Shown: piece after piece, positions 1 to 64,000 of the stretch
Layout: each line of letters starts with the position of its first letter
How positions within the stretch are numbered: position 1 is the first letter of the stretch
Assembly (NCBI GenBank): GCA_021735655.1
Contig: JAIPGM010000004.1
Location: 64,001-128,000, forward strand
Length of the DNA stretch: 64,000 nt
Source of the DNA: Candidatus Omnitrophota bacterium
GTDB taxonomy: Bacteria > Omnitrophota > Gorgyraeia > Duberdicusellales > 4484-171
Reading direction: 5' to 3'
Made by a program: the position numbers and the translations under genes
Notes under the pieces: model-generated
Databases searched by the model: none
Seen by the model: the letters and a program-made list of their open reading frames with translations, nothing else
What the model was told of the DNA's origin: nothing

Positions 1-160
1 AAACCTACCGTGGGCCTAGCTTCAGTTTTAAGAAAATCATTCGGCCGGAGAATTTTTCTAACCTGTTCTTTAAATTGGCTAATCGGTAAGGATTTTTTGA
101 ATCGCTTCAAAACAGACTGCGATTGAATTGCTTTTAGAAAAACATTAGCCTTGATCATCA
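1..160 (-). CDS. partial ORF running off the left edge (N-terminal 53 aa, MMIKANVFLKAIQ...); function unknown
   Basis: ATG at 158-160 on the minus strand with no stop before position 1. Lies immediately downstream of a TTGACA-N17-TAGTAT promoter (166-194); possibly leaderless. Missed by the ORF track because it is shorter than 60 aa inside the window. Confidence 0.3.
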
Positions 161-165
161 TATAT

Positions 166-194
166 ATACTATTATAGTCATTACGGCTTGTCAA
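166..194 (-). promoter_or_regulatory. sigma70-like promoter (TTGACA-N17-TAGTAT) sharing the GCGTTGACAAGC box with the pilin promoter at 3931-3960
   Basis: Minus-strand read gcgTTGACAagccgtaatgactataaTAGTATat; -35 at 189-194, -10 at 166-171. Confidence 0.4.
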
Positions 195-210
195 CGCAAT
201 AGGAAGAATT

Positions 211-669
211 TTACTCTACTTCGGAAAAGCCAACAGGACAACTTGTTCCGATATGAATATTTGGGGCAGGAGTGTTTACAGAATTAGATCTACAAAGAAG
301 ACCGTCCTCGTCAATATAATAAGTTTTAGCTTGAGCTAAATTCTGCGGTGTGGCCGTAGCGTAGAAATCAATGTAAGTATTAGGAACCGCTTTAATAATA
401 TATTCCTGCTTTATGCCGCTAGCTAAAGAAACGTCAATATAGGGAGGCTGGGCAGAAGCTAACTCCTGTAAAGTTGCATATTCCGGGTTAGTTGCCCGCC
501 ACTGCACTTCAGCAGAACAAACAATGCGAAGAAGATTCGCCGAAATAGCTGCTCGGGCAGACATCCGCGAACGCAATAAATTAGGTATAGCCAAAGCTGC
601 CAAGACAGATATTATGGTTACAACTATCATAAGCTCCATGAGAGTTATGGCCTTTTTTAATTTTTCCAT
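211..669 (-). CDS. type IV pilin-like protein (prepilin-type N-terminal methylation domain), paralog of the pilin at 3328-3777
   Basis: N-terminus KAITLMELMIVVTIISVLAALAIPN is a class III signal / N-methylation motif. C-terminal YIDEDGLLCRSN...C region and Cys pair are shared with the second pilin. Confidence 0.8.
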   Translation of the reverse strand: MEKLKKAITLMELMIVVTIISVLAALAIPNLLRSRMSARAAISANLLRIVCSAEVQWRATNPEYATLQELASAQPPYIDVSLASGIKQEYIIKAVPNTYIDFYATATPQNLAQAKTYYIDEDGLLCRSNSVNTPAPNIHIGTSCPVGFSEVE

Positions 670-3203
670 TTTATCTTAAAAGCATAAAGGTTAGCTTTAT
701 CTAACGCTATAAACGGTTCAAAGTAATCAAGAGTCTTTGCTTTTGTAAAATAAAGCTTAGCAAGCAAGCTCTCGCCTAAAGCTTTATTCGAAACTCCGAT
801 ACATTTCCACTGACCGTTATCCTTAAAAAAGAAACCACCAGAATTAAATCGCATTGGCTGGCTCATTTTAGATTCATTATAGGTCAAGTTGTCGCCATCA
901 AAAATAAAAGTAAAACTAAGCTCTTTGAATTTTTTTTCCGGCTGTTGAAACATCGTAGCCCGAGAACTATTCAGAGCTAAAACTATGCCATTGTCAAAAT
1001 AAACAGTTCCTGAATCCTCCCTACCTGCCGCCAAATAAAGCGGAAATGTCCACTTCTCAGAAACTACCTCGTTTACCTCTCGGCCAATTCTAGAAAACAT
1101 TACCTCTTCGTAAAGAAGTTCTGCTTCTGACTGCTTTAAACCAAACACCCGAAAAAGATTATTAATCACTTCCAACTTCGGCAGATCTTGATGCTTGATT
1201 ATATAAACTTTGGCAAAATTCCAATTACCTAAAAAAGAAATGGCTGAAATTTTATAGATCATGGTCTCATCAATAAACAAATAGGCTGGTGCCGGAATTT
1301 TAACAAAAATTACATCTTTTATTTTCTTAGCTAATCCTTTAGGTATTTTGTACTCTTTAAAAATAGCCTCGATATTTTTTTCTTCAGATCTCAATATCTT
1401 ATTAAGAAAAACAATTGAGGAAAAGTCGTCACCAAGGAAAGAATTAATTTGATCAAAAAGTGCGTCTGAAGAATTATTGATCATACGTAAAATTCGTACA
1501 GCTTCCTCTTCGTTACCAGCCAAGAAAACCCTCGCCATCCAATAAGTAATCGGTGCATCTTGAATTTGTGGGTCGACTAAGGTACGTCGATTAGCTATCT
1601 CTTTAAACCAGTTGCCATAATCCCACCAACTATTAATTACGCTATTCTCAGGTGTTTTTTCCTTTATTTGGATCATAAGATCATACCAACCATCATTAAG
1701 TATTGGAAACTGTATACTGGCTTGAGAAAAGCTTCTTCGCACCGGAATTGAAACTACAAGGCAAATTAAACAAACCGCACTCAAAATAAGGCCACTTCTA
1801 ACCTTATGGCTACTAACGCCTCTTACCCAATTCGGAAGTAACCGCCAGACATCGCCCAAGCTAACACTTAAAAAAATACCTAAAGGCACAAAAAGGAATT
1901 GAGTAAAACGCAACCCTTTTAGGCTGGCAAAAAACATAACAAAGGTCCAACAGCTAAGAATCAATACTATATCTGCCCGCTTGCCTCTTTTCTCTCGCAA
2001 ATATGTCCAAAGCAAACCAAACAAAGACAACATAAATATAGCCCAACCGCCAGTATATACCGGAATACTTGTAAAGCTTCCTTGCTTTAGCTCTGACACC
2101 GTATATAAAACTGAGGGCCAAATCGAGAAAGAAAGAGAGTTGCCCAATCTTAAATTGCTAGCTAAAGAACCATAAAGAAAAGAAAAAGGTTCAACCTTTG
2201 CAATAAGTAAACAAAAAATTACACTCCCCGATAAGAAAACAGCCAGAGAAACTAGATAGGGTGCATTTTTTTTCTTCAGGGTATCTCTATCTTTAAAATG
2301 TAAACAAAAATTATTAGCCAAGGTCGCAAGAAAAAATATAACGATTACCGCGAAAATAAACCACCAACCAACCCAGCTAAAAGCATATAATCCTAAAAGC
2401 AATGAAGCTAATAAAGAGTACTTAACGATTTGTATAAAAGTTTTGCTTTTTAGCCCTATACCAAGAAACCAAACTATCAACAAAGGAAATAAAACATTAA
2501 ATACATCCTGGTCAAACCAACCAGCAGAACTACGATGAATAAACACCGGAGAAAGACCAATAAAGATAATCGCAAATATTCCGGAAATGTTCGAAAAGAA
2601 ATAACGACAGAATAGGTAAAGAACAATACAAAACACAAAGGTAAGGAAAACCGGCAAATAAAAAACAAATTTCTCCAAAGACAGGTTGGGGAAAATAAAT
2701 GAAACTGCCCTATATAAATAGGCTGAAAAATAATAAAGAAACCTCTCAGGTGGAACTAACCCTCCCTGGGGGGCAAGCATAAACTTATCATAGATCTTGC
2801 CGTCTACTATCTTATTTCCCGGATAACCATTTTCTAAGGTAAGCCTAGTAAAACGTTTTCGACAATAAGGATCAACTTCAAGTAAGTAAGTCTGACCACT
2901 ATCATCTTGATATTGTGACTTTAGCCGCTCGTATTCCTTATTAACTCGCAGTTTAAAGCCTTTAGAATTCTTTCTGCCCTCTTTGACTACCTGCTTAGCA
3001 ATTTTTTCCTTTATCAAAGAGTTATAGCCAGGATACTGCTTTTGGGTAAATTCTCGAGCCTGAGAAAGCATCCGATCCTCTATATTAAGATGGGCTCTTT
3101 TCTTAAGTTGGGGAAAGTTGGCCGGAAATAAACGTAGGTAGACATTTAGCCCCAATACAGTTGCGAGGATTAAAAAAATGGTTACTTTTTTTAGCTTATC
3201 CAT
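657..3203 (-). CDS. oligosaccharyltransferase of the STT3/AglB/PglB family (N-glycosylation OST-like), 848 aa polytopic membrane protein
   Basis: More than 10 predicted TM helices followed by a soluble C-terminal domain containing NSWWDYGNWF (WWDYG hallmark motif). First-loop LEVDPYCRKR resembles the E-x-DPY..YR loop-1 motif of STT3/AglB. The domain order (TM core then WWDYG domain) matches OSTs. Confidence 0.7.
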   Translation of the reverse strand: MDKLKKVTIFLILATVLGLNVYLRLFPANFPQLKKRAHLNIEDRMLSQAREFTQKQYPGYNSLIKEKIAKQVVKEGRKNSKGFKLRVNKEYERLKSQYQDDSGQTYLLEVDPYCRKRFTRLTLENGYPGNKIVDGKIYDKFMLAPQGGLVPPERFLYYFSAYLYRAVSFIFPNLSLEKFVFYLPVFLTFVFCIVLYLFCRYFFSNISGIFAIIFIGLSPVFIHRSSAGWFDQDVFNVLFPLLIVWFLGIGLKSKTFIQIVKYSLLASLLLGLYAFSWVGWWFIFAVIVIFFLATLANNFCLHFKDRDTLKKKNAPYLVSLAVFLSGSVIFCLLIAKVEPFSFLYGSLASNLRLGNSLSFSIWPSVLYTVSELKQGSFTSIPVYTGGWAIFMLSLFGLLWTYLREKRGKRADIVLILSCWTFVMFFASLKGLRFTQFLFVPLGIFLSVSLGDVWRLLPNWVRGVSSHKVRSGLILSAVCLICLVVSIPVRRSFSQASIQFPILNDGWYDLMIQIKEKTPENSVINSWWDYGNWFKEIANRRTLVDPQIQDAPITYWMARVFLAGNEEEAVRILRMINNSSDALFDQINSFLGDDFSSIVFLNKILRSEEKNIEAIFKEYKIPKGLAKKIKDVIFVKIPAPAYLFIDETMIYKISAISFLGNWNFAKVYIIKHQDLPKLEVINNLFRVFGLKQSEAELLYEEVMFSRIGREVNEVVSEKWTFPLYLAAGREDSGTVYFDNGIVLALNSSRATMFQQPEKKFKELSFTFIFDGDNLTYNESKMSQPMRFNSGGFFFKDNGQWKCIGVSNKALGESLLAKLYFTKAKTLDYFEPFIALDKANLYAFKIKWKN

Positions 3204-3269
3204 ATCTTTATCGATATTTTACCATACTAAGTTTAAATCGCAATAACCGGATTGACTTTAAAGGCGGGT

Positions 3270-3306
3270 CGTAAAAATAATAAGGCGGTGGGAATCCCAC
3301 CGCCTT
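3270..3306 (-). terminator. intrinsic terminator downstream of the major pilin gene
   Basis: Stem GGCGGTGGG-aatc-CCCACCGCC at 3284-3304, followed on the minus strand by ATTATTTTTAC. Confidence 0.6.
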
Positions 3307-3327
3307 ATTATTTAATCACTTTTTTGC

Positions 3328-3777
3328 TTACTGCATTTCAGCATAACCAGATGGACAAGCATTCGTACCTTCATGAGCTGCGGCAGCAGTGCCAACAGCA
3401 GTAGATCTACATAGAATTCCATCTTCATCTATATAGAAAGAATGACCTTGTGCAGCAGTATTAACTGCTCTAGCTGCAAAAGTCCCATTAGTGTTGTCGG
3501 TAACAACTGAAAAAGTATATCCCTGTTTAGTTCCACCAGCCAAAGTTGTATCAATATAGGGTGGATTCTCACTGCCTAAAGTTGCCAAGGCAGCATAACC
3601 AGGATTAGTTGCTCGATATTGAATCTCAGCGGCAGCAACTGTATGAGCGGCTGCAGCTGCAGCAGCTTCTTGGGCTGACAAACGAGCCCTCAAAAGATTG
3701 GGTATAGCTATCGCCGCTAAAAGAGCAATGATAGCTACAACGATCATAATTTCAACAAGAGTAAAACCTTTCTTCAT
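3328..3777 (-). CDS. type IV pilin (likely major pilin)
   Basis: MKKGFTLVEIMIVVAIIALLAAIAIPN is a canonical prepilin leader plus N-methyl-Phe motif. C-terminal Cys pair present. Strong SD GGAGGTG 6 nt upstream of ATG. Own near-consensus promoter and terminator make it monocistronic. Confidence 0.9.
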   Translation of the reverse strand: MKKGFTLVEIMIVVAIIALLAAIAIPNLLRARLSAQEAAAAAAAHTVAAAEIQYRATNPGYAALATLGSENPPYIDTTLAGGTKQGYTFSVVTDNTNGTFAARAVNTAAQGHSFYIDEDGILCRSTAVGTAAAAHEGTNACPSGYAEMQ

Positions 3778-3930
3778 CTTAACACCTCCAAATTTTCAAA
3801 TGGCGAGATCCTCTTTTTTAAACTTTTTCACCTCCTTTTCAAAAAAGAACCTCATTAATAAAATAATATAAAGAACACTGTTTCAAGGGCTTAACTTAAG
3901 GCTTCTTGCCTATTTTACCCGACCACTTCA

Positions 3931-3960
3931 AATATAGCATATCGACCTCAGCTTGTCAAC
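3931..3960 (-). promoter_or_regulatory. near-consensus sigma70 promoter for the major pilin (TTGACA-N17-TATATT)
   Basis: Minus-strand read ggcgTTGACAagctgaggtcgatatgcTATATTtg; -35 at 3955-3960, -10 at 3931-3936. Confidence 0.55.
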
Positions 3961-3976
3961 GCCAAGACTTAGCTTA

Positions 3977-5191
3977 TCAATGAACTCCGCCAATATATTG
4001 GGTAATTTTGATTATTGGCAAAAATAAAGAAACTACAATGCCACCAACGACTATTCCCAAAAAGCCAATAACTATAGGCTCGATTAAACTTGATAACCCA
4101 GCAACCATAGCATCAGTCTGCTCTTCATAAAATTGAGCTATCTTAGACAACATCTCCTCCAGCCTTCCGCTTTTTTCACCTACCGAAATCATCCTGGTAA
4201 CCATTGGAGGGAAAACTCCGGTTTTTTCTAAAGGAAAAGAAATCGGCTGTCCTTCTTGAATCGCTGTCCGGGACTCCATAACTGCCTCTTCAATAACAAC
4301 ATTTCCTGAGGTCTTGGCTACAATCTCCAAACACTTTAATATCGGAACTCCGCTACGAACCAAAGTAGAAAATGTCCGGGAAAATTTAGCAATCGCTAAC
4401 TTTCTAGCTAAATTTCCAAATACCGGAAGCCGTAAAATAAATTTATGGAAGTTGCGCTTGCCTTTTGGTGTTTTGATATAACGAGTAAAAAGCATGCCGC
4501 CGCCGCCTAAAATAATCAGTAAGCCAAGGATTGATGTTGGCTTTCGGGCCAAATCCGAAAAACTTATCAAAATTCTAGTAGGCAAAGGTAAAACCCCGCC
4601 AAGAGCAGAAAAAATCTCTTTAAAGGTAGGGATTACCTTAAAGATTAAAAACGAAGTTATGGCTATCGCCATAAGAACAATGATTACCGGATAATAAAGA
4701 GCCGAAATCACTTTCTTCCTTAAAGCACTGCTTTTTTCTAAGTAAAATGAAACCCGATCTAAAATCTCCGGCAAATTCCCAGAAGCTTCCGCTGCTTCAA
4801 CCATGCTTAAATAAATATCAGGAAAAACATCCTTATGCCCAGAAAGGCTGGCTGAAAGAGATGTTCCTTCTTTAACCTCGCGCAAAATAGCCCAGATAAC
4901 TTCCTTAAAATAAGCCTGCTCGGTTTGTTCGCCTAGAATGCCCAAACACTCAACTACCGGAATTCCGCTTTCAATTAAAGTAGTGAATTGACGCGAAAAA
5001 ATTACTAAATCATCGGTTTTTATCTTGCCTTTTCTTTTTTTCCTAGCCTTTTCCTTAGTCTCTTCAATTGAAAAAATAATACTCTCTTGGCCATGAAAAT
5101 GCTCAATAAGCTTTTGTTTAGACTCAGCCTCAATAACCCCCTTGGTTGTTTTTCCTTCCTTGTCCTTAACGATATATGAAAATAACTTCAT
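3977..5191 (-). CDS. pilC: type IV pilus / T2SS inner-membrane platform protein (GspF/PilC family)
   Basis: 404 aa, two T2SS-F repeats, 3 TM segments; sits immediately downstream of the PilB ATPases. Confidence 0.85.
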   Translation of the reverse strand: MKLFSYIVKDKEGKTTKGVIEAESKQKLIEHFHGQESIIFSIEETKEKARKKRKGKIKTDDLVIFSRQFTTLIESGIPVVECLGILGEQTEQAYFKEVIWAILREVKEGTSLSASLSGHKDVFPDIYLSMVEAAEASGNLPEILDRVSFYLEKSSALRKKVISALYYPVIIVLMAIAITSFLIFKVIPTFKEIFSALGGVLPLPTRILISFSDLARKPTSILGLLIILGGGGMLFTRYIKTPKGKRNFHKFILRLPVFGNLARKLAIAKFSRTFSTLVRSGVPILKCLEIVAKTSGNVVIEEAVMESRTAIQEGQPISFPLEKTGVFPPMVTRMISVGEKSGRLEEMLSKIAQFYEEQTDAMVAGLSSLIEPIVIGFLGIVVGGIVVSLFLPIIKITQYIGGVH

Positions 5192-5192
5192 C

Positions 5193-6914
5193 TCACTCCG
5201 AGATTACCCGAATAACTTCCTCTGCCGAAGTTACCCCTTCGCTACATTTTAAAAAACCATCTTCGGCCAAAGATTGGTAACCCTTAAATTCTCGAGCGTA
5301 CTGGATAATCGTTTCCTCAGTTGCTAATTCAATAATCATCTCTCTTATTTTATCATCTAAAAGAATAATTTCCAGTATTGCTACTCTACCTCTATAACCG
5401 CTGTGAGCGCAGTGAGGACAGCCCTTGGCTCGATAAATCTTTTTTGGCTCGTTGTTCCCCATTATTTTACTACTTAATCCAAACCCCAAACGCTTCAATA
5501 AATCCTTATCCGGGATATATCCTTCCTTACATTTAGGACAAAGCTTACGCACTAAACGCTGAGCAGTAAGGGCAACTAACGATGAAGCTAACAGGAATGG
5601 CTCTGTACCCATATCGCGCAGACGAGCTATTGCTCCCACTGCGCTATTGGTATGAAGAGTAGAAAGTATGGTCTCGCCGGTTAAAGAAGCTTTAATCGCT
5701 GTGTCGGCAGTCTCAGCATCTCTGATTTCACCAACCATAATTACATCCGGTGATTGACGCAAAACCGACCGTAAACCAGCAGAAAAAGTTAAGCCGATTT
5801 CAGCATTAACTTGAATTTGAGTTATACCTTCTAAATGATACTCAACCGGCTCTTCAATAGTTATAATATTTTTATCAGTCGAGTTAATCTGATTAATGAT
5901 TGAATAAAGAGTTGTTGATTTACCGCTTCCAGTTGGCCCAGTAACTAACATTATTCCAAAGGGAGCTTTGATTGCCTCTTCAAACAAAGCCAGCGGCCCG
6001 GGCGAAAACCCTAGTTTTTTTAACCCTATCGATAAGCTCTCTCTATCGAGCACCCGGAGAACAAACTTCTCGCCAAAGTGGGTAGGTAAACTAGAAACTC
6101 TAAAATCTATTTCCCGAGACTCAAATTTAACCCGAAATCTACCGTCTTGAGGAAGCCGCGACTCAGTAATGTCTAGAGATGAAATGATCTTCAAGCGAGC
6201 AATTACGGCTTGCTGGCTGGTTTTAGGAAAACTAAACTCATCGGCCAAGGATCCATCTACTCGATAACGAATTAATAATTTATCTTCACAAGGCTCAATA
6301 TGGATATCTGATGCCCGCTTCTTTAAGGCATTATAAATAATAACATCAATTGCTCTCACGACCGGAGGATGCTTGCTTTCTGAAATTGAACTCTCTAGAT
6401 CTTGTTTAGACTCTTGATGCAACAATCCTTCGCCAACCGAATCAAGAGATACATCGCTACTAAGGGTTTCGGAAATATGTTCAGCCGACTTGTATAAAAA
6501 ATTTATGGCTCTACTTATATCCTTCTCACGAGAAAGAACCAAATCAACCTTTTCGGCATTGGTAATAATCTTTATGTCGTCATGAGTAATAACATCTAAA
6601 GGATTGGCTGTGGCCAAAGTCAGAACATTGCCGATCTTGCATAAAGGAAGAACCTTATGCTTAATTGCTATATCTTTAGGTAATAGCTCTTGATTCTTGT
6701 AAGGTAGTTTATATTTTTTTAAATCAAGAAAAGGGATCTTAAGTTCTTTGGAAAACATCAATAAGAGCTCTTCTTCGCTGATAAGCCCGCTCTCAATCAA
6801 AAGGCTCCTTAAATCAGCATAGGTACGAGCTCGTTTGGCAATATCGATAAGGACCTTCTTGTCACATTTTTTGTCCTCTTGAATGTACTTTATTATCTTC
6901 TCTTTTATGGTCAT
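5193..6914 (-). CDS. pilB: type IV pilus assembly ATPase (GspE/PilB family) with N-terminal GSPII_E_N/MshEN-like domain
   Basis: Walker A GPTGSGKST, Walker B DVIMVGEIRD, His box STLHTNSA, tetracysteine CPKC...CPHC; 573 aa. Confidence 0.9.
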   Translation of the reverse strand: MTIKEKIIKYIQEDKKCDKKVLIDIAKRARTYADLRSLLIESGLISEEELLLMFSKELKIPFLDLKKYKLPYKNQELLPKDIAIKHKVLPLCKIGNVLTLATANPLDVITHDDIKIITNAEKVDLVLSREKDISRAINFLYKSAEHISETLSSDVSLDSVGEGLLHQESKQDLESSISESKHPPVVRAIDVIIYNALKKRASDIHIEPCEDKLLIRYRVDGSLADEFSFPKTSQQAVIARLKIISSLDITESRLPQDGRFRVKFESREIDFRVSSLPTHFGEKFVLRVLDRESLSIGLKKLGFSPGPLALFEEAIKAPFGIMLVTGPTGSGKSTTLYSIINQINSTDKNIITIEEPVEYHLEGITQIQVNAEIGLTFSAGLRSVLRQSPDVIMVGEIRDAETADTAIKASLTGETILSTLHTNSAVGAIARLRDMGTEPFLLASSLVALTAQRLVRKLCPKCKEGYIPDKDLLKRLGFGLSSKIMGNNEPKKIYRAKGCPHCAHSGYRGRVAILEIILLDDKIREMIIELATEETIIQYAREFKGYQSLAEDGFLKCSEGVTSAEEVIRVISE

Positions 6915-6915
6915 C

Positions 6916-8619
6916 TTATTTTAATGGTTCATCTGGCGCAGTAACTTTAAGTACTTCTTCTAAAGTAGTAATTCCTTTTTCGACTTTCAAAATTCCATCC
7001 TGGCGCAAAGTACGCATACCTAGGTTACGGGCTTTTTTCTTAATGATACTTTCTGAAGCCGAAGAGTTTACTAAATTTTTTATTTGTTGATCAACGTGCA
7101 GATACTCACAAAGGGCAACTCTTCCCTTATAGCCAGTATTCTGGCAATTTCTACAGCCTTTTGATTTATAAATTAAAACTTCTTTATTAATAAGATATCG
7201 CTCGCGAACCGAATCAGATAATTCAAATTCCTCTTTACACTTAGGACACAACATTCGCACTAAACGCTGAGTGAGCACCCCAACCAATGTCGAAGAAAGC
7301 AAAAATGGCTCAACTCCCATATTAATAAGACGAGTGATTGAACCTGCGCTGGTCGTAGTATGAAGTGTGGAAAGAACTAAGTGCCCGGTTAAAGCTGACT
7401 TTATGGCCATGTCAGCAGTGTCAGCATCTCTGACCTCACCGATCATTATTATGTCCGGATCCTGACGCAATATTGAACGTAAACAGGCAGAAAAAGTCAA
7501 ATGAATCGAAGGATTAATACTGGTTTGGTTGATCCCTTTTAATTGGTATTCTATCGGATCTTCTACGGTAACTATGTTCTTCTCCGGTGCGTAAACATGT
7601 TTAATCACCGAATAAAGGCTGGTGGTCTTACCGGCCCCAGTAGGACCACAAACCAAAAGAAGACCGTGAGACTTAAGACTATCTTCCCGTAACTGTTTTA
7701 AAACATCTTCTTCAAACCCCAAAAGATCCAAATTAAGTAAAGCAGTTGCCTTATCTAAAACTCTAATCGCGACTTTTTCTCCAACACTAGTAGGAAGAAC
7801 TGAAACTCGAAAATCAACATTTTTATTTGAAATTCTGCTCCGAAATCTTCCTTCTTGAGGCAAACGGTGTTCGGCAATGTTTAAATTACACATTACCTTT
7901 ATCCGTGATATAGCAAAAGGATGAATTTTTTTTGAAAAGGTATCGATTTCTTGCAAAATTCCGTCAATCCGAAATCGAATCCGACTTACGTTTTCTAAGG
8001 GTTCTATCAGAATATCTGAAGCGGCCTCTTCAACTGCCTTAGTTAAAAAAGAATTGGTAAACTTTATTACCGGAGCCTCTTCAATTGAACGGACGATTTC
8101 TTCTTGAGTTACTTCCTTTTTGACCTTTTTTACAAACTCTAAGCTTTCGGCATGCTGCCCCTTAATAATATCCTCAATCGAAACCATATGGACCTGAGAA
8201 TAATGCATTGAGATGGCTTCTTTTATTTCTGAAAGCGGGGCAATTATCGGATTTACTTCACACTTAGTAATTTTTTTAATATCGTCAATAACTAAAATAT
8301 CTAAAGGATCACCCATGGCCAAGGTTAAGGTGTTGCCAATCTTGCCGATTGGTAAAACCTTATGGTCTCGGGCGACTCTTTCCGGAACTAAAGATATGAT
8401 CTCCTTGGGAATATTAAGATTAAGGATTCGAACCGGTGGGATTGAAAGATAGCTAGATAGTAAATCGAGAAGATCTGGTTCTTTTATGTAGCCTAACTGC
8501 ATAAGCTGCTCAACTAAAGAACCGCCCTTCTCCTTGTGGACGACTAAGACTTTATCTAAATCCTGTTTAGTTAAAAGTCCTTTTTCTAATATGTAATCGG
8601 TAAATTTTTTACTCTTCAT
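6916..8619 (-). CDS. second GspE/PilB-family secretion ATPase paralog with N-terminal GSPII_E_N domain
   Basis: Walker A GPTGAGKTT, DIIMIGEVRD, TLHTTTS, CPKC...CRNC; 567 aa. Tandem to pilB with a 1-nt spacer. Confidence 0.85.
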   Translation of the reverse strand: MKSKKFTDYILEKGLLTKQDLDKVLVVHKEKGGSLVEQLMQLGYIKEPDLLDLLSSYLSIPPVRILNLNIPKEIISLVPERVARDHKVLPIGKIGNTLTLAMGDPLDILVIDDIKKITKCEVNPIIAPLSEIKEAISMHYSQVHMVSIEDIIKGQHAESLEFVKKVKKEVTQEEIVRSIEEAPVIKFTNSFLTKAVEEAASDILIEPLENVSRIRFRIDGILQEIDTFSKKIHPFAISRIKVMCNLNIAEHRLPQEGRFRSRISNKNVDFRVSVLPTSVGEKVAIRVLDKATALLNLDLLGFEEDVLKQLREDSLKSHGLLLVCGPTGAGKTTSLYSVIKHVYAPEKNIVTVEDPIEYQLKGINQTSINPSIHLTFSACLRSILRQDPDIIMIGEVRDADTADMAIKSALTGHLVLSTLHTTTSAGSITRLINMGVEPFLLSSTLVGVLTQRLVRMLCPKCKEEFELSDSVRERYLINKEVLIYKSKGCRNCQNTGYKGRVALCEYLHVDQQIKNLVNSSASESIIKKKARNLGMRTLRQDGILKVEKGITTLEEVLKVTAPDEPLK

Positions 8620-9060
8620 TTAAGGGTAGAATCTACCTATACCACTACGTATGTCTGAAGGGGTACTAACAAATATTTGGATATCGCAATGGGTCAGGTC
8701 TTCTAAATCTTCAATGGCATGAATATTAAGAGGATTGGCCATAGCTAAAGTCAAAGTGTTCCCTATTTTATCTATTGGAAGTAAACAATAATGACCGCAA
8801 ACGTTTTTGGGGACTAAAGAAACTACCTCTTCGGAAACTTGATAGTTCTCTAAAGGAAGATAGGGATAACCAAACTGTAAAGACAAGCAATAGGCAATAT
8901 CTTCCTCTTTGGCAAAGCCTAAACTTACAATGACTTCACCGATTAAACCTCCTTGACGTTTCTGGCTTGTTATAGCTTCCTTCAGTTGATCGGGAGTAAT
9001 TACCCCTCTTTCTGCTAAAATCTGCCCCAAAGGCTTATCTATTTTTTTGTGAGATTTCAT
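8620..9060 (-). CDS. standalone MshEN-type (T2SS-E N-terminal) domain protein, putative c-di-GMP receptor
   Basis: 146 aa with no ATPase domain. Carries two tandem 24-aa motifs PLGQILAERGVITPDQLKEAITSQ and LIGEVIVSLGFAKEEDIAYCLSLQ separated by the 5-aa spacer KRQGG. This matches the MshEN c-di-GMP-binding motif RLGxxLLxxGLLxxxxLxxxLxxQ x2. Confidence 0.65.
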   Translation of the reverse strand: MKSHKKIDKPLGQILAERGVITPDQLKEAITSQKRQGGLIGEVIVSLGFAKEEDIAYCLSLQFGYPYLPLENYQVSEEVVSLVPKNVCGHYCLLPIDKIGNTLTLAMANPLNIHAIEDLEDLTHCDIQIFVSTPSDIRSGIGRFYP

Positions 9061-10380
9061 TTAATTATCTTGCTTATTTTTCTTAAGCTTGGTGAATTTA
9101 ATCAACTCTTTGGCAGTTGTCCCGTCCAATGGGCTTGCTGCCACCGAAAAAGAAAGCTTAACTTTTCCCTGAGTTATTACCTTAAGAGCGGCTTCTGCCT
9201 TCTTCGCTGCCTCTTGAGAATGACGCTTATTGCTTTCTATAATAATGGCACCTAAGGTTTGGGGGCCTATTCTTCCGGCGATATCAATCGGACGCAAACT
9301 TCTCTTAAAGCCATGGGCGATTTTTTTAAGTATCTTCTCAGATTCAATCAAACCAAATTCTTTCTGATATTTATCAGGATCTAACAAACTAACCGAGATA
9401 AAGCCACAGGGACGCTGATAAATGCTTGAGCGCCTTATTTCTTCATCAAGCCTTCTAATAATTACCTTTTCATTATATAGATCAGTCAAATCGTCAAGCA
9501 CCTCTAAATCTTCAATCTTTGAAGAAAGACGTCGATGCTCCCAAATAAGAGTTACATTTTGAGAAAATAGGTTCAAAACATCTATTTCGTCTTTGCTAAA
9601 ATTATACTCATCCTGATTATTGCCGACTCCGACGATACCAACAACTATGCCTTTAGCAACAACCGGGACTAAAGCCATATTCACAAGCCCCAATTCTTTA
9701 GCCCACCCCAGATAAGGCTTAGGTTTATTGCTAGAATCAACAACTGACAGCTTCATCCTCTGAGGTAAATCACTATTACGATTTTCAATAAAAGAATCGA
9801 TAATCGGTATTTCTACTCCTAAAAAGGAAATTGGTTTTAGCTTACTTTGAGCATCATCTTTTAAGCTACAAAAACAAACATTAGTTTCCAAAATCTTCTT
9901 TAAATGCTCACTTAAAAACTTAATAATCTCTTCAGCCGGAGCATCCTTAGAAAATAAATCATTGGCCTGTAGAATAGCTGAGAGGACAAGAACTTTCTTA
10001 GTGACCTCTCGGTTGAGTTCTTCGGTTTTTTGAGTAAAGTCTTTTAATTCTTCAAACCCGCTTTTAACTTTATCCGAAAGTACGTTAATAACTGTCTCTA
10101 GGCTCTGGACTTCATCTGAAATTTCTGGAGCCTGTTCGCCAATATCTTCTAAAGCAGTCTTTGATTGTGTATATAGTCTAATAATTGATGAAAAAACCTC
10201 AAAAACAACTCGCCATCCCAAAATTACAACTAATAATAATGTCGTAGCTGCAAAAAAAGATATCTGGTATCCGAATAAATAGTAAAGAAGCACAATCAAC
10301 GGAATGAGAGAAACCAAAGCAATCGAAATCCAAATCCTTCTGGCTAGACTTAAATTAGTTATTCTATTTTTTGTTTTCAC
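9061..10380 (-). CDS. membrane protein with GAF-like domain and degenerate GGDEF domain retaining an RxxD I-site (PelD-like c-di-GMP receptor candidate)
   Basis: Two N-terminal TM helices and a coiled-coil. C-terminal domain reads DDLTDLYNEK...VSLLDPDKYQKEFG...SLRPIDIAGRIGPQTLGAII, i.e. the GGDEF fold with GGDEF replaced by GPQTL but RPID kept 5 residues upstream. Confidence 0.5.
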   Translation of the reverse strand: MKTKNRITNLSLARRIWISIALVSLIPLIVLLYYLFGYQISFFAATTLLLVVILGWRVVFEVFSSIIRLYTQSKTALEDIGEQAPEISDEVQSLETVINVLSDKVKSGFEELKDFTQKTEELNREVTKKVLVLSAILQANDLFSKDAPAEEIIKFLSEHLKKILETNVCFCSLKDDAQSKLKPISFLGVEIPIIDSFIENRNSDLPQRMKLSVVDSSNKPKPYLGWAKELGLVNMALVPVVAKGIVVGIVGVGNNQDEYNFSKDEIDVLNLFSQNVTLIWEHRRLSSKIEDLEVLDDLTDLYNEKVIIRRLDEEIRRSSIYQRPCGFISVSLLDPDKYQKEFGLIESEKILKKIAHGFKRSLRPIDIAGRIGPQTLGAIIIESNKRHSQEAAKKAEAALKVITQGKVKLSFSVAASPLDGTTAKELIKFTKLKKNKQDN

Positions 10381-10662
10381 TCTGCCCCCTCTTATAATAA
10401 TATAGTATTTATACGCTTACTACAAAATACTAACACCTTTCATTGCTAGTGTCAACTCGACTGAACCGAAAACATATTATATTTACTGTAATTTTAGACA
10501 AAACCGCTAGTTTAATTCAACTAAAGTAAGCCCCCTTTGGCTTCATGATCTTACCTCAGTTAAGAGGATAAATATTCTGAGCATCCCTCCAAGAAATAAA
10601 CTGAGCATCGGCATCTAAGCCCAAGGGCTCTATTGCCAATATGTCATCTTTACTGTATTTAT

Positions 10663-11532
10663 CTATTCAATATCTTGCCAAGACACTGTCTCCGAAGATG
10701 AGAACCCCAAATTAGCTAAAGCTGCACTTATCAGGTCAGGGTCATAAGCTAAATCGACACTGCCCTTAATGGTAGTATCTATACCGGCGCCGCTTTCAGC
10801 AAGAACTGACCCGCTGATAGCAACATTACCGGTAATTGAAAGTTCCCCGATAACATAAATTATACCTTCAAAATTTTCAGTTCCCGACATGTGAACGTCC
10901 CCTTCTATGACTAAAATCCCGCTGCCCTGTAAATTTCCTGCCGTTGTCAAAGTTACCCCCGGAGAAACCTCAACCCAGGTTATGCCGTCAACCGGCTCAC
11001 CAAAAGTGCTTTCATCGTAAAGGTGCGTGGCCATATTCTTTACTGATTCTTTACTATTTGCAAACAAATCCGAAAAATTTAAAACCGCTTGTTCATTGAA
11101 CGAATCCTCAGGAGTAATGGTATATGCCTGGCCTTTAATTACTAAATCACCTGTTGTCTCAATCGCGTATTGGAACTTGGAGGAATCAGGAGGATCTACT
11201 CTTACAATTGCGCGTAAAGACTTTTCGATTGTTGCCCCGGAAGATAAAGTAACTGTGCCGGTTGAGTCGATCTGATAATACCAATTACCTAACGCTTCTG
11301 TGGTTGCCGCATAACAATAGTTACTTTTCATACATCCAGATGTATTGTCGGGTAGATTACCCTTGCTCATTGCAATACCAGCCTCGGCCAGCCAAAAAGC
11401 TTCGACAGCCCCTACATATCTTGTGGTAAGCTTGTTCTCATTTATAGTTTTTAAAAAAAGTGCTGTCGATAGCATAATCATAATCAACATCATTAAAAGA
11501 CTAAGGATTAAAACACCGCCTCTTTTATTCAT
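10663..11532 (-). CDS. PilX-N-terminal-domain pilus assembly / minor pilin-like protein
   Basis: N-terminus MNKRGGVLILSLLMMLIMIMLSTALFL is the PilX_N pattern; repetitive beta-rich C-terminal region. Confidence 0.5.
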   Translation of the reverse strand: MNKRGGVLILSLLMMLIMIMLSTALFLKTINENKLTTRYVGAVEAFWLAEAGIAMSKGNLPDNTSGCMKSNYCYAATTEALGNWYYQIDSTGTVTLSSGATIEKSLRAIVRVDPPDSSKFQYAIETTGDLVIKGQAYTITPEDSFNEQAVLNFSDLFANSKESVKNMATHLYDESTFGEPVDGITWVEVSPGVTLTTAGNLQGSGILVIEGDVHMSGTENFEGIIYVIGELSITGNVAISGSVLAESGAGIDTTIKGSVDLAYDPDLISAALANLGFSSSETVSWQDIE

Positions 11533-12154
11533 TTCTTATTTTCACATCCAGTTCTAAGGTAATTGGAAGAAGGTCCCTCTCCCGAACCTGACTTTGGCCG
11601 GTGATCGCGACAACCATCCTCTTACTATTATTAAGATTATCTTTAAAATTATCCGTCGTTCTCGCGCCGCCAGTATCGATAGTATAAAAAGGCGGCTCTG
11701 TTATGCCTATAAACTCCCTGCTTTCTGTTGTATTGTTGCCGCTATCAATAACACTGCGCGTAATCTTACTTAAAGTATTATCGTAATCATACTCAATATA
11801 GTCCAGACTTAATATATAATTACCGGTAGTTGTATTTATCCCGTCAACCGTCCGAAATTTAATATACGAAGCAGAAGGGTTATTGTTGGCTATGTCCCAG
11901 CAAGGAGCCTGGCGGATATCTCTAACTATTAAATTCCCTATCGACCTTATCTTAGCCTGAAAATCTATTTTGGCAGTCATTACCGGAAAAACTGATTCTC
12001 CTGCTTGAAGAACTCTAACCACTGCAGTAGCAATAAGTGACAGCACCAGAGAAGCAATCAATATCTCCGTAAGGGTAAATGCTTTCTGCTTAGCGATGAA
12101 TGCATGTTGAGAGCTCAAAATATCTTGTTTTCTGCCTTTCAGACCAGCTAACAT
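11525..12154 (-). CDS. prepilin-type N-terminal cleavage/methylation domain protein (pseudopilin/minor pilin)
   Basis: KAFTLTEILIASLVLSLIATAVV motif. The listed start overlaps the upstream gene by 65 nt, so the true start is probably internal or an alternative codon. Confidence 0.6.
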   Translation of the reverse strand: MLAGLKGRKQDILSSQHAFIAKQKAFTLTEILIASLVLSLIATAVVRVLQAGESVFPVMTAKIDFQAKIRSIGNLIVRDIRQAPCWDIANNNPSASYIKFRTVDGINTTTGNYILSLDYIEYDYDNTLSKITRSVIDSGNNTTESREFIGITEPPFYTIDTGGARTTDNFKDNLNNSKRMVVAITGQSQVRERDLLPITLELDVKIRNE

Positions 12155-12497
12155 TTGCTATTACCTCCGTAAGCGACGTTTCTGTACCTGCCGCCTGAAC
12201 AGTAACATTCTCATCTATCAAATTATCAAACACCGGCGGAGAATAAACATCTATATCCCCATAAGATAAGGTCTTGATCTCCTCTAATACACATTGAGCA
12301 TCGTTAGCCGCAGCTACTAAGTTATTGCTTGATTCATTGAGAAAAGCGCAAGAAACAAAAGCCATAATCAACCCACTAGCAACTATCATTATAATAGCCG
12401 CAGCTATCATCACTTCCAATAGAGTAAACCCAGCCCGCTTAGAAAAACTCTTACGCATAGCTTTATTTATTTGGCCTTTTTCCTTAAAATTCCTCAT
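12090..12497 (-). CDS. prepilin-type N-terminal cleavage/methylation domain protein (GspG/PilV-like pseudopilin)
   Basis: KRAGFTLLEVMIAAAIIMIVASGL motif; 135 aa. Confidence 0.65.
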   Translation of the reverse strand: MRNFKEKGQINKAMRKSFSKRAGFTLLEVMIAAAIIMIVASGLIMAFVSCAFLNESSNNLVAAANDAQCVLEEIKTLSYGDIDVYSPPVFDNLIDENVTVQAAGTETSLTEVIANVSWSERQKTRYFELSTCIHR

Positions 12498-12597
12498 AAC
12501 CCAATATTTAACCTACCCTCTCAATTCAATTTTACCATTTAAGGGGAGACCTTTCAACTAGACTAAAAAAGTAAACTCAGTTAAGGATTTTTAGTCC

Positions 12598-13113
12598 TTA
12601 GTAATCCTTAACAATGCCGATAATTTCATCAACAAAGGTTTCCTCGGCACTTAAGAGATTAAGGTGATGTTTAAGAAGGAGGCGTTGGTGAACTGGAAAT
12701 TCTTCTTCAATCGCAATGTTCTCAGACAACCATTGCTTTACTTTCTCTAAGAATCGTTTCCTCAAACGCAAGCGGGCCATTACTTCTTTTGTATCTAAAA
12801 AAGGAAGGAAATATAAAGGAATGTCGATATCGATAAACGGCCGCTTCTCGCTCAATAAAGCTTCTAGGGCCAGCCTTAAAAATTCTTTATTACCATGAGG
12901 AGTAATAGAGTATACGTATCTAGGCAGTCTTCCTTTATCTTTAGCAGTAGTCTTTTTGATGAGCCCTTCTCGGGCCATAATCTTTAAAGGATAGTAGATT
13001 GATTTATTTTCAAGAGAGGTAAAAACAGCGAGGTCTTTCTTTATAATCTTTTTTATCTCGTAACCGTGTCGTGGGCTATTTTTTAAAATACCTAATATTA
13101 TTAGGCGTTGCAT
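12598..13113 (-). CDS. PadR family transcriptional regulator
   Basis: N-terminal wHTH MQRLIILGILKNSPRHGYEIKKIIKK...IYYPLKIMAREGLI is typical of PadR. Confidence 0.8.
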   Translation of the reverse strand: MQRLIILGILKNSPRHGYEIKKIIKKDLAVFTSLENKSIYYPLKIMAREGLIKKTTAKDKGRLPRYVYSITPHGNKEFLRLALEALLSEKRPFIDIDIPLYFLPFLDTKEVMARLRLRKRFLEKVKQWLSENIAIEEEFPVHQRLLLKHHLNLLSAEETFVDEIIGIVKDY

Positions 13114-13116
13114 CCG

Positions 13117-14070
13117 TTACTCGTTAAAAACTCCCATCTTTCTGTAACGCTGTTGTCTAGAGCTTAGCAATTGCGGTACAGAGAGCTGAGTAAGTTCGTC
13201 TAAATTTTTATTAACTGCTTTTTTTAAATTACCGGCTGATGCTTCATACTCCCAATGAGCGCCACCCTCAACTTCAGGAATCACCCCATCAATGAGCCCC
13301 AAAGAAAGAAGCTCCGGAGCAGTAAGCTTTAAAACATCAGCTGCTTTTTCACGTTTAGATGCATCTTTCCAAAGAATTGCTGCGCAACCTTCAGGTGAAA
13401 TAACCGAATAATAAGAATACTCCATAACCAAAACCCTGTCTCCAACACCGATACCTAAAGCCCCGCCGCTTCCACCTTCGCCGATGACTACGACTAAAAT
13501 CGGCACTTTGAGCAAAAACATATCTCTAATATTTTCAGCAATTGCCTGAGCCTGGCCCCTCTCTTCGGCCCCTACTCCCGGGTAAGCTCCCGGAGTATCA
13601 ACTAAACAAAGAATTGGCATTGAAAAACGCTCAGCCAATTTCATCACCCGCATAGCTTTGCGATATCCTTCCGGATGAGCACAGCCAAAATTACGCTCAA
13701 TGTTTTCCTTGGTATCTTTACCCTTTTGATGCCCGATGATAGCAATTTTTCTATCATCCAGCTTAGCAAGACCTGAGATTAAAGCTAGATCATCACCATA
13801 AAGACGATCGCCACAAAGAGAAACAAAATCTTTAAAAATTAAATTTATATAATCAAGGGTGGTTGGCCGATTAGGATGACGGGCGATTTGAACTTTTTGC
13901 CAAGCCGATAGGCCAGAATAAACTTCTTTCTTCAAAGTTTGCAGCTTCTCTTCCAAATCGGAAATCTCAGAGTTAAGATCAACCGCCTTATCCTTGGAGA
14001 ACTTTCGTAACTCCTCAATTTTATTCTCTAGCTCAATAATTGGTTTTTCAAAATCCCAAGTCTGCATCAT
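13117..14070 (-). CDS. accA: acetyl-CoA carboxylase carboxyltransferase subunit alpha
   Basis: MMQTWDFEKPIIELENKIEELRK... and the conserved CT-alpha core (GGSGGALGIGVGD, oxyanion region); 317 aa. Confidence 0.9.
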   Translation of the reverse strand: MMQTWDFEKPIIELENKIEELRKFSKDKAVDLNSEISDLEEKLQTLKKEVYSGLSAWQKVQIARHPNRPTTLDYINLIFKDFVSLCGDRLYGDDLALISGLAKLDDRKIAIIGHQKGKDTKENIERNFGCAHPEGYRKAMRVMKLAERFSMPILCLVDTPGAYPGVGAEERGQAQAIAENIRDMFLLKVPILVVVIGEGGSGGALGIGVGDRVLVMEYSYYSVISPEGCAAILWKDASKREKAADVLKLTAPELLSLGLIDGVIPEVEGGAHWEYEASAGNLKKAVNKNLDELTQLSVPQLLSSRQQRYRKMGVFNE

Positions 14071-14075
14071 AATAT

Positions 14076-14906
14076 CTAATCAATGATTAACACTTCGGTT
14101 CCTATCGGAACAATATCAAAAAGTTCCTCAACCTCTTGATTCCTCATCCGTATGCAGCCCAAGGTAATCTGTTTACCTAATTCTTGAGGTTTGGTTGTTC
14201 CATGAATGCCGTACCCTTTTATATCTTCTCCGTTTGCATCTTTACCCTCTAAACCCATCCAACGAGAACCCAAAATATTTTCTGGATCTGCAGGATCAAC
14301 GATAGCCCCGGTCCTAAACCAAGTAGGATTTCTAAGCTTATTCCGATCGATAGTAAACTTACCTACCGGAGTTGAGTTATCCTTCCCCGTAGAAACAATA
14401 TAGGTTTTTACTACTTCACCTTTTCGTTTTAAAAAAAGTAAATTTTGCGACTTATCAACTACTATCGAAAATTCACAAGAAGCTACCTTTAACTTTTGCT
14501 TAGGACGAATCGTATCCGACGACAAATTATTAGAACGTTTAATTAGACTTACCGTGGTTTTAAATTTCTTGGAAATTTTTGTTAGAGTATCCTTGGGTTG
14601 AACAACATAGGTAGTGCTGCACTGATCAAGATCTTTTGAAAAAATAATTCTTATATTGATATCTTCAATCTTCTGGCGAATACTATTGATTAGGTTAGGA
14701 TCATCGACATTTTCTAAACTTTCCTGATACAACCTCTTGGCCTCTTTGAACGATCCAACCGAAAAAGCTGATTCAGCTTCCTTTAAAACTGCCGATTTAA
14801 AAATAGTTTTTTTAGGTATGGTTGATTTTTTTGAAGATAGGGCTATAAGCGTAAAAATTATCACCATACTGATACTGACAATAATAACTATGTGAATTTT
14901 CTTCAT
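14076..14906 (-). CDS. L,D-transpeptidase with LysM domain
   Basis: LysM (YVVQPKDTLTKISKKF) plus YkuD catalytic motif GYGIHGTTKPQELGKQITLGCIRM; N-terminal TM/signal anchor. Confidence 0.8.
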   Translation of the reverse strand: MKKIHIVIIVSISMVIIFTLIALSSKKSTIPKKTIFKSAVLKEAESAFSVGSFKEAKRLYQESLENVDDPNLINSIRQKIEDINIRIIFSKDLDQCSTTYVVQPKDTLTKISKKFKTTVSLIKRSNNLSSDTIRPKQKLKVASCEFSIVVDKSQNLLFLKRKGEVVKTYIVSTGKDNSTPVGKFTIDRNKLRNPTWFRTGAIVDPADPENILGSRWMGLEGKDANGEDIKGYGIHGTTKPQELGKQITLGCIRMRNQEVEELFDIVPIGTEVLIID

Positions 14907-14928
14907 TAAGCCTTTCCTTTTATTTTAA

Positions 14929-15378
14929 TTATCGGTAAAAGAAAAGAGTTACTACTATGCCGACTATGGCCCCGATAAAAACTTCTATCGGAGTATGACC
15001 AACAAGTTCTCGCAAACGAGATTCTCCAATCTTCTTTCCTTCCTGAAAATCCTCAACCATTCGATTAAGCACTTTTGCCTGGAAGCCTATCGAACGCCGC
15101 CAAGTTTGGGCATCAAACATATTAATCACCGCGAACAAAACACTCATCGCAAAAAGAATAGATCCGGTTCCAGCCTCTTTGGCCACGCAAACAACCAAAG
15201 AAACCACTGCGGCACTATGAGCTGATGGCATGCCGCCAGTACCCATAACCCAAAAAAAGTTAAACTTCTTATCTTTTATGAGCCCGGTAAAAATCTTTAA
15301 AACTTGGGCTACGAAAATTGTGGTTACAATAGCCCAAAAAGCCCTATTTCTATATATTCCTTCCCAAAACCCCTGCAT
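14929..15378 (-). CDS. divergent PAP2 / DUF212 (YuiD-like) membrane protein
   Basis: GGMPSAHSAAVVSL motif and 4 TM segments, typical of pfam02681. Confidence 0.6.
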   Translation of the reverse strand: MQGFWEGIYRNRAFWAIVTTIFVAQVLKIFTGLIKDKKFNFFWVMGTGGMPSAHSAAVVSLVVCVAKEAGTGSILFAMSVLFAVINMFDAQTWRRSIGFQAKVLNRMVEDFQEGKKIGESRLRELVGHTPIEVFIGAIVGIVVTLFFYR

Positions 15379-15588
15379 ATAGGCCTTATTATAAAAAGAA
15401 AAGGTGATTTAAGCAACAACTATTTAGTCCATCTTCAAATTGCAATATCTACCCATGGAAATCTCTTAAAAAATCTAATCTGCTCTGCTTCTAAAGCGCT
15501 CTCTGGGTTAGCCCGAGCTTTAGGGTTTCCTTTTGCTCCATTTATCAAAACATAAAAATCTGTATCAGCGGCTATCGCGGCTCTGGTT

Positions 15589-16491
15589 TTAAATTCCAAA
15601 ATAAATTACTAAAATGCAAACTATACACCAGAGGGCCAAATTAAGCTGCAACTTTAAGTCAGCAAAAAGTATTCGCGTAGGATCTCCGTGTTTAAAGCGT
15701 TGATGAATTATGTAAAGATAACGAAATATACCATAATATACAAACGGCAGGCTGTACATAAGATGATTACTTCCAAATGCATTAATAGTCCTTGTGTCTA
15801 CTGTATAAAGCATATAGATAACTACCATCGAAGACGTCAGCACCGCTATCATTTGATCTATAAAGTATACGCTATATTTAGACAAAACCTTCCGGTGTAA
15901 AACAGCCTTTTTTTGCAAAATTATCAGCTCCTGACGCCTTTTAATAAATCCCAAAAATAATGCCAGCAAAACCGTCATTAATATAATCCAATGTGACATT
16001 TCAATTCCGGTAGCCACGCTGCCGGCTATTATTCGCAAAAGGAAAAACCCACCAACACAAAAAACATCGACAATAACAAAGTTTTTAAGCACCTTTGTAT
16101 AAATTAAATTAAACAACAGATAAATAAGCATAACCAAACCCAAATATCTGTTCAAAACAAAAGCTAGGCCAATAGACAAAAAAGATAAAATAATTGCCGC
16201 TATCAACGCGTTGGCGATGCTTAGCTTACCGGAAGCAATTGGCCGAAATTTCTTTAAGGGATGAACCCGATCATTCCTTACGTCAATTAAATCATTAAAC
16301 AGATAAACCGCACCCGATGTCATTGAAAACAAAACCATAGCGATTACGGCATCAAGATTAGCAGGATAAGAAAAAAGCTTCTTTCCGAAAATTAAAGGCA
16401 AAAGTATAAAAGAATTCTTAATCCATTGCCTTGGTCTTATAGAATATAAAAAGTTTTTCATTAAACTAAAGTTTCCATTACAATTAACCAC
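15589..16491 (-). CDS. UbiA-family prenyltransferase, decaprenyl-phosphate phosphoribosyltransferase (DPPRS)-like
   Basis: NDLIDVRNDRVH (NDxxDxxxD) and RPIASGKLS motifs; 8-9 TM helices. Confidence 0.65.
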   Translation of the reverse strand: MVNCNGNFSLMKNFLYSIRPRQWIKNSFILLPLIFGKKLFSYPANLDAVIAMVLFSMTSGAVYLFNDLIDVRNDRVHPLKKFRPIASGKLSIANALIAAIILSFLSIGLAFVLNRYLGLVMLIYLLFNLIYTKVLKNFVIVDVFCVGGFFLLRIIAGSVATGIEMSHWIILMTVLLALFLGFIKRRQELIILQKKAVLHRKVLSKYSVYFIDQMIAVLTSSMVVIYMLYTVDTRTINAFGSNHLMYSLPFVYYGIFRYLYIIHQRFKHGDPTRILFADLKLQLNLALWCIVCILVIYFGI

Positions 16492-16544
16492 CTATCAGGT
16501 TGACGGAAAAGTACCTGTCCAAGCTATTAACTGTTTCTAAATTA

Positions 16545-17183
16545 TTATTCGGCTTCTTCGATGGAAAATAACTGAAAATGTTGTGGGCAAATAAAAGTAG
16601 TGTCAAAATCAGAAGTTCCTTTATAAAAAACGGCCTTATCTACAAAATTACTTAAATCCCCAACCTGTGAAATATCTAGCCTGGCACACCCTCTTAGCTT
16701 TCGACCATTAAATACTATCGTATTTCCTTTGCTCGCCTTCAGACAATAACAAGCTCCACAAGCCCTGCTGCCAGCCCGGTAGTTACATCTAGTTATAACG
16801 CCTTCACCCTTCTGAATAACTACTTCTGGCTGATCAGACTCTTCTTCTGAATCATCAATGTCTAGTTTGTTTTGAAAAGAACCCTTTTTTAACTCTCGGA
16901 GCTTACCAAAAAGCTCCTGAGTTGCCTTTTTATCTCTAAAGCAATCTTTCGGGCAACTTTCTGCCGTTTCGCAACAAGTAAATCCGCGAGAACCACAGCC
17001 TTTATCTTGACAAAATCCATCACCGCAACGATCAGTACATCTATCTAAAGGCTCATCATTAGCCTTCCCCTCTATGCCCGGCAGACCAGTTTCGATATCT
17101 ACAACTCTACCTTCAGAAAAAACATTCTGAAAGACAAAAAATGAAAATACCATAATTGAAATACTTATAGTTACTGGTTTCAT
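16545..17183 (-). CDS. secreted cysteine-rich hypothetical protein
   Basis: Signal peptide. Dense Cys cluster CTDRCGDGFCQDKGCGSRGFTCCETAESCPKDC. No family recognised. Confidence 0.4.
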   Translation of the reverse strand: MKPVTISISIMVFSFFVFQNVFSEGRVVDIETGLPGIEGKANDEPLDRCTDRCGDGFCQDKGCGSRGFTCCETAESCPKDCFRDKKATQELFGKLRELKKGSFQNKLDIDDSEEESDQPEVVIQKGEGVITRCNYRAGSRACGACYCLKASKGNTIVFNGRKLRGCARLDISQVGDLSNFVDKAVFYKGTSDFDTTFICPQHFQLFSIEEAE

Positions 17184-17193
17184 TTATTTGCCT

Positions 17194-17697
17194 CTACATC
17201 TTGGTAAAATTAACATCTTTGTCTTTCTTTTGTCTGTCAGTAATTTCTTTTTCCTCTTCCTCCTTGTCTACCACTCTCCTAAAAGACCCTTCTGAGGAAG
17301 ACCCTCCTCCAATTAGGATATTTTTTTCGGCATAGCCTTCAACAAGTTCAGCAAGCCGATCTCCTAATAATTTTCTTACACTCTTTAACTTCCGTTCATA
17401 GTAAACAATTAGCTTCTCCCCTTCCCCGGAAGCTTTCTCGTTAGCTTTCTTTATTTCTTCCTGGCTAGGTAAATCTTTATCTTCAGAAATAAAATTACTG
17501 ATTTCTTGCCAACGCTTAAGCAAGGAGCTGTCTTCTGAATTCTTTGCTTTCTCCACCTCTTCTTTTAGGTCTTTCTCTAGCTCTTTTGAAATCTCTAATG
17601 AAGTCTGGTTCTTTGTCTGATCTCCTCTTATCTCATCCAGTCGCAACTGGACTAAGCGGTACTCATCGACTAAACATTTTAAACGGTCTTTTCTCAT
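17194..17697 (-). CDS. hypothetical charged coiled-coil protein
   Basis: ORF with E/K-rich low-complexity regions; coding context only. Confidence 0.35.
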   Translation of the reverse strand: MRKDRLKCLVDEYRLVQLRLDEIRGDQTKNQTSLEISKELEKDLKEEVEKAKNSEDSSLLKRWQEISNFISEDKDLPSQEEIKKANEKASGEGEKLIVYYERKLKSVRKLLGDRLAELVEGYAEKNILIGGGSSSEGSFRRVVDKEEEEKEITDRQKKDKDVNFTKM

Positions 17698-17705
17698 AAT
17701 CCCTC

Positions 17706-18521
17706 CTAATTATTAATAAAATACTTATCGTACATATCTCGATAAAAATTAAAATAACTCTCTCTGCCAAACATCATATATCCATATTCTAAATCAGTTG
17801 GTGCTGTGGCATAACCGGCAAAAAGTGATTTTGAACTGGTCTTAAACCGATGCTTAATAGCCCAGGGCTGCCAAACCCGATAATAAAATTCCTTTGTCTT
17901 CTTAACTGCTTCAAATTCTACCTTGGCAATTTGCATAACAAACTCTTCTTTAGTAATTTTTCTATCTGCGGCTTTTTCAAAAATATCATTAAACTCATCT
18001 TTGTTGTTAATATTAATTAATTCAAATATAGCACAAGCCCACAGATCTTCAAAGGAAAGATCTCTGCCAATACTTTTCCGATTATGAGCCGTCTCTTTTG
18101 TATAAATTATATTTATACTAATAGATCCTCTGCGACCGGTTTGATTACGATTTACAGCTAACCAACCCTGAGGAGGATATTTGGGGTTCCAATCGACTAA
18201 CTCTCTAGAATCTTGACCAGCATATTTTCTAACTACCCACTGCCAAATAGAGTCTTCCTCGCTGACCGATCTTAGAAAATGGAACCTATTAACATACTTG
18301 GACATCCCCGGCCTGTCTTTAAGCATTTTTCGAATTTGTTGCTTCCCGTGGCGGATAGCCCGCTCCGATAAGTTTGTCCCTGAATATCGTGGGTCACTTC
18401 CGTATATTAGCCGATCCTCGAAAAGCACAAGATCAATCTTCAAATAAAGAAAAATTGCCCCTAAAACAAGAAAGCTGGCTATTATAAAAATTTTCCTCTG
18501 AGAAAAACCTTTAAAAACCAT
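17706..18521 (-). CDS. hypothetical membrane-anchored protein
   Basis: N-terminal TM helix; 271 aa; no recognisable motif. Confidence 0.4.
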   Translation of the reverse strand: MVFKGFSQRKIFIIASFLVLGAIFLYLKIDLVLFEDRLIYGSDPRYSGTNLSERAIRHGKQQIRKMLKDRPGMSKYVNRFHFLRSVSEEDSIWQWVVRKYAGQDSRELVDWNPKYPPQGWLAVNRNQTGRRGSISINIIYTKETAHNRKSIGRDLSFEDLWACAIFELININNKDEFNDIFEKAADRKITKEEFVMQIAKVEFEAVKKTKEFYYRVWQPWAIKHRFKTSSKSLFAGYATAPTDLEYGYMMFGRESYFNFYRDMYDKYFINN

Positions 18522-18605
18522 ATGCTCATTCTATCAAAACCTAACCAGTTTTCAATAAAGAAAACCTTGACAAAACCCGAGTTTTAGCCATAATCGAAGA
18601 TATTA

Positions 18606-18773
18606 TGGGAAGGCCAAAAAAAGAATTAAAAAAGCTCCACCGGAAAAAAATCAGAAAGGCTAAAGAAAAGGTACGGCTACACGCAAAAAAAGAGCTGCCC
18701 TTTGAAAAGCTAACTGAACGCGGTAAACATTTTCTAGAGAAGAAAAGAAAACAGGAAAGAAAAACTTCTTAGT
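18606..18773 (+). CDS. possible small Lys/Arg-rich protein (55 aa), not in ORF track
   Basis: ATG at 18606, MGRPKKELKKLHRKKIRKAKEK...; the only plus-strand coding candidate in a 250-bp gap. Weak RBS. Speculative. Confidence 0.2.
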
Positions 18774-19043
18774 TTATTCGAACTTGTAATGTTTTCGAAC
18801 GTCTCTCTGAATATGCCACTTGCAGCTTAAGCCTTTGGGGAAAGTTGCAAAATCGCCTTTCTTAATTTTAATCTTTTCACCACTCTCAACCTCTACTTCA
18901 ACTTCTCCTTCTAAAAAATAACAAGACTCTTTTTGGTCATAATACCAATCAAAGCTACTCGCTTCCTTTTCCCAAATCGGCCAACTCTTAACTCCTAAAA
19001 CTTCTAACTCTTGCTCTGTAGGTTTCTTAACTTCAATATTCAT
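18774..19043 (-). CDS. cupin-domain protein
   Basis: 89 aa with a small cupin barrel signature (GEVEVEVESGEKIKIKKGDFATFPKGLSCKWH). Confidence 0.55.
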   Translation of the reverse strand: MNIEVKKPTEQELEVLGVKSWPIWEKEASSFDWYYDQKESCYFLEGEVEVEVESGEKIKIKKGDFATFPKGLSCKWHIQRDVRKHYKFE

Positions 19044-19108
19044 CCGATCTTTTACCTCCTCTTCTTTTTCATTTATTTAAACTATTCTTTTGCTTTAGAG
19101 TAAGTGAA

Positions 19109-19378
19109 CTACCCAACAAAAAGAGATATTAAGCTGCCAATAAACACAATTACTCCCATGAACATCGTGAATTTACCTACTTTTACAGACTTAAATACTT
19201 TAATTGTCTTATTAGGTGACTCTTTATTAAGTTTCATGCCTTGGATAACAAAGTAAATTGCAGCTATTAACATACCGATATTTGCTATCTTATTTGTAAT
19301 CTTACCATACACACATGCCATAATTACACCAATAATGACAAAAACAATCATTACGACAACTAAACTTTTCTTTTCCAT
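19109..19378 (-). CDS. small membrane protein (3 TM), hypothetical
   Basis: 89 aa, hydrophobic. Confidence 0.4.
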   Translation of the reverse strand: MEKKSLVVVMIVFVIIGVIMACVYGKITNKIANIGMLIAAIYFVIQGMKLNKESPNKTIKVFKSVKVGKFTMFMGVIVFIGSLISLFVG

Positions 19379-19421
19379 TATTTATCCTTTTTAGCCACCA
19401 GCATTTAAGGAAGGAAGACAA

Positions 19422-19495
19422 TGGCGGCGAGTGGACTTGAACCACCGACAAAACGGGTATGAGCCGTTTGCTCTACCAGCCTGAGCTACGCCGCC
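19422..19495 (-). tRNA. tRNA-Met (anticodon CAU; elongator-type G1-C72), 74 nt, no encoded CCA
   Basis: Reverse complement folds as a cloverleaf: GGCGGCGTAGCTCAGGCTGGTAGAGCAAACGGCTCATACCCGTTTTGTCGGTGGTTCAAGTCCACTCGCCGCCA. CAU could also be the tRNA-Ile2 lysidine species. Confidence 0.85.
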
Positions 19496-19530
19496 AACGG
19501 GGAAAAATTATACCACATCTTTGAAAAAAA

Positions 19531-20559
19531 TTAGAATCTTTTAATAAATTCTATTTTTTCAATCACTGTTCCATCATTAGTACTAATTTTAAAATCATCA
19601 AGCGAACCATTGTTAGTAACATTATTTATCCGAAGGCGATAATATATTGGCTCGTCTCTTCTTTTTATCATTCGAAATTTTTCTTGCGGTACTACCCCCC
19701 TATAAAGAGTAACTCCAGTTATCGGACCATTAGCATAAACATGAATTTCCAAATTAATTTCCAACTGAGGGAATCCTTCTTCTTTGAGAAAAAATTCAGG
19801 AGCTTGCGGATAAACGATTAGCTTCGTTTTTCTTCCCTCAAGGTCTATCTCCGCTCTTTTTACATTTTTTATCTTTTTGCTAATCTTCTGCGCGGCTTGA
19901 TACCTAGATACTTTATCTTTTTGATAGTGGAAAAATGAAATTAAATTTATAAATGCTGTCTTCTCTTGATTCTCCGAAAAATAATACTTAGCCAAACATA
20001 AATAAATAATCGGATTTTCTGGTTGAGTCTGGGCTGCTTTAATTAACTCTGATTCCAAGCCCTTAATTAAATAATATTCAAAAAGATAAGAATAAGTATT
20101 CGGATCTTTGGAATATAGTTGGGTTGCCTTAATTAATTCAGATTTAGCCCTTTCATCGCCTTCGATTGTATAAAACCGACCCAACCTTAAGTGATAATCA
20201 AAATTGGTCGGGTTCAACCTTATTGCTTTCTTGTAAAGACTCTCTATTTGGACCTTATCGATAGAAAGCTCATCAGCCAACCCCTCTTCCTTGGCCTCTA
20301 ATAGATAGTCCCCTTTTTTTGCATAATAGTCAGCTTTATCAGGACTTATTTTTATGGCTTTAAATACTGATTTTAAAACCTTGCGGTAATAACTTAAACT
20401 AGCCGCATTTAAATCTGGTTTCTGAAAAGTAGAAAGATTTTCGTAAATGCAATTTGCTCTATAATTAGAACTGATATAAAAAGTGAGGTAGATTAATAAA
20501 AAAATGCTTCCTATAAAAAAAATATATTTTTCTTTCCGATCAAAAACCTTTTCTTTCAT
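19531..20559 (-). CDS. TPR-repeat protein with N-terminal membrane anchor
   Basis: TPR-like repeats (AKKGDYLLEAKEEG..., YKKAIRLNP...). Confidence 0.55.
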   Translation of the reverse strand: MKEKVFDRKEKYIFFIGSIFLLIYLTFYISSNYRANCIYENLSTFQKPDLNAASLSYYRKVLKSVFKAIKISPDKADYYAKKGDYLLEAKEEGLADELSIDKVQIESLYKKAIRLNPTNFDYHLRLGRFYTIEGDERAKSELIKATQLYSKDPNTYSYLFEYYLIKGLESELIKAAQTQPENPIIYLCLAKYYFSENQEKTAFINLISFFHYQKDKVSRYQAAQKISKKIKNVKRAEIDLEGRKTKLIVYPQAPEFFLKEEGFPQLEINLEIHVYANGPITGVTLYRGVVPQEKFRMIKRRDEPIYYRLRINNVTNNGSLDDFKISTNDGTVIEKIEFIKRF

Positions 20560-21882
20560 TTAAGTTCTATTCTTATTAGTCACATGGTGATTAAACTGAG
20601 TATTAACGCACTTATAAATTAAAGCCAAAATTAGCCAAAATAGGAATGTCGTCGCTGGAATATGAAAATTAAACTCAAAAAAGCTATGCAACAAAACCCC
20701 AATGAGACCGCAGGCGCCGCTTAAGGTAATTATCTTTACAAAACTGTCCTGCCTTTGACTAATCTTTTTTAAAATGCTTTTAAAAATCGTAACTATAAAC
20801 CCCAGATAAAAAAAAGCTCCGATAAGTCCGGTTTCAACAACCATCTGGAGATGGTCGTTATGAAGATGGTAAAAAAATTTACTCCATGCGAATTCTTGAT
20901 AGTAGGGAAAAATATATGAAAAATTTCCTAGACCTATACCGAATAAAGGAAAATCTTTTATAATAGCCAAAGAATTAGCCGCTATCTTAAGACGACCCAA
21001 AAATCCCTCTTCAATCATAATAAATCGCGCTTTTATTGGGGCTAAGCCTGGAATTAGAACTAATCCCAAACCGAAAATTAATACCAAGGGAATAATCCAG
21101 CCGCTACTCTTTATTAAAAATTTTCGTTTAGAAAATATCCCCATCAATAACAAGGAAAAAATTAAACTCAGCGATCCGGCTCGCGAAAGAGAAATAAATA
21201 CACTGGCTGAAATCAAAACTGCTAGGAATCCAAAAATAATTTTTTTAGCCTTGTCTCGGTAATACAAAGCATGGCCGACAGCCAAAGGCGCAACCATAAC
21301 CATATAGCCGGCAAAATGGTTACGATTACCGAAAGTGCTAAAAGCACCAGTTATCTCAGCATTAATTATAAAATACTTTTTTATGACCCCATAAAATGAA
21401 AGAATCGCTCCCCAAATGATTATCGTTAAAAACAGACGCTCGAATTGAGAGCGTTTCTTTATAGTATTAAGTGTAACCAAAAATAAAATCAAAAATGATA
21501 ACAGATTTATGCTTTCTGCTTTAGTTGCTGCTCTATAAAAAGATAACGATAAAAATCCCGACTGACTATCAAGCGGCATATAGTTATGCTTAAAAAAATA
21601 GGTTTTTGATGAAATAAATTTTATTGCAGCTTGTGGAAGCGGTAAAATCTGGAAAATAACAATAGCGATAAAAACAACTAAAAGATAGGTCTGCCGCGGA
21701 TAAACAATTTGCAACTGACCAGGAAAACTCCTCGCCAGATATAAAGCTAAAATAACTAGTATAGTTATCTGAACGACAAAAAGAAATGTTCCTTTAACTG
21801 AACCGTAACCGAGGGGAACAAAAACTATAAGAAAAACCAAGATAGCTTCAAATAGCCAATCCGGAATTACTTTTTTTATCAT
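20560..21882 (-). CDS. O-antigen ligase / Wzy_C-domain polysaccharide polymerase-like membrane protein
   Basis: About 12 TM helices; motif FFYHLHNDHLQMVVETGLIGAFFY matches the Wzy_C periplasmic-loop signature. Confidence 0.7.
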   Translation of the reverse strand: MIKKVIPDWLFEAILVFLIVFVPLGYGSVKGTFLFVVQITILVILALYLARSFPGQLQIVYPRQTYLLVVFIAIVIFQILPLPQAAIKFISSKTYFFKHNYMPLDSQSGFLSLSFYRAATKAESINLLSFLILFLVTLNTIKKRSQFERLFLTIIIWGAILSFYGVIKKYFIINAEITGAFSTFGNRNHFAGYMVMVAPLAVGHALYYRDKAKKIIFGFLAVLISASVFISLSRAGSLSLIFSLLLMGIFSKRKFLIKSSGWIIPLVLIFGLGLVLIPGLAPIKARFIMIEEGFLGRLKIAANSLAIIKDFPLFGIGLGNFSYIFPYYQEFAWSKFFYHLHNDHLQMVVETGLIGAFFYLGFIVTIFKSILKKISQRQDSFVKIITLSGACGLIGVLLHSFFEFNFHIPATTFLFWLILALIYKCVNTQFNHHVTNKNRT

Positions 21883-23720
21883 TTTTTAGTTTCCGGGGAG
21901 TAAGAATAATGATAAAAATAGTAACCACCCTTACTTTGCTCAATACCATTCAAAACAGCGCCGATAATTTTTGTTTTATTGCCTAATATTTTCCTAGCTT
22001 CAGCTATATGCTTAAGTGGAGTAACTCCGGCTCGAATCACAAAAACTAACCCATCGCATTTATCCGCTAAAAGAATAGCCTCAGATACACTCAAAACCGG
22101 GGTGGAATCAATAATAACTCTTTTATACTTTTTCTCTACCTCGCGCAATATATCTTTTAAAGTGGCTGAGCCCAAAAGCTCTGTGGGGTTAGGCGTGTAA
22201 TGACCACAACCAATAAAATCAAGATTCGGGACATCAGTTGACACTATTACTTCCTCTAAAGAAGCTACGCCAGCCAGCAGGCTACTTAAGCCAATTTCGG
22301 AAGAAGGACTAAAAGATTTCGCTAAGTGCCCCTTGCGCATATCAGCATCGATAAGTAAAGTTGAGTCGCCGGTTTGTGCAAAAGCTATTGCTAAATTAGC
22401 AGAAGTAAAACTTTTTCCCTCCTGCGGAATAGTACTACCAATGACTATAGTTCGTAGAGGCTTATCCTCCGGAAAAGAAAAAATTAAGGCTGTTCTTAAA
22501 TTCTTAAAGTTTTCAGCAACTATAGAAAAAGGCTGGGTGTGAGACAATAAATTTAGTTTTTCTCGGGTTTGCTCTTCCTTTGCCAAGTTGATTGCTCCAA
22601 GAAAGGGGAGCTTAGCGTAAAATTCTACATCGTCCGATGTCTTCAAGGTAGAATCGGTATATTCTAGAAAAAAACAAAAAGATAAGCTTAGAAAAATGCT
22701 CATCGCTAAAGCTAGAATGATATCCCGCTTCGGCCGAGGCCAAACCGGAGACAAAGGAACATCAGCTTCATCAACTATGCGTATATTAGAAATAGAAAGT
22801 TCTTTAGAAACATCTAATTCCTTAGCCCGCTGCAGAAGGTTTTCATATATCGATTTATTCGAATCTACTCTTCGTTTAAGAATTCTGTACTCAGCCGAAA
22901 TATCTTGAATGGCCATGAATTTTTCAGTCTCACTTTTAATCGTTAAAATAACCGTATTTAGCTCCTCATTCAAAGCAAGTATTTCAGGATGTTTTCCTTT
23001 GTATTTCTTAGATAAGGAAGCCACTTCATTTTCCAAGTCAGATTTTTGTTTTTCGAGGTCACGCAAAATACTTTTATCATACTCTTTCTCCATGTCTGGA
23101 ATATTAACGATCTTATTTTTACGAACAAAATTATTTAACTCTTTGTCCGATTGTTGTATTTTCTTTAATGCTTCTTCAAGCTGTCCTTCCAACCAAGAAA
23201 CACCATATTTGGCAATCCCAGTCCTTCTTTCTATATCCTGATAAATAAATTCCCTAGCCCAAGTGTTAGCGATACTGGTTATTTTTAAACGGTCCCTACC
23301 GGTAACCGTAATGATAACTAAATTGCTCATCCGCTCAGGCTTAACATCAACCCAAGACAAAAGAACTCTAGCCGGATTTCTCTTCCCGCCAATTTCAGGA
23401 TCATTAGCAAGATCCAACTTATCAATAACCCGTTCAGCCAAAGAAAGTGATTTCAACAAACCATACTGGCTATAATAATACTCTCTATCTCTGACTTCGC
23501 CCTGATAAGCATACCCACCCTTTTCAGACATAATCTGCGGGTTTTGCTTTTCAATATGCATTGTCATCTCTGCCCGATATTTTTTAGGTTGAGTGAAATC
23601 ATAAAAAGCAACTAGGCTTACGGTTATCAAGATAAAAGACACAACTAACCATTTACGCTTCAAAAAAATTTCCCAATAATCCTTAATGCCTAACACTTTT
23701 ACTTCTGCGGGTGGTATCAT
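21879..23720 (-). CDS. polysaccharide biosynthesis tyrosine autokinase (Wzc/EpsG type: Wzz domain + CpsD/BY-kinase ATPase)
   Basis: Two TM helices flank a periplasmic coiled-coil domain. Walker A IPQEGKSFTSANLA. Tyr-rich C-terminus GGYYFYHYSYSP. 4-nt overlap with the downstream gene. Confidence 0.85.
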   Translation of the reverse strand: MIPPAEVKVLGIKDYWEIFLKRKWLVVSFILITVSLVAFYDFTQPKKYRAEMTMHIEKQNPQIMSEKGGYAYQGEVRDREYYYSQYGLLKSLSLAERVIDKLDLANDPEIGGKRNPARVLLSWVDVKPERMSNLVIITVTGRDRLKITSIANTWAREFIYQDIERRTGIAKYGVSWLEGQLEEALKKIQQSDKELNNFVRKNKIVNIPDMEKEYDKSILRDLEKQKSDLENEVASLSKKYKGKHPEILALNEELNTVILTIKSETEKFMAIQDISAEYRILKRRVDSNKSIYENLLQRAKELDVSKELSISNIRIVDEADVPLSPVWPRPKRDIILALAMSIFLSLSFCFFLEYTDSTLKTSDDVEFYAKLPFLGAINLAKEEQTREKLNLLSHTQPFSIVAENFKNLRTALIFSFPEDKPLRTIVIGSTIPQEGKSFTSANLAIAFAQTGDSTLLIDADMRKGHLAKSFSPSSEIGLSSLLAGVASLEEVIVSTDVPNLDFIGCGHYTPNPTELLGSATLKDILREVEKKYKRVIIDSTPVLSVSEAILLADKCDGLVFVIRAGVTPLKHIAEARKILGNKTKIIGAVLNGIEQSKGGYYFYHYSYSPETKK

Positions 23721-23721
23721 T

Positions 23722-24954
23722 TTAAAAATCCATTGATAGCTTTAAAGACACTATATTATTATCATGCTCAGCCAAGGTTGAGTCTGAACCTATTTTTTCA
23801 AATTCATAATTACCGATTATTTTTAGCTGTTTTGTTAAAGTGTACTCTGAGCTTAACAAAATATTGTATTGTTTATCTTGTCTCCCAGATTCATATTCAT
23901 CAAAATTAAAAGAGACGTTAGATATTAATTTTAGCTTTCGGTTAAACGGCGGAAAGTATCGAAACCCGAAACCGAAGTTAGAATAAGAATCTAGCTCATC
24001 AGTGCTAATAGAAGACGCTCCCACTCCCTGTTCAGCGTTAACATTAAGAATGAATCTTCGAGAAAGTAAATAATCTAAATTTATATTCACAGCATTGGAA
24101 GATACGTGCTCTTCTGGATAGTGCCCTTCCTCATAACCAAATTTTATTAGCCCCTTAATCTTTGAAAATATATCCCCTCTTACTCCGATCCAATATTCAT
24201 CGCGATCCCGGTCTACACTCCCACCTTTATAGAAATCTTTCCATTCATGATCGTACTCCAAAAAAGCATAGGTTTTAGAAGCAATCCTTAAAGACCCAGT
24301 AAAACTAACTGTATCGGCTTTATAGCTATGAGTTGTTCGAAAATCGCCTTCTTCGTAGGCCTTATCGCGATGTAGATAGGCCATCTCCCAACGAAACCGA
24401 TTCCAATTTACATCCAGGCTTAGTTTTGGATAATGCTCTAAATAATCCACAAACCCTTCGTCAGTAGTAAGGCTCAAGTCGGTCAAAGTAGCCTGTTCCT
24501 TTATGAATCGATAGTCTAGAGTTAAAGCAAACATACCCAGGCCATGGCTAACCAAAAAACTAAAATAGGGATTTTCAACGTTATGCTCGTCATGTTCAGC
24601 ATATTGTTTAACCAAAATCCCGGTATCAACAAAAATATTAGTTTTTTTCTGACTGCTTAGATCTCCATATCTTACCCCCGGGCTAATCTCAGTAACAAAA
24701 TCTCCCTCAATATCTTCAGTGGTAAGAAAAATATTATCGTTAATAGTCGTTTTAAGCTCAACGTAAGGAGTAAGATTGTCTAAAAATTTTCTTATTGCGC
24801 TAAGTCTTCCCCCCTGAGCTTCCTGAACCAAGACATCAAAGCTATTCTGATCCGGCTCGGTCTCGGCGTAGGCTCCAACTGACCCCACCCCAATCAAACA
24901 GACAGCAGCTATAATTATCACTCTTAATAACAAAGTTCTCTGCTGATATTGCAT
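23722..24954 (-). CDS. outer-membrane beta-barrel protein (polysaccharide-export associated?)
   Basis: Signal peptide, alternating amphipathic beta strands, C-terminal Phe (LSMDF). Confidence 0.5.
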   Translation of the reverse strand: MQYQQRTLLLRVIIIAAVCLIGVGSVGAYAETEPDQNSFDVLVQEAQGGRLSAIRKFLDNLTPYVELKTTINDNIFLTTEDIEGDFVTEISPGVRYGDLSSQKKTNIFVDTGILVKQYAEHDEHNVENPYFSFLVSHGLGMFALTLDYRFIKEQATLTDLSLTTDEGFVDYLEHYPKLSLDVNWNRFRWEMAYLHRDKAYEEGDFRTTHSYKADTVSFTGSLRIASKTYAFLEYDHEWKDFYKGGSVDRDRDEYWIGVRGDIFSKIKGLIKFGYEEGHYPEEHVSSNAVNINLDYLLSRRFILNVNAEQGVGASSISTDELDSYSNFGFGFRYFPPFNRKLKLISNVSFNFDEYESGRQDKQYNILLSSEYTLTKQLKIIGNYEFEKIGSDSTLAEHDNNIVSLKLSMDF

Positions 24955-24961
24955 AACCTTA

Positions 24962-25372
24962 TTAATGCCTTTCTCCCTCTCTAATATTCTTGCCTCGAGC
25001 CTTATAACTATTTACAATGCTATTATTAATAAACTCTTTCGCCTTCTCATCAATATTGACAAATTCGGTTGCAAGATCATATCCACCCATTTTCTTCAAA
25101 GCCCTGCTTCTTAAAACTTTAGCCACGACTTTAATTGAATCAACCCGTGGCGGAAAATTTATCTCTATTTCTACTATGTTGTTAACCGGAATATTTTCCT
25201 TGGCATGGAAGAGAACCCCGCCAGCACTTATATCTCTGGCAAAAGACAACTTTGACTGGCCATCAATGCTTTTATATTTCAATAAACAGTGCACTCGAAT
25301 CCTAGCAAAATTTCTATTTCTCTTCTTAAAAAATTTACTGGCCAATCTTGAAAAAAACAGCGACTTCATCAC
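24962..25372 (-). CDS. PilZ-domain c-di-GMP binding protein
   Basis: RNRNFARIRV (RxxxR) and DISAGGV (DxSxGG) motifs with the right spacing. Confidence 0.7.
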   Translation of the reverse strand: MMKSLFFSRLASKFFKKRNRNFARIRVHCLLKYKSIDGQSKLSFARDISAGGVLFHAKENIPVNNIVEIEINFPPRVDSIKVVAKVLRSRALKKMGGYDLATEFVNIDEKAKEFINNSIVNSYKARGKNIREGERH

Positions 25373-27133
25373 TTAGTAGCCCATCCTTTCTTTAATCCTG
25401 GTTAAATATTGTTCGGTTTTTCTGTAACCTGATTGCAGACCAACTACCTGATTAAACATTTCCCGCGACCTAGCATAGTCTCCCAAAGAAAATAAAACTA
25501 CGGCTAAGTTATACTTTGGCTCGATATAATCGAGCTTTAAAGCTATGGCCTTTCTGAAATATTTTTGAGCTGTGCGGTGATCACGCTCAAGCCAAAAAAT
25601 ATAACCTAAATTATTATAGGCTTCAGCAAAATCAGGATTAACTTTTATAGCTCGGATAAGTAAAGTCTTAGCTTTTGCATAATCCTTGTCTAACAGATAA
25701 AGAGTTCCTAAATTGTAATTCGATACATCCAAACTGGGGTTAATTTTTGAGGCCCTCTTGTACTCAGCTATTGCCTCATCACCCATGCCCAAATTGTAAT
25801 AAATTGAACCTAAAACAATTGTACTTTCAGCCCCTTTCTCAGAAAGTTGCTGCGTTTTTTCGACTTCTTCTAGAGCCTCTTCGGTTTTATTAAGCAAATT
25901 ATAAGCCAAGCTTTTTCCGCTATAGGCTAAGTCTAAATCAGAAGAAACTCCTAAAGCTAAATCAAATTGTTTCAAAGCTTGGTAATATTTTTCGGGATTG
26001 GAAGTTCGATACCCTTCCCTCAACAAATTAAAACCTTCATAGCCATAATGATCGGCTAAATCGTATTTAATCTTTTCCTCATAATAATCGCTGTACTCAG
26101 TTTCTCCGGACTTAGTTTTTAGCTTATCAAACGCAGCCTTAGCTGCTTTCATATCTTCCATATCACGCATATAAATATAACCTACCCGAAGTTGCGATAA
26201 CTGTCCCGTTTTTTGAGATAAACCTGCCTCAAAATTTTCCTTAAACATAGCTAAAGCTTTCTCAGTTTCCCCTAAAGCGTAAAGAGAGCTAGCCTCCTGA
26301 TAGCTAGAAAACCCCTGCCATTCTTTGGGCAAGTTTTGTTTTATTTCATTAAAAACTAACTGTGCTTTTTTAAAATCTTTTTTGGCTTTATAAGCAATAC
26401 CTGAATAGAACTTAGCCGCCAAGGCTTCTATGTTGTTGGGATCAGCTTCTACCACCTTATTCAAATAAACTAAAGAATTATCAAAATCTTTCATCTGCAA
26501 ATATAGCTGGCCCAATTTTAAATATTCTCGCTGGAGATCTTCTTTGCTATAAGACCCTTGCTTACTATAAGCGACTAGCTTACTTCTTACATCTTCGATA
26601 TCTTTATTTAAATTTCTCTTCACGCCTTTTTTGCCAACAGTCGTGAGAGCAATCACAAAATCATCGAGCTTGGAACGTAAAAACGATTTATCTTTCTGTT
26701 TCTTTACGATAGTTGCTCGAATGAAATGTTTTGCATCTTCGATGTGGTCGCCGCTAGAAGCTTGAGAAAGAAGATCGCTGGCAACATCAATTTCAGTTGC
26801 AGCAATCATGCCTTCTATATACTTTTTATTAGTTTCCCGTTGTTGGAAAGAAATTTTTTCGCTTGCTAAATCACCAATTTCTATTTTTAAAGCCGCTGCT
26901 AGATCAAATCCTTCTTTGGTTGACTCTGCCACAAAGGCATTATCTAAAATATCTTTAACTGCCCTTATTTGGCTTACTGTTTCCGCTCCATCTAGCTCCC
27001 TTAAAGAAAGCTTTAAGTTGACTAATGAATTATCTAATAAATAATGGTTATAGCCAGCGAAAAAGACAAAAGCTCCCCCAAGAGCAACAATCAAAGGAAG
27101 AAAATTTTTGAAAAATATCCTTTTACTCATCAC
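25373..27133 (-). CDS. TPR-repeat protein, N-terminal TM anchor
   Basis: More than 8 TPR units (e.g. AEAYNNLGYIFWLERDHRTAQKYFRKAIALKLDY). Confidence 0.7.
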   Translation of the reverse strand: MMSKRIFFKNFLPLIVALGGAFVFFAGYNHYLLDNSLVNLKLSLRELDGAETVSQIRAVKDILDNAFVAESTKEGFDLAAALKIEIGDLASEKISFQQRETNKKYIEGMIAATEIDVASDLLSQASSGDHIEDAKHFIRATIVKKQKDKSFLRSKLDDFVIALTTVGKKGVKRNLNKDIEDVRSKLVAYSKQGSYSKEDLQREYLKLGQLYLQMKDFDNSLVYLNKVVEADPNNIEALAAKFYSGIAYKAKKDFKKAQLVFNEIKQNLPKEWQGFSSYQEASSLYALGETEKALAMFKENFEAGLSQKTGQLSQLRVGYIYMRDMEDMKAAKAAFDKLKTKSGETEYSDYYEEKIKYDLADHYGYEGFNLLREGYRTSNPEKYYQALKQFDLALGVSSDLDLAYSGKSLAYNLLNKTEEALEEVEKTQQLSEKGAESTIVLGSIYYNLGMGDEAIAEYKRASKINPSLDVSNYNLGTLYLLDKDYAKAKTLLIRAIKVNPDFAEAYNNLGYIFWLERDHRTAQKYFRKAIALKLDYIEPKYNLAVVLFSLGDYARSREMFNQVVGLQSGYRKTEQYLTRIKERMGY

Positions 27134-27155
27134 TAAGTCTTAGTGTAGCAAAATA

Positions 27156-27572
27156 TTAGACATTGTCAACGAAATAGGCCTTTCGTTTCATTAAATAAAT
27201 TATTATTAATATATTAATTACTATACCTAAAACAACAATTAAATTTTCACCATTATGTCTAGTTGCCCTTAGGCCTTCTATTTTTAAAAACGCCGTCTTC
27301 TGATTGGCAATAAGAATGCCATTAATTAGAAAAATAATATGCAAAAACAAAGCAGCCACAAAGCCGCTTTTTTTAGCTTCCCTCATTGCTAAATAAAGAA
27401 ACCAAAATAAAATAAGAAAGTTAAAATGAATGATTTTGGCCAAAAAAGGGCTAACCGCTACTCCAAAAATCACCAGTTGGGTAGAAAAGACGAAAAGAGG
27501 TAGCCCGTAAAGGATACTTAAGCAGAGATAAAAATAACCGATGGTTCTTATTCCTAACTTCCTGTCTACCAA
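27156..27572 (-). CDS. hypothetical 4-TM membrane protein
   Basis: Hydrophobic 138-aa ORF. Confidence 0.4.
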   Translation of the reverse strand: MVDRKLGIRTIGYFYLCLSILYGLPLFVFSTQLVIFGVAVSPFLAKIIHFNFLILFWFLYLAMREAKKSGFVAALFLHIIFLINGILIANQKTAFLKIEGLRATRHNGENLIVVLGIVINILIIIYLMKRKAYFVDNV

Positions 27573-27637
27573 TAAGTTACCTCCTTGACAATGGTCCTAA
27601 CTAATGTTATACTTAAATTGAAGGAGAAAAGGACAAT

Positions 27638-27862
27638 ATGAGTAAAAAAATACTGTTTATTCTAATAGTGTTGTTTGTAAATGGGCTAATTTTCAATGGG
27701 GTTGTATTCTCCGATAAAGACAAAAAGGATGCTGCTTCACCGAAAATCCACTATGATGAGAAAACCTCTCGCGAACGCGACAGCGATAAAATTAGCACTA
27801 AGGCAGTTGCCGAAGACCTCGTAGTAAGCGAACCTTTGATTTACTTTCCTAAGGAATCTTAA
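27638..27862 (+). CDS. small secreted hypothetical protein (only convincing plus-strand gene in the window)
   Basis: Signal peptide MSKKILFILIVLFVNGLIFNG; SD-like GGAGAAAAGGA upstream. Confidence 0.4.
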   Translation: MSKKILFILIVLFVNGLIFNGVVFSDKDKKDAASPKIHYDEKTSRERDSDKISTKAVAEDLVVSEPLIYFPKES

Positions 27863-27892
27863 AGATACTACTCATTAAATTATTTTTATAGC

Positions 27893-29359
27893 TTAGGCCT
27901 CTGCTGGCCTATCACCCTTCCTTTTGTCTAAAACAAAACAGCTTCTTGGCTCATTCTTGGCTTTTTTCTTTACTTCAGCGGCAATATTAGTTACTTCGGC
28001 ATAAGATTCAATCGACCGGTGAGCATTAGTTATGCCGGCCAAAGATATGGTCATAATCGGAAACTGCTTTACTGAACCGTCCCGAGCATGAGCAACAATA
28101 TGCCCTCTTTCTAAATCTTCCTGATTGTACAAAGCTCTGACCTTCTCATCAAAGGTAGAAGTTATGTGATCGGCTAGATCTTGTGCTCTTTCCGGTTCAG
28201 TCACCAAAAGAAAGTCATCGCCGCCTTCATGCCCGATAAAATCCGTAGCGGCTCCCTTGGTTTTAACTGCCTCCTTAAATATACCCCCGGTTAACATGAT
28301 CGCTTCATCACCTTTATGAATTCCATACTTATCATTAAAAGCCTTAAAATTATCTAAATCGCAATAAATAACTGTAAATTTCTTACCCTCTTCAATTCTT
28401 CTAGTCACATCTTCCATAATTACGATGTTGCCAGGGAGCTTGGTAAGAGGATTCGCATCCTCTGCCTTTTCCTTCATTAAGGCTAATTCTTTAGTCATGG
28501 TATTAAAAGTATCAGCCAGCTCTTCGAGTTCATCATTAGTAGAGATTCTTACGCGCGAATCGAGTTGGCCAGAAGCAATGGTTTTAGCTGCCCGGTTAAA
28601 AACCCTTATTGGCCTGACTACTAAGCGGGATAAAAAAATGCCTAAAAAGATATTGGTTATTACCAACAACACTCCTACTATGATCGCCGGTTGATAAACT
28701 TTTTTTATGGCTAACCAGACGTCACCCAAAGGGAAAAAGGCTCGGACCACTAAGGGAATGCGTTTCTGGCTATCGGTGAGTGGAATATATACAGAAAATT
28801 GTTTTAAGCTCTTATTCACTACCGACTGGCCGCTAACCGTCTCGTTTCGTCTTAATTTCTTAATTATATCCAGATCATCATAATCGCCTTGAGCCCCGGA
28901 AAACCATTTCTCGGTTGAGAATACTATTTGGCCTTTTCTGTCCAAGATATAAGCTGCCTGCAAAGACTCTGCATTCTTTAGAAACTCCAAACCTTTGCCA
29001 AGATAGCCAATTCTTTCTTCAATTGGCAAATCAATACTTAGTTGTCGATTTAACAACCGTAGCCCTTTATTTACAGCTTTAATCTTTTCGCTGTCCGCTA
29101 TTGAAGATGCTAGAGTTTCACTTAACAATTGTAAACCCTTACCTAAGGCCTCTAGCTTGGTCTCTGCTCCTGATGAATTTAATACCTCAGTTAGTTTTTC
29201 TTCAATATGTAAAGAAGTTGTTTTTGCCTTATACTTTATCGACCCGTCAACCGTCCCCACTTCGTGAGCGAGCTGGATTACAAGAAACATACTAATAGTA
29301 ACTATGGTAAAAATCGTTACTATAAGAATGATTCTGGTTTTTAAACTAATAGCTTTCAT
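27893..29359 (-). CDS. membrane sensor with HAMP and GGDEF domain (GGDDF variant), putative diguanylate cyclase
   Basis: N-terminal TM, periplasmic domain, second TM, HAMP. GGDEF core reads YCDLDNFKAFNDKYGIHKGDEAI...IGHEGGDDFLLV. Confidence 0.7.
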   Translation of the reverse strand: MKAISLKTRIILIVTIFTIVTISMFLVIQLAHEVGTVDGSIKYKAKTTSLHIEEKLTEVLNSSGAETKLEALGKGLQLLSETLASSIADSEKIKAVNKGLRLLNRQLSIDLPIEERIGYLGKGLEFLKNAESLQAAYILDRKGQIVFSTEKWFSGAQGDYDDLDIIKKLRRNETVSGQSVVNKSLKQFSVYIPLTDSQKRIPLVVRAFFPLGDVWLAIKKVYQPAIIVGVLLVITNIFLGIFLSRLVVRPIRVFNRAAKTIASGQLDSRVRISTNDELEELADTFNTMTKELALMKEKAEDANPLTKLPGNIVIMEDVTRRIEEGKKFTVIYCDLDNFKAFNDKYGIHKGDEAIMLTGGIFKEAVKTKGAATDFIGHEGGDDFLLVTEPERAQDLADHITSTFDEKVRALYNQEDLERGHIVAHARDGSVKQFPIMTISLAGITNAHRSIESYAEVTNIAAEVKKKAKNEPRSCFVLDKRKGDRPAEA

Positions 29360-29640
29360 TTAATTTTAATCGGTTCATTTAAAAACTTTTAGTGATCAAC
29401 TGTATTTTCATAATTCTTGCTAGCCTATATTATACATCGGCCATCACCAATACAAACAAATATTTTATCTACGCCTTATTGTTTTACCCTCTCAACGCCT
29501 CCAAAATAATCTAGCTGATCAAGTGAATCCTCCCCGGCCTAAAGGCCAGGGCTTCCTCCCGAGCAGAAATCCTAAAAGAGCATTCATCCCTCGGGCTAAA
29601 GCCCGGGGATTTCTGCGAGGGATTAAAATTACCCTTTAGC

Positions 29641-30321
29641 TTAGTAACCTTTAGCCTCAATATTTTGTTTTATGCCTCGGGCCATGATTTTAAAGTCAGT
29701 CAATAAAAGACGCCAAGCCGAAAACTCCATATATTTTTTGATATAGTCGTACTCCAAAACTAAATTATGTAAATCTGGTGTACCCTTACGAACATCCGTT
29801 TCGCTCCACAAAGCAGCCTTTAAAACTTTTTTATGCACATAGCCTTCTTGCAAAACATCCTGATAAACCTCCCAAGCAATAGCTCGTGTTCCAACAAAGG
29901 ACATATCGCCTTTAACGATATTGAAAAGTTGGGGAAGCTCATCTAAGTAAGCTTTTTTTAAAATTTTTCCCACCCGAGTTAATTTTTCGGGAAACTCTTC
30001 CGGATAAGCCGCAACATCATATTGCTCTCTTAAGCGTTTGTTGATAAAACGCATTTTAGTAATTCTAAATTTATACTTTATGAATTTTTTTCCTCGGTCT
30101 GAAGCAATATAGGAAGCTAAAATCCCGCCTCGATCGTCGGGATAAAAAAGATTATCAATTAGGTAGGCAAAAAATATCAGTAGAAAAACCGGCGAAGCAA
30201 ATAAAATCGCAATGACTGAAGCACAACGGTCAAATATCGCTTTACAAGGCCTAACCGGCAATGGCCCCTTTAAAGCAAAAATTTCTTTATAATTTTCTCG
30301 TAACTGCTCAACTTTTTCCAT
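29641..30321 (-). CDS. bacterial sugar transferase (PglC/WbaP-C-like phosphoglycosyltransferase), divergent paralog
   Basis: Re-entrant helix, KYKFRIT, LDELPQLFNIVKGDMSFVGTRA. The DE dyad is kept but the canonical PRP motif reads TRA. Confidence 0.65.
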   Translation of the reverse strand: MEKVEQLRENYKEIFALKGPLPVRPCKAIFDRCASVIAILFASPVFLLIFFAYLIDNLFYPDDRGGILASYIASDRGKKFIKYKFRITKMRFINKRLREQYDVAAYPEEFPEKLTRVGKILKKAYLDELPQLFNIVKGDMSFVGTRAIAWEVYQDVLQEGYVHKKVLKAALWSETDVRKGTPDLHNLVLEYDYIKKYMEFSAWRLLLTDFKIMARGIKQNIEAKGY

Positions 30322-30336
30322 ATAAATAACTTAAAA

Positions 30337-30978
30337 TTAATTAGGGTCGTTTAGTTGGCTTTCTATTTTGTTTTTAAGAGCTCCTCCTAAAAAACGAAAT
30401 TTATCGCCTTCTACTTCCCACTTGCTGTTAAACGTTACTAAAAATGATAGAAAAATAAGATAAAAATCTAAAAAAAAGGTCCGATTTTTTACATACCAGA
30501 TATCGTATTTAAACTTTTCGCGAAAATTAAGATAGTGAGAACCAAACACTTGAGCCACCCCGGTCAGTCCCGGCCTTATAGCATTTCGCTTAGTAAAATC
30601 GGGAAACTCCAGACAAAACTTTTTAACAAATTCCGGTCTTTCAGTCCGCGGGCCAACGAAACTCATATCTCCTTTTAAAATATTAATTAATTGCGGAAGC
30701 TCGTCTAAAGCCGACTTCCTTAGCCTTTTCCCGATCTTTGTACTTCTGGCATCATTTCCTAAGGATAGAGTTGGGCCAATATCCTTTTCAGCGTTAGGGA
30801 CCATTGAACGAAACTTAAGTATTTTGAATACTTTATTATCTTTGCCAATTCTGGCTTGAGAATAAAAAATAGGCCCGCCGTCTTCCACTTTAATCAATAA
30901 AGCAATGACAACCCCCAAGGGAAAAGCTAAGATTAAGCCAGTTAAGGAAAAAATAATATCGAATGATCGTTTAAGCAT
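30337..30978 (-). CDS. small monotopic phosphoglycosyltransferase (PglC-like, undecaprenyl/polyprenyl-phosphate sugar-1-phosphate transferase)
   Basis: KRSFDIIFSLTGLILAFPL...KFRSM...LDELPQLINILKGDMSFVGPRTERPEF are canonical motifs. Confidence 0.85.
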   Translation of the reverse strand: MLKRSFDIIFSLTGLILAFPLGVVIALLIKVEDGGPIFYSQARIGKDNKVFKILKFRSMVPNAEKDIGPTLSLGNDARSTKIGKRLRKSALDELPQLINILKGDMSFVGPRTERPEFVKKFCLEFPDFTKRNAIRPGLTGVAQVFGSHYLNFREKFKYDIWYVKNRTFFLDFYLIFLSFLVTFNSKWEVEGDKFRFLGGALKNKIESQLNDPN

Positions 30979-31028
30979 TTAAGTTAAGCCATAAATCTAA
31001 AAATTATTTCCGAAGGCATTTTACTATA

Positions 31029-32147
31029 TTACAATCTACATTTCAATATCTCTTCATACACCTGTTGGCTCTCGACCAGCATCCGATCTAAACTAAACTT
31101 TCTTAGGGCCCGTTGATAACCTGCTTCCCCCATATCTTTGCGCAATTTCTTATCTTCGATTAGCTTCTCTAAGGCTCCGGCTAAAGCCGCGGGGTCGCGC
31201 GGCGGGACTAAAAACCCGGTAACTGAATTTTTAACCAACTCACTCACTCCCCCGACATCTGTGGCTACTACTGGCAGCTTAGCTAACATTGCTTCAATGA
31301 TTGAGCGCGGAAGGCCTTCCCAATTCGAAGATAGCACAAAAATATCTGAAGCAACTAAAAACTCTTCCACCCGCTTTTGTTCGCCGACGAGCACCACCCG
31401 ATCAGCTAAATTACTCTTACCGATCATCCCTTGCACTTGCTGACGCAAAGGGCCATCACCAACAATAATTATTTTTGCTTTTGCGATAAGCTTTGCCGCT
31501 TTGATAAGAGTAGATAAATCTTTCTGAGGGTTTAGGCGGCCAACAAAAGTTATCACCGTGGCCTTCTCTAGTTTTAGCTCCTTTCGAATTTTCATTCTAT
31601 CAGCTTCGCCAATTGGGGCTGGATCTATGCCATTATGAATGATTGCCAGCTTGTTCGGCGGTGCGATTCTGAACTTAAGCGCTAGCCTATAGTCATACTC
31701 GGAAACGCAGATAATCTTAACTGTAGATTTAGCAGCTAAACGTTCAAGCCATGACAAAAACCAACGTTTCCCAAAAGAGCGTCCTTCGCCAAAACTCCAT
31801 CCATGAGCTGTAAAGATTACTGGCTTACGCTCCCAGGCTGCGCTAAGCCGCGCCGCCAACCCAGCTTTAGTGCTATGGCTGCTTATTATATCCGGCTTAA
31901 AAAACTTTATTGCCCGCCATACTGAAATTAAAGCCCTCAAATCGTGGTAAGGAGAAATAGGATAAATAAAATGGGGCTCGGGGAAAACTTTGGCTCCAAT
32001 AACTTTGGCCGCCTGCATTAAGCGCGGTTCGGGACCGGCAACTAAACCGACCCTACAACCCTTTGCGGCGAAATAACGCATTAAATGAACCACATGCTTA
32101 GTAGCCCCGCCAAAAGCAGCTGCTGTAGTAATATATAAAATCCTCAT
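31029..32147 (-). CDS. glycosyltransferase family 4
   Basis: EGLPRSIIEAMLAKLPVVATDVGG GT-B motif. Confidence 0.8.
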   Translation of the reverse strand: MRILYITTAAAFGGATKHVVHLMRYFAAKGCRVGLVAGPEPRLMQAAKVIGAKVFPEPHFIYPISPYHDLRALISVWRAIKFFKPDIISSHSTKAGLAARLSAAWERKPVIFTAHGWSFGEGRSFGKRWFLSWLERLAAKSTVKIICVSEYDYRLALKFRIAPPNKLAIIHNGIDPAPIGEADRMKIRKELKLEKATVITFVGRLNPQKDLSTLIKAAKLIAKAKIIIVGDGPLRQQVQGMIGKSNLADRVVLVGEQKRVEEFLVASDIFVLSSNWEGLPRSIIEAMLAKLPVVATDVGGVSELVKNSVTGFLVPPRDPAALAGALEKLIEDKKLRKDMGEAGYQRALRKFSLDRMLVESQQVYEEILKCRL

Positions 32148-32209
32148 CTGAAATCACCTTGCCGGCATTTTACTTGTTTTCGATTAATCTCTCTACGAAA
32201 AAATTACCC

Positions 32210-33343
32210 CTATGATGGCCCTAATCGTTCATACAATCTTTCATATTGCTCTAAGTTCCGACTCAAGGGAAAATTGTCCTTAATCCGCTGCCGGGCTGCT
32301 GTTCCCAGTTTTCGGCGGCCTTCCGAACCCAATTCTATAAGTTGCTGCCAAGCCTCGGTAAGCGCTTTTGGGTTTTTTGGCGGAACAACCAGTCCGGTCT
32401 CGCCAACCACAAAGGCTGAATCTCCCACATCGGTTGTGACACAAGGAGTGCCACAAGCCATGGCTTCCCCTAATACATTAGGAAATCCTTCTCCGCAGGA
32501 AGACGATAAAGTTACAATATCTAAACCTGACAATATTTGTGGTAAATCATTTCTTTCCCCTAATAGGTAAACCCGTTGCTGAAGACCCTTTTCAACAACC
32601 CATTGGAAAAGTTGTTTATTGCTTTCAGTGACCCTTGGCCCAATTAAAATGAAATAGACTGCCGGAACTTTTTTACTTAAACCTTCGGCAGCCTCAATAA
32701 AACCTCGCTGGTCCTTTTGGGGATGAAACCGGGCAACTAAACCTATTAACAGCGCCTCCTTGGAAAGTTTAAGTTCCTGAAGAAGCTTGGCTCGAGCCGA
32801 TAGATCGGGTTTAAACTCAACTAAATCGTAACCGTTAAAAATTACAACCATTTTGTCGCTACGGTAGCGATATTTAAGGTGTATTCGCCGGGTTTCTCGT
32901 GAGCAGCATACTATAACCTCAGGGACCCAACCTGACAGCAAAGCCCCGGCCTTTACTACCGATAAAGTGGTTTTTTTCACAAACCCTACACTGGTATCAC
33001 TATGATGCAGCCCCCAAATAACCGGGATTCCGCCGGCAAGCTTAGCGGCGATGCCTCCGATTAAATTCGCATGATACATCCAGGTTTGAACCAAGTCAAA
33101 CCGGCTGCGCTTCAAATAAACTATTAACTGGATTAGAGCTTTAAGGTCAGAAACTCTATAGCGCATGTTTAGGGCTTTTACATTTATACCTAAATTTTGG
33201 ATTTTTTCTCCGACCGGACCGAGCTCAGTTAAAGAAACAACTGAAACTTTATACTTTTCTTTATCCAAACCCAAAAGGAGCCGATACAATACCATCTCGG
33301 CACCACCAATATTTAGACCAGTTATAATATGACAGATTCTCAT
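32210..33343 (-). CDS. glycosyltransferase family 4
   Basis: EGFPNVLGEAMACGTPCVTTDVGD motif. Confidence 0.8.
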   Translation of the reverse strand: MRICHIITGLNIGGAEMVLYRLLLGLDKEKYKVSVVSLTELGPVGEKIQNLGINVKALNMRYRVSDLKALIQLIVYLKRSRFDLVQTWMYHANLIGGIAAKLAGGIPVIWGLHHSDTSVGFVKKTTLSVVKAGALLSGWVPEVIVCCSRETRRIHLKYRYRSDKMVVIFNGYDLVEFKPDLSARAKLLQELKLSKEALLIGLVARFHPQKDQRGFIEAAEGLSKKVPAVYFILIGPRVTESNKQLFQWVVEKGLQQRVYLLGERNDLPQILSGLDIVTLSSSCGEGFPNVLGEAMACGTPCVTTDVGDSAFVVGETGLVVPPKNPKALTEAWQQLIELGSEGRRKLGTAARQRIKDNFPLSRNLEQYERLYERLGPS

Positions 33344-33366
33344 TAAATTAACTGTCCCGTTTATTT

Positions 33367-34464
33367 TTAGCTCTTAAGCAGTTTAAAATATTCCCCAACA
33401 ACTGCCTCTCTAGTAAATATTTTTAACTCTTCGGCCTCAATACCTTTACCGGGTCGATCGAGTGTAGCAATAATCGCTGCGGCTAACCTCTCCCAATCAC
33501 CTACCGGAACTAGCTTTCCCAGCCGTCCGCCTTGTAATATTTCCCTAGAACCCCCCGGACTATCAGTAGCCACTACTGCTACCCCCAAAGCTAAGGCCTC
33601 AATCAAAACTGTGGGAAGCCCTTCCCAGGCTGAAGACAAAACAAATATTTTAGCTTTAGCCATCCAAGCATAAGGATTTTCAACAAACCCAGGCATCGCT
33701 ACGTCTGCCTCCAAGTTTAATTCCTTAATTAACTTTTCAAGGCTGCCGCGTTCCTCCCCCTCGCCTAAAATTATTAACCGAGCTGGGCGTTGCTCCAAAA
33801 TCCGTCTAAACGCTCGAAGCAGCGTCCCAAAATCCTTTTGCGCTGTTAGCCGGCCTACCGAAAGTAAAACTGGTATATCTTTTTCAATAAACCACTTGTG
33901 TTTAGGGTTATCCCTGCCTTTAGCTATAAGCTCTGAGGTAATAACTGGGTTAGGGATAATCTTAATTTGGCTTAACTTAGCCATGCCCAATTTAGCTATT
34001 TCCGCGGCGACAGCTTGCGATACTGCTACCACCGTCTGGGCTCGAAAATAAATTAGCTTAGCTAAAAATAAACCCACCCTATCCTTTAACCTGAATTGTT
34101 TTGACCGGCTGGCCAAAACCGTATTTTGAACTATAACGATAATTTTTGTATTCACTCTAGCAAACCAACCTGCCAAAATAGCTATGACATTAGCATGTCT
34201 CATAGCTGAAAGCAAACTCGCTGGCTGTTCTTTTTTAAGATATCCAACTAACCCTTTAAGGCTGGTTAAAACTCGTTGAGCCCCTAAATTTATTACTTTG
34301 ACCTCGGGTGGGATTTGAGATAGATAAGGGCCTTGGGCTTTAGCCAACACTATTTCTACAGTCAAGCCGCGTTCCTGCAACCCAATAGCTAAGTTAAGCA
34401 TCGCTCGTTCGGCTCCCCCACCACGCATTGAAGGCACAAAAATAGCTACCTTGTCTTTATTCAT
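33367..34464 (-). CDS. glycosyltransferase family 4
   Basis: EGLPTVLIEALALGVAVVATD motif. Confidence 0.8.
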   Translation of the reverse strand: MNKDKVAIFVPSMRGGGAERAMLNLAIGLQERGLTVEIVLAKAQGPYLSQIPPEVKVINLGAQRVLTSLKGLVGYLKKEQPASLLSAMRHANVIAILAGWFARVNTKIIVIVQNTVLASRSKQFRLKDRVGLFLAKLIYFRAQTVVAVSQAVAAEIAKLGMAKLSQIKIIPNPVITSELIAKGRDNPKHKWFIEKDIPVLLSVGRLTAQKDFGTLLRAFRRILEQRPARLIILGEGEERGSLEKLIKELNLEADVAMPGFVENPYAWMAKAKIFVLSSAWEGLPTVLIEALALGVAVVATDSPGGSREILQGGRLGKLVPVGDWERLAAAIIATLDRPGKGIEAEELKIFTREAVVGEYFKLLKS

Positions 34465-35588
34465 GGTTTTTTCGAATTAGCTCCAGACTGATAAACTTCA
34501 TCGACCACCCTTCGCCACATTTCTAAAATTCTTGAAGAGCCAAATCTTTCCAACACTTCTGGAGCACGCAAAGCCAATCGTTTCCTTTCATTCTCATCAC
34601 GCATCAGCTTAGCAATGGTTGTAGCTAAAGCCGCCACATTTTCTGGCGGTACCAACACTCCGTCAATTTTATCTCTGATAATTTCACTTGGCCCGCAGGG
34701 GCAATCAAAACTTACCACCGCCACCCCTTGAGCCATTGCTTCAAGAATGACCATCGGAAAACCCTCAAACCGCGATGACATTGCAAAAATGTCAGCCTGT
34801 TTTAAAATAGCTAGCGGGTTAGGAACTAGCCCTAACAAAAATATGCGATTTTTCAAATTTAATGAGCCGATCAACCTCTCTAGTTCCCCTTGCATCTGCC
34901 CTTGCCCTAAGATGACTAAGTTCCAATCAAGATTATTGGAAGAAACCTTGGCAAAACTCTCAATCAACAAATCAAACCCTTTTTGCCGAACCAGCCTCCC
35001 GATAGCAACTATTAATTTACCCTTGGGGAGCTTAACCTGATTAGAAATATTACTCCTTTCATCCTCAAGCCTGATCGGATTAGGGATTATGACTACCTGT
35101 TCACTAGCCAACCAATTAGTGAAATATTTTTTCATGCTTTTAGTTAGCACCACAACCCGGCTAGCCCAACGATAAGCAATTCTTCGCAATAAAATCAGCA
35201 TTCGTCTTCCCTGTTTTGAATCCATATGTTCTGAAACAATTACTGGGATCTTTGAACCAAACAAAGAAAATAAAGTTAGCACATTGGTCTTATCCATAAA
35301 ACTTACAACGACATCGGGGTTGCTTCTTTTTATTTCCCTGCGCAGCCGATAACTTCGACGCAGGCTCCTTATTACGGTTTGGAAAATATTATTTGATACA
35401 GACAATAAGCCAAGTGAACGCTGAGTTATTGTTTCATCTATTTTAAAAAAAGGTTTCCTGCCCCAATCCAAGGTAAGTAAAGTAACTGAATAGCCTTGCT
35501 TTGCAAAATAATTAGCCACCGTACTCATCACTCTTTCTGCTCCGCCGGCTGAAAGAGATGGGATAACAAAAGTTATACGTATCGCCAT
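34461..35588 (-). CDS. glycosyltransferase family 4
   Basis: EGFPMVILEAMAQGVAVVSFD motif; 4-nt overlap indicates translational coupling. Confidence 0.8.
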   Translation of the reverse strand: MAIRITFVIPSLSAGGAERVMSTVANYFAKQGYSVTLLTLDWGRKPFFKIDETITQRSLGLLSVSNNIFQTVIRSLRRSYRLRREIKRSNPDVVVSFMDKTNVLTLFSLFGSKIPVIVSEHMDSKQGRRMLILLRRIAYRWASRVVVLTKSMKKYFTNWLASEQVVIIPNPIRLEDERSNISNQVKLPKGKLIVAIGRLVRQKGFDLLIESFAKVSSNNLDWNLVILGQGQMQGELERLIGSLNLKNRIFLLGLVPNPLAILKQADIFAMSSRFEGFPMVILEAMAQGVAVVSFDCPCGPSEIIRDKIDGVLVPPENVAALATTIAKLMRDENERKRLALRAPEVLERFGSSRILEMWRRVVDEVYQSGANSKKP

Positions 35589-35639
35589 TTTTTAATCTTT
35601 AATCCTTACCCGTCCCCGATATTATAACTGCGCCTCTAA

Positions 35640-36908
35640 TTAATCCCTTAAACAAGAAACAAGAAATGAAGTAATCCGTCCATAAGTATCTTGGAAAGAA
35701 AACTTTTCTTCAATCTGTTTGCGGGCAAAAAGACTTTGTTTTTTGGCTTGTTCGGCCGAAGCTAAAAATTTGTTTACTGCTTCAGCTATCCCTTGATCAT
35801 TATTCTGAATAATTAGGCCCCGCTCATTATCTAAATTCATTCCATAAATTGCCTCATCAGTAGCTATAACCGGAACCCCCAAAGCCATGGCCTCGATAAC
35901 CCGGCTCCTAAAACCATAAGTTCCTTTTAAAGGACAGATCATAACCGTAGCTGAGGCTAGCGTCTCCTGAACTCGCTCAATAAATCCCGTTATCTTCACC
36001 CGGCTATCCCCGGCTAAAGCCTGCAGTTTATTTGAAGGCCTTGCCCCCACTAGCCATAGTTCGGCATCAGGAACCTTAGGCCAAACCAAGGGCATAATTC
36101 TATTGGCGCAACGTAAGGCAGCTTGCTCATTCTGCTCACCGGAAAGCGAACCATAAAAAATAATTCGTTGCGGTTTAGCCGGTTTCCAACAATATGGCCA
36201 CTCCGCCAAATCAACTCCCATGCCGGCAATTAGCGTAGAAATATTCTGAGGTATTTTTTGGCGAAGATACTCATCTTCAACATGGTTTATCGATATGATC
36301 TGGCTAAATTGTCGCCAGATTTTCTCTTCTATTGTACGATATCGTTTAATCAAAAATTTTTGGTAAAGCCTGCCCGGCCCCTTTCTACTCTTTCCGGCAT
36401 TATTAAAACTTCCTATCGCATCTATCTGAGCGGCCCGCCATTGCCAAAGAATATCATGCATATCCAAAACACAAGGGATACCCTTATTTTTAAAATAGCT
36501 TAATGATGCTGCGCTGTACCAATATTCGAAAAGAACAATAGCGAACTCATCGTTGTCAAGAGCCTTCTTCACTCTTTTCGGCGATAGATTAAGACTGCCT
36601 AGATAATAACTTTTTGGAATACCAAAAAGATAGCAGGCTAAACCAGATAAGGTACGATGTAGCGCCCGGGTAATGAAGTTTTTTGTGTAACAACTAGGCA
36701 AAATTATTACCCGTGAACATAGCGATTGTAAAACTTTTTTATCGGTAAGAATATCTCGTTGGTTACTAGTAGAAAGAAAAGTTATTTCAAATTTTTCCCG
36801 CGCAGCCCGCAAAATGTTAAAAATCCGCACTCGGCAACCCATTTCTAAAAGAGATAGGTTGGCGATTGGCGAAATCACTAAAAGTTTTGGCCGGCCGGTT
36901 TTTTTCAT
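35640..36908 (-). CDS. glycosyltransferase family 4
   Basis: GFRSRVIEAMALGVPVIATDEAIYG. Confidence 0.75.
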   Translation of the reverse strand: MKKTGRPKLLVISPIANLSLLEMGCRVRIFNILRAAREKFEITFLSTSNQRDILTDKKVLQSLCSRVIILPSCYTKNFITRALHRTLSGLACYLFGIPKSYYLGSLNLSPKRVKKALDNDEFAIVLFEYWYSAASLSYFKNKGIPCVLDMHDILWQWRAAQIDAIGSFNNAGKSRKGPGRLYQKFLIKRYRTIEEKIWRQFSQIISINHVEDEYLRQKIPQNISTLIAGMGVDLAEWPYCWKPAKPQRIIFYGSLSGEQNEQAALRCANRIMPLVWPKVPDAELWLVGARPSNKLQALAGDSRVKITGFIERVQETLASATVMICPLKGTYGFRSRVIEAMALGVPVIATDEAIYGMNLDNERGLIIQNNDQGIAEAVNKFLASAEQAKKQSLFARKQIEEKFSFQDTYGRITSFLVSCLRD

Positions 36909-37750
36909 TTTAGCTTTTTTAATTTTCGTCTAATTAAAGAAAATATCTTAAAAGGATTCCTAAAATAATAACTGATTCGCCGCACTTTAAATTTCCGAAA
37001 AAGGATATATTTAATCATTGTTAATACTCTTAAAGGGAAAGAAAGCTTTTGCCGGTGCCTTTCTAAAAGCTGATTATAATAAATATCATGCAACCCTTTT
37101 TCTTTAAGGGTTGTGGTTTTGGCCCCTTTAATTAACCGCAAATTCCCCCAAATCTCATCAATATACTTAACCTTGGCAACCAGCACCGCCCTAATAATAA
37201 AATCTATATCCATCATGTACGGGCCATAAGGCTCATCGGTCAAATACAGCCCTATTTTTTGGTGCAGCGATTTATGATAGAAGTATGCCGAAGGGTTCCA
37301 AGGAAAAGGCTCTTTTAAAGACAATAGGTCAGTTATCCCCATTTTTTTCGGTTTATTTATCTGTAAAATTTTACCTTCATCCCCCCAAACATTGCAATTA
37401 CCCACCAATAAACTAGGCTCGGGCAAATCTTTAAAAAGTTCTAATATCTGATTTAAAACACCGGGCTCATAAAAATCATCTACATTCAAAGAGCTGATTA
37501 TTTCCCCTTTAGACATGGCCAAACCCTTATTCAAAGCCTGCGACTGCCCTTGGTCTTTTTCGGAAACCCACCTAATATGCCGATAGCGCTTGGCATATTT
37601 ACTGATAATTGCTACGGTCTTATCGGTTGATCCGCCATCAATAAGCAGATGCTCTGCTTCCGGGCATTTCTGTTCGATCACATTTTCTAAACAGCCCTGG
37701 ATAAACCGCTCACCATTATAAACTGGGGTAATGACGCTAATCATAGTCAA
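36905..37750 (-). CDS. glycosyltransferase family 2
   Basis: ISVITPVYNGERFI...LLIDGGSTD...NVDDFY (DxD). Confidence 0.8.
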   Translation of the reverse strand: MTMISVITPVYNGERFIQGCLENVIEQKCPEAEHLLIDGGSTDKTVAIISKYAKRYRHIRWVSEKDQGQSQALNKGLAMSKGEIISSLNVDDFYEPGVLNQILELFKDLPEPSLLVGNCNVWGDEGKILQINKPKKMGITDLLSLKEPFPWNPSAYFYHKSLHQKIGLYLTDEPYGPYMMDIDFIIRAVLVAKVKYIDEIWGNLRLIKGAKTTTLKEKGLHDIYYNQLLERHRQKLSFPLRVLTMIKYILFRKFKVRRISYYFRNPFKIFSLIRRKLKKLK

Positions 37751-39024
37751 AAATTCTTTTCCGGTTTTCCTATTATTTCTTGATATAGATTTATGTAGTG
37801 TGCTACCTGATTCTTAAGGGCGTATTTCTTCTCTACTCTTTCCCTAGCGTGATGTCCGAGCCTTTGACGCTCCTGAGGGTGATTTATCAGCCAAGCTATT
37901 TTTGCGGCTAGCTCTTGGCTATTTTTTACCTCAGCCCAAAGCCCAGTTTCGTTTGGTACCATTATTTCGTTAATCCCCCCAATATTAAAGGCTACCGCTG
38001 GAATGCCGCAAGCCATTGATTCTAACAACAATAGACCAAAAGCCTCCTCTAAAGAGGGGATCACTACTACATCAGCGGCACTATAAACATTGGCTAGACT
38101 TTCTTCATCATAAAAATACCCCAATTGATAAATAGCTAAATCACTTCTTCTTAATTTATCCTCTATATCTTGTTTGGCGCCAAAAATAACTAAGGCTAGT
38201 TTGGAGGTATTAATTTTCTGCCCTAATATACTTAAAGCCTCCACTAAATATTGGAAGCCTTTGTTTTTACTCTTGTAATCTGCTCCGAATAAAATAATAG
38301 TTTTATCTTGAGGCAGCCCCAATAAATTCCTCGATTTAAACCGATCCTTCTTAATAAATACATTAATAGGGACTCCGTGGGGAATAACTTTTATCGGGCA
38401 GTCTTTAAAAAGTTGGCTTTGCCTAGCTTGTTCGGCAAGCCAAAAGCTGGGAGCAACAATATTAATATTGGCCTTCTCTAAAACCTTTTTCTTTCTTTCC
38501 AATATTTTCCGGGAAAGGTCTCTGTTTTTCCTTGAACCCAGCTGAGGACAATATCCACAACCAATCTCATATTTGTTACACCCCTCAAGACAATGGCACC
38601 CGCCGGTAAAAGGATTGTGATCGTGCAGCGTCCAAACTATCGGTTTAGGCCCTAAATTTAGAAAAAAATCTTTATAGTCGACCATTTTTACTACCCAATG
38701 CAAGTTAATAACCTCTGCCTCACGCACCACTGGCTGCCTTTTTAGCCGATAGATTGACCGCTCATTACTAAAGATTAATTCCTCTTTTTGCTTTCGCTGT
38801 TGGCCCTTAATCTCTCTAAAAATCAGTTTTTTCTTGATTTTGTTTTTAAACCGAGTAACTAAACTATCGCTTTCAGTTAGTTCAACAACATCACAATCCT
38901 GCGATGAGCGGCGCAAAACTAACATTTTAGAATCTACCTTTGCCTGTTTTAAACCACAATGAATTCTATAGGCTGCTTTGCCGGCCCCGCCAGAATCATA
39001 AGTACTTAAATGAAGAGTTTTCAT
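37747..39024 (-). CDS. glycosyltransferase family 4 with N-terminal extension
   Basis: EEAFGLLLLESMACGIPAVAFNIGG. Confidence 0.75.
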   Translation of the reverse strand: MKTLHLSTYDSGGAGKAAYRIHCGLKQAKVDSKMLVLRRSSQDCDVVELTESDSLVTRFKNKIKKKLIFREIKGQQRKQKEELIFSNERSIYRLKRQPVVREAEVINLHWVVKMVDYKDFFLNLGPKPIVWTLHDHNPFTGGCHCLEGCNKYEIGCGYCPQLGSRKNRDLSRKILERKKKVLEKANINIVAPSFWLAEQARQSQLFKDCPIKVIPHGVPINVFIKKDRFKSRNLLGLPQDKTIILFGADYKSKNKGFQYLVEALSILGQKINTSKLALVIFGAKQDIEDKLRRSDLAIYQLGYFYDEESLANVYSAADVVVIPSLEEAFGLLLLESMACGIPAVAFNIGGINEIMVPNETGLWAEVKNSQELAAKIAWLINHPQERQRLGHHARERVEKKYALKNQVAHYINLYQEIIGKPEKNF

Positions 39025-40112
39025 ATCAGTTGTTTTTTGATTGTTCGCCTTATTGCCCTTTTTAGTCTATTAATAAACCCCCATAATTTAAAAAACTTTT
39101 TTCCTAGCCAATACCTTGGCGAACCCAAAAGGTGCTCAATATCATCAACCTTTCGCCTCTCTACTTGGATTATTCCTTCATTTACATCTTTTATCATTTT
39201 TTTAATTTCTGGCGGATGTTGGCCGGAAAATCGTTCCAGCCAAGCCGGATAGTTATAAACATTATGCACTCGATAGCCGCTTTCTAAACCCAAAAATATT
39301 TTTTGGTACCACTCTTGGAATCCTTTAAGTTGCGCCCATTTAGCTTGGTCGTAATACCGGCTTTTATCCAAGACTTGTTTGGGGAAAACTAGCGAATAAT
39401 GGTACAAAAAAATACCTTTCTTAATTAAGCTGTCTCCGTTGACCCATTTCAAGTTACGTAAATCCACACCTTCTGGATTGCAAACCGTTGGCGGCCGATG
39501 GTCAATATATCTATAGCCCGGCCCCCATTTAAATAAGCGATGATACCTTTGGGCCCAATATTTAGCAGGCTTTTCACGAAACAACCATCCATCAACCACA
39601 TAATCAAATCCACCAAAAAAAGTTATCTGTTTAAAAGAAACAGCGGTGATCTTCGAATCGCTGCGCAGCATTTCTAATATCGCCTGCATGTCTTGGGGTT
39701 TATAAAACTCATCTACATCAACCTGCCAAAGATAATTTCCCGTTGCCCGTTGCGCATAGGCTTGCGACATTTCCTCTTTTTCGCTCCAAAATCCTTTAGC
39801 TGTAATGATCTCGATTTTGTTATCGGGGTCTTCCTCCTGTTTAAACCGCTGGAGTACATCAAGTGTCCCATCAACTGAATGTCCGTTAGCTGTGGCTAGA
39901 TCTGCTGCCGCGCGAACCGCGCCCTCTACCACAATGATTTGATGAGCGAAAGGATATAAAGACCGTAAACAGTAGCGTGTAAACGGCTCTCCGTTAAACA
40001 CGATCAGGCCAAAAGTGATTTTCGGATAATTACTCATTTTTCGCCAAGGTAACCGCAGCAAAAGTAATACCGAAAGGTGTCCAAAGCATGAATAACTGCC
40101 AGGGAGTAACAA
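39021..40112 (-). CDS. putative GT2-like glycosyltransferase
   Basis: ITFGLIVFNGEPF N-terminal Rossmann-like start and VDVDEF DxD-like motif. Divergent. Confidence 0.4.
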   Translation of the reverse strand: MLLPGSYSCFGHLSVLLLLRLPWRKMSNYPKITFGLIVFNGEPFTRYCLRSLYPFAHQIIVVEGAVRAAADLATANGHSVDGTLDVLQRFKQEEDPDNKIEIITAKGFWSEKEEMSQAYAQRATGNYLWQVDVDEFYKPQDMQAILEMLRSDSKITAVSFKQITFFGGFDYVVDGWLFREKPAKYWAQRYHRLFKWGPGYRYIDHRPPTVCNPEGVDLRNLKWVNGDSLIKKGIFLYHYSLVFPKQVLDKSRYYDQAKWAQLKGFQEWYQKIFLGLESGYRVHNVYNYPAWLERFSGQHPPEIKKMIKDVNEGIIQVERRKVDDIEHLLGSPRYWLGKKFFKLWGFINRLKRAIRRTIKKQLI

Positions 40113-41469
40113 AAAATGTAGAAGAGGTAATACTTACCAAAGACAAAGCAACCACACAAGCTATTCCGCTGAAAGCTAAGGTTTGACAACCAGCATCGCT
40201 AGAATGCAAAGCCCGAAGATAGGCCTTTGTGAACCGGACAAAAATCCAAATAAAACCAATAAATCCGATGATCCCAAAAGAAAGCCATAAATATAAATAG
40301 GTGTTATGGGCAAACCAAGTATAGACATAGCCATATTTTTGGAATCCCTCCAGGCCCACACCAAAAAAAGGATGCTCCAAAGCTACCAAAGCCGACTCTT
40401 GCCACCGCCAAATGCGGTCAGCTAATCCGGGTGCTTGGCTGGGGTCGTTCAAAACTTCTAAGACGCGCTGTTGAGCCCGCGCCCCCAAAGAAAACTTAGC
40501 GTAATACCAAAAACCAAAAAATAAGGCAAATGCCGGTAAGCCTATCTTCCATAAAGTTCCGGCAAAGCTTGCCGGAGAGTGTTTCTTTACTTTCAAAGCC
40601 AATACAGCCAACACCACTGTAGAAATTCCGGTTGCAATTAACGCCATTCTTCCCTGGGACTTGATAATTATTAAAGCCGCTACCAACATAATTCCGGCAG
40701 CCGCTAGGCGCTTCCCAAAAGACCGGTCGTTTAACCAGAGATTGAATGCTAATATCGCTACAAAAGCATAGCTAATCGGGGTGACTTCAGCCCCCATAAA
40801 TAAAGAGTCACACAAAGGTAGATTAATTATCTTCATCAAGCGCTCGCTGCCGATAACTGAGGCGCTCATAAGTTCCTGCTCATAACTAGCTAGCTGCGGC
40901 GCATAAAGAAAAACTAAACCCAGCAATCCAGCTGAAATTAAAAAACACCAAAGCAGGCGCTCGGCTTGTTTAATATTTCTAATTAACCAAAAACATAAAA
41001 AACAAAACAACGGCGGCAGAAAGCACACCGTTCGAATCACGATAAGCGAATATTCGCCTTTGTACTCAGCTGATATGTAAGCGAGTAAAGCACCGATAAC
41101 AAATAGCGTAAAAGGTAAAAAAGGAAAACCGCCTCGGGTAGGGATAGATGGGACCTTCTTAGAAACACTGCCAAGAAGCAGTCCGAGAATAATTAGCCCC
41201 CAGATAACTAGTTCAGTTGGATAGACCCGGGTCAATGCCGGAGAGAAACTCTGTAACCTTGAGTCCAAAGGCAGCCAATAGACAAAGACCGCCACGCACA
41301 AAAAGGGAAACAAGCCGATCCTTTTAATCAAATAAAGACTACCGGCCAAGCCGCCAAGCCCCAAAATCAAATATAAAAACCTTAGATTTTGAGAAACAAT
41401 TGCCTGGCTGATTATGACTGCGGCACCTACCAAAGCAAAAAAGAATATTAGTTTTTTTATTCTCGCCAT
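40030..41469 (-). CDS. Wzy/O-antigen-ligase-family membrane protein (second copy in window)
   Basis: At least 11 TM helices. WFAHNTYLYLWLSFGIIG Wzy_C-type motif. The listed start overlaps the upstream gene by 83 nt, so the real start is probably later. Confidence 0.65.
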   Translation of the reverse strand: MARIKKLIFFFALVGAAVIISQAIVSQNLRFLYLILGLGGLAGSLYLIKRIGLFPFLCVAVFVYWLPLDSRLQSFSPALTRVYPTELVIWGLIILGLLLGSVSKKVPSIPTRGGFPFLPFTLFVIGALLAYISAEYKGEYSLIVIRTVCFLPPLFCFLCFWLIRNIKQAERLLWCFLISAGLLGLVFLYAPQLASYEQELMSASVIGSERLMKIINLPLCDSLFMGAEVTPISYAFVAILAFNLWLNDRSFGKRLAAAGIMLVAALIIIKSQGRMALIATGISTVVLAVLALKVKKHSPASFAGTLWKIGLPAFALFFGFWYYAKFSLGARAQQRVLEVLNDPSQAPGLADRIWRWQESALVALEHPFFGVGLEGFQKYGYVYTWFAHNTYLYLWLSFGIIGFIGFIWIFVRFTKAYLRALHSSDAGCQTLAFSGIACVVALSLVSITSSTFFVTPWQLFMLWTPFGITFAAVTLAKNE

Positions 41470-41485
41470 CTCTTAAGCCGCCCTT

Positions 41486-43300
41486 TCAATAAAACTTTTG
41501 CTCTTCCCAATATTGGTAAAACTTACCTTTCTTCTTAAGGAGCTCGGTTAAATCCCCCTCCTCTATGAATCGACCATCCTCGATTACCACGATCTTATCG
41601 GCATTCTTTATCGTAGAAAGCCTATGAGCAATAGTTATCGCAGTTTTCCCTTTAACCATCTGCTCAACCGCCTCCTGTATAAGCCGTTCGGTATGTGTGT
41701 CAAGAGAGCTGGTAGCTTCGTCTAAAATTAAAATCTCAGACCTTCTAAGCACTGCTCGCGCGATAGAAACTCTCTGCTTTTCCCCGCCTGAAAGCTGGAC
41801 CCCCCTATCTCCTACCAAGCTATCCAAGCCCTTCGATGCTTTCAAAATAACTTCGTGCAATCTTGCCTTTTTGGCAACAACCATTATTTCTTCTTCCGAG
41901 CATTCTCTATCTAAGCCATAGGTAATGTTATTTCTAAGGGTATCATTAAAAAGTGCTGAGTCTTGACTTACCAGGGCTATTTGCCCTCTCAACGATTCCA
42001 CTGTAAACTCTCTTATATCGGTGCCGTCGATAAAAATTGTTGAAGGTGGGCAATCGTAAAAACGTAAAATCAAACTGATAAGCGTGGTTTTCCCGGCTCC
42101 GGTCGAACCAACTATCGCAGTCATTTTTCCCTTTTCGACCGAAAAACTAACATCTTTTAATGTTTGTATTCCTTTTTTATAAAAAAAGTTTAGATGCCTA
42201 AAATCTATGCTTTCGTTTAATTGTTTAAACTCTTTTCGGCCGCCGTTTACAAAAAATTTATTTTTATCGTCAAAAACCTTTAATATGCTCCTCATCGGGC
42301 CTTCTATATTAGCTAAAGAAACTCTAAACAAACCTAGCCCTTTTGAGTAGGTAAAAATCCTCTTGATAATAACGATGTACACCGCAAAGATTGCTACATC
42401 CCCTGACTGTTTTTTTACGATCAAAAAGGCGGTGGCAGCGATAAATAATAAGAGCATTACTAAGGCAATAATTTCATGAACCAAAGGCACTAAATAACGC
42501 TTTCTATCAACATTAAATTCCAGCTCTTCTATGGCATCGCTGGCCTTACTGAAACGATGTTCCTCCTTCTTCTCTGCAACACAGGCTTTAACTAAAAGCA
42601 TATTAGATAATATATTGAAAATACTTTGGCCCAAAACCGTATGGGCACCGGCCCAAACAACTGAACTTTTTTTGATCTTATCAATAAGCCATTGCGAAGA
42701 ATAAAATACCAGGGGAAAAACAAGCATTGCGAAAATTGTCAACTTCCAAGAAATCATCACCATTATAATAATGTATACAACAAGCATAAGTATCAAAATG
42801 CATGAATTTTCTAAAATCATGAGCTGACTCGAAATTTTGTTGGTAAAACCGATGAGCACCTGGTTAAGACTCCCTGTGCTGTTAAGGTCGAAATGCTTTT
42901 TCCCAAAACCAAGGTAGCGCTTGAAGATATTTTTTCTTAATTGATTGGAAAACTTCCTTACCTGACGAGCTATGCCAACGGCGGATAGATATTGAAAAAT
43001 GTTTTTTGCGACTGCTGTCGTCGCAATCATGACCAAAAGCAAGATAAATAATGAAGTATTTGTTGCGCTAAGCGAATCTGGAATTTGTTCAATAATATTT
43101 TTTAGAATGGGGACTTCTCTGACAAAGATAAAATCTGCTTTAATGATTCCCCTTACCGTGGGGATTAAAAGCGTTATACTAAGACCCTCAAACAGCGCTG
43201 CCCCTAAAGCTAAAACTACCGGAAAAATAAAATGCGACAACTTTACATCTATTCTGTGAAAGAATTTTATTAACCGTACAAGATTCAAATACAGTTTCAT
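41486..43300 (-). CDS. ABC exporter, fused permease-ATPase (MsbA/PglK-like lipid or lipid-linked-oligosaccharide flippase family)
   Basis: 6 TM helices plus NBD; Walker A GSTGAGKTT, signature LSGGEKQRVSIARA, Walker B ILILDEATS. Confidence 0.85.
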   Translation of the reverse strand: MKLYLNLVRLIKFFHRIDVKLSHFIFPVVLALGAALFEGLSITLLIPTVRGIIKADFIFVREVPILKNIIEQIPDSLSATNTSLFILLLVMIATTAVAKNIFQYLSAVGIARQVRKFSNQLRKNIFKRYLGFGKKHFDLNSTGSLNQVLIGFTNKISSQLMILENSCILILMLVVYIIIMVMISWKLTIFAMLVFPLVFYSSQWLIDKIKKSSVVWAGAHTVLGQSIFNILSNMLLVKACVAEKKEEHRFSKASDAIEELEFNVDRKRYLVPLVHEIIALVMLLLFIAATAFLIVKKQSGDVAIFAVYIVIIKRIFTYSKGLGLFRVSLANIEGPMRSILKVFDDKNKFFVNGGRKEFKQLNESIDFRHLNFFYKKGIQTLKDVSFSVEKGKMTAIVGSTGAGKTTLISLILRFYDCPPSTIFIDGTDIREFTVESLRGQIALVSQDSALFNDTLRNNITYGLDRECSEEEIMVVAKKARLHEVILKASKGLDSLVGDRGVQLSGGEKQRVSIARAVLRRSEILILDEATSSLDTHTERLIQEAVEQMVKGKTAITIAHRLSTIKNADKIVVIEDGRFIEEGDLTELLKKKGKFYQYWEEQKFY

Positions 43301-43327
43301 TTCCTTAGCTCCTTAAATTTCTACATC

Positions 43328-43567
43328 CTAAATGCGTGTGATTTTACCTTCCTGCTCGCTAGTTTTATTTATTTTGTTTGCTATCCAGGAATCAAGTAAA
43401 TCTTTTTTAAAGCGCCATTGCCCACCAAGCTTGAAACCCGGTAGCTGACCTTTCTTTGTAAGACGATAAACCGTGATTGGATGTAACCCTAAATATTTAG
43501 CCGCCTCTTTAGGGTTCATAATTCCCGAATACTCGAACTGCTTTTGTTTTGGGTTTTTAGGTTTCAT
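43328..43567 (-). CDS. excisionase-family (HTH_17/MerR-like) DNA-binding protein
   Basis: AAKYLGLHPITVYRLTKKGQLPGFKLGGQWRFKKDLLDSWI. It is the first gene of the minus-strand operon and has a GGAGG SD. Confidence 0.6.
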   Translation of the reverse strand: MKPKNPKQKQFEYSGIMNPKEAAKYLGLHPITVYRLTKKGQLPGFKLGGQWRFKKDLLDSWIANKINKTSEQEGKITRI

Positions 43568-43752
43568 TTTCCTCCAACATTATACAAATAGCACATTTTT
43601 GCAAAGAAGTCAACGAATGATGACTTTTTTTATTAAAGATTAATAATAATCATCATTTGCTAGCTATTGCTAATAATTGCTAAAAGAACTAAAAAAATAC
43701 CCAAGGAGCATAGCTATTTGGCTAAAACTACTAGAAATTAAATTTCGGGGGG

Positions 43753-44880
43753 TTATTGGCTATTGCCTAGACTCGCCTTAAGTATCTTGAAAAGAATCGC
43801 GGTCAACTCTCCTGAACTTTTAGGATTTCGTAACAGCTCCCAAACTAGGGTTGCGTGGCGCTCAAAATCGCCTTCGCGCTCAATGGTGGTAATATTTTTT
43901 TTAGCGAAGGAAAATATTCGCTTAACATCTTGATCGCTTAGCTTTTGAAATATCTTTCGAGCTCTCAAGGGTATTTTTAATTCTCGGCCAAATCTCTGCA
44001 TCCAAAGCGAAGGATAGCTAGAATACCTCTTCTCAATAATACACTCGGCTAATGTTTCAGCACCACGCATACCCATATAAATTCCGCCATAAGTTAGTGG
44101 CTTAGTTTGAGAAGCGCTATCACCGACCAAAAATACTTTCTCCCGAGATATATCCTTATGCTGAGTTAATGGCACAGCTCCAGCAAATTTTTCAATAACC
44201 TCCCCGTTCATTTTTTGCCTTTTAATGAAAGTCAATAAATCTTGATAAGGGTTTTTAGAGATAACCCCGACTCGGGCCACCCGCTCTGACTCTGGAATTA
44301 CCCAATAAAAATAAGGCCGCTCTATATATACTTCTACTAAATCCTTTCTCTGGGATTTATGTGCCATGCGAAACTGGACCCCCTTCAAGGTGCTCCCCTT
44401 ATAATTATTAGTAACAAACCCTTTGGTTGCAGAGTTAGCTCCGTCAGCACCAACAACAATATCTGCCAAAATCTCTCCCTTGTCGGTTTCGATAATATAG
44501 CTGCCGTTTTCTTTTTCCAGACCAAGGAATTTAGTTTCAAAAAGTATATTAAGACCTTTGCTTAAGTTTTTATCGAAAGTTTCTCGGTCAACCACATAAG
44601 CGACTTTCTTCTTTTTAAGCACAAACTTGTCTTTCCCCAAACGAATAACTGCTCCATTTATCGTATTTGAAACGCAGCCCCGAGCAATCGACACCTTGGC
44701 TTCGCTAAAAACCTTTCCACCGACCAGCCCGGCGCAATGCACTGGTCGGCCTATTTCCTTATGATCTTCTATAAGTAAAGGGTTTAGCCCCGATCCCTTA
44801 AGAAGCTGTGCCAAATAACAACCTACTGGGCCCGCTCCTATAATAACTATTTTTTTTTGTTTCTTGGTTTCTCTCTTCAT
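43753..44880 (-). CDS. FAD-dependent oxidoreductase, geranylgeranyl reductase family
   Basis: KKIVIIGAGPVGCYLA dinucleotide-binding motif, RPVHCAGLVGG, overall GGR-like length and profile. Confidence 0.6.
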   Translation of the reverse strand: MKRETKKQKKIVIIGAGPVGCYLAQLLKGSGLNPLLIEDHKEIGRPVHCAGLVGGKVFSEAKVSIARGCVSNTINGAVIRLGKDKFVLKKKKVAYVVDRETFDKNLSKGLNILFETKFLGLEKENGSYIIETDKGEILADIVVGADGANSATKGFVTNNYKGSTLKGVQFRMAHKSQRKDLVEVYIERPYFYWVIPESERVARVGVISKNPYQDLLTFIKRQKMNGEVIEKFAGAVPLTQHKDISREKVFLVGDSASQTKPLTYGGIYMGMRGAETLAECIIEKRYSSYPSLWMQRFGRELKIPLRARKIFQKLSDQDVKRIFSFAKKNITTIEREGDFERHATLVWELLRNPKSSGELTAILFKILKASLGNSQ

Positions 44881-44918
44881 AACCTCTACTCTTATTGATT
44901 GTTGTTTTTTTCCGATAT

Positions 44919-45359
44919 TTAAAGATTCAAATCAAATATTAATTTATCGCCAGCTCTTAGCCCCACATCTTCAACTATACCAGCGCTTACTTCCAAAACA
45001 TAAAGAGCTTTCTTATCCGGACTCAATACCGAACAATTATCTAAAGTGCATGGCTTAGCGTTTTCTTTAATAAAAACTGCTTCCTTATTTTTATTCAACC
45101 AAACTATGTCTAAAGGTATCTCAGTGTTTTTCATCCAAAAATTATGGATTTGTTCTTCGGTAAAAATAAACAGCATCCCTCTATCCCGATCAAGCCTCTT
45201 GCGAAACATTAATCCTTGCTCGCGCTGTTCCTGAGTTGCAGCAATCTCCACAACAAAGCAGTGCTGTTTAAAACAAACTTTGCTCGGCTGGTCATAATGG
45301 CAACCAACCACAGCAAGGATTAAAACTGTTACGCCAATTAAAATAGACCGAAAATACAC
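44919..45359 (-). CDS. DUF192 domain protein (secreted / lipoprotein-like)
   Basis: GMLFIF...FWMKNTEIPLDIVWLN matches the DUF192 core. Confidence 0.6.
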   Translation of the reverse strand: MYFRSILIGVTVLILAVVGCHYDQPSKVCFKQHCFVVEIAATQEQREQGLMFRKRLDRDRGMLFIFTEEQIHNFWMKNTEIPLDIVWLNKNKEAVFIKENAKPCTLDNCSVLSPDKKALYVLEVSAGIVEDVGLRAGDKLIFDLNL

Positions 45360-45371
45360 CTTAACTCTGCC

Positions 45372-46250
45372 TTACTTGAGCCAATTTGAAAGATCTCTTT
45401 GGATAAGTTTTTCTAGTTCTAAAATATCTTGTCTATACAAATTAACTATCCGCCTTCGTGCCTCGGGTGATAGAGATGGTTTAACCAGGCAGGCTTTCCA
45501 AAATCGATCACGAAGAGCCGAAAAAAAACGCAAAACTATTTTTGGCAAAAAACTTCTAAGGCGTTTAACCACCGCTGTAGCCTTGCGCCCAAGCACTAGC
45601 CACCCACGCATGACGATATTTTTTGGCAGGCCAGAAGGGTTATGTCTAATAGAGATATCTGGTAAAAAATTCTCATCTACATTCAAAAACCTAAAAATAT
45701 CTCTTAATAAGTCAAAAGGGTTAGTTTGTAAATCTTCGTAAAGAAAAATTTTTATCTGCGAACGGTCAAAAAGTTTAAAATAATGCTTAAGGTGCCGATA
45801 ATAAGAGTTGTTTTCTAGATGCTGTCTGCGGTATCCAGGCGACCCCGTATCTATTTGTCCAAGGAAATCACTAAAGCTGTCGGGCTTCTCTTTGCCTTCT
45901 CGACACCGATGCATAAAATTCGAATATAGTTTATCAGCCGGGTCACGAAAGATAACAATGAGTTTTACTTTTGGGATATAGCGCTTTATTTGCTCAGCGG
46001 CTTTTGGCTTAGACAAATAAATAATTGATGCTTCGCCAATAGCCCTTTCTCTTGAAACATTTTTGAATAACTCTTTGTAATTTTCTAAATTAGCTATTCT
46101 CCCGTTTTTTTTCTTTTCGCCTTCAAAGCCAAAAAAATTTGGCTCCTTAACCGGACTCATATAAATTTCGGGATGCTGCCCCAGATAGTTATAAAGCGAG
46201 GTCGTACCAACCCTCCCAGTACCAATAATCAAAAAATTAGGCATTGCCAT
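45372..46250 (-). CDS. sulfotransferase-family protein
   Basis: N-terminal PAPS 5'-phosphosulfate-binding-like loop IIGTGRVGTTSLYNYL and RDP region. Confidence 0.6.
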   Translation of the reverse strand: MAMPNFLIIGTGRVGTTSLYNYLGQHPEIYMSPVKEPNFFGFEGEKKKNGRIANLENYKELFKNVSRERAIGEASIIYLSKPKAAEQIKRYIPKVKLIVIFRDPADKLYSNFMHRCREGKEKPDSFSDFLGQIDTGSPGYRRQHLENNSYYRHLKHYFKLFDRSQIKIFLYEDLQTNPFDLLRDIFRFLNVDENFLPDISIRHNPSGLPKNIVMRGWLVLGRKATAVVKRLRSFLPKIVLRFFSALRDRFWKACLVKPSLSPEARRRIVNLYRQDILELEKLIQRDLSNWLK

Positions 46251-46451
46251 AGGTTTGTGTCGGTCCCCTCTGAGGCTGGAGTTTATCCCCGCGAAATCCC
46301 TTTAATTTCTTTTATAAACGGGGTCAACGGCATTGCCGCCCATTGATTTAAAAACCCCTTAAACTCATTGCGCATTGTAGCCTTCGTTTATCTTTCTGTG
46401 TATAGTTTATAAACTTACTCAAGGCACCCTGTCGTACCTCAAATCGTTATA

Positions 46452-48842
46452 TTACTCAATCGTATAAAGATAATCGCCTATCGCACGAGCAACCGTTTCC
46501 ATGCTTTGTGCGCTGCATTTATCAACTGTATCACCTGTTGTATGGGAATACGGGTATTCAAAATCAATCAGCAAAAAGCTTGGAATTCCGGCTTGATTAA
46601 GCGGAATGTGATCGTCTCTAATATCTTGCCCAACTCTTTTTTGAAAAACATTACCGTTGATTTCCTGTGCGATACTCCAAAAAGATTCTACTTGGTTAGG
46701 AGAATTTTTAACCGATAATCCTTCTTTCAAGATTCTTAAATCTTTATCGCACACCATATCCAATACAATCCCACCGATTGGCTTGGTATTGCTGTATATT
46801 TCGCTCAAATGCTCAGCAAAGTAAGTGGAGCCGAGCGGCTTCCAATAAGTATAATCTCCACCTTGATTTTCTTCACCTTCTTCTCCATCAAAGAAAACAA
46901 CATCAATCCCTATGCTTGGCTCCGCCTGTGCGTTGGCGAATAAACGAGCTAATTCCACAAGAACTGCCACTCCCGAAGCAGAGTCATTTGCCCCCGGCAC
47001 TGGGTGGTCGGGGTTCCTTTTGTCCTTGTCGGCAAATTTTTTGCTGTCGTAATGCGCTCCAAGTATAATCCGCCGCTCTTGGGCGGGAAACAATCGACCA
47101 ATGATATTTGTCAATCTATGAACTTTCCCGTCTTGTCCAGCCTGCTCCCAGGTCTGAATTTTTACCTCCGGCGCAAGTTCTTTCATTTCGGCCAATATAA
47201 AATTTTGGGCTTTTTCGTGTCCACCTGCGCTTAGGTAACGTGGGCCATAGCGAAGTTGCTGAGCAACGAGAGCTAGCATTTCTTCACCCTTAAGGGATGA
47301 CTTCTGATTAAAGCTATTGCGCAAAATTTGTCCGGTCAAATATTCAACTGGCGAAAAATTGTCGGTCAATACAGGATAAACCGAAAACTCAAATCGGTTC
47401 ATATCGATAATCTTATTTTGTAGGGATCGAATAATTTCATTAGGATGTTCAACTACCGAAGCTGCGCCTAGATCTATCCTTTTATCGCTATTGTGGCCAA
47501 CTAAAACGATATTCTGTGATTCGATTATCCCCGGCGAATCAACCGCAAAAAAATAACTATTCGGAAAAACCGATTGGAATGTCTTTATCTCGGACATAAT
47601 AAGCGATGGTTGTTGACGAGACAAACTCCCAATCAGGCTTGCGATAAAAAGACCCTCGTCACTAAGTTTCTCTTTCGCGATTGTAAAAAATTCTTTGGTA
47701 GTAAAGTGTGCCGGAACAGAAAAAAACGAGTAGTATACATCGCTAAAAATTAAATCGTATTTTTTATTTGAGTCTCGCAACAGGCGACGTCCATCCTCTA
47801 TATAGTTTCTCAGCCGCGGTGTGTTGGTTACCCGAAAATACTTTCTTGAAAGGTTAAACAAAGAAGGTTCTATCTCAGAAACATCTACTGTCGCCTCTGG
47901 CAACTCCGCGAGCAATGCTCTGGGGAGAGAATACGCACCACCACCGATAACAAGAGCATTTTTTACGTCGGGCGTAAAAATCTTATAAAGAGCATAGTAT
48001 TTTGCATAGCCCCCTACCAGATCGATCGGATCATCGGAATCGAGAAACATAGCCCCTGAGATGCTGCGGTCTTGCTGAAAAAACCTTGTTAGTCGCCCAT
48101 CAAAAACACTATCATAGATAGTAATTCTTTCATAAACGCCATCTTTACTGTAAACAACACCTTCATTTTCTTGGTATTCAATAAACAGCGCCATGATGAA
48201 AAAAAGCATAAACACAAATAGAACACCATACAAATATTTCTTTTTCAAACCGAGCACAAAAAGAGGGACTAGCCCGAGAAGAAACAAAACTACTCCATTA
48301 GCAATAACAATTTGATTTATTCCAAAATTAGGTATGAGCACAAATCCTGCCAACAAGCTTCCGAATATACTTCCTAAAGTTGAACAAAAGAAAACTTTTC
48401 CGGCGATCGTTCCAACGCCTTGGTTTGGAGAGTGAACGCTTTGTAATTTAATTGTATAGGGAGACAATGTGCCGAGCAATAATGCTGGTAGCAGAAATAA
48501 AAATATTGAGGACACTAAAGGTCCGGCGGAAATTGAAAAGGCCAAGCTCAAAATCGGCAAAAGAATAACGCCGACAAAATGAAACAAAAGTAGCGTAAGT
48601 CCGCTCAGAAGAATGATGCTAAAGAACCAACTCGAAGATGGATAACGATCAGCCAGCTTGCCGCCGGCATAGTATCCAAAACTTAGCGCGGCAAGGATAA
48701 CACTTATTACGCTCGATACGGTAAAAATCGTATTGCCGTAATAAGGAGACAAAATACGAACCGCAACCACTTCGATAACAAGTACCGAGGCGCCAGTGAC
48801 AAAAACTACAAAAAGCAAAAAATATTTTTTAAGAAATTCCAT
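46452..48842 (-). CDS. tri-domain fusion: polytopic membrane domain + spermidine-synthase-like fold + C-terminal M28 peptidase domain
   Basis: N-terminal ~7 TM helices. VIGGGAYSLP...DLIFSDVY is the aminopropyltransferase-like part. The C-terminus carries M28 motifs GAHYDS, GANDSASGVAVLVELAR, FFDGEEGE. Start placed at ATG 48840-48842 (MEFLKKYF...); the ORF-track TTG at 48866 would read through a tRNA-like fragment. Confidence 0.65.
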   Translation of the reverse strand: MEFLKKYFLLFVVFVTGASVLVIEVVAVRILSPYYGNTIFTVSSVISVILAALSFGYYAGGKLADRYPSSSWFFSIILLSGLTLLLFHFVGVILLPILSLAFSISAGPLVSSIFLFLLPALLLGTLSPYTIKLQSVHSPNQGVGTIAGKVFFCSTLGSIFGSLLAGFVLIPNFGINQIVIANGVVLFLLGLVPLFVLGLKKKYLYGVLFVFMLFFIMALFIEYQENEGVVYSKDGVYERITIYDSVFDGRLTRFFQQDRSISGAMFLDSDDPIDLVGGYAKYYALYKIFTPDVKNALVIGGGAYSLPRALLAELPEATVDVSEIEPSLFNLSRKYFRVTNTPRLRNYIEDGRRLLRDSNKKYDLIFSDVYYSFFSVPAHFTTKEFFTIAKEKLSDEGLFIASLIGSLSRQQPSLIMSEIKTFQSVFPNSYFFAVDSPGIIESQNIVLVGHNSDKRIDLGAASVVEHPNEIIRSLQNKIIDMNRFEFSVYPVLTDNFSPVEYLTGQILRNSFNQKSSLKGEEMLALVAQQLRYGPRYLSAGGHEKAQNFILAEMKELAPEVKIQTWEQAGQDGKVHRLTNIIGRLFPAQERRIILGAHYDSKKFADKDKRNPDHPVPGANDSASGVAVLVELARLFANAQAEPSIGIDVVFFDGEEGEENQGGDYTYWKPLGSTYFAEHLSEIYSNTKPIGGIVLDMVCDKDLRILKEGLSVKNSPNQVESFWSIAQEINGNVFQKRVGQDIRDDHIPLNQAGIPSFLLIDFEYPYSHTTGDTVDKCSAQSMETVARAIGDYLYTIE

Positions 48843-48861
48843 CGAAACGAAGTATAGCGAG

Positions 48862-48890
48862 GTCAATGGGATTCGACCCCACGATCACCT
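48862..48890 (-). other. degenerate tRNA 3'-end-like fragment (T-arm + acceptor 3' strand), candidate att site of the adjacent mobile element
   Basis: Minus-strand read CGTGGGGTCGAATCCCATTGACCTCG resembles the GGTTCGAATCC T-loop region with one T missing. No 5' acceptor or D arm, so it is not a functional tRNA. Confidence 0.35.
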
Positions 48891-49449
48891 GCGTGATAGG
48901 CAATAGCCCCTAAATAAAAACTCCTCTATTTTTAATGTCAACTACGTTTTAATTATAACATGTTGGTCAAATAGTGTCTATGCCCGGTTTAGATCTATAT
49001 GGCCTAGGCTGGATTTGTGTCAATTAAGATAAAAAAATAAATTATCGATTTTTGATTGTTCATAAAATAAAATTTATTTTGCTATCGCTAATATTATACT
49101 TCTTCCCGAAACTAAAGCAAACTTTATTAATCTTCACCCTTCTAATATCGAAATTAAAATATAAATTGCTTTAGTCTCTGTGAGCATGTTTTCGGGGATT
49201 TGATAGATAATGAAGACGGGCCGAATGTGACACTACTCAAACTACACAAGCCCAATCAATACAACTACTTGTGAAACTTTATAAAAAGCGTTCTATGGGC
49301 ACTTTGATGTCCCTCGGCCAACCCATTAATAATTCAGCACCTTATCGAAAAGGTGTTTTATCACAACACCGGCAAAAAACCATGAAAATGGTCACTCAAA
49401 ACTAAAATTCTCGATCCCTATACAAGCGCTAATCTTGGCGAGTGAAAAT

Positions 49450-50307
49450 CTACCTTTTACCGATAACCCGCCTATACCTACCACGTTTTGGGTTTATCAT
49501 AAGCTGACGAAAAGCCTCAGCTCGCTGATTTTCCCTCCACTTTTGTTCTTCAGCTTGTTGTTTCTCTTTTTCTCGTTGCTCATCCATGTGAGATAGAATA
49601 TCTTGAGCTAAAAGCAAACGTGAATTATTTAAGGCACATTCTACAAAGTCTTTTCGACTAAGGCTGGCAACTACAGCCCATCCGCCCATATCTCCCGGAA
49701 AAAGACACCAAAGAAAAGATCGCCTTTCATCTGCCTGATCGACAGGGGGAATACCTTGAAAATCAAAATAAACTGGTACTGAGCTTTCAAGCCACCTTTT
49801 AGGAAAACATTCTTCTGGGAAATAGGTAAAATATATGCCTTTCCAAATTGAAGATCCAAAGTCTTTATGCCCTGACCCGGCATGGAAATCATTAGACCCT
49901 TTACAAAAACGTCGGTAGTCCATCGACAATCGTGTACCGTTAACAAGCCACACCATATTTTTATAAAAATTTTCACGACTCTTTATCTCATCAGAGTCGA
50001 TTGCCGAATGCTGAAATTCTATTACAAGCCCACTGATCGTTTTTACATCTGCAATATGTTTTTCTTCATTCATAGAATCAAAGTGCCCAAGCTCCTGCCA
50101 TTCTTTCGGAAAATGTTTCTTCCATTCTCTGTGCCACTCCGCTTCATTCTCCCACCATGGATCACACAACGATTTTCGCTTATGCTTCCAATGCCAAACT
50201 TTTTCTGCCCCACAATAAGCGATCATATCGCTTTGGCAATGCACACACGAACCTCGTAACCCCGGCTGAGCTTCCGTCTTATCTCCGCCAACCAGAGCAA
50301 ATCTCAT
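49450..50307 (-). CDS. competence protein CoiA-like family nuclease-related protein
   Basis: N-terminus MRFALVGGDK...CVHCQSDMIAYCGAEKVWHWKH matches the CoiA N-terminal zinc-ribbon-like region. Confidence 0.55.
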   Translation of the reverse strand: MRFALVGGDKTEAQPGLRGSCVHCQSDMIAYCGAEKVWHWKHKRKSLCDPWWENEAEWHREWKKHFPKEWQELGHFDSMNEEKHIADVKTISGLVIEFQHSAIDSDEIKSRENFYKNMVWLVNGTRLSMDYRRFCKGSNDFHAGSGHKDFGSSIWKGIYFTYFPEECFPKRWLESSVPVYFDFQGIPPVDQADERRSFLWCLFPGDMGGWAVVASLSRKDFVECALNNSRLLLAQDILSHMDEQREKEKQQAEEQKWRENQRAEAFRQLMINPKRGRYRRVIGKR

Positions 50308-50552
50308 ATTTTATTCCTTTTTTTTTCGGTGTTATTAGTGCAAGCCCATACTAAAGCGACAATCCACGCAATTCCCCCAGTAAAAACCATAAACAGGTTT
50401 AAGATAAATATGGCTAAAGCATTATTATGCTTCCTCTTTCTAGCAACAACAGTCGGCAAGAAATAAAAACCGATGGCAACGATACCGCCAATAATTCCCA
50501 AAACAATCCATGCTACAGGGGCTTGATCCCACCAAGCAATAAAATCGCCCAT
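50304..50552 (-). CDS. superinfection immunity (Imm-like) small membrane protein
   Basis: YFLPTVVARKRKHNNALAIFILNLFMVFTGGIAWIVALVWA matches the pfam14373 pattern. Confidence 0.6.
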   Translation of the reverse strand: MGDFIAWWDQAPVAWIVLGIIGGIVAIGFYFLPTVVARKRKHNNALAIFILNLFMVFTGGIAWIVALVWACTNNTEKKRNKI

Positions 50553-50583
50553 TCATTACTCCTAGAGAAAATCTCTTAAACTT

Positions 50584-50829
50584 TTACTTTTGTTCCTCAT
50601 TTTCAAGAACATAACCTTGACCATAATCTATTATCTCTACCCATTGTTTACCTTTGTTTATGTTTAAATCCCAGACTCTGCCGGTTATGGTGTCACATTT
50701 CATCCACATCATTCCACCCAACTGACCACTTCCTTGATAAGTTGTGACTTGATATCTACCATTCAGTGCAAACAAAAAGGCTGATACTGCCAAAGAAATA
50801 CACAGAATCATTATTCCAAAATTCTTCAT
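50584..50829 (-). CDS. small secreted hypothetical protein
   Basis: Signal peptide, 81 aa. Confidence 0.4.
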   Translation of the reverse strand: MKNFGIMILCISLAVSAFLFALNGRYQVTTYQGSGQLGGMMWMKCDTITGRVWDLNINKGKQWVEIIDYGQGYVLENEEQK

Positions 50830-50870
50830 ATATCCTCCTGAGTCATTTAAACACTACCGTTTTGTAATCT

Positions 50871-51266
50871 CTATTCTTCCTCATTTACAAAAATCGCCGT
50901 TCCTTTAACAACCTTGGCATTTACAGGCGCAACCCATATTGCACCACTCCCATAACCACCGGCCATAGTAGATGTCTGAGTTCCCGTATTTGTTAATAAC
51001 ACACCGTTTGCGCCGATTTTTGCCGCTTGTTTTTTAAGCTCCGCAACTGCATAATCTTGTGAGTCTTGATCCGTCCATCCCGAATCACTTGATGCTTCAA
51101 CAACCCCAAGCACATCATATTTCTTTGGTTCCTCTAAATAAAGCTTTACTGATTGTGGATCCGTAGATGGCCGGGCAGTTCCAGTAAGGATAACACTACC
51201 CGTTGCACAGCCTATGAGAAACGAAGCTACTAGGCAACAAACAATAATTTTGGAATATTGTTTCAT
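50871..51266 (-). CDS. lipoprotein, hypothetical
   Basis: Lipobox LIGC after signal peptide. Confidence 0.45.
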   Translation of the reverse strand: MKQYSKIIVCCLVASFLIGCATGSVILTGTARPSTDPQSVKLYLEEPKKYDVLGVVEASSDSGWTDQDSQDYAVAELKKQAAKIGANGVLLTNTGTQTSTMAGGYGSGAIWVAPVNAKVVKGTAIFVNEEE

Positions 51267-52027
51267 CTTTTTGCCCCCTCTATTTTTTCTTTATCAGAAA
51301 ATATGGAAATAACAGAAGCTTTGTTGTTGTCACCGCCAAACCATATCCAAAACACATTGTCATCTGAAGTCATCATCGCACCGGTATATTTAGAGAACAT
51401 ATTTTTAGGGTTTGCTTCCTTAAAAGCATCCAAAAATTCGGGATAAAAAATCTCATCAAATTTTACCAAAAATTCATCTCTATTTTTAATTTCGCCGAGA
51501 TCTGTGTTTAATGGGTAATAAACCATGTTGGAGACTTTTTCTTTGTCTCGATTTAGGACTGATCTTTTGAAATCTTGGGCAAAATTATCCACCATTTCAT
51601 CATCGTCCATTCCGCCAATAGCATACATGGAATTCAAATCGCCTGCACTGCCATAATCCATTTTAAGCCTTATATGCCCAGTTGCTTCCGCAGAACTTAT
51701 GTCTCCCGCAATAACTTCACGATTCAGCTTGGAATCTCCATAAGCGTCATCTTGATCTTGAAAAGACGCATTGATCACTATGCCATCCTCATTTTTTAAA
51801 GTAATTTTTCTGCCATCAAGAGTTCCGGAAAGCGGAATGCTCATATAATCCGAATCAAAATATAACTCACCAATTACATTCTCCTGATCATATACAAGAG
51901 TTAATCCACCAGTTTGACCTGCAATGTCGCCCCTGTATGTCCAGTGCCAATCTTTGGTGAATGAATCACAATGCCCCTCTGCGCCAGTGAACAACAGACA
52001 AAAAACAAATATAAGCAATGCCCGCAT
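51263..52027 (-). CDS. secreted hypothetical protein
   Basis: Signal peptide; 254 aa; 4-nt overlap with downstream gene. Confidence 0.4.
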   Translation of the reverse strand: MRALLIFVFCLLFTGAEGHCDSFTKDWHWTYRGDIAGQTGGLTLVYDQENVIGELYFDSDYMSIPLSGTLDGRKITLKNEDGIVINASFQDQDDAYGDSKLNREVIAGDISSAEATGHIRLKMDYGSAGDLNSMYAIGGMDDDEMVDNFAQDFKRSVLNRDKEKVSNMVYYPLNTDLGEIKNRDEFLVKFDEIFYPEFLDAFKEANPKNMFSKYTGAMMTSDDNVFWIWFGGDNNKASVISIFSDKEKIEGAKR

Positions 52028-52029
52028 TC

Positions 52030-53340
52030 CTAGACCTCTTTTTCCTTTAAGAAATCAAGTACGGGCTTGAATTTCTTTATTGTACTGATGATTTCGCCCT
52101 CTAACTCTACTGATTCTGTAAGCACCTTAGTTCCTCTGTCAATAGAATACCTAAAGTGTATACCGGGAGCCCCCGGCTCTTTATCCGCTTTTTTCAAAAC
52201 ATCACAAATATATTGAACGTCTTTTTGCGTATTAATATCACTCAACTTCATTTCAAAGAATTTAACCCATTTTTCATTGCCGGGCATTATGCGTTTCCCT
52301 GTTCTCGGCAAACGTTTTGAAACTACCAGCCTCGATTCCTTTCTGGCACCGCTTATAACCTGAAGGAATTTATTTGTATTTGTAGATATCCGATTAAAAA
52401 ATATGCCGATAGGGGTCTTACTCTGAGATGTCCGACCGTTGCGGACAACAGTGTTGATATCCAAACAACTCTTTGAAACCTCAATAGTAAAATTACATTG
52501 GTTAAAAACGTCCTTGCCATCCTTTGGTCTTTTAATTGCGACCCAAGCAAACCTCTCATCCTTGCCACTTCTCGATATGTTCCCGGGCTTAATAAATGAA
52601 TATTCAGAACCGATTTCTTTCGGCAGTTTTTCTTTTATGATATTTGCCAGAGCTTTAAGTTTTTTCCTGAGAATAGGGACGTAATACGGATTGGGGTCAA
52701 TCCAAAAATCAAAATCCGAGTCTTTGAATCCATTAAATTCGGTCATTACGACTACCTCCATGTAATCAATAAACTGCTCAATTAATTGTGCAACCGCAGA
52801 TAGCGATTTATTTCCTTTTATTTTCTCAACTGTGCGACGGCATATTTTATGAACCTTCGACCAGCTAAGGTATCTAACACGGTTATCGCTAATGCTATTT
52901 AAACTGCTTTTGTCATCTAAATTGTTCGTTATAACAACAAGGACATCTTTAGCACCTATATCGCTCAAATGCCGTCTAATTTGATCAAGATCCAATCTTG
53001 CCCGAACTTTCGATTCAATATGGATATTGTAATCTGCCAAATCGATCAAAGCATCAGGTCTGCTACCGCTTAATCCTTTCTGCAGTTTAAAAGAAACCAC
53101 CGGGCGATTTGGTGCCTCGATTGCTTTTAAGAATCCAGACAAAAGGTCGACAAAACCTGCCTGACAGCAAAATTCGAATATATTGACCAGCCCTTTGGTA
53201 GTGTTATCCTCAACTTGGAAATCATACAAGGATTCTTTATCTCGCTTAGAAGGCCCCCGGTAATAAAAAAATATGTTCTGATGAGGATCTCTCACGCTTT
53301 TCTCCCATATTCGGTCTTTAAAAATTTGCCATAAGCCCAC
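52030..53340 (-). CDS. PD-(D/E)XK nuclease-fold protein with unknown C-terminal domain (candidate defence effector)
   Basis: RPDALIDLADYNIHIESK is a PD...D...ExK arrangement near the N-terminal third; 436 aa. Confidence 0.45.
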   Translation of the reverse strand: MGLWQIFKDRIWEKSVRDPHQNIFFYYRGPSKRDKESLYDFQVEDNTTKGLVNIFEFCCQAGFVDLLSGFLKAIEAPNRPVVSFKLQKGLSGSRPDALIDLADYNIHIESKVRARLDLDQIRRHLSDIGAKDVLVVITNNLDDKSSLNSISDNRVRYLSWSKVHKICRRTVEKIKGNKSLSAVAQLIEQFIDYMEVVVMTEFNGFKDSDFDFWIDPNPYYVPILRKKLKALANIIKEKLPKEIGSEYSFIKPGNISRSGKDERFAWVAIKRPKDGKDVFNQCNFTIEVSKSCLDINTVVRNGRTSQSKTPIGIFFNRISTNTNKFLQVISGARKESRLVVSKRLPRTGKRIMPGNEKWVKFFEMKLSDINTQKDVQYICDVLKKADKEPGAPGIHFRYSIDRGTKVLTESVELEGEIISTIKKFKPVLDFLKEKEV

Positions 53341-53885
53341 AGGGCTTCATCAAGCCGCTTCCATGCAACCCCTTTTTTGCATAGCTCATTAAAAAATGGG
53401 GCATACTCCGCAAAATATATTTGTTCTTTTTGCTTGTTGCTATTTGGAATTTCATTGCGTCGGTTTTGACTCAAAAAGATAAAAGCCCTATAAACATGCT
53501 GATCAAATATCGGGAAATCATTCGGCGTGATTATGTGTAAAAGATATATTTTCCAGATAGCTCCGTTTACAAAACTGAAATCTTTTAAGAAAGAATCGAG
53601 GGAAAAAAAGTCCTTAAGGTTATTGATGACATTCAGCTTGGCTTTAATATTCGATAGCACTACTTCTTTTTTCTGGGATAGTTTACTCCCATTTTTCCAA
53701 ATAAATAATTTATCAATATCATCGATGCTGAATTTTTTCTTTCCGATAATAGGGACGTAATAATCTTCCATAGGATAGTTATAAAAACTGCTCCAGAATT
53801 TAACAAACTCATCTATTGTGACATTTTTTGTGTTTAAAACCGGGAAATTCATTATTGCTCCGTTAAATTTTCCCCACTTGGACAA
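53292..53885 (-). CDS. hypothetical protein, probably co-transcribed with the PD-(D/E)XK gene
   Basis: 197-aa ORF overlapping the downstream gene by 49 nt; no recognised motif. Confidence 0.35.
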   Translation of the reverse strand: MSKWGKFNGAIMNFPVLNTKNVTIDEFVKFWSSFYNYPMEDYYVPIIGKKKFSIDDIDKLFIWKNGSKLSQKKEVVLSNIKAKLNVINNLKDFFSLDSFLKDFSFVNGAIWKIYLLHIITPNDFPIFDQHVYRAFIFLSQNRRNEIPNSNKQKEQIYFAEYAPFFNELCKKGVAWKRLDEALWAYGKFLKTEYGRKA

Positions 53886-53932
53886 TAGGCTTCATCAGAA
53901 AAAACATTGTGCAAAATGTTATGATTTTACTT

Positions 53933-54430
53933 TTACTCATTCTTCTCCTTTTTTCCGTTCTTTATTACCTTTTCTAATGCGTGGATAACTTTATCGACTT
54001 GAATGTTTATATCACGCTTTATTAGATGCTCCCATAAACGGACCACAATCCACCCTTTTCTTTTTAAAAATAGAGTGGTTTTTTTGTCTCGCAATCGATT
54101 CTTTTCTATTTTTGTTTTCCAAAAATCATTCTTTAATAAATGCTTCCAGCGAGAATACTGCCAACCATGCCAAAAATCGCTATCTAAGAAAACACACAGT
54201 TTAGCTCTTTTAAAAACGATATCTGGCTTCCCTTTTATAAGTTGCACATTTCTCTCAAATGTTTTCCTTGTTCGTTTTTTTAATGCGCGAATGAAATCTT
54301 CCTCAAATTTTGTGTCTCGAGACCGTATTTTTGACATTACAACAGAACGGTGTTCTTTTGTGATTTTGTCTGATTCTCGTTTTTTCTTAAAATTGCGACC
54401 TAAATAGTTTTTGATTCTTCTCTTTGTCAT
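53933..54430 (-). CDS. vsr: very-short-patch-repair endonuclease (Vsr)
   Basis: TKEHRSVVMSKIRSRDTKFE...GKPDIVF...VFLDSDFWHGW...NDFWKTKIEKNRLRD...GWIVVRLWEH matches the Vsr signature throughout. Confidence 0.85.
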   Translation of the reverse strand: MTKRRIKNYLGRNFKKKRESDKITKEHRSVVMSKIRSRDTKFEEDFIRALKKRTRKTFERNVQLIKGKPDIVFKRAKLCVFLDSDFWHGWQYSRWKHLLKNDFWKTKIEKNRLRDKKTTLFLKRKGWIVVRLWEHLIKRDINIQVDKVIHALEKVIKNGKKEKNE

Positions 54431-54433
54431 AGC

Positions 54434-55609
54434 CTAATAAGACAATCCATATTTCTTCATTGCTTCTTTTAGTAATGGCGGTGATTTCCGTTCACCAAAA
54501 GCGTCCCCTAAAAGATGTACTATAAATTTCTCAGTTTTAGGTAAAATAACACTTGAATGCTGAACGACTAAACTCACCCATTTATCAACCAGTTCTTTTG
54601 TTCTTATATATTCCTTTAATTCCCAATAGTGCCTGACCTCGTCAACCGTGAGTTTTGAAACAATTTCAATAATTTCTTTAGCGTTTCTTTGGAGGTAATA
54701 AAATATCTTTGGAATCTTATGGTACGCCACGTCATTAATAACAATTGTCTGTTGTCCTCCAGCGGTAAATCTATCTCTAAGCGAAGAATCCACCACACCA
54801 TGACGAGCCGCTAACCAAGTCGCGAAATTTTGATATTTTGTTTGACTCCTACCAAATATCTCAGGGAATCTTGCCATAGCTTCATTTCTAAAGCGATTCT
54901 GTTTATCTTCATGAAGATTGCCCCACAAAGTAACTGTGGGACTTAGCATGGCGTCAACTTCATCCCCGGGATCCATCCACCAAGGTTCTTCTCCTTTTTT
55001 AGAAATTTTGCGAAAATAACGAACAACTTCCTTAATCGGATTATCTTGTTTCCGCAAAATGTTATATTCCGTTCCCATCTTATCAAATATGGTTTTCCCA
55101 GAATCAAGCTCCATATCTATCAAATATCTCGGGGAATGGGTTACAGCGATGTCGTAAAGACATTCTTCATATCTTCGAAACTTAAACTTTGGTGGAGCGA
55201 CCAGTCTTCCAAAAAATAGATATATTCTTTCAACGCCTTCAACTCTTGTTGTTTCAAGGACACTATTGCCAGTACTACGCCAATGATCTTGTTTGGTAAT
55301 TTTTACTTCCACTCCGTAATATCGTTTCGCCACTATATCTGGAAATTTATGCCCTGATATAAGTTGTATCGTTCCTTCAAATTCAGTTTTTTTCGATGAA
55401 ATCAACATAGAACCGTAGACTTCTTTTTCAAAATCTGATGAAGATAATCCGCAATAGCGCTTTGGAGCTTTTGACGCTTCATCTTGAATGGTTTTAATCC
55501 CACCGTTCAATAAAGTCTCAAAAGAATTCTCACTCGCTTCTGTCCTTTTAGATATAATCATTTTAATCCTTTCTTGAAAATCTTTGGCCATAGCTCCTGT
55601 AGACGCCAC
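54434..55609 (-). CDS. putative type II restriction endonuclease (inferred from position between C5-MTase and Vsr)
   Basis: No motif recognised. The M-R-Vsr gene order is known from HpaII-type systems. 52-nt overlap with the MTase suggests a later start. Confidence 0.35.
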   Translation of the reverse strand: MASTGAMAKDFQERIKMIISKRTEASENSFETLLNGGIKTIQDEASKAPKRYCGLSSSDFEKEVYGSMLISSKKTEFEGTIQLISGHKFPDIVAKRYYGVEVKITKQDHWRSTGNSVLETTRVEGVERIYLFFGRLVAPPKFKFRRYEECLYDIAVTHSPRYLIDMELDSGKTIFDKMGTEYNILRKQDNPIKEVVRYFRKISKKGEEPWWMDPGDEVDAMLSPTVTLWGNLHEDKQNRFRNEAMARFPEIFGRSQTKYQNFATWLAARHGVVDSSLRDRFTAGGQQTIVINDVAYHKIPKIFYYLQRNAKEIIEIVSKLTVDEVRHYWELKEYIRTKELVDKWVSLVVQHSSVILPKTEKFIVHLLGDAFGERKSPPLLKEAMKKYGLSY

Positions 55610-56847
55610 GCCACATTAAAAGCTAATAATGGTGGCACAGCGTTGCCAATCACTCTGTAACCATCTGATGGGCTCAAAGCAAACTCCGATCCTAAAACCG
55701 AAGCGCTTCTCGTAAAAGCGAAATCATCGGGAAAGGTTTGAATTCTGGCGCATTCTCGAACTGTCAACCGTCGCTCTTTTAGCCCCATATCAATTTCTTT
55801 AAGATTTTTTCCGCCATGCTCTTTCGACAAACGTCTAAATTCTATATTCCCATGATGTTCAGCTCGAATCGTTGGCCCTAATCCCATCACATTAACTTCA
55901 CTTTGTCCTTGGCAATGTTTTCCATACCACTTAGCTCTTGAATAAGCTTTTTGAGAGGGGTCATTCGAGAATTCCGGTTCTTTCAGTCCAACAAAAGCGT
56001 CTTTAACTTTTACAAAGGGCAATAAGTGTGAATCTTCACTAATTTCACCATGCGTTCTTGGGGGATATGGGTTAAAGCACGAATCATCACTCAATAAGGT
56101 TAATTGTTCAATAGCTTTTCTAGTCAGAGCATCCCTTCTAAAACCGATAAAAACTACCCTCTCTCTAGTCTGGGGGGCACCATAATCCTGCGCTCTTAAT
56201 ACTTTAGCGTTAACAACCAAATAACCATTATCTCCAATAGATCCAAAATCATTTTCGATAATCTTCTTAGCGTCGGATAAAGATACTAGCCCCTTGACAT
56301 TTTCGGCAAGAAATACTTTTGGCCGGACAATTTCAATAACAGCTCTCATCCACATGTAAAGCTTCCCCCGATTTTCTTCTGATGGTTCCTTGCCGTTTAA
56401 CAATCCTCCATGATGTGCCTTGTGAGAATTAAAACCTTTGCGTTTTCCCGCCACGCTAAAATCTTGACACGGGAAACCACCAGTAACCAAATCAACTCTC
56501 GGAAAGACTCTCGCCGCTCCTGAAGAATGCTTCCTAACTAAATCAACAATACTTTCAGAATGAAAAAGCGATCCATTTTTTCCTTCTTTATCAAAATAAG
56601 GAACCCAACCAGCTTTAGCCGATTGTAAAATATCATTGGCAAAAACTGTTTTAAACACTGTTTTTGGCAATCGAACCCAATGCTTATTTATAGGATTTTT
56701 TAACCAATCTGGATGAATTATTGGATTAATGGATTTTTTAAGAACGATGAAATCACCTTCAAAACCTAAATCCATACCACCGCAACCAGAGAACAATGAA
56801 AGTACTTTCAACGTTTGTGTCTTTTTTTTCATTTTTAGTCCTATCAA
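55558..56847 (-). CDS. DNA (cytosine-5)-methyltransferase
   Basis: Motif I LSLFSGCGGMDLGF, motif IV GGFPCQDFSVAG, motif VI FLAENVKGL, plus variable region and C-terminal motifs. Confidence 0.9.
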   Translation of the reverse strand: MIGLKMKKKTQTLKVLSLFSGCGGMDLGFEGDFIVLKKSINPIIHPDWLKNPINKHWVRLPKTVFKTVFANDILQSAKAGWVPYFDKEGKNGSLFHSESIVDLVRKHSSGAARVFPRVDLVTGGFPCQDFSVAGKRKGFNSHKAHHGGLLNGKEPSEENRGKLYMWMRAVIEIVRPKVFLAENVKGLVSLSDAKKIIENDFGSIGDNGYLVVNAKVLRAQDYGAPQTRERVVFIGFRRDALTRKAIEQLTLLSDDSCFNPYPPRTHGEISEDSHLLPFVKVKDAFVGLKEPEFSNDPSQKAYSRAKWYGKHCQGQSEVNVMGLGPTIRAEHHGNIEFRRLSKEHGGKNLKEIDMGLKERRLTVRECARIQTFPDDFAFTRSASVLGSEFALSPSDGYRVIGNAVPPLLAFNVAWRLQELWPKIFKKGLK

Positions 56848-57566
56848 TTTTCCATAAACCCTTCATCAGCAAAGCTGAAGAAAGAATTATCACCAATTAT
56901 TACATGATCCAAAAAGTCAATTTTTATAGACTTGCTCACATTTAGAATATCCTTTGTTAAATTTCGATCGTCAATACTTGGATCACAATTCCCAGAAGGA
57001 TGATTGTGAGCGCAAATAAATGAACTAGAGCAACACTCTAGAGCCTTATGAAATATTTCCCTAACAATAGGATTAACTTCATCGACTGTTCCTTTTCCAA
57101 GCTCAACGATATTTATCAATCGACTCTTGGTGTCAAGATAAAGAACCTTAAATTCTTCTTTCTTTAAATCACGCATGCGAGGCGATAATAAGGTAAACAC
57201 ATCTTTGGCATTTTCAATCCTAATTTTTTTGGGAATGATTTTCCCTTCATGGAATCTTTTGCCAATTTCTATCGATGCTCGTATTTGAGCTATCTTAGCG
57301 ACACCAAGACCTTTAAACTCTTTCCAATCCAAATCCCCAGCCTGACTTAATTCCCGGAAAGAACCAAACTTTTTAATTACAGAACGAGCTAAATCCAAAG
57401 CGCTCTGTCCTCGTATCCCAATACGAAGAATAATTGCTAATAATTCGGCATCGCTTAAAGATTCTTCTCCTTTTTTTAAAAGCTTCTCTCTCGGTCGGTC
57501 ATCCACCGGCCAAGCGCTTATTCCTGATGGTTTTCTAGTCTTTGTTTTTCCCAATTTTATACCCAA
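56844..57566 (-). CDS. RadC-like JAB/MPN domain protein
   Basis: RPREKLLKKGEESLSDAELLAIILRIG, HNHPSG, DPSIDDRNLTKDI...IDFLDHVII. Start codon uncertain (TTG/GTG; no early ATG). Confidence 0.85.
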   Translation of the reverse strand: MGIKLGKTKTRKPSGISAWPVDDRPREKLLKKGEESLSDAELLAIILRIGIRGQSALDLARSVIKKFGSFRELSQAGDLDWKEFKGLGVAKIAQIRASIEIGKRFHEGKIIPKKIRIENAKDVFTLLSPRMRDLKKEEFKVLYLDTKSRLINIVELGKGTVDEVNPIVREIFHKALECCSSSFICAHNHPSGNCDPSIDDRNLTKDILNVSKSIKIDFLDHVIIGDNSFFSFADEGFMEN

Positions 57567-57602
57567 TTTAATCCCTCGTTTAATCCCTCATTTAATCCCT
57601 CA
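57567..57602. repeat. 3 tandem 12-bp direct repeats TTTAATCCCTCN immediately upstream of radC
   Basis: tttaatccctcg / tttaatccctca / tttaatccctca. Confidence 0.7.
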
Positions 57603-57619
57603 CGCACGCCAAATCATAC

Positions 57620-57820
57620 CTATTCCAGTACATCCCAATGTCCGCTTTTTCTCGAGCCAATACGCTTCAAAAAACCTTCTTCCTTTAGCTTGGCAATGGC
57701 ATTTTCCACTGTTCGCTGTGATAGCTGTATCTGATCCGCAATTTCATACGTTTTTATAAAAGAATCTGCCTCAATGGCGTTTAAAACTTTCTCCGCGTTT
57801 ATTCCGCACTTCTTCCGCAT
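57620..57820 (-). CDS. small winged-helix DNA-binding regulator
   Basis: 66 aa; IADQIQLSQRTVENAIAKLKEEGFLKR is an HTH plus wing. Confidence 0.6.
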   Translation of the reverse strand: MRKKCGINAEKVLNAIEADSFIKTYEIADQIQLSQRTVENAIAKLKEEGFLKRIGSRKSGHWDVLE

Positions 57821-57845
57821 TTCTTCCGCATTTTCTACCGCAATT
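57791..57845. repeat. 5 tandem about 11-bp repeats (minus-strand TGCGGAAGAAa) straddling the start codon of the wHTH gene
   Basis: Minus-strand read tgcggtagaaaa tgcggaagaaa tgcggaagaag tgcggaataaa cgcggagaaa. The ATG at 57818-57820 lies in the 3rd unit. Confidence 0.7.
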
Positions 57846-57856
57846 ACACTCTCATT

Positions 57857-58957
57857 TTAAACTATCCTTTTCTTGCTTCTTTTTTTTGAAGGTTTTTTAC
57901 TGATTTGCGATTCCACCAAAAAACGCTCACGTTTTAACTCTTTGACAAGCTCGTCTTCCGTTGGCAAATATAACTTATACCTCGAGGCAAATATCTGTTT
58001 GTTATCTTTAGGCAACGTGTACCTGACAACAGCGTCTTTTTTATCTTCGCACAAAATAAGTCCAACTGTTGGATTGTCATCTTTCTGTTTCATGGATCGG
58101 TCGTAATAGTTTACATACATCTGCATTTGTCCGATATCCTGATGAACTAGTTTCCCAATTTTTAAATCGATAAGGACAAAGCATTTCAAGATAGTATTGT
58201 AAAAAACCAGATCAACATAAAAATGATCGCCATCCAATGTAATGCGTTTCTGTCTGCCTACAAATGTAAATCCTTTTCCAAGCTCAAGCAAAAACCTGGA
58301 AAGGTTATCAATAAGCGCCTGTTCCAGCTTGCTCTCGTATAATTTTGAGTGAGGAGATAATCCGGTAAATTCTAAAACATAAGGATCTTTTATCATATCT
58401 TCATATGTTGCCAGCTCTTGTCCTTTGCGAGCCAGCCTCATAAGACCTTTTTTGTCTTTGCTTAAAGCAAGCCGCTCATAAAGAAGTGTTCCTTTTTGTC
58501 GTTCAAGTTCGCGAGCTGACCAATTATTAGCGACGCACTCCGCCTCATAAAAGGATCTTGCATCAGGCTTGTCGACTCGCATCAATATTCGATAATGCGT
58601 CCAGCTCAATTCTTGACGCACTGCGTCAAGAATTGGATATGCTAAATAAAACTTTCGCATATTCGTCAAATTCGTAAAATCAAAGCCCTTGCCAAATTCA
58701 TCTGAAAGTCGATGGGACAAATCTTCTATTGTTTTCTTTCCATATCCTGCGCGCTTCTTGCCTTTCTGTTCTTCTTCGACAATTTCTTTTCCGATATGCC
58801 AATAGGCTAAAACCATCTCCGTATTAACAGCGCGGGCGATATTGTTTCTTGCGTTCTCAATAATTGCGCAGATTCGTTCGTACGCATTTGTTTTATTATT
58901 AACTCTCTTTTTGGCGATACTTCGAGAGCTTTTTTGAATGGCTTTTTTTCGTGGCAT
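57857..58957 (-). CDS. YhcG/DUF1016-family PD-(D/E)XK nuclease
   Basis: C-terminal FVGRQKRITLDGDHFYVDLVFYNTILKCFVLIDLKIGKLVHQDIGQMQMYVNYY is the DUF1016 core. Confidence 0.75.
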   Translation of the reverse strand: MPRKKAIQKSSRSIAKKRVNNKTNAYERICAIIENARNNIARAVNTEMVLAYWHIGKEIVEEEQKGKKRAGYGKKTIEDLSHRLSDEFGKGFDFTNLTNMRKFYLAYPILDAVRQELSWTHYRILMRVDKPDARSFYEAECVANNWSARELERQKGTLLYERLALSKDKKGLMRLARKGQELATYEDMIKDPYVLEFTGLSPHSKLYESKLEQALIDNLSRFLLELGKGFTFVGRQKRITLDGDHFYVDLVFYNTILKCFVLIDLKIGKLVHQDIGQMQMYVNYYDRSMKQKDDNPTVGLILCEDKKDAVVRYTLPKDNKQIFASRYKLYLPTEDELVKELKRERFLVESQISKKPSKKRSKKRIV

Positions 58958-58958
58958 C

Positions 58959-59135
58959 TTAGCAATTCCTCCTGCTCTTAATAAATTCTTCTAAATCTTC
59001 CGGCTTGATCTTCCACTGACCGATCTTCACGGCTTTAATTTCTTTTTTGCGTATTAAGTCTCGAATCCATTCATCGGTAAGTCCGAGTTTTTCGGCTACT
59101 TCAGGTACAGTGAGATACTCTTTTATGTTTTCCAT
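58959..59135 (-). CDS. small Xis/AlpA-like excisionase-family HTH protein (58 aa), absent from the ORF track
   Basis: ATG at 59133-59135, TAA at 58959-58961. MENIKEYLTVPEVAEKLGLTDEWIRDLIRKKEIKAVKIGQWKIKPEDLEEFIKSRRNC is similar to the HTH_17 protein at 43328-43567. Confidence 0.6.
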   Translation of the reverse strand: MENIKEYLTVPEVAEKLGLTDEWIRDLIRKKEIKAVKIGQWKIKPEDLEEFIKSRRNC

Positions 59136-59516
59136 AATTTTACACCTCGTGGAGTTATTGACTATGTATTACCATATTCAAAACAGCATTAGTCCCTATT
59201 TTAGTACTATTAAACCCAATGGTCAAGCAAAATGCTCATAAACACTGCAATTACGATAATGCCGGATTATGCCCCGGATTTATAATCCCGCACCTCTGAT
59301 ATATCATTTCCCACGGCTAAAGACTCAAAATAATCGACTTTTGCGGAAATCTAATCAATTTCGGCGTATCTTGAAGCTGAAATGACCCAAAATAACTCCT
59401 TATTATCATTTAAGCCAGTAAATGATAATATGGCATTTTCTTATTATCACTTCCTTATAAGATTTGTGATGAAAATGGGCTCCGGATCAATTATCCTCAC
59501 ATCCGTTGTAACAGCC

Positions 59517-59564
59517 AAAACACGACAACACGACATTTTTCATGTCGTATAATGTCGTGTTTTT
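59517..59564. promoter_or_regulatory. palindromic operator-like element with four ACACGACA/TGTCGT half-sites and an embedded TATAAT
   Basis: aaacacgacaacacgacatttttcatgtcgTATAATgtcgtgtttt, inside a 490-bp non-coding stretch. Confidence 0.5.
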
Positions 59565-59625
59565 CAGGCTATTTTCGCCTTAAAAATTAGCTCTAAATAT
59601 CCATAACACACATAAATACAAGCAT

Positions 59626-59880
59626 TTACGCAATATTAGGCTTTTTGCCATCACCAGACAATAGGACATGACATCGATTTTTTATTTTAAGGTCACTGAC
59701 AGACTGCCCCTCGCCCGACCCTCGGCAAACCCCCATGGTAAGGACCCATCTTTTTATGGCTTCCGGAGTTATATTCAGCTTAAGCTTCACCTCATACCCA
59801 TCAGGTGATTTTATCGTCACATAGGTCCAGAAGCCCGGCTTCCATTTCTTCTTTTTACGCTTATATCTGTACCATCCCAT
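59626..59880 (-). CDS. hypothetical protein
   Basis: 84-aa ORF; Lys-rich N-terminus. Confidence 0.35.
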   Translation of the reverse strand: MGWYRYKRKKKKWKPGFWTYVTIKSPDGYEVKLKLNITPEAIKRWVLTMGVCRGSGEGQSVSDLKIKNRCHVLLSGDGKKPNIA

Positions 59881-60024
59881 AGATCACGTCCTTTTAAAAT
59901 GCGTGCGGAGAAGGGCGTCAAGGAGGTTTACCAAAACAACGCCCCTTATCAGTCGCATTTAACTGATAAAACCTCTGCGATGGAACAGTTAAGCATCGCA
60001 TACAGTTTCCCCGCATTATTTGTT

Positions 60025-60699
60025 TTAATCAATAACCGCTTCCTTTTTTTCCACAGGTTGAGGTCGATATCTTTTCATGATCTGGCGAATTTCTTTCTCA
60101 AGATCAAAGTTTGAAACCCAGTTGCTTTTACTTCTGATTTCTTCCTCAACATCAGCCACAGTAGGACGGTTTAACCCAGCGATAACCCTGTCTTTTTCAG
60201 CATGAAATACATCATACGCCTCAGTGCCTAAGCTCGGGCTAAATGCCGGATATGATTCCAGATCACGCTTTGTCACCGCAGGGTGTCCATGTAAAGCAAA
60301 AGCCAATCCAAAAAGTTTTCCTTTTGCTTTCCAGAGATCAAGTTTTGCCTTATCACGGTCACGATTAAGGCGTTTTCTGATCTCTATAACTTTCTGAGAT
60401 TCATCATCTTTCAAAGTGGTGAAAGCATCCTCAAGTTTTTCTTTTAGCTTCTCAAGGCTTTCGGACACCACGTCGAGATTGATATTGCATTCCTCCAAAG
60501 CTGAATCCGCTTCTTTTACAGCATTTGGATTAGCTTTTTCACCGCACATAATCCTGCTTCTGATTTCTTTTGCTTTTTCTTTAGCGTCTTGTTTTTCTTT
60601 TTCACATTGCTTCTGCTTCTCCTCAAGAGCTACGATCTGCTCGGCGATCTCATCTGGCGTGCTTTTGTCTTTTAACACATTTAAAAAATTAAGCTTCAT
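60025..60699 (-). CDS. hypothetical coiled-coil protein
   Basis: 224-aa ORF; charged heptad-like N-terminal half. Confidence 0.4.
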   Translation of the reverse strand: MKLNFLNVLKDKSTPDEIAEQIVALEEKQKQCEKEKQDAKEKAKEIRSRIMCGEKANPNAVKEADSALEECNINLDVVSESLEKLKEKLEDAFTTLKDDESQKVIEIRKRLNRDRDKAKLDLWKAKGKLFGLAFALHGHPAVTKRDLESYPAFSPSLGTEAYDVFHAEKDRVIAGLNRPTVADVEEEIRSKSNWVSNFDLEKEIRQIMKRYRPQPVEKKEAVID

Positions 60700-60703
60700 T
60701 GTC

Positions 60704-61117
60704 TTATCTCCTTTTTTTAGGTGCGGTTATTGATAATGCTTCTTCAAACGGACAATCCGTTTCGTTCTGATACTTTCGAGCACGCCAAACATGATCAAGC
60801 TGTTCTGCGATTACCACACTGCCTGAATCTGCTTCTTTTTCCGGTGCGGTCTTACTTAAAGCGTCAGTTAACGTGCATTCAAATTTCTCACGGTACTCAT
60901 ACGCTTTCTTTAAGTGGTCAAGACGGACATCGCCTTCACTCGCCATGCTATCGTTCTTCTTAGCAGTCGCCTGCAAGGCTTCTGTGAGTGAACAGTTGTG
61001 CCTCATCATATAAAGATTAGCGTCAATTAAATGAACGAGTTGTTTTTCTTCAGTTGACCCCGGAACATACCGGCTGTTCATCCCGCTTATTGTGTTTAAT
61101 AAATGAGCTTGTTTCAT
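60704..61117 (-). CDS. hypothetical protein
   Basis: 137 aa; GGAGG SD 8 nt upstream; 4-nt spacer to the downstream gene. Confidence 0.4.
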   Translation of the reverse strand: MKQAHLLNTISGMNSRYVPGSTEEKQLVHLIDANLYMMRHNCSLTEALQATAKKNDSMASEGDVRLDHLKKAYEYREKFECTLTDALSKTAPEKEADSGSVVIAEQLDHVWRARKYQNETDCPFEEALSITAPKKRR

Positions 61118-61210
61118 TTTTTATTCCTCCTGTTTTTTTGTTTATCCACACTAAAAATATCCTTAATTTTCAATCCATAATTACATCATTTTCACCCCCT
61201 TTTCTGATGA

Positions 61211-61510
61211 TCGTGAGCGTTGTGAACGTCGATTCCACTACTTTCTAAATCCCTCTTTACGCCTCTTTTACACCCCTTTTTTGTGACTTTCCTGACCCTT
61301 TCCCTTATATTTTTCTTTTTTTAGAACAGAGGGGTTTTTACGTTCACAATGTTCACAAACCACACAAATCCTTGTAGATTAAGAAGTTAACCACTGAGCG
61401 TAGGTGTGACCGTAGACTCTGGACGTTCACAACGTTCACACTTTTCAGTACGGTCTCGGGTCCTCACGGTCACAACGCTCACCGACGTTCACACCGACGC
61501 TCACACCATT
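61211..61510. repeat. iteron field: about 11 copies of CG(T/C)TCACA(A) in direct and inverted orientation (P4 type-I-iteron-like), putative replication origin
   Basis: Copies: gtgagcgttgtgaacgtc (61215-61232); cgttcacaatgttcacaa (61341-61358); gacgttcacaacgttcacac (61423-61442); cggtcacaacgctcaccgacgttcacaccgacgctcacac (61467-61506). Confidence 0.65.
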
Positions 61511-63808
61511 TTCAAAGAGCGAATTGCCCTTAGTTTTCCGTAAAATAAACAGCTTCCTGCCGGTACCGGCTTCACGTTTATTACTACGTAAAATATCAAT
61601 CCCCACACTCCTCATAACAGGTGCGATACGCATAAGTTCAGAAGCTAAAGCCCTAGCATTAGCGGGAATTGTTTTATCAAATCCTGTCTCAGGCTGAACA
61701 CTTGAAAGAAGCGTAGTCGCAGAACCTGCCCATTCACCACCGTTAAATTCCACAAGATAAGTAAGCCTCTGTGCAAGCGTGCTTTCTTCGGCAGTATCTT
61801 CCCATTTATGATCAACCGACTCCTGATACTTCTGTAAAAACTCATCCTGTGAAAAGCCTAAATATCCCGACAAGCCTGAACCCCATTTAGCGAAATCCGA
61901 CATCCTGAAACGTTCATGCCCTGATACTCCGTCAACAATAGCCATAGCTTTTGAAAGGGCGGTAAAGAATCCGCCGAGAATGCCCGGCAAAGAAGCCCTC
62001 CACTCATCAGCGATTTGTTTTTCAGGTCTTGTTTCTTTGAGAATAGGAATATCGAATATTATTGATCTATCTAAAAGGTCGGGTCGGCAGATGGAACTGC
62101 CTATGCCGTTTAAAACAAAACATCTGCGGTACGTCCTTATAAATTCTTCGTCATTAGTGTAGAGTGACCGTTTCATGTCGCCTTCACCGGTTACCGCACG
62201 ACATAAAAAATCACTGAACCATTCAGATACACGAGAGAGATTGTCGAAGTTATTCACCCAATGCTTATCAGCGATCATCTGAGCCTGTTCTAAGTCTTTG
62301 GGAGCCGAAATTGACATTACTTTTGACGGATCACATAAACTTTTTATTAATCGGGAATTATTTGACTTACCAGTGCCTTGCTCGCCGAGTTGGACAGGTA
62401 TAACATGGGGAATATCAGGAATGAAAAACGTAGCTATAACCGTCATAAAAAGGCAGGCGTCATCTTTATTAATATTACAGAAGTCTAAAAGTTTTATCGG
62501 ATCAAATCCTTTAACAGGCATGACCTGCTCAGACTGGTGAGGGTAACGCTTAAATATCGGCGGGAGAAAAACAATTTCCCAGCCGTCTTTTGTAATCACA
62601 ACTCCACGCCAGTCTTTAGTCGTAAGGTCGTAATAAATCGCTCCGTTATACCAGCCTACACGGTTATACAGCTCAATCTGCCGACCGCCTTCGCATTGTG
62701 CCTCAACCTGAATACGTGCCTGTTTTAACGCCTCATTGCCCGGAGGATGACCGAAATCCCTGCGGTACCGCATTGCAAAACAGTTCCTGAAACGTGAACT
62801 GCTCGTCTGGCATACTTCAAAGTGTTTATCATAAGGAAGGACAACATAAGGATTGCCCTGCTGATCGGAAAAATATTCCGTGATCATTTCTTCACAGTCC
62901 CGGGTTATTATCTCGCCTTGAGTAAGCTTCTTTTGCTTAGGAGTGTTTGAAGCAGTAAATTCGTCCTTAGTATCCTGAATCGCTTTATCAATTGCCGATT
63001 CTCCGTATGTCTTGCCATCGCTAAAATGCTTCTCATCCCACTTTGATCGCATAAGACCAGAGTGACGGAACAAAGAATCCATCCCCACAGAATCTTTGCC
63101 AGTCCAAAAGGCGAGTTTATTGCATAAAGCAAGATCCGCTTCTGATTGGGAAGGATAATCATCCTGCCATCTGCCTTCATATAATTTAAAGAAACTATCT
63201 GCGTCTTTGCTTTTCCTGATCCTGTTAAGGAGAGATTTTACTTTCTTATTCTCCGCGTCCAGATTTTCAAGATGTTCATACAAGGCTTTGAGCTTGTCGG
63301 AACATTCGACAATCTTGTCATTACAGCCCTTAACAATGTCTCCGGTCGTAATAAGAAATCTATTCCCTGAATACATCTCCACATTAAACGAGCTGAACTT
63401 GCGGTCTCTGGGAAGCGTGCCTTTGCAGATAGTGTGAAGTCCTGTTCCGCTGACTGAATATTCTGTGTAACTGTTAAGCTCGGATATTATTTTTTGGACG
63501 AAAGGCGTAATAATTCCGTCTTTAATACAGTTATCAAAATCTATTCCCGCATGTGGCGATCTAAGGGCAAAACCGATAGCATCAAATTTCAAGATTTCAG
63601 CTTTGGATAAAACCACATCCAACGCACACCATGTCTTTGGATTATTTGATTGGGCATGTCCGCCGGTAAGCGCATTGATAGGTTCTTTCCGTGGCTTTTT
63701 ACCTTTTTGAGGAACAAACCGGAAGCCCACCCATATAGGCAAGTCTTTCATTTCCTGCGGTATATTTTCCACATACCATTTCTTCTCTTTTCTTCTCTCT
63801 TTCTTCAT
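61445..63808 (-). CDS. replicative primase: N-terminal bifunctional prim-pol domain + P4-family primase C-terminal P-loop (D5/SF3-like) domain
   Basis: Prim-pol region IWVGFRFVPQKGKKPRKEP...DAIGFAL. Walker A GEQGTGKSN. The last ~20 codons (GVSVGVNVGERCDRE...) are translated from the iteron repeats. Confidence 0.75.
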   Translation of the reverse strand: MKKERRKEKKWYVENIPQEMKDLPIWVGFRFVPQKGKKPRKEPINALTGGHAQSNNPKTWCALDVVLSKAEILKFDAIGFALRSPHAGIDFDNCIKDGIITPFVQKIISELNSYTEYSVSGTGLHTICKGTLPRDRKFSSFNVEMYSGNRFLITTGDIVKGCNDKIVECSDKLKALYEHLENLDAENKKVKSLLNRIRKSKDADSFFKLYEGRWQDDYPSQSEADLALCNKLAFWTGKDSVGMDSLFRHSGLMRSKWDEKHFSDGKTYGESAIDKAIQDTKDEFTASNTPKQKKLTQGEIITRDCEEMITEYFSDQQGNPYVVLPYDKHFEVCQTSSSRFRNCFAMRYRRDFGHPPGNEALKQARIQVEAQCEGGRQIELYNRVGWYNGAIYYDLTTKDWRGVVITKDGWEIVFLPPIFKRYPHQSEQVMPVKGFDPIKLLDFCNINKDDACLFMTVIATFFIPDIPHVIPVQLGEQGTGKSNNSRLIKSLCDPSKVMSISAPKDLEQAQMIADKHWVNNFDNLSRVSEWFSDFLCRAVTGEGDMKRSLYTNDEEFIRTYRRCFVLNGIGSSICRPDLLDRSIIFDIPILKETRPEKQIADEWRASLPGILGGFFTALSKAMAIVDGVSGHERFRMSDFAKWGSGLSGYLGFSQDEFLQKYQESVDHKWEDTAEESTLAQRLTYLVEFNGGEWAGSATTLLSSVQPETGFDKTIPANARALASELMRIAPVMRSVGIDILRSNKREAGTGRKLFILRKTKGNSLFENGVSVGVNVGERCDREDPRPY

Positions 63809-63810
63809 TG

Positions 63811-63972
63811 TTATGCTCCGTTCTGAAATATGAAGTCTTTAACCTTCCTGTAACATTGAAATAACTGCTCCTCTTTGGAGTTATTGAAAAACTTATCCGC
63901 CAGCTTGCGTGTTTTCTCGGCATCATCGAAAAGGATTCGTTTCTGCCTGCCAACTCCCGATAAACCCTTCAT
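63811..63972 (-). CDS. possible small ORF (53 aa) translationally coupled to the primase
   Basis: ATG at 63970-63972. MKGLSGVGRQKRILFDDAEKTRKLADKFFNNSKEEQLFQCYRKVKDFIFQNGA. TAA ends 2 nt before the primase ATG. Confidence 0.3.
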   Translation of the reverse strand: MKGLSGVGRQKRILFDDAEKTRKLADKFFNNSKEEQLFQCYRKVKDFIFQNGA

Positions 63973-64000
63973 GTCGCACCCCTTTGATACGAGGTACGTG

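Follow-up and report, generated by a model that had tools for sequence, protein, structure and literature searches.

Glycosylation of bacterial pilins is described as O-linked. PilO/TfpO, PglL and PglS are Wzy_C-family enzymes that adjoin or act on type IV pilins and link glycans to Ser/Thr, using lipid-linked donors in the periplasm before the pilus is assembled, and the TfpO gene immediately follows pilA. Both PglB and AglB are oligosaccharyltransferases (OSTs) with a broad spectrum. The archaeal AglB of Methanococcus, Haloferax and Sulfolobus is a single-subunit STT3-family enzyme that reads a plain N-x-S/T sequon and modifies archaellins and pilin-like proteins bearing class III signal peptides, with several non-conserved sites per subunit. 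Campylobacter PglB is bacterial, single-subunit and periplasm-facing, and is not known to be associated with pilins. Wzy_C enzymes O-glycosylate the pilins of Neisseria and Pseudomonas (PMC1976384), and descriptions of bacterial lipid-linked N-glycosylation generally limit it to the epsilon- and delta-proteobacteria (PMC4973528). Desulfovibrio-type PglB homologues, from another phylum and another branch of the family than the enzyme studied here, are presented as non-Campylobacter bacterial OSTs that accept N-x-S/T without an acidic residue at -2; linkage to a pilus operon does not appear in the titles and abstracts of these papers (PMC4894442, PMC12229607).

Here we analysed a stretch of 64,000 nucleotides (the window) from an Omnitrophota MAG, in which an STT3-family OST gene is placed inside a full type IV pilus operon. 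The gene order on the source contig is PilB-PilB-PilC-pil1-OST-pil2-PilM-(N)-O-(P)-secretin, and the features of the window are listed in Table 1. Rfam matches in the window consisted of one tRNA only. A search of the accessible literature for an Omnitrophota OST, or for the pairing of a bacterial N-OST with pilins, found no description of this arrangement, in agreement with the sequence-only reading, which had considered it undescribed in bacteria.

Table 1. Features of the pilus locus and of the candidate donor-glycan region (positions in the window)
Feature	Position	Strand	Remarks
pil2, prepilin paralogue	211..669	-	152 aa; N_methyl 22.5 bits; zero N-x-S/T
OST gene, STT3/AglB-type N-oligosaccharyltransferase	657..3203	-	848 aa; 13 predicted TM helices and periplasmic C-terminal domain
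Weaker promoter-like site just upstream of OST start	3216..3243	-	TTGCGA-16-TAAAAT, TG, 9/12; consensus match only
Intrinsic terminator after pil1	3275..3313	-	18-bp stem, 8 GC pairs, T run
pil1, putative major type IV prepilin	3328..3777	-	149 aa; N_methyl 31.6 bits; one sequon, N97-G-T99
pil1 promoter, sigma-70-like	3931..3959	-	TTGACA-17-TATATT, TG extension, 11/12 consensus matches
PilC-type platform protein (T2SSF)	3977..5191	-	profile match
PilB-type assembly ATPase with MshEN domain	5193..6914	-	profile match
Second PilB-type ATPase with MshEN domain	6916..8619	-	profile match
MshEN-domain protein, stand-alone	8620..9060	-	profile match
Minor prepilin	11525..12154	-	mature 184 aa, 4 N-x-S/T sequons
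Minor prepilin	12090..12497	-	mature 112 aa, 3 N-x-S/T sequons
Candidate donor-glycan assembly cluster	29641..43300	-	2 Bac_transf polyprenyl-phosphate phosphoglycosyltransferases, 6 GT4, 2 GT2, Wzy_C, HepA/MsbA/PglK-type ABC exporter
Wzy_C protein	40030-41469		within glycan cluster, 36 kb from pilins; no curated NCBIfam model matched

The product of the OST gene is a genuine member of the STT3/AglB/PglB family. Pfam STT3 (PF02516) matched residues 93-464 at 2.4e-37 (129.8 bits, cut-off 24.5), and the STT3-PglB_core score was 23.1 against a cut-off of 23. The AlphaFold model (pLDDT 88.9) returned a 13-TM GT-C core and an extracytoplasmic C-terminal domain, with solved OSTs as the nearest folds (STT3B, AglB and PglB). 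Campylobacter PglB 5ogl was the top Foldseek match (2.8e-21) and the C-terminal beta-rich domain matched that of C. jejuni PglB, while A. fulgidus AglB (AfAglB) was the top profile match among solved structures (6.5e-18). A PMT/ArnT-type GT-C identity was rejected, as such folds ranked beneath all OSTs, and a profile search of the protein for the Wzy_C domain, the hallmark of PglL/PilO/TfpO, gave no match. The enzyme is not a PglB orthologue either: it scored 26.8 bits on the NCBIfam equivalog model NF050801 (cut-off 1300), shares 14-15% identity with Campylobacter PglB and lacks a surrounding pgl-type cluster, and the sequons of the linked pilins are of a different type. It also fell far below threshold on the curated model of archaeosortase-A-associated archaeal STT3 (TIGR04154, 73.6 bits against a cut-off of 450).

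Alignment with 25 relatives indicated that the putative catalytic set (D111, D231/D233, E371 and WWD-G) is kept. D111, the acidic residue of external loop 1, lies in LLEVDPY at residues 106-113, is invariant in the relatives and aligns with AfAglB D47 and the FDPY motif of STT3A; we take this position to be that of the first catalytic acidic residue, equivalent to PglB D56, AglB D47 and STT3A D49. GWFD231-x-D233, also invariant, aligns with SYDNE of STT3A and FNDHH of AfAglB, corresponding to the second acidic motif. The EL5 motif of the TIXE/SVSE type is represented by T368-V-S-E371, which in the model follows a flexible loop of low confidence; all relatives share V and E, and T occurs in 23 of the 25, with E371 assigned as the EL5 catalytic Glu by motif and position rather than by residue-level structural superposition. 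W526-W-D-Y-G530, located after the TM core, aligns with the WWDYG of STT3A and AglB (W, W and G invariant, D in 24/25). The conserved helix D592...L600 aligns with the DDINKFLWM helix of STT3A; the register of the equivalent of the DK/MI motif, which forms the +2 Ser/Thr pocket, is ambiguous, as 14 of 25 relatives have K/R595 where the window OST has S, or the key position is S/A/T596. The family assignment made from the letters alone, which had rested on a multi-TM core, a C-terminal WWDYG and an E-x-DPY loop-1-like motif, was confirmed by the profile search and by the STT3-type fold, with the acidic residues and the WWDYG located by motif and alignment.

The two pilins flanking the OST gene are 51% identical, both exceed the Pfam N_methyl (PF07963) cut-off of 21.2, and their leaders are class III signal peptides, K-K-G|FTLVE in pil1 and K-K-A|ITLME in pil2, with Glu at +5. 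The pil1 model (pLDDT 86.6) showed the pilin layout, with a helix at residues 7-57 and four strands; C123 and C141 are conserved, and the only sequon was placed in a beta-turn between the first two beta strands. Type IV pilins were the top PDB matches of this model, with weak E-values of 0.02-0.5. A tryptic peptide of pil1 spans ...VVTDNTNGTFAAR. The start of pil2 shares 13 nt with the end of the OST gene (657-669). This overlap, the position of the OST between the two paralogues, the near-consensus promoter and terminator of pil1 and the contrast between one N-x-T in pil1 and none in pil2 are all as the sequence-only reading had described them.

The association of the OST with pilins is conserved in relatives, all the sequences compared coming from MAGs. 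The operon order is identical in relatives whose OSTs are 70% and 63% identical to that of the window, 29 of 80 species-level loci have a prepilin at most 1 kb from the OST, and in an NJ tree each of the three deep clades of the family includes prepilin-linked OSTs. In 24 of the 74 related loci that have a gene upstream of the OST, the nearest such gene encodes a prepilin on the same strand; since prepilins amount to only 93 of the 1095 genes in those pilus-rich loci, the adjacency is more frequent than expected by chance. About 60% of the family members are not beside pilins, the typical order being response regulator - histidine kinase - OST - GT2 - GT-C, and therefore the enzyme is not strictly pilin-dedicated. 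Unlike archaeal AglB, the window OST is encoded inside the pilus operon, in a bacterial host with PilM/N/O, a secretin and a G|FTL-E leader.

The OST-linked pilins are also rich in sequons. N-x-S/T density was 2.07 per 100 aa in 92 OST-linked pilins against 0.39 in other ORFs, with 268 sequons observed compared with 132.6 ± 9.8 in shuffles (z = 14, related sequences being counted as independent). N-x-T alone reached 2.53 times the value expected from composition, and all four pilin classes were enriched (1.44-2.93x). Control motifs showed no excess (reversed 1.17x, N-x-x-S/T 0.89x), and the per-protein shuffles together with the reversed, shifted and Q/D-substituted motifs ruled out a composition artefact. 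A general trait of exported proteins or of pilins was ruled out as well: in the roughly 20 kb sampled around each OST, soluble, exported-like, PilQ and PilC proteins carried 0.7-1.0x the expected sequons (exported-like 0.89x, PilQ secretins 0.83x), and 117 Pseudomonas-type pilins, all of them database sequences retrieved with a PAK query, carried 0.79x. Within the pil1 family, sampled as close Omnitrophota orthologues from a pil1 homologue search, 142 sequons were counted against 89.3 ± 8.7 expected, and 35 of 115 members had none. Conserved glycosylation sites were sought among the pilin orthologues and not found, the sites turning over. D/E occurred at -2 in only 18 of 269 sequons of linked pilins, which are therefore archaeal/eukaryotic in type and, unlike those of PglB, have no D/E-x-N-x-S/T extension. 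The claim that the N-OST is tied to a pilin locus thus gained from both operon linkage and a pilin-specific sequon excess in relatives, and the pairing of pilin-neighbouring OSTs with sequon-rich pilins across the phylum suggests bacteria with archaeal-style N-glycosylated pili.

On this computational evidence we favour, with a probability of about 0.68, a catalytically competent, pilin-directed N-OST that is part of the pilus operon. The enzyme would act in the inner membrane as a single-subunit STT3/AglB-type OST with its WWDYG domain facing the periplasm, taking a glycan off a polyprenyl-phosphate carrier and attaching it to pilins at the Asn of plain N-x-S/T sequons, with no need for an acidic -2 residue. 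Glycosylation would take place on pilins embedded in the inner membrane, their globular domain being exposed, and would precede polymerisation by PilB/PilC/PilMNOPQ. In this scheme we infer glycan transfer, the donor glycan, the timing with respect to prepilin cleavage and the pilins modified in this organism. Candidate substrates are pil1, through its N97, together with the pair of minor pilins at 11.5-12.5 kb, for neither of which the sequon count is significant on its own (P = 0.10 and 0.18).

The polyprenyl-linked glycan cluster of the window might serve the OST as donor source, the carrier lipid presumably being undecaprenyl rather than the dolichyl phosphate of archaeal AglB. In the family, a DPMS/ArnC/GtrB-like membrane GT2 lies directly downstream of the OST in 57 of 81 loci, often followed by a PMT_2 GT-C, and the GT2 of relatives matches P. 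furiosus DPMS at 2.6e-16; we take this OST, DPMS-like GT2 and GT-C module to resemble Haloferax AglB/AglD/AglS. A tblastn search of the window for a GT2/GT-C partner of this type returned none.

The enzyme might instead be a general N-OST for many periplasmic or surface proteins, with pilins as one abundant substrate and the operon position reflecting co-expression rather than specificity. The homologues outside pilus operons, the presence of two OST paralogues in some MAGs and the broad spectrum established for PglB and AglB would all fit such a role; the restriction of the sequon excess to pilins among the proteins around each OST argues against it, and we regard it as unlikely. Another alternative is that any glycosylation of these pilins is O-linked; the two systems could also coexist. 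The candidate enzyme would be the PglL/PilO/TfpO-like Wzy_C protein of the glycan cluster, as enzymes of this family modify pilins elsewhere, the STT3 homologue then serving another pathway or a non-Asn or non-protein acceptor. However, this protein is distant from the pilins, has no curated match and fits an O-antigen ligase or polymerase equally well; the N-x-T-specific excess and the conserved OST-pilin adjacency would be left unexplained, and the catalytic and WWDYG motifs of the OST are those used for transfer to Asn, so that we find this account scarcely credible.

A further possibility concerns the window lineage itself, in which the pilin link could be a relic, with pil1 and pil2 essentially unglycosylated and the OST being lost or working mainly on minor pilins or unrelated proteins. 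The window subclade is indeed not enriched, the major pilins of the window and of relatives L002 and L017 totalling 3 sequons against 5.3 ± 2.1 expected; pil2 and almost a third of the pil1 family have none, and in L017 the OST gene contains an in-frame stop and both pilins lack sequons. Yet the window OST is full-length and retains every invariant catalytic residue, the OSTs of L082 and L002 are full-length too, and the single pil1 N-G-T is kept at the same column in exactly these three species, being absent only from L017, within a pil1 family that is enriched overall. A relic therefore appears quite improbable, and a working pilin-directed OST remains our preferred reading.

At the level of the phylum, we see an even chance that the major and minor pilins of Omnitrophota are densely N-glycosylated by a pilus-operon AglB/STT3-like OST reading a minimal N-x-S/T. 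The OST family may be of archaeal origin, as in a distant-homologue cluster look-up, which returned almost no taxon names, the sole named relative was from Woesearchaeota. Glycoprotein production in E. coli seeks single-subunit bacterial OSTs accepting plain N-x-S/T, as presented in PMC4894442 and PMC12229607, and over 100 diverse candidates, each having its own small natural acceptor, are available in this family. A phylum-wide STT3-type OST tied to type IV pilins would give N-glycosylation an independent third home among bacteria. If this is true, archaea are not alone in having the AglB-pilin partnership and archaeal-style N-glycosylated pili are also a bacterial trait. Such pili may be related to the epibiotic or predatory lifestyle proposed for the ultra-small Omnitrophota cells, and would open a first way into the surface biology of this widespread uncultivated phylum.

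All three open reading frames called by the sequence-only reading were recovered at their positions on the minus strand, with the ATG of the prepilin paralogue pil2 lying inside the 3' end of the oligosaccharyltransferase (OST) gene and giving the 13-nt overlap previously described. Both pil2 and the putative major type IV prepilin pil1 scored above the Pfam N-methylation (prepilin) threshold, in agreement with their earlier assignment; the pair carried the leaders KKG/FTLVE and KKA/ITLME and shared 51% identity. The separate promoter proposed for pil1 (11/12 matches plus a TG extension) and its terminator (18-bp stem) were also confirmed, as was the count of one N-x-S/T sequon in pil1 (N97-G-T99) and none in pil2, and a second, weaker promoter-like site was detected 5' of the OST gene. 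The structure of pil1, confidently modelled from 53 sequences (pLDDT 86.6), showed a pilin layout with a helix at residues 7-57, a four-stranded sheet and the conserved C123 and C141, N97 being located in the turn joining strands 87-94 and 99-106. Type IV pilins were the top PDB fold matches, with weak E-values.

Features of the window and their coordinates
Feature	Position	Strand	Description
pil2	211-669	-	152 aa, prepilin
OST	657-3203	-	848 aa, polytopic
pil1 terminator	3313-3275		
pil1	3328-3777	-	149 aa, prepilin
pil1 promoter	3959-3931		
PilB region	5193-10380		two tandem PilB ATPases beside stand-alone MshEN and GAF-GGDEF proteins
DUF7305 protein	10663-11532		adjoins minor pilins
Minor prepilin	11525-12154		4 sequons
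Minor prepilin	12090-12497		3 sequons
HAMP-GGDEF protein	27893-29359		
Candidate polyprenyl-linked glycan cluster	29641-43300		2 Bac_transf, 6 GT4, 2 GT2, Wzy_C protein, HepA/MsbA/PglK-type ABC exporter
Sulfotransferase	45372-46250		after the glycan cluster
804-aa protein	46452-48866		spermine/spermidine-synthase-like and M28 peptidase domains

The OST falls within the STT3 family but outside both PglB proper and the curated archaeal subfamily; an identical protein occurs in a Candidatus Omnitrophica MAG, annotated as "hypothetical". Its helix at residues 584-606 aligned DDFSSIVFL with DDINKFLWM of the eukaryotic DK-motif helix, L600 being invariant in the family and K/R occurring at 595 in only 14 of 25 members, and may add a third form of Ser/Thr-pocket motif to DK and MI.

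On a longer contig carrying the OST, which runs beyond the window start, the gene order was PilB, PilB, PilC, pil1, OST, pil2, PilM, a 187-aa protein, PilO, a 123-aa protein, secretin and an AAA ATPase, while an MshEN-only, a GAF-GGDEF and a DUF7305 protein and two further prepilins lay on the upstream side in the window. Pilus genes thus flank the OST on both sides, placing it within a complete bacterial-type pilus locus. In the closest relative (L082), a DUF4900 protein (844-2217) adjoins the minor pilins, and both it and the DUF7305 protein may be pilus-tip or PilY/PilX-like components. Each tandem PilB carries MshEN, a domain described as binding c-di-GMP, which suggests that c-di-GMP may regulate the pilus; a HAMP-GGDEF protein is encoded further along. 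All real-looking ORFs of at least 120 aa in the window (1-64000) lie on the minus strand, and GC skew was negative in all 2-kb bins; such strict agreement in orientation across 64 kb is unusual.

A scan with one genome per GTDB species returned 108 relatives, from which 80 OST loci, nearly all labelled Omnitrophota, were fetched and annotated by phmmer with the window proteins as queries and by a prepilin-leader pattern. In 29/80 loci a prepilin lay no more than 1 kb from the OST, and the gene directly upstream was a same-strand prepilin in 24/74 (gaps of -4 to 904 nt), counts that depend on a simple ORF heuristic, a pattern that may miss some prepilins and sequences derived entirely from MAGs. 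The commonest arrangement was PilM-secretin-PilB-PilC followed by 3-6 prepilins and the OST, and the pilin-OST-pilin-PilM...secretin layout was common to the window and its close relatives L002, L003, L005, L011, L017 and L082. In a neighbour-joining tree of 72 full-length OSTs, pilin-linked copies were distributed across all three deep clades, and one large derived subclade was without pilin linkage. Six "unlinked" loci (L063, L077, L065, L075, L029 and L052) had a secretin and/or PilB-like ATPase no more than 10 kb away; association with pilus or secretion systems may therefore be looser yet wider than 29/80 implies. Several MAGs carried two OST paralogues on separate contigs (L021/L036, L029/L075, L044/L079, L018/L032, L060/L061); the only pilin-linked copy among them was L060, whose partner had too short a flank to judge.

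The 92 OST-linked pilins had 2.07 sequons per 100 aa, compared with 0.39 for 869 other ORFs from those loci. Shuffling the globular domain of each pilin, a procedure that ignores shared ancestry, predicted 132.6 ± 9.8 sequons, whereas 268 were present (z 13.9). The excess was 2.53x for N-x-T and 1.47x for N-x-S, the control motifs in the same pilins giving 1.17x (S/T-x-N), 0.89x (N-x-x-S/T), 0.79x (Q-x-S/T) and 0.69x (N-x-A/G), and enrichment was found in all four orthologous pilin classes (2.05x, 1.44x, 1.74x and 2.93x). The negative control, 117 Pseudomonas-type type IVa pilins, showed no excess (0.79x; N-x-T 0.91x). Only 18/269 sequons had D/E at -2, so the implied specificity would be of the archaeal/eukaryotic kind. 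Positionally conserved sites were not found, at most about 40% of orthologues having a sequon in the same column; this apparent turnover fits selection on glycan density, not on particular sites.

Pilin-directed N-glycosylation before pilus assembly appears the most likely mechanism, with a probability of about 0.68. The STT3-type OST would reside in the inner membrane, share a transcript with pil2 and the PilMNOPQ genes, and glycosylate the Asn of N-x-S/T on the periplasmic side of the membrane before the pilins are incorporated into the pilus. The main rival, a general OST having pilins as just one substrate, seems unlikely. The sequon excess was absent from the other locus proteins (soluble 0.98x, N-terminally hydrophobic 0.89x, PilQ 0.83x, PilC 0.73x), the sole exception among non-pilin categories being a conserved GT2 active-site motif. 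The weak point of the pilin-substrate case is the window itself, as the six major pilins of the window, L002 and L017 contained 3 sequons against 5.3 expected; the two minor pilins of the window showed an upward trend, neither being individually significant. The 115 orthologues of the pil1 family had a moderate excess (142 against 89.3 ± 8.7), 35 of them being devoid of sequons. The window, L082 (OST 70% identical) and L002 (63%) all have the single pil1 N-G-T at one alignment column; it was absent only in the 66%-identical relative L017, whose OST (3644-6190) bears an in-frame Tyr-to-stop change in the C-terminal domain and whose flanking pilins (3073-3555 and 6187-6639) have zero sequons; enzyme and sites could be decaying together there, or a sequencing error could be involved. 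That the OST-pilin link is a lineage-specific relic is a still more doubtful explanation.

Pilin glycosylation might instead be O-linked, the Wzy_C protein of the glycan cluster being the natural candidate enzyme, but its gene lies 36 kb away from those of the pilins and the protein matched no curated model, and we consider such a route very improbable. The two Bac_transf phosphoglycosyltransferases of the cluster are EPS/WcaJ/WbaP-like. The cluster could supply an undecaprenyl-PP-glycan or could be an unrelated EPS or O-antigen locus; no tie to the OST was found.

The literature searched, with subscription-only works outside its range, contained no paper pairing Omnitrophota or Omnitrophica with STT3 or OST and no description of bacterial type IV pilins with N-linked glycans; a preprint on the giant genes of Omnitrophota refers to secretion systems and to class III signal peptides, and not to an OST. 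The window system, on computational evidence, is closest in its proposed function to the archaeal AglB that modifies pilins and archaellins, resembles PglB in host and topology, and recalls TfpO/PilO beside pilA in gene arrangement.

In pilin-unlinked loci, a response regulator and a histidine kinase often precede the OST, and a membrane-anchored GT2 was found downstream in 33/43 (directly adjacent in 32), often followed by a PMT_2-type GT-C. This GT2 belongs to Pfam Glycos_transf_2, its best PDB match being P. furiosus dolichol-phosphate mannose synthase (2.6e-16), with ArnC and GtrB ranking next. The module of OST, DPMS/ArnC-like GT2 and GT-C is conserved in L006-L081 (e.g., L024, L036, L069) and resembles the logic of Haloferax AglB/AglD/AglS, in which a sugar carried by polyprenyl-phosphate is added at the outer face. 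In the window's subclade the GT2 is not adjacent to the OST, and no homologue occurs within the 64-kb window. Among pilin-linked loci with sufficient flank, the GT2 also followed the OST in 18/29; overall, it did so in 57/81 loci. Therefore, the core of the family is an OST plus a polyprenyl-phosphate sugar synthase, joined to the end of a pilin block in about 40% of species.

Follow-up and report, generated by a model that had tools for sequence, protein, structure and literature searches.

A stand-alone MshEN-domain protein of Omnitrophota, probably the c-di-GMP sensor of a type IVa pilus motor with two ATPases

Using a combination of profile searches, structure prediction and comparison of gene order, our work here points to a 146-aa protein that has a gene of its own and probably serves as a dedicated subunit sensing c-di-GMP for a type IVa pilus extension motor with two ATPases (PilBa + PilBb + PilC). 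What is new is that the putative c-di-GMP sensor of a pilus motor is a small protein by itself, its gene directly preceding those of two motor ATPases in which the sensor sites have decayed; the scheme itself is known. A profile search of the 64-kb stretch of DNA analysed (the window) placed PilC and pilins alongside the two ATPases, and the features of the locus are as follows.

10663..12497, minus strand: three minor-pilin/PilX-like genes, upstream of the module (N_methyl and PilX_N matches)
10427..10455, minus strand: weakly supported sigma-70-like promoter match, upstream of the 439-aa gene (TTGACA-17-TAGTAT, 10/12 matches)
9061..10380, minus strand: membrane protein of 439 aa with a TM region, GAF, and GGDEF with a dead active site (PF00990 and GAF)
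8620..9060, minus strand: stand-alone MshEN-domain protein, 146 aa (open reading frame)
6916..8619, minus strand: PilBa, PilB/GspE-type ATPase, 567 aa (PF00437 and PF05157)
5193..6914, minus strand: PilBb, second PilB/GspE-type ATPase, 573 aa (PF00437 and PF05157)
3977..5191, minus strand: PilC/GspF-type platform protein, 404 aa (two PF00482 repeats; NCBIfam PilC/GspF matches)
3328..3777, minus strand: type IV pilin, 149 aa, with N-terminal methylation motif (PF07963; synteny after PilC)
3275..3313, no strand assigned: terminator-like site behind the pilin gene, a long GC-rich hairpin that has T/A tracts (18-bp stem)

Because all genes of the locus are on the minus strand, the 146-aa gene lies upstream of both ATPases and is transcribed first, followed by PilBa, PilBb and PilC; the earlier note, which had the ATPases followed by the 146-aa gene, is correct in plus-strand coordinates only. 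The TAA stop of the 146-aa gene touches the PilBa ATG directly, the two genes being separate in the window, and the 439-aa and 146-aa genes abut in the same way (TAA/ATG). Promoter-like sites in the region are no more numerous than in shuffled sequence.

MshEN is the sole domain of the 146-aa protein (PF05157, 75.1 bits, cut-off 23.1), which is made up of a four-helix c-di-GMP part and a T2SSE_N1-type alpha/beta part. The PF05157 match covers the C-terminal subdomain and that to NCBIfam NF053729 'c-di-GMP_motif' the N-terminal one; the latter reaches 61.6 bits against a cut-off of 38 (E 4e-17) over the whole model (positions 1-53/53) and is thus not a chance match. Residues 10-62 read PLGQILAERGVITPDQLKEAITSQ-KRQGG-LIGEVIVSLGFAKEEDIAYCLSLQ, a 53-residue site of 24 + 5 + 24.

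8962..9033, minus strand: c-di-GMP motif 1, residues 10-33, PLGQILAERGVITPDQLKEAITSQ (translation, regex and profile match)
8947..8961, minus strand: five-residue spacer KRQGG, residues 34-38 (translation)
8875..8946, minus strand: c-di-GMP motif 2, residues 39-62, LIGEVIVSLGFAKEEDIAYCLSLQ (translation, regex match)

Among 38 homologs of the 146-aa protein, there is little or no variation at the ligand-contact positions known from VcMshE (PMC5013675), with L11, G12, L26 and Q33 invariant in motif 1 and L39, G41, I55, L59 and Q62 in motif 2, and the tandem motif with a spacer of exactly five residues, variable in sequence, is present in 109 of 120 close homologs. The AF2 model (pLDDT 91.5) places helices at residues 11-17, 23-36, 40-46 and 52-63, followed by the beta/alpha part, and its best Foldseek match in the PDB is 5HTL, c-di-GMP-bound MshEN (E 4e-12, TM 0.77-0.81). 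The reading of this gene in the earlier note as an N-terminal domain only, with two 24-residue motifs separated by 5 residues, is thereby borne out, as are the MshEN motif alignment and the four-helix bundle that it had proposed to look for. The 146-aa protein, which is identical to the NCBI MAG protein K9L86_04525 of Candidatus Omnitrophica, is therefore a complete and, as far as its sequence tells, apparently binding-competent MshEN domain.

Prediction of binding from the motif has nonetheless failed before: PilF GSPII-A has a near-consensus motif yet does not bind, its N-cap helix and inter-subdomain contacts being responsible (PMC12002112). In addition, some distant members of the present family have degenerate motifs, with Gly10 or Gln24 lost in L031 and L033, so that some members may not bind the ligand. 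These points would fit a 146-aa protein that is a ligand-blind structural remnant or scaffold, in which the MshEN fold serves solely to contact other proteins, like that of XpsE or PilF GSPII-A. We consider this highly improbable, given that the ligand-contact residues are conserved in the 146-aa homologs while the same subdomain drifts in the adjoining ATPases, that the curated NF053729 model is passed, and that c-di-GMP turnover genes are co-located with the cluster. Moreover, in the model helix 1 is capped by Pro10, the first residue of the motif, as in the binder GSPII-C, which makes a GSPII-A-type blocking extension of this helix unlikely in the predicted structure. The 'KPLG' and Leu-first motif variants seen here are those of PilF GSPII-C and GSPII-B, both binding-competent with P and L, respectively, at motif position 1; the Leu is native to the high-affinity GSPII-B, and the K167L substitution gives a Kd of 2 nM (PMC11731258).

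PilBa and PilBb, which share 42% identity, are full-length PilB/GspE-like and not PilT-like, in agreement with the earlier description of two such tandem ATPases (open reading frames of 567 and 573 aa): each combines PF00437 T2SSE (E 1e-130 and 1e-133 for the pair) with a PF05157 MshEN domain at its N-terminus, and the Walker A and B motifs and two CxxC pairs (tetracysteine) are present in both. With the PilB equivalog model TIGR02538 they score 573.5 and 578.5 bits, below the cut-off of 675.65, and their GspE scores are similar and also below cut-off; profile scores thus place both in the PilB/GspE family, equivalence to PilB itself falling short of equivalog level. PilBa orthologs are present in 24 loci. 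In the tree PilBb forms a clade separate from PilBa, and the His box, TGH in PilBa, lacks its first His in PilBb (TGE here; TGE, TGT or TGQ in 22/22 orthologs).

Neither N-domain matches the relaxed Wang motif. Against NF053729, PilBa reaches 34.2 bits, under the 38-bit cut-off, and PilBb gives no match; the c-di-GMP motif is passed by 0/25 PilBa and 0/24 PilBb orthologs. The degenerate motifs previously ascribed to the ATPases (Gly to Thr, Gln to His/Tyr) are indeed those of PilBa, where G3 is replaced by T and Q24 by H in motif 1, and G3 by V and Q24 by Y in motif 2; PilBb is more decayed than had been stated, its motif 1 being unrecognisable. Both proteins have non-Gly residues at the positions equivalent to G11 and G40 of Vibrio MshE, where G11L/G40I abolish c-di-GMP binding. 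The four-helix part is 57% and 49% conserved in the two ATPases, as against 77% in the 146-aa protein, where it is conserved like the ATPase cores. Judged from these comparisons, the c-di-GMP site is lost from both ATPase N-domains and the MshEN fold is kept.

Some 30 Omnitrophota loci, with identities down to 37%, share the order MshEN-PilBa-PilBb-PilC. It is seen in 22 of the 26 loci of one set, the other four ending too early, and the same gene order is found in L029, L033 (ends after PilB), L034 and L035 (one PilB only), so that the conserved synteny which the earlier note had suggested looking for does exist; PilC is syntenic in nearly all loci. In three relatives (P0132, P0274 and P0275), a MshEN domain of the small-protein type, a linker and PilBa form one chain, followed by PilBb and PilC, and in the domain tree d1 of these proteins groups with the stand-alone clade and d2 with the PilBa N-domain. 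Fusion of the small protein to the PilBa N-terminus in one sub-lineage argues for a functional link between the two. The site of the fused proteins is imperfect: position 2 of motif 1 is Thr, and four extra residues are inserted in motif 2. All three form one nested clade, and every branch of the phylum that was sampled has unfused genes; separate genes look like the ancestral state, and evolution would have run opposite to a split.

The fusion also bears on the idea that, instead of activating the motor as a subunit, the 146-aa protein competes under c-di-GMP control (as inhibitor or clutch), its T2SSE_N1-type subdomain taking the PilM/PilC docking site of the PilBa or PilBb N-domain, so that it could choose which ATPase is engaged. 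The C-terminal subdomain is 75% conserved, like the ligand-binding part, and hence suggests a conserved protein partner; the GspE structures 2BH1 and 4PHT are also among the fold matches of the 146-aa protein, and GspE N1 domains bind GspL; in PilB, according to a review (PMC11656802), the N1 domains probably touch the stator; and two extension-type ATPases need some coordination. Fusion to PilBa, however, better fits a cis-acting helper of PilBa, and in the fused form the small protein is not independently titratable, so that we regard such a competitor as unlikely.

Genes for c-di-GMP turnover or recognition accompany the cluster. In the 439-aa protein, GPQTL aligns on GGEEF and RPID on RKSD of the active cyclase 6ZXM, with the RxxD I-site at canonical spacing; RxxD is kept in most of 25 aligned orthologs, with A-sites such as GPxxL and SDDGF. 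With GPQTL in place of GG(D/E)EF, it was rejected as an active diguanylate cyclase, and no active GG(D/E)EF cyclase was found in the 64-kb window. The N-terminal region of the 439-aa protein shares homology with an intact TM-GGDEF cyclase whose gene lies at the same position, directly upstream, in L035; L024 has a REC-GGEEF gene after PilBb, and L034 a REC-HD-GYP gene between PilBb and PilC. The 439-aa protein resembles PelD-type receptors, with their TM-GAF-degenerate GGDEF order, dead A-site and retained RxxD. The PelD gene is in a polysaccharide operon and the 439-aa gene in a pilus operon; a PDB search gave no detectable sequence match to PelD. Other c-di-GMP parts encoded in the window are a HAMP-GGDDF protein and a PilZ protein whose motifs are intact.

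Conceivably, the 146-aa protein pairs mainly with this upstream membrane GAF-GGDEF protein (as c-di-GMP source and receptor, or as two receptors), with an output that does not involve the ATPases, such as pilin export, glycosylation or exopolysaccharide. The abutting genes, the intact cyclase in L035 and the I-site retained in the degenerate protein are consistent with such a pairing. Against it, the 439-aa gene is replaced by a PilT-like ATPase, or absent, in L028, L029, L031 and L034, whereas PilBa always follows, and it is to PilBa, and not to the GGDEF protein, that the small protein is fused; we thus give this pairing little credence. Together, the co-located turnover genes, synteny and fusion point to c-di-GMP input in trans to the pilus motor. 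This part of the proposed 'split-off trans-acting adaptor' is supported; that the module was split off is not, since the fused forms are nested and each ATPase keeps its own full N-terminal MshEN-fold domain, making the 146-aa protein an extra copy.

For the 146-aa protein as sensing subunit of the motor, we infer that it binds c-di-GMP, which protein it contacts and whether its effect is to activate or to inhibit. Cyclases and phosphodiesterases, often encoded in the cluster, would make or remove c-di-GMP, which would bind the intact 24-5-24 site in the four-helix bundle. The liganded protein would then act on PilBa, most likely by docking beside its ligand-blind N-domain at the PilM/PilC interface, in the manner of the extra N-terminal MshEN domains of multi-domain PilBs, and so license pilus assembly. 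Against this reading, besides the imperfect site of the fused proteins and the failure to find an active cyclase in the window, Clostridium perfringens PilB2 binds c-di-GMP without a change in ATPase rate (review PMC11656802). Omnitrophota type IVa pili have been proposed to mediate host attachment (PMC10066038). A fuller picture, which we put forward only tentatively, is a so far undescribed three-part extension motor in which the non-equivalent, ligand-blind PilBa and PilBb (the latter without the first His-box His) are joined by a detachable MshEN clutch that would bind c-di-GMP. Recruited to or released from PilBa, the clutch might switch the motor between states, fed by cluster-encoded cyclase or phosphodiesterase (local signalling), and so govern how these ultra-small and probably host-dependent bacteria attach to their hosts.

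Like the Vibrio cholerae MshE N-domain (5HTL), Myxococcus PilB and Clostridium PilB2, the 146-aa protein has the MshEN domain with its two-subdomain fold and 24-5-24 motif, and as in Vibrio MshE and other single-MshEN PilBs a type IV pilus extension ATPase is encoded beside PilC and pilins. In those ATPases, however, the sensor is the covalent N-terminus, whereas here it is a separate polypeptide and the ATPase N-domain sites are lost. Similarly, Thermus thermophilus PilF and other (MshEN)2-4-T2SSE ATPases (Wang 2016, Suppl. Table 4) have several MshEN per motor, binding and non-binding mixed (PilF GSPII-B and C bind, A does not). In contrast to PilF, with all copies in one chain, the binding copy here is a separate gene, except in the three fused relatives, and two ATPase paralogs are present; a PilF-type (MshEN)n-T2SSE was rejected for the window, where a stop codon separates the genes, the covalent form being limited to those relatives.

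A separate sensor for a PilB unable to bind ligand is also found in Xanthomonas citri FimX-PilZ-PilB, which acts in trans on the N-domain of the non-binding PilB (PMC8389850), and in Pseudomonas FimX-PilB. FimX is a degenerate EAL protein with a PilZ adaptor, whereas the receptor here is a MshEN homologous to its target's own N-domain; since the 146-aa protein has the MshEN fold only, we rejected a FimX/PilZ-type regulator, the resemblance being functional and not one of homology. Small proteins of MshEN-type modules only, with no enzymatic domain, include Pseudomonas aeruginosa PA3740, confirmed experimentally as a c-di-GMP binder (Wang 2016, Suppl. Table 3 footnote), and Cyanothece cce_1044. 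Unlike the 146-aa protein, cce_1044 has two four-helix bundles, and in PA3740 the second subdomain has diverged strongly; the sources consulted describe neither as a pilB-linked subunit.

Acinetobacter baylyi PilB and TfpB likewise are two PilB-family extension-type ATPases of one type IVa pilus system, but PilBa and PilBb are adjacent paralogs and not TfpB equivalogs, a TfpB-type second ATPase being rejected on NF053534 scores of 450.6 and 437.6 bits against a cut-off of 850. We know of no MshEN cofactor in A. baylyi. Two extension-type ATPases for one pilus have a second case here, conserved across the whole phylum.

How c-di-GMP binding to the N-terminal MshEN alters the PilB motor is a question raised in review (PMC11656802). 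With a separate small soluble sensor and ligand-blind motor domains, sensing and motor function become separable in vitro, and the sensor, with or without ligand, can be titrated against the ATPases and platform proteins. None of the papers found discusses c-di-GMP signalling in Omnitrophota, for which the cluster provides a first concrete, predicted c-di-GMP output. No PilMNO were found in the scanned parts of the window; in the relative locus L029, PilM/N/O come after the cluster.

Every open reading frame at positions 1-16000 of the window lies on the minus strand, and the genes of the pilus region, assigned on the basis of Pfam, are listed here in the direction of transcription:

13113..12598, minus strand: PadR regulator
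12497..10663, minus strand: three minor-pilin/PilX-like genes
10380..9061, minus strand: 439-aa membrane protein
9060..8620, minus strand: 146-aa protein
8619..6916, minus strand: PilBa, 567 aa
6914..5193, minus strand: PilBb, 573 aa
5191..3977, minus strand: PilC
3777..3328, minus strand: pilin
3203..657, minus strand: STT3-type oligosaccharyltransferase, 848 aa (PF02516, E 2e-37)
669..211, minus strand: second pilin

The five central genes abut end to end, with a TAA-ATG junction twice and then 1-nt gaps. An earlier note had described the small MshEN gene as following the two ATPase genes, which is correct in plus-strand coordinates but reversed in the direction of transcription, where the 146-aa gene precedes the ATPases. 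A promoter-like site before the 439-aa gene and, after the pilin gene, a long hairpin give a weak hint of operon limits; the promoter and terminator scan yielded such sites in numbers not higher than in shuffled sequence.

The 146-aa protein consists of an MshEN domain and nothing else (PF05157, 75 bits), in agreement with its earlier description as an N-terminal-type domain alone. Its residues 10-62 read PLGQILAERGVITPDQLKEAITSQ / KRQGG / LIGEVIVSLGFAKEEDIAYCLSLQ, the two 24-residue motifs with a spacer of exactly five that had been read from the DNA, and the pair matches the relaxed motif of Wang et al. 2016 when Leu is permitted at position 1. Both the alignment and the fold prediction proposed as checks bear this reading out. 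Against NF053729 (“cyclic di-GMP-binding domain, MshE-related”), a curated NCBI model of 53 positions with a cut-off of 38 bits, the protein scores 61.6 bits over the full length of the model, and an AlphaFold2 model built on an alignment of 38 homologs (mean pLDDT 91.5) has four helices and then an alpha/beta unit. In the PDB, Foldseek matches this model best to MshEN of Vibrio cholerae MshE (VcMshE) with c-di-GMP (5HTL, TM 0.77-0.81), the PilF GSPII domains and the N-domain of Xanthomonas PilB; the closest solved relatives by sequence are PilF and the N-termini of Geobacter and Myxococcus PilB. A Candidatus Omnitrophica MAG encodes an identical hypothetical protein; homologs number more than 1,600, and the best 120 of these are 68-93% identical and nearly all 144-156 aa long with the same stop. 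This rules out a frameshift or split-gene artefact, as does the complete N-domain that PilBa possesses of its own.

All ligand-contact positions of VcMshE have invariant or near-invariant counterparts among 38 homologs of the small protein (L11, G12, L26, L/I30, Q33, L39, I40, G41, I55, L59 and Q62). The backbone amides of the motif glycines in VcMshE form hydrogen bonds to the guanines, and with the exchanges G11L and G40I the response to the ligand is lost (PMC5013675). In the 146-aa protein the first residue of “RLG” is Pro in motif 1 and Leu in motif 2, and both departures also occur in binding-competent domains of Thermus PilF: GSPII-C begins KPLGE, and GSPII-B has a native Leu at motif position 1 (PMC11731258). 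The PilF exchange K167L raised affinity to 2 nM and led its authors to widen the consensus to (R/K/L)LG (PMC11731258). We predict from these correspondences that the 146-aa protein binds c-di-GMP. The motif on its own is no proof of binding, since GSPII-A of PilF is a non-binder whose site is blocked by an N-terminal helix extension (PMC12002112); a block of this kind seems unlikely in the modelled 146-aa protein, because helix 1 begins immediately after Pro10.

The two ATPases are full-length tandem PilB-like proteins as the earlier note had stated, each with a T2SSE domain after the MshEN domain (Pfam), and each carries Walker A, Walker B and two CxxC pairs; they share 42% identity. The degeneracy claimed for their own MshEN motifs holds up as well. 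PilBa has Thr (motif 1) and Val (motif 2) in place of the Gly at motif position 3, and His (motif 1) and Tyr (motif 2) in place of the terminal Gln; its score of 34.2 bits on NF053729 falls under the 38-bit threshold, and PilBb has no match to that model. Among orthologs from related loci, 0/25 PilBa and 0/24 PilBb N-domains pass the tandem motif, which is found in 109/120 close homologs of the small protein. Across 18 genomes, pairwise identity averages 74% for the whole small protein and 77% for its four-helix ligand part, as against 74-76% for the ATPase catalytic cores, 57% for the four-helix part of PilBa and 49% for that of PilBb. Only 6/48 short MshEN-only representatives drawn from all of sequence space keep the tandem motif, so that the Omnitrophota family, with its conserved site, is unusual. 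Alongside these figures, we regard a ligand-blind scaffold, a role that would suit the non-binding GSPII-A precedent, as a less likely reading of the small protein. Degeneracy of whichever domain lies nearest the ATPase was rejected as a general rule for multi-MshEN PilBs: in most of the (MshEN)2 proteins sampled, motifs are retained in one domain or the other, or in both.

The two ATPases also differ at the His box, which is TGH in 23/23 PilBa orthologs. PilBb systematically lacks the first histidine (residue ~412), the box reading TGE in 20 orthologs, TGT in 1 and TGQ in 1 (from loci L001-L024, L028, L029 and L034), with Q or T in the deeper clades; PilBb may thus be catalytically or regulatorily distinct from PilBa.

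A scan of species-representative genomes, annotated by ORFs and BLAST, returned 26 Omnitrophota loci, and the synteny that the earlier note had suggested looking for is present: 22/26 carry the TM-GAF-GGDEF-like gene, MshEN, PilBa, PilBb, PilC and pilin in this order, even where identity of the small protein falls to 55%, and the remaining 4 stop before the ATPase pair. More distant stand-alone members (37-45% identity) occur in related contexts, bringing the sample to about 35 loci, mostly MAGs.

Gene order at loci with distant stand-alone MshEN proteins
L029 (GC 65%): PilT-like, MshEN, PilBa, PilBb, PilC, pilin, PilM, PilN, PilO
L033: TM-GAF, PilT-like, MshEN, PilB
L034 (GC 30%): MshEN, PilBa, PilBb, REC-HD-GYP, PilC, pilin
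L035: TM-GGDEF, MshEN, one PilB, PilC, PAS kinase, sigma-54 regulator, pilins

All members of the small-protein family with a named source are labelled Omnitrophota, and a non-systematic look outside the phylum met no MshEN-PilBa-PilBb-PilC arrangement.

Searching 1.8 billion cluster representatives, in which MshEN architectures are numerous, brought up P0132, a 765-aa protein whose first domain shares 42.6% identity with the 146-aa protein and is joined by a low-complexity linker of ~50 residues to a motif-less MshEN and an ATPase. The latter two score 454 bits to PilBa versus 432 to PilBb; the gene that follows scores 496 bits to PilBb versus 434 to PilBa, and PilC comes next. A neighbour-joining tree built from MshEN domains groups domain 1 of P0132 with the stand-alone clade and its domain 2 with the PilBa N-domains. 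Querying with P0132 gave only two further fused proteins, P0274 and P0275, so that 3/120 best PilBa-type matches are fused, the other ~117 matches listed being unfused PilB-type ATPases of ~574 aa; P0275, found in an NCBI Omnitrophota MAG, is followed by the same genes as P0132. The ATPase-core tree, like the domain tree a neighbour-joining distance tree without support values, separates PilBa and PilBb into distinct clades, each with low- and high-GC Omnitrophota, and places the three fused proteins as a single clade within PilBa. This nesting, together with the small number of fused proteins, speaks against the earlier proposal, as worded, that the MshEN module was split off from the ATPases. 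The simplest history would instead comprise an ancient PilB duplication, a separate MshEN gene ancestral within the phylum and a single later fusion of MshEN to PilBa, with no recent split. Gene fusion being classical evidence of joint function, it argues that the small protein and PilBa work together. In the fused copies motif 1 has Thr at position 2 and motif 2 contains 4 inserted residues, which leaves it uncertain whether they bind the ligand themselves.

We lean towards the view that the small protein is a separately encoded c-di-GMP-sensing subunit of the pilus extension motor, acting on PilBa, whose N-domain keeps its fold, presumably to dock on the PilM/PilC platform, but has lost the ligand site. 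The same platform offers a serious rival, in which the small protein would act there as a competitor or clutch; the fused proteins, which join it to PilBa, suit a helper of PilBa better than a competitor. Pairing of the small protein with the GGDEF-like protein encoded directly upstream is less likely; the two genes stand together in the conserved order, and at L029 and L033 a PilT-like gene directly precedes MshEN.

The GGDEF domain of this 439-aa upstream protein, aligned to the active cyclase 6ZXM, has GPQTL at the active site and RPID at exact I-site spacing, and RxxD is kept in most of 25 aligned orthologs. At L035 the gene in its place (7090-8004) encodes a TM-GGDEF protein without a GAF domain, with a fully canonical RYGGDEF and an RRYD I-site, which has the N-terminal membrane region in common with it (34% over 121 aa); at L033 (3922-4800) the TM-GAF part stands alone. 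The gene upstream of MshEN thus belongs to a variable family with one common N-terminal membrane module (window clade, L035 and L033), and looks like a cyclase turned receptor or scaffold. A PDB sequence search gave no PelD match for the 439-aa protein, and any likeness to PelD would be an architectural analogy only.

Other genes point to c-di-GMP as well. In the single-cell genome L024 the gene next after PilBb (10887-11783) encodes a REC-GGEEF cyclase, and L034 has a REC-HD-GYP phosphodiesterase with HD and HHERYDGKGYP intact between PilBb and PilC (11821-12861). A regular-expression search of the 64-kb window for GG[DE]EF, EAL and HD-GYP had no match and was too strict, since Pfam later gave a 136-aa PilZ protein with RxxxR and DxSxxG intact (24962-25372, minus strand) and a HAMP-GGDEF-domain protein with the motif GGDDF and LTKLPGN ahead of it (27893-29359, minus strand); a canonical GG(D/E)EF cyclase is absent from the window. 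Both genes lie within an exopolysaccharide cluster (20560-43300) with a Wzz/tyrosine-kinase-like gene, two Wzy_C, at least 10 glycosyltransferases and an ABC exporter. Given these two genes and the GGDEF and HD-GYP genes of the pilus cluster, the organism very likely uses c-di-GMP, and the cluster repeatedly recruits enzymes predicted to make or degrade it.

MshEN is a well-known, widespread c-di-GMP receptor. The sensing logic would be that of MshE, PilB2 and PilF, except that here the sensor domain is a dissociable chain; trans control of Xanthomonas PilB by FimX-PilZ (PMC8389850) has a similar outcome but a different receptor fold. Multi-MshEN ATPases and MshEN fusions to many domains have been catalogued (Wang 2016, Suppl. 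Table 4), with no MshEN-only architecture among the entries of that table; in our search of cluster representatives MshEN-only proteins are common, and A. baylyi uses two extension ATPases for one pilus. The separate-sensor arrangement is a sound and testable finding, not a new principle. Neither a stand-alone MshEN described as conserved partner of site-less pilus ATPases nor the phylum-wide MshEN-PilBa-PilBb-PilC unit turned up in the literature searched, which included a 2024 PilB-cofactor review, the MshEN papers and the main Omnitrophota genomics paper, the last of which mentions neither PilB nor cyclic dinucleotides; a literature search for Omnitrophota c-di-GMP signalling or a characterised stand-alone MshEN pilus cofactor likewise found none.

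In the deeper clades (L029, L033, L034 and L035) the MshEN-PilB cluster lies directly downstream of mreB-mreC-mreD-pbp2-rodA. The PilT-like ATPase gene is often directly upstream of MshEN (L023, L029, L031 and L033) and is missing from that place in the window clade. The STT3/PglB/AglB-type oligosaccharyltransferase (657-3203, minus strand) has the catalytic WWDYG motif and sits between two type IV pilin genes, a position common to L001, L002, L004, L016 and L020; this placing and its conservation suggest pilin glycosylation by an N-OST-type enzyme, which would be unusual for type IV pilins.

Among relatives of the small protein at 48-70% identity, P0002 (218 aa), P0010, P0014 and P0125 (215 aa; from an NCBI Omnitrophota MAG) have at the N-terminus an additional four-helix MshEN_N bundle that carries a tandem motif of its own, and may therefore bind two c-di-GMP molecules. 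In two further proteins an MshEN whose motifs look intact, and which shares 46-48% identity with the 146-aa protein, is joined to an unexpected partner: in P0162 (454 aa; named DnaA by JGI) a DnaA-like AAA+ module, and in P0160 (723 aa) a PilZ-like RxxxR stretch, recognised by eye, followed by a large C-terminal region. These fusions hint that replication initiation and pilus-tip proteins may receive c-di-GMP input.

Follow-up and report, generated by a model that had tools for sequence, protein, structure and literature searches.

The question raised by this locus is what a protein named as a diguanylate cyclase could be doing at the head of an operon that encodes the motor of a type IVa pilus. 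The locus lies in a 64,000-nucleotide stretch of DNA from a Candidatus Omnitrophota bacterium (assembly GCA_021735655.1, contig JAIPGM010000004.1, positions 64,001 to 128,000 of the forward strand), which we refer to as the window, and the product of the gene under study matches, with 100% identity, an NCBI MAG protein named “diguanylate cyclase [Candidatus Omnitrophica bacterium]”. An earlier note, made from the sequence of the window, had read this protein as a PelD-like receptor, i.e., a membrane protein with a dead cyclase site and an intact I-site.

A multidomain protein encoded at the head of the pilus motor operon

The open reading frame begins with a GTG start codon, which has a GAGGGGG Shine-Dalgarno sequence a few bases 5′ of it, and ends with a TAA stop codon that is followed without a gap by the start codon (ATG) of the next gene (Table 1). 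Hydropathy, AF2 and Pfam agree with the domain order given in the earlier note, i.e., transmembrane helices, then GAF, then degenerate GGDEF, and add to it a HAMP-like linker. Our hydropathy scan places a loop of only ~4-6 residues between the two transmembrane helices, and the N-terminus carries a charge of +5, so that by the positive-inside rule it is expected to be cytoplasmic; the second AF2 helix runs from the membrane on into the linker. This linker is the best-kept segment of the whole protein, with the lowest mean column entropy of all segments (1.30 bits). Pfam calls a HAMP domain at the equivalent position of distant full-length homologues (aa 67-122, 35.7-45.7 bits), and the linker of the window's own protein, where the Pfam HAMP score is below threshold, carries a DE(V)xxLxxxINxL AS2-like motif that can be read from the sequence. 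The GAF domain is found by both profile and fold match. The GGDEF domain (Pfam PF00990/TIGR00254) scores above the curated cut-off and also has the GGDEF fold, and the fold relationship on which the earlier note turned is therefore present by profile and by fold match.

Table 1. Features of the pilus motor locus, in window coordinates
Feature	Position (nt)	Strand	Remarks
Three upstream minor pilin genes	10663..12497	(-)	PilX-like 10663-11532; N-methyl pilins 11525-12154 and 12090-12497
Promoter-like site, TTGACA-17-TAGTAT with TG	10427..10455	(-)	~47 nt upstream of start codon; weak
Gene for TM-TM-HAMP-like-GAF-degenerate GGDEF protein	9061..10380	(-)	439 aa; heads motor operon
TM helix 1, ~aa 14-36	10273..10341	(-)	Hydropathy scan and AF2 helix 12-35
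TM helix 2, ~aa 41-63	10192..10260	(-)	Hydropathy scan and AF2 helix 42-80
HAMP-like linker and long signalling helix, aa 64-144	9949..10191	(-)	Includes DEVQSLExxINxLS
GAF domain, aa 145-292	9505..9948	(-)	
Degenerate GGDEF domain, aa 293-439	9064..9504	(-)	
YQRPCG, aa 321-326	9403..9420	(-)	Family signature at beta1 start; kept in 115-117 of 119 close-clade members
RPID, aa 363-366, at I-site RxxD position	9283..9294	(-)	Three alignments
GPQTL, aa 372-376, in GG(D/E)EF slot	9253..9267	(-)	Three alignments
ESNKR, aa 382-386	9223..9237	(-)	E-x-N-K-R; end of beta3/start of alpha3
Stand-alone MshEN protein	8620..9060	(-)	146 aa; NF053729 61.6 bits (cut-off 38); matches VcMshEN 5htl at 1.9e-16; 53-residue c-di-GMP-binding motif at aa 10-62 (nt 8875-9033)
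PilB/GspE-type ATPase 1	6916..8619	(-)	MshEN N-domain with degenerate c-di-GMP motif
PilB/GspE-type ATPase 2	5193..6914	(-)	MshEN N-domain without c-di-GMP motif
PilC/GspF platform protein	3977..5191	(-)	
Major-pilin-like gene	3328..3777	(-)	
Terminator-like hairpin, strong	3284-3301		After major-pilin-like gene

The gene does lie, as the earlier note had it, between the pilus ATPase block and the pseudopilins, with MshEN, two PilB and PilC genes on one side (3977-9060) and the minor pilin genes on the other. Gaps between the genes of the motor operon in the window are 0-1 nt. All 48 of the species-level Omnitrophota loci contain the order degenerate GGDEF, MshEN, PilB, PilB and PilC. Of eight more distant relatives that we examined, six have this order too (29-40% identity), and in the remaining two the gene is followed by a PilT-like ATPase. 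In every full Omnitrophota locus the GGDEF gene is tied to MshEN and PilB, regardless of which genes lie upstream. The dead-GGDEF gene thus forms a translationally packed and strictly co-inherited cassette with MshEN, two PilB and PilC, and since it invariably heads the pilus motor operon in Omnitrophota, its product most likely functions in pilus assembly as a sensor or a regulator. The 280-nt leader contains no c-di-GMP riboswitch or other RNA element, the only Rfam match at gathering thresholds in the whole window being a tRNA, and our scan for sigma-70-like promoters found overall no more sites than in shuffled sequence.

Further features tie the module to c-di-GMP. Some loci have a PilZ protein and canonical cyclases of the RxxD-GGEEF type nearby, and in operons of the distant clade PilB and PilC are separated by a REC-HD-GYP gene whose HD and GYP motifs are intact. 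A role for the protein as a PilM/PilN substitute that anchors the motor in the membrane is weakened by a distant-clade locus in which PilM and PilO are present downstream of the cassette.

The adjoining MshEN protein is itself a candidate sensor. Using a relaxed motif regular expression taken from PMC5013675, we found the c-di-GMP-binding motif in the stand-alone MshEN protein of 45 of 47 loci, and its tandem 24+5+24 organization is kept in both clades. The same expression matched none of 45 sequences of PilB ATPase 1, which scores 34.2 bits with NF053729 and is therefore under the cut-off of 38, and none of 43 sequences of PilB ATPase 2; the N-domains of both ATPases have lost the key Gly residues of the motif. 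MshE, PilB and PilF carry the MshEN domain as part of the ATPase itself, whereas in Omnitrophota the tandem motif known from VcMshEN and from the GSPII domains of Thermus PilF (PMC5013675) is found in a separate, highly conserved gene, with 68-93% identity of the protein across the phylum. It may be that, within the module, c-di-GMP is invariantly sensed by the MshEN protein alone.

The cyclase site and the I-site

We located the catalytic positions using three independent alignments, i.e., with DgcR (6zxm) by phmmer, with PleD among others by the family profile, and with a canonical GAF-GGDEF paralogue from Omnitrophota by BLASTP. All three place GPQTL on GGEEF, in agreement with the earlier note, and the loop is hypervariable, with an entropy of 1.85-2.77 bits at positions 372-375 across the 119 close relatives. 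In the ungapped profile alignment, the two slots for metal-binding Asp residues are occupied by S331 and L333, and slot 331 is E, K, Q, R or S across the close relatives, i.e., the metal-binding Asp is missing. In addition, Q339 and K340 replace N and D, and GL..SE replaces GH..GD. One landmark did not hold: the “VS..D.D” read as part of the GGDEF fold in the earlier note is coincidental, and the LLDPD that it contains was ruled out as a metal site because it is unconserved in the family and does not line up with DxD in ungapped alignments. The protein thus has none of the features of an active diguanylate cyclase that we looked for, namely the GG(D/E)EF loop, the two acidic metal residues and the guanine-binding N and D, and the claim of a dead site stands, the catalytic positions being both replaced and unconserved in the 119 orthologues. 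Judged on its residues, this protein cannot be a normal diguanylate cyclase. Its best structural and sequence matches are the canonical GAF-GGDEF cyclases, i.e., Dcsbis PA2771 (4zmu) and the Omnitrophota paralogues in loci L040 and L043. These paralogues share the same GAF-GGDEF core and align without gaps over the GGDEF domain, but canonical cyclases of this kind retain RxxD, RYGGEEF and all catalytic residues, and neither carry the YQRPC/ExNKR signature nor lie in a pilus operon.

The I-site is kept. The earlier note had placed RPID at the I-site position, 5 residues ahead of the GG(D/E)EF pentapeptide; all three alignments give this canonical five-residue spacer, and the position is exact. 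In the close clade, R363 is present in 108 of 119 members (91%) and D366 in all 119, and the pair persists in sequences as distant as ~40% identity, amid positions that change freely, which points to purifying selection on it. The position aligned to the third I-site Arg (PleD R390, PelD R402) is K394, which is unconserved in the close family; R386, one helical turn before it, is invariant and, going by topology, could stand in for this Arg. In the window's clade, the protein has probably retained c-di-GMP binding at this site, which would place it beside the known class of I-site (RxxD) GGDEF receptors, i.e., PelD, PopA, CdgA and SgmT.

A sister clade with the same architecture and, in six of the eight distant relatives examined, the same operon departs from this pattern. 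Only 14 of its 112 representatives have the RxxD Arg, which is lost in the other 98 (some have S or T at position 363), and it follows that the canonical I-site is not a universal or defining feature of the whole family and that the core function of the family is independent of the canonical RxxD. A link between this loss and the HD-GYP gene in the operon was inconsistent, with loci L056 and L058 lacking both. Other residues of the domain are retained in the sister clade (C325, K385, R317, R323, E382 and R370, at 87-99%), with Cys325 almost invariant (111 of 112 representatives). The ExNKR motif, in which E382 is kept in 117, N384 in 115, K385 in 104 and R386 in 117 of the 119 close-clade members, is present in the distant clade too. 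Given the AF2 secondary-structure order and the known topology of the palm fold, the nearly invariant YQRPC and ExNKR motifs are predicted to lie together on the I-site face.

What the protein may do

We propose, with moderate confidence, that the type IVa pilus motor of Omnitrophota has in this pseudo-enzyme a regulatory subunit of its own, which binds c-di-GMP at its I-site and gates pilus assembly. The protein would be anchored in the membrane by an N-in hairpin of two transmembrane helices, followed by the HAMP-like linker, the GAF domain and the dead GGDEF domain. It would bind c-di-GMP on the I-site face via R363 and D366, probably together with the conserved basic residues R317, R323, K385 and R386, and would integrate this input with a signal from the membrane hairpin that is passed through HAMP and GAF. 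The result would then reach the motor through protein-protein contacts made at the membrane, with the PilB hexamers, the MshEN protein or both, giving a gated pilus assembly by analogy with PelD, PopA, CdgA and the FimX-PilZ-PilB relay.

The strongest alternative, which we consider possible and less probable than the proposal above, is that the protein is a signal-transducing scaffold that binds no c-di-GMP, with the dead GGDEF domain docking the MshEN protein or PilB via the YQRPC/ExNKR face and with HAMP and GAF relaying a membrane signal, e.g., pilin load or the state of PilC. The stand-alone MshEN protein would then be the sole c-di-GMP sensor, and the RxxD would be vestigial; R363 in the window's clade could be a relic that has not yet decayed. 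The sister clade speaks for this reading, since R363 is gone there while the operon (in 6 of 8 examined) and the remaining patch are kept, as do the conservation of the MshEN motif in both clades, the high identity of the MshEN protein across the phylum and the exceptional conservation of the linker/HAMP segment. Against it stands the retention of R363 and D366 in the window's clade amid positions that are free to vary. More speculatively, we suggest that control of the motor by c-di-GMP has in Omnitrophota been shifted from the PilB N-domains to two co-encoded subunits acting in trans, i.e., the MshEN protein and the HAMP-GAF-dead-GGDEF protein; the YQRPC/ExNKR patch with its invariant Cys would be a new ligand or partner surface distinct from the RxxD, and the two subunits would jointly choose which PilB paralogue (or PilT, in the PilT-like branch) engages PilC.

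Degenerate GGDEF domains, for example those of FimX and Caulobacter PdeA, serve as a model for nucleotide sensing by the remnant of an active site, and the protein might likewise sense GTP or another guanine nucleotide, with E348 and Q339 in place of the guanine-binding Asp and Asn. E348 is present in 117 of 119 close relatives (PleD D344 slot), Q339 in 87 of 119 (N335 slot) and R370 in all 119 (R366 slot), and a weak affinity for GTP is predicted to persist in the degenerate GGDEF domain of FimX (review PMC11656802). We nevertheless regard this reading as unlikely: both metal-binding acidic slots and the entire GGDEF loop are unconserved, so that coordination of phosphate and Mg is not maintained, 22 members of the close family have R at slot 339, and E348 and R370 may be merely structural.

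Of the PelD-like reading in the earlier note, one part stands and one does not. The domain order, the dead site, the exact RxxD and the pilus context make the logic of a degenerate-GGDEF I-site receptor reasonable for this protein; membership of the PelD family is not borne out. Pfam PelD_GGDEF gave no match to the protein at E<=1, PelD is absent from its sequence and fold match lists, and there are no pel genes near the gene, which is part of a pilus motor operon and not of a polysaccharide operon. PelD has four transmembrane helices and is without a HAMP domain, whereas the Omnitrophota protein has a hairpin of two and a HAMP-like linker. Beyond the shared domain families, no specific sequence or fold relationship between the two could be detected, and the third binding Arg of PelD, R402, has no conserved counterpart at the aligned position. 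We therefore think it very unlikely that the protein is orthologous to PelD, or that it gates exopolysaccharide synthesis in the manner of PelD for the exopolysaccharide cluster at ~19.5-31 kb of the window. The shared membrane anchor, GAF domain and degenerate GGDEF domain with RxxD would fit such a role, as would the position of this cluster (Wzy, Wzz/tyrosine kinase and sugar transferases) only 10-20 kb off, but the cluster has a HAMP-GGDDF protein of its own, and the synteny of the gene is with MshEN and PilB. PelD is still one of the closest known systems: in Pseudomonas aeruginosa and Bacillus cereus it serves the Pel polysaccharide synthase as its c-di-GMP receptor, and it is likewise membrane-anchored, with a cytoplasmic GAF domain ahead of a degenerate GGDEF domain whose intact RxxD I-site binds c-di-GMP (PMC7112168). 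It is likewise encoded inside the operon of the machine that it controls, although that machine is a glycosyltransferase complex and the context here is a pilus motor.

The weakest reading, that of an active cyclase with an unconventional site that supplies c-di-GMP locally to the adjoining MshEN protein, has in its favour the database name and the reported activity of some AGDEF-type enzymes (PMC3974145), but is extremely improbable given that the GG, the acidic loop residues, the metal-binding Asp and the N, D and GH..GD are all absent, that the loop is hypervariable among orthologues and that the Pfam GGDEF score is 45 bits, compared with 168 bits for a true paralogue.

Related pilus regulators and implications for Omnitrophota

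Two further known systems come close to the regulatory subunit that we propose. In the FimX-PilZ-PilB relay of Xanthomonas and Pseudomonas, a c-di-GMP receptor with a degenerate GGDEF domain promotes assembly of type IV pili through a small adaptor on the N-terminal domain of PilB (PMC11656802, PMC8389850). FimX is a soluble protein (REC-PAS-GGDEF-EAL) that binds c-di-GMP at its EAL domain and has a PilZ protein as its adaptor, whereas the Omnitrophota protein is membrane-bound and without an EAL domain, and its putative adaptor is the stand-alone MshEN protein, which itself carries a c-di-GMP motif. In the predator Bdellovibrio bacteriovorus, CdgA (Bd3125) is a c-di-GMP receptor with a degenerate GGDEF domain (GVNEF), which is located at the pilus-bearing invasive pole, has RomR and a TPR protein as partners and makes prey invasion faster (PMC3983030); its homology to the Omnitrophota protein is established at the level of the GGDEF domain only.

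Omnitrophota are also considered to be predators or parasites that use type IVa pili. The phylum is largely uncultured, ultra-small and probably predatory or parasitic, and these pili are its main candidate organelle for attachment to a host (PMC10066038). That study contains no mention of c-di-GMP, GGDEF or PilB, and our full-text literature search found no paper that links the pili of Omnitrophota with GGDEF or MshEN proteins. What our analysis adds is a regulatory cassette that heads the motor operon throughout the phylum, together with the correction of a systematic mis-annotation, in which a dead enzyme is named “diguanylate cyclase” and the stand-alone MshEN protein is named “hypothetical” or “PilB”. 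The retention of RxxD in one clade and its loss in the sister clade provide a natural experiment on the role of the I-site face after catalysis has been lost, and the small size of these proteins permits direct biochemistry without a cultured organism.

Domain architecture, active site and I-site

The window protein is encoded by an ORF of 439 aa with a GTG start and a Shine-Dalgarno-like GAGGGGG upstream, and is identical to an NCBI MAG entry annotated as "diguanylate cyclase [Candidatus Omnitrophica bacterium]"; the window has a G+C content of ~38% and carries nearly all its genes on the minus strand. Hydropathy analysis identified two TM helices (~aa 14-36 and 41-63) joined by a loop of 4-6 residues, and from the +5 N-terminus and the positive-inside rule we infer an N-in topology that leaves the C-terminal part in the cytoplasm. 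An AF2 model (91 homologues, mean pLDDT 80.7) contains helices at 12-35, 42-80 and 90-144, followed by alpha/beta domains at 149-292 and 296-438. Pfam GGDEF scored over its cut-off (45.5 bits, E = 9e-12), with GAF_2 and GAF slightly under theirs when the protein was searched as a single sequence; our family profile matched solved GAF domains (1.6e-7 and 7e-7) and solved GGDEF domains (E down to 9e-15), confirming the GGDEF-fold relationship proposed earlier. The TM2-GAF segment has no Pfam HAMP call in the window protein, where an AS2-like DEVQSLExxINxLS is present, and HAMP is called at the corresponding segment of distant full-length homologues (35.7-45.7 bits). The TM pair, the HAMP-like segment and the GAF and GGDEF matches thus give a predicted TM-TM-HAMP-like-GAF-GGDEF architecture, and the TM + GAF-like + GGDEF layout of the earlier note is upheld by hydropathy, AF2 and profile matches.

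We aligned the window protein with DgcR (6zxm) using phmmer, the family profile with PleD, 6d9m, 3ign and 5euh, and the window protein with a canonical Omnitrophota GAF-GGDEF paralogue using BLASTP. The core of the domain was ungapped and concordant in all three independent alignments, which bear out the earlier placement of RPID (363-366) in the RxxD I-site slot and, after the five-residue spacer IAGRI, of GPQTL (372-376) in the GGEEF slot. S331 and L333 fill both Asp slots of DxD, Q339 and K340 the N and D slots, G343-L344...S347-E348 the GH..GD slot, and R370 the slot of PleD R366. Among the 119 sequences of the close clade (the window protein and its near relatives), the catalytic slots are unconserved, with 1.85-2.77 bits of entropy at 372-375 and E/K/Q/R/S at 331; D366 and R370 are present in 119/119 and R363 in 108/119, E382, N384, K385 and R386 are each kept in 104-117, and Y321-Q-R-P-C325 in 115-117. 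These alignments show the window protein to be a predicted pseudo-enzyme, with a dead GGDEF active site, as suspected, and an intact canonical I-site motif; judged by sequence, the cyclase site is dead throughout the family and the RxxD pair is maintained in the window protein's clade. The "VS..D.D" landmark (LLDPD) was a coincidence of one sequence; the family consensus there is xIxNY.

The palm-fold topology of the GGDEF domain is well established and, with the secondary-structure order of the AF2 model, would put YQRPC (start of beta1), RxxD (start of beta2) and ExNKR at 382-386 (end of beta3) all at one end of the palm sheet. The residues that the family conserves best would therefore cluster on the I-site face, the likely functional surface, for c-di-GMP or for a partner. 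Three cysteines are conserved: Cys169 and Cys171, with C171 of the GAF-domain CFC motif found in 102/119 sequences, and Cys325 (117/119), which no other position in the superfamily exceeds in conservation; these cysteines may have a redox or metal role.

The pilus motor cassette

The TAA of the dead-GGDEF gene directly abuts the ATG of a gene encoding a 146-aa protein, followed, with gaps of 0-1 nt, by two PilB/GspE-type ATPases (PilB1 and PilB2) and PilC; beyond PilC come a pilin gene and then a strong hairpin resembling a terminator. Upstream are a 280-nt gap with one promoter-like site and then three minor pilin genes, a gene order that agrees with the location between the pilus ATPase block and pilin genes already described. 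An Rfam scan of the leader found no riboswitch or other Rfam element, and the window's pilus cluster contains no PilT gene.

The 146-aa protein is a predicted stand-alone MshEN domain: it scores 61.6 bits with the NCBIfam c-di-GMP motif model (cut-off 38), matches VcMshEN (5htl) at 1.9e-16, aligns with Thermus PilF GSPII domains and with Geobacter and Myxococcus PilB N-termini, and agrees with the relaxed 24-residue MshEN motif of Wang et al. (PMC5013675). With the same model PilB1 scored 34.2 bits, under the cut-off, and PilB2 gave no match. Both ATPases have lost the MshEN c-di-GMP motif, have Walker A and tetracysteine motifs intact by eye, and fall short of both the PilB and the GspE equivalog cut-off.

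Our scan of GTDB species representatives identified 48 loci, Omnitrophota throughout, and all 48 have the order dead-GGDEF, stand-alone MshEN, PilB, PilB, PilC, pilin(s), as far as contigs extend, with a variable upstream side (minor pilins or PadR-AccA-LysM/YkuD). The dead-GGDEF gene heads a pilus motor cassette that is tightly packed and occurs across the phylum. Using the published relaxed motif with its first residue free, we found matches in the stand-alone MshEN at 45 of 47 loci (tandem form, 39/47), in 0/45 PilB1 and in 0/43 PilB2, showing that the cassette's sole well-preserved MshEN c-di-GMP motif, as predicted from these matches, is on a separate small protein. This protein is much more highly conserved than the GGDEF protein, with 68-93% identity among its best 120 homologues. 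Some cassette MAGs (L003, L005, L007, L009, L011 and others) are labelled "uncultured Planctomycetia" or "Methanosarcinales archaeon", and are probably mislabelled or mis-binned. At some loci, among them L030, L053 and L054, the gene just before the dead-GGDEF gene encodes a single-domain response regulator, which the window lacks; in L053 and L054 the two genes overlap.

Coordinates of features in the window and in compared family loci (L numbers)
Feature	Sequence	Positions	Strand
Pilin	window	211-669	
STT3/PglB/AglB-type oligosaccharyltransferase	window	657-3203	-
Pilin	window	3328-3777	
PilB2	window	5193-6914	-
PilB1	window	6916-8619	-
Stand-alone MshEN	window	8620-9060	-
Dead-GGDEF window protein	window	9061-10380	-
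Wzy_C (EPS)	window	20560-21882	
Wzz/GNVR tyrosine kinase (EPS)	window	21879-23720	
Porin (EPS)	window	23722-24954	
TM-HAMP-GGDEF-like protein	window	27893-29359	-
Sugar transferases (EPS)	window	29641-30978	
Spermidine-synthase-like/M28 protein	window	46452-48866	-
CoiA-like protein	window	49450-50307	-
C5 DNA methylase	window	55558-56847	-
YhcG/DUF1016 PDDEXK nuclease	window	57857-58957	-
NrS-1-type primase-polymerase-like protein	window	61445-63808	-
Response regulator	L030	9591-9965	
Response regulator	L053	4222-4614	
Response regulator	L054	487-879	
PilT-adjoining family member (site)	L049	1570-2358	
PilT-adjoining family member (site)	L050	1590-2651	
REC-HD-GYP	L051	11453-12523	
REC-HD-GYP	L055	13354-14418	
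REC-HD-GYP	L057	5355-6422	

Other c-di-GMP genes and further genes of the window

Close to L040 and L043 are canonical GAF-GGDEF paralogues with RxxD...RYGGEEF, which score 168 bits with Pfam; L007 has a GGDEF protein of 280 aa nearby, and L030 and L053 have a PilZ protein. Beside its EPS cluster, the window encodes a 488-aa TM-HAMP-GGDEF-like protein with DxD, FND and GD intact, GGDDF instead of GG(D/E)EF, and AATD in place of RxxD; this protein may be a cyclase that is active or has a shifted specificity. Pilin glycosylation in bacteria is usually the work of PglL/TfpO-type O-transferases, which makes the 848-aa STT3-type enzyme (Pfam STT3 2.4e-37) between two pilin genes unusual for a pilus operon; the same arrangement is found in L001, L004, L026, L028, L031, L033 and L058. 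Of these two pilins of the window, 211-669 has no N-x-S/T sequon and 3328-3777 a single one, at N97. The window also encodes an 804-aa protein with a spermidine-synthase-like domain and a C-terminal M28 peptidase domain, and a minus-strand block (~49400-63800) resembling a mobile or defence element, in which several intervening ORFs have no Pfam match.

The distant clade and the proposed role of the I-site

With an E-value limit of 1e-30 (E<=1e-30), an exhaustive profile search returned 356 clusters at 50% identity, including a large set of full-length relatives outside the close clade that are 460-480 aa long and in which HAMP, GAF and GGDEF are all called with confidence. This distant clade, a sister clade of the same architecture, is likewise without catalytic residues.

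Conservation of window-protein residues among clade representatives
Residue	Close clade (n=20)	Distant clade (n=112)
R363	17/20	14/112, mostly S/T/G
D366	19/20	82/112
C325	20/20	111/112
K385	12/20 (R in 7)	105/112
R370	20/20	104/112
R317	20/20	104/112
P324	20/20	103/112
E382	20/20	100/112
R323	19/20	97/112

The same cassette surrounds 6 of 8 distant relatives examined (P0243, P0253, P0261, P0267, P0281 and P0319), and at distant-clade loci the motif is retained in the stand-alone MshEN and not in the PilB proteins. Three of these six cassettes carry a REC-HD-GYP gene, a putative c-di-GMP phosphodiesterase, between the second PilB and PilC, with HD and GYP motifs intact (HDLGK and GKGYP). Pilin, PilM and PilO genes lie downstream of one distant-clade cassette, and the NCBI member of one distant cluster is from Candidatus Omnitrophota. 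The other two relatives, P0272 and P0299, have a PilT-like ATPase immediately downstream, not MshEN + PilB, which suggests a paralogous pairing with the retraction motor; P0299 has a literal GGDEF pentapeptide, yet no other catalytic residues.

The main alternative to c-di-GMP binding in the window protein's clade, which we consider less likely, is a scaffold or transducer that does not bind it, leaving MshEN as the only c-di-GMP sensor; that the sister clade has lost R363 speaks for this alternative. The window protein is not a member of the PelD family; the PelD label of the earlier note is retained as a functional analogy for the window protein's clade, with the caveat of the R363 loss. We found no description of such a protein in the literature searched; neither a review of PilB cofactors (PMC11656802) nor an Omnitrophota genomics paper (PMC10066038) mentions a dead-GGDEF pilus protein of this kind.

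By analogy, the arrangement may resemble PelD, PopA and CdgA, in which the gene of a degenerate GGDEF I-site receptor accompanies that of its target, or the receptor itself is found where the target is, and the FimX-PilZ-PilB relay, which runs from receptor to adaptor to PilB N-domain. For the window protein's clade we favour, at about even odds, an I-site that binds c-di-GMP and from which the signal would pass to the MshEN/PilB motor.
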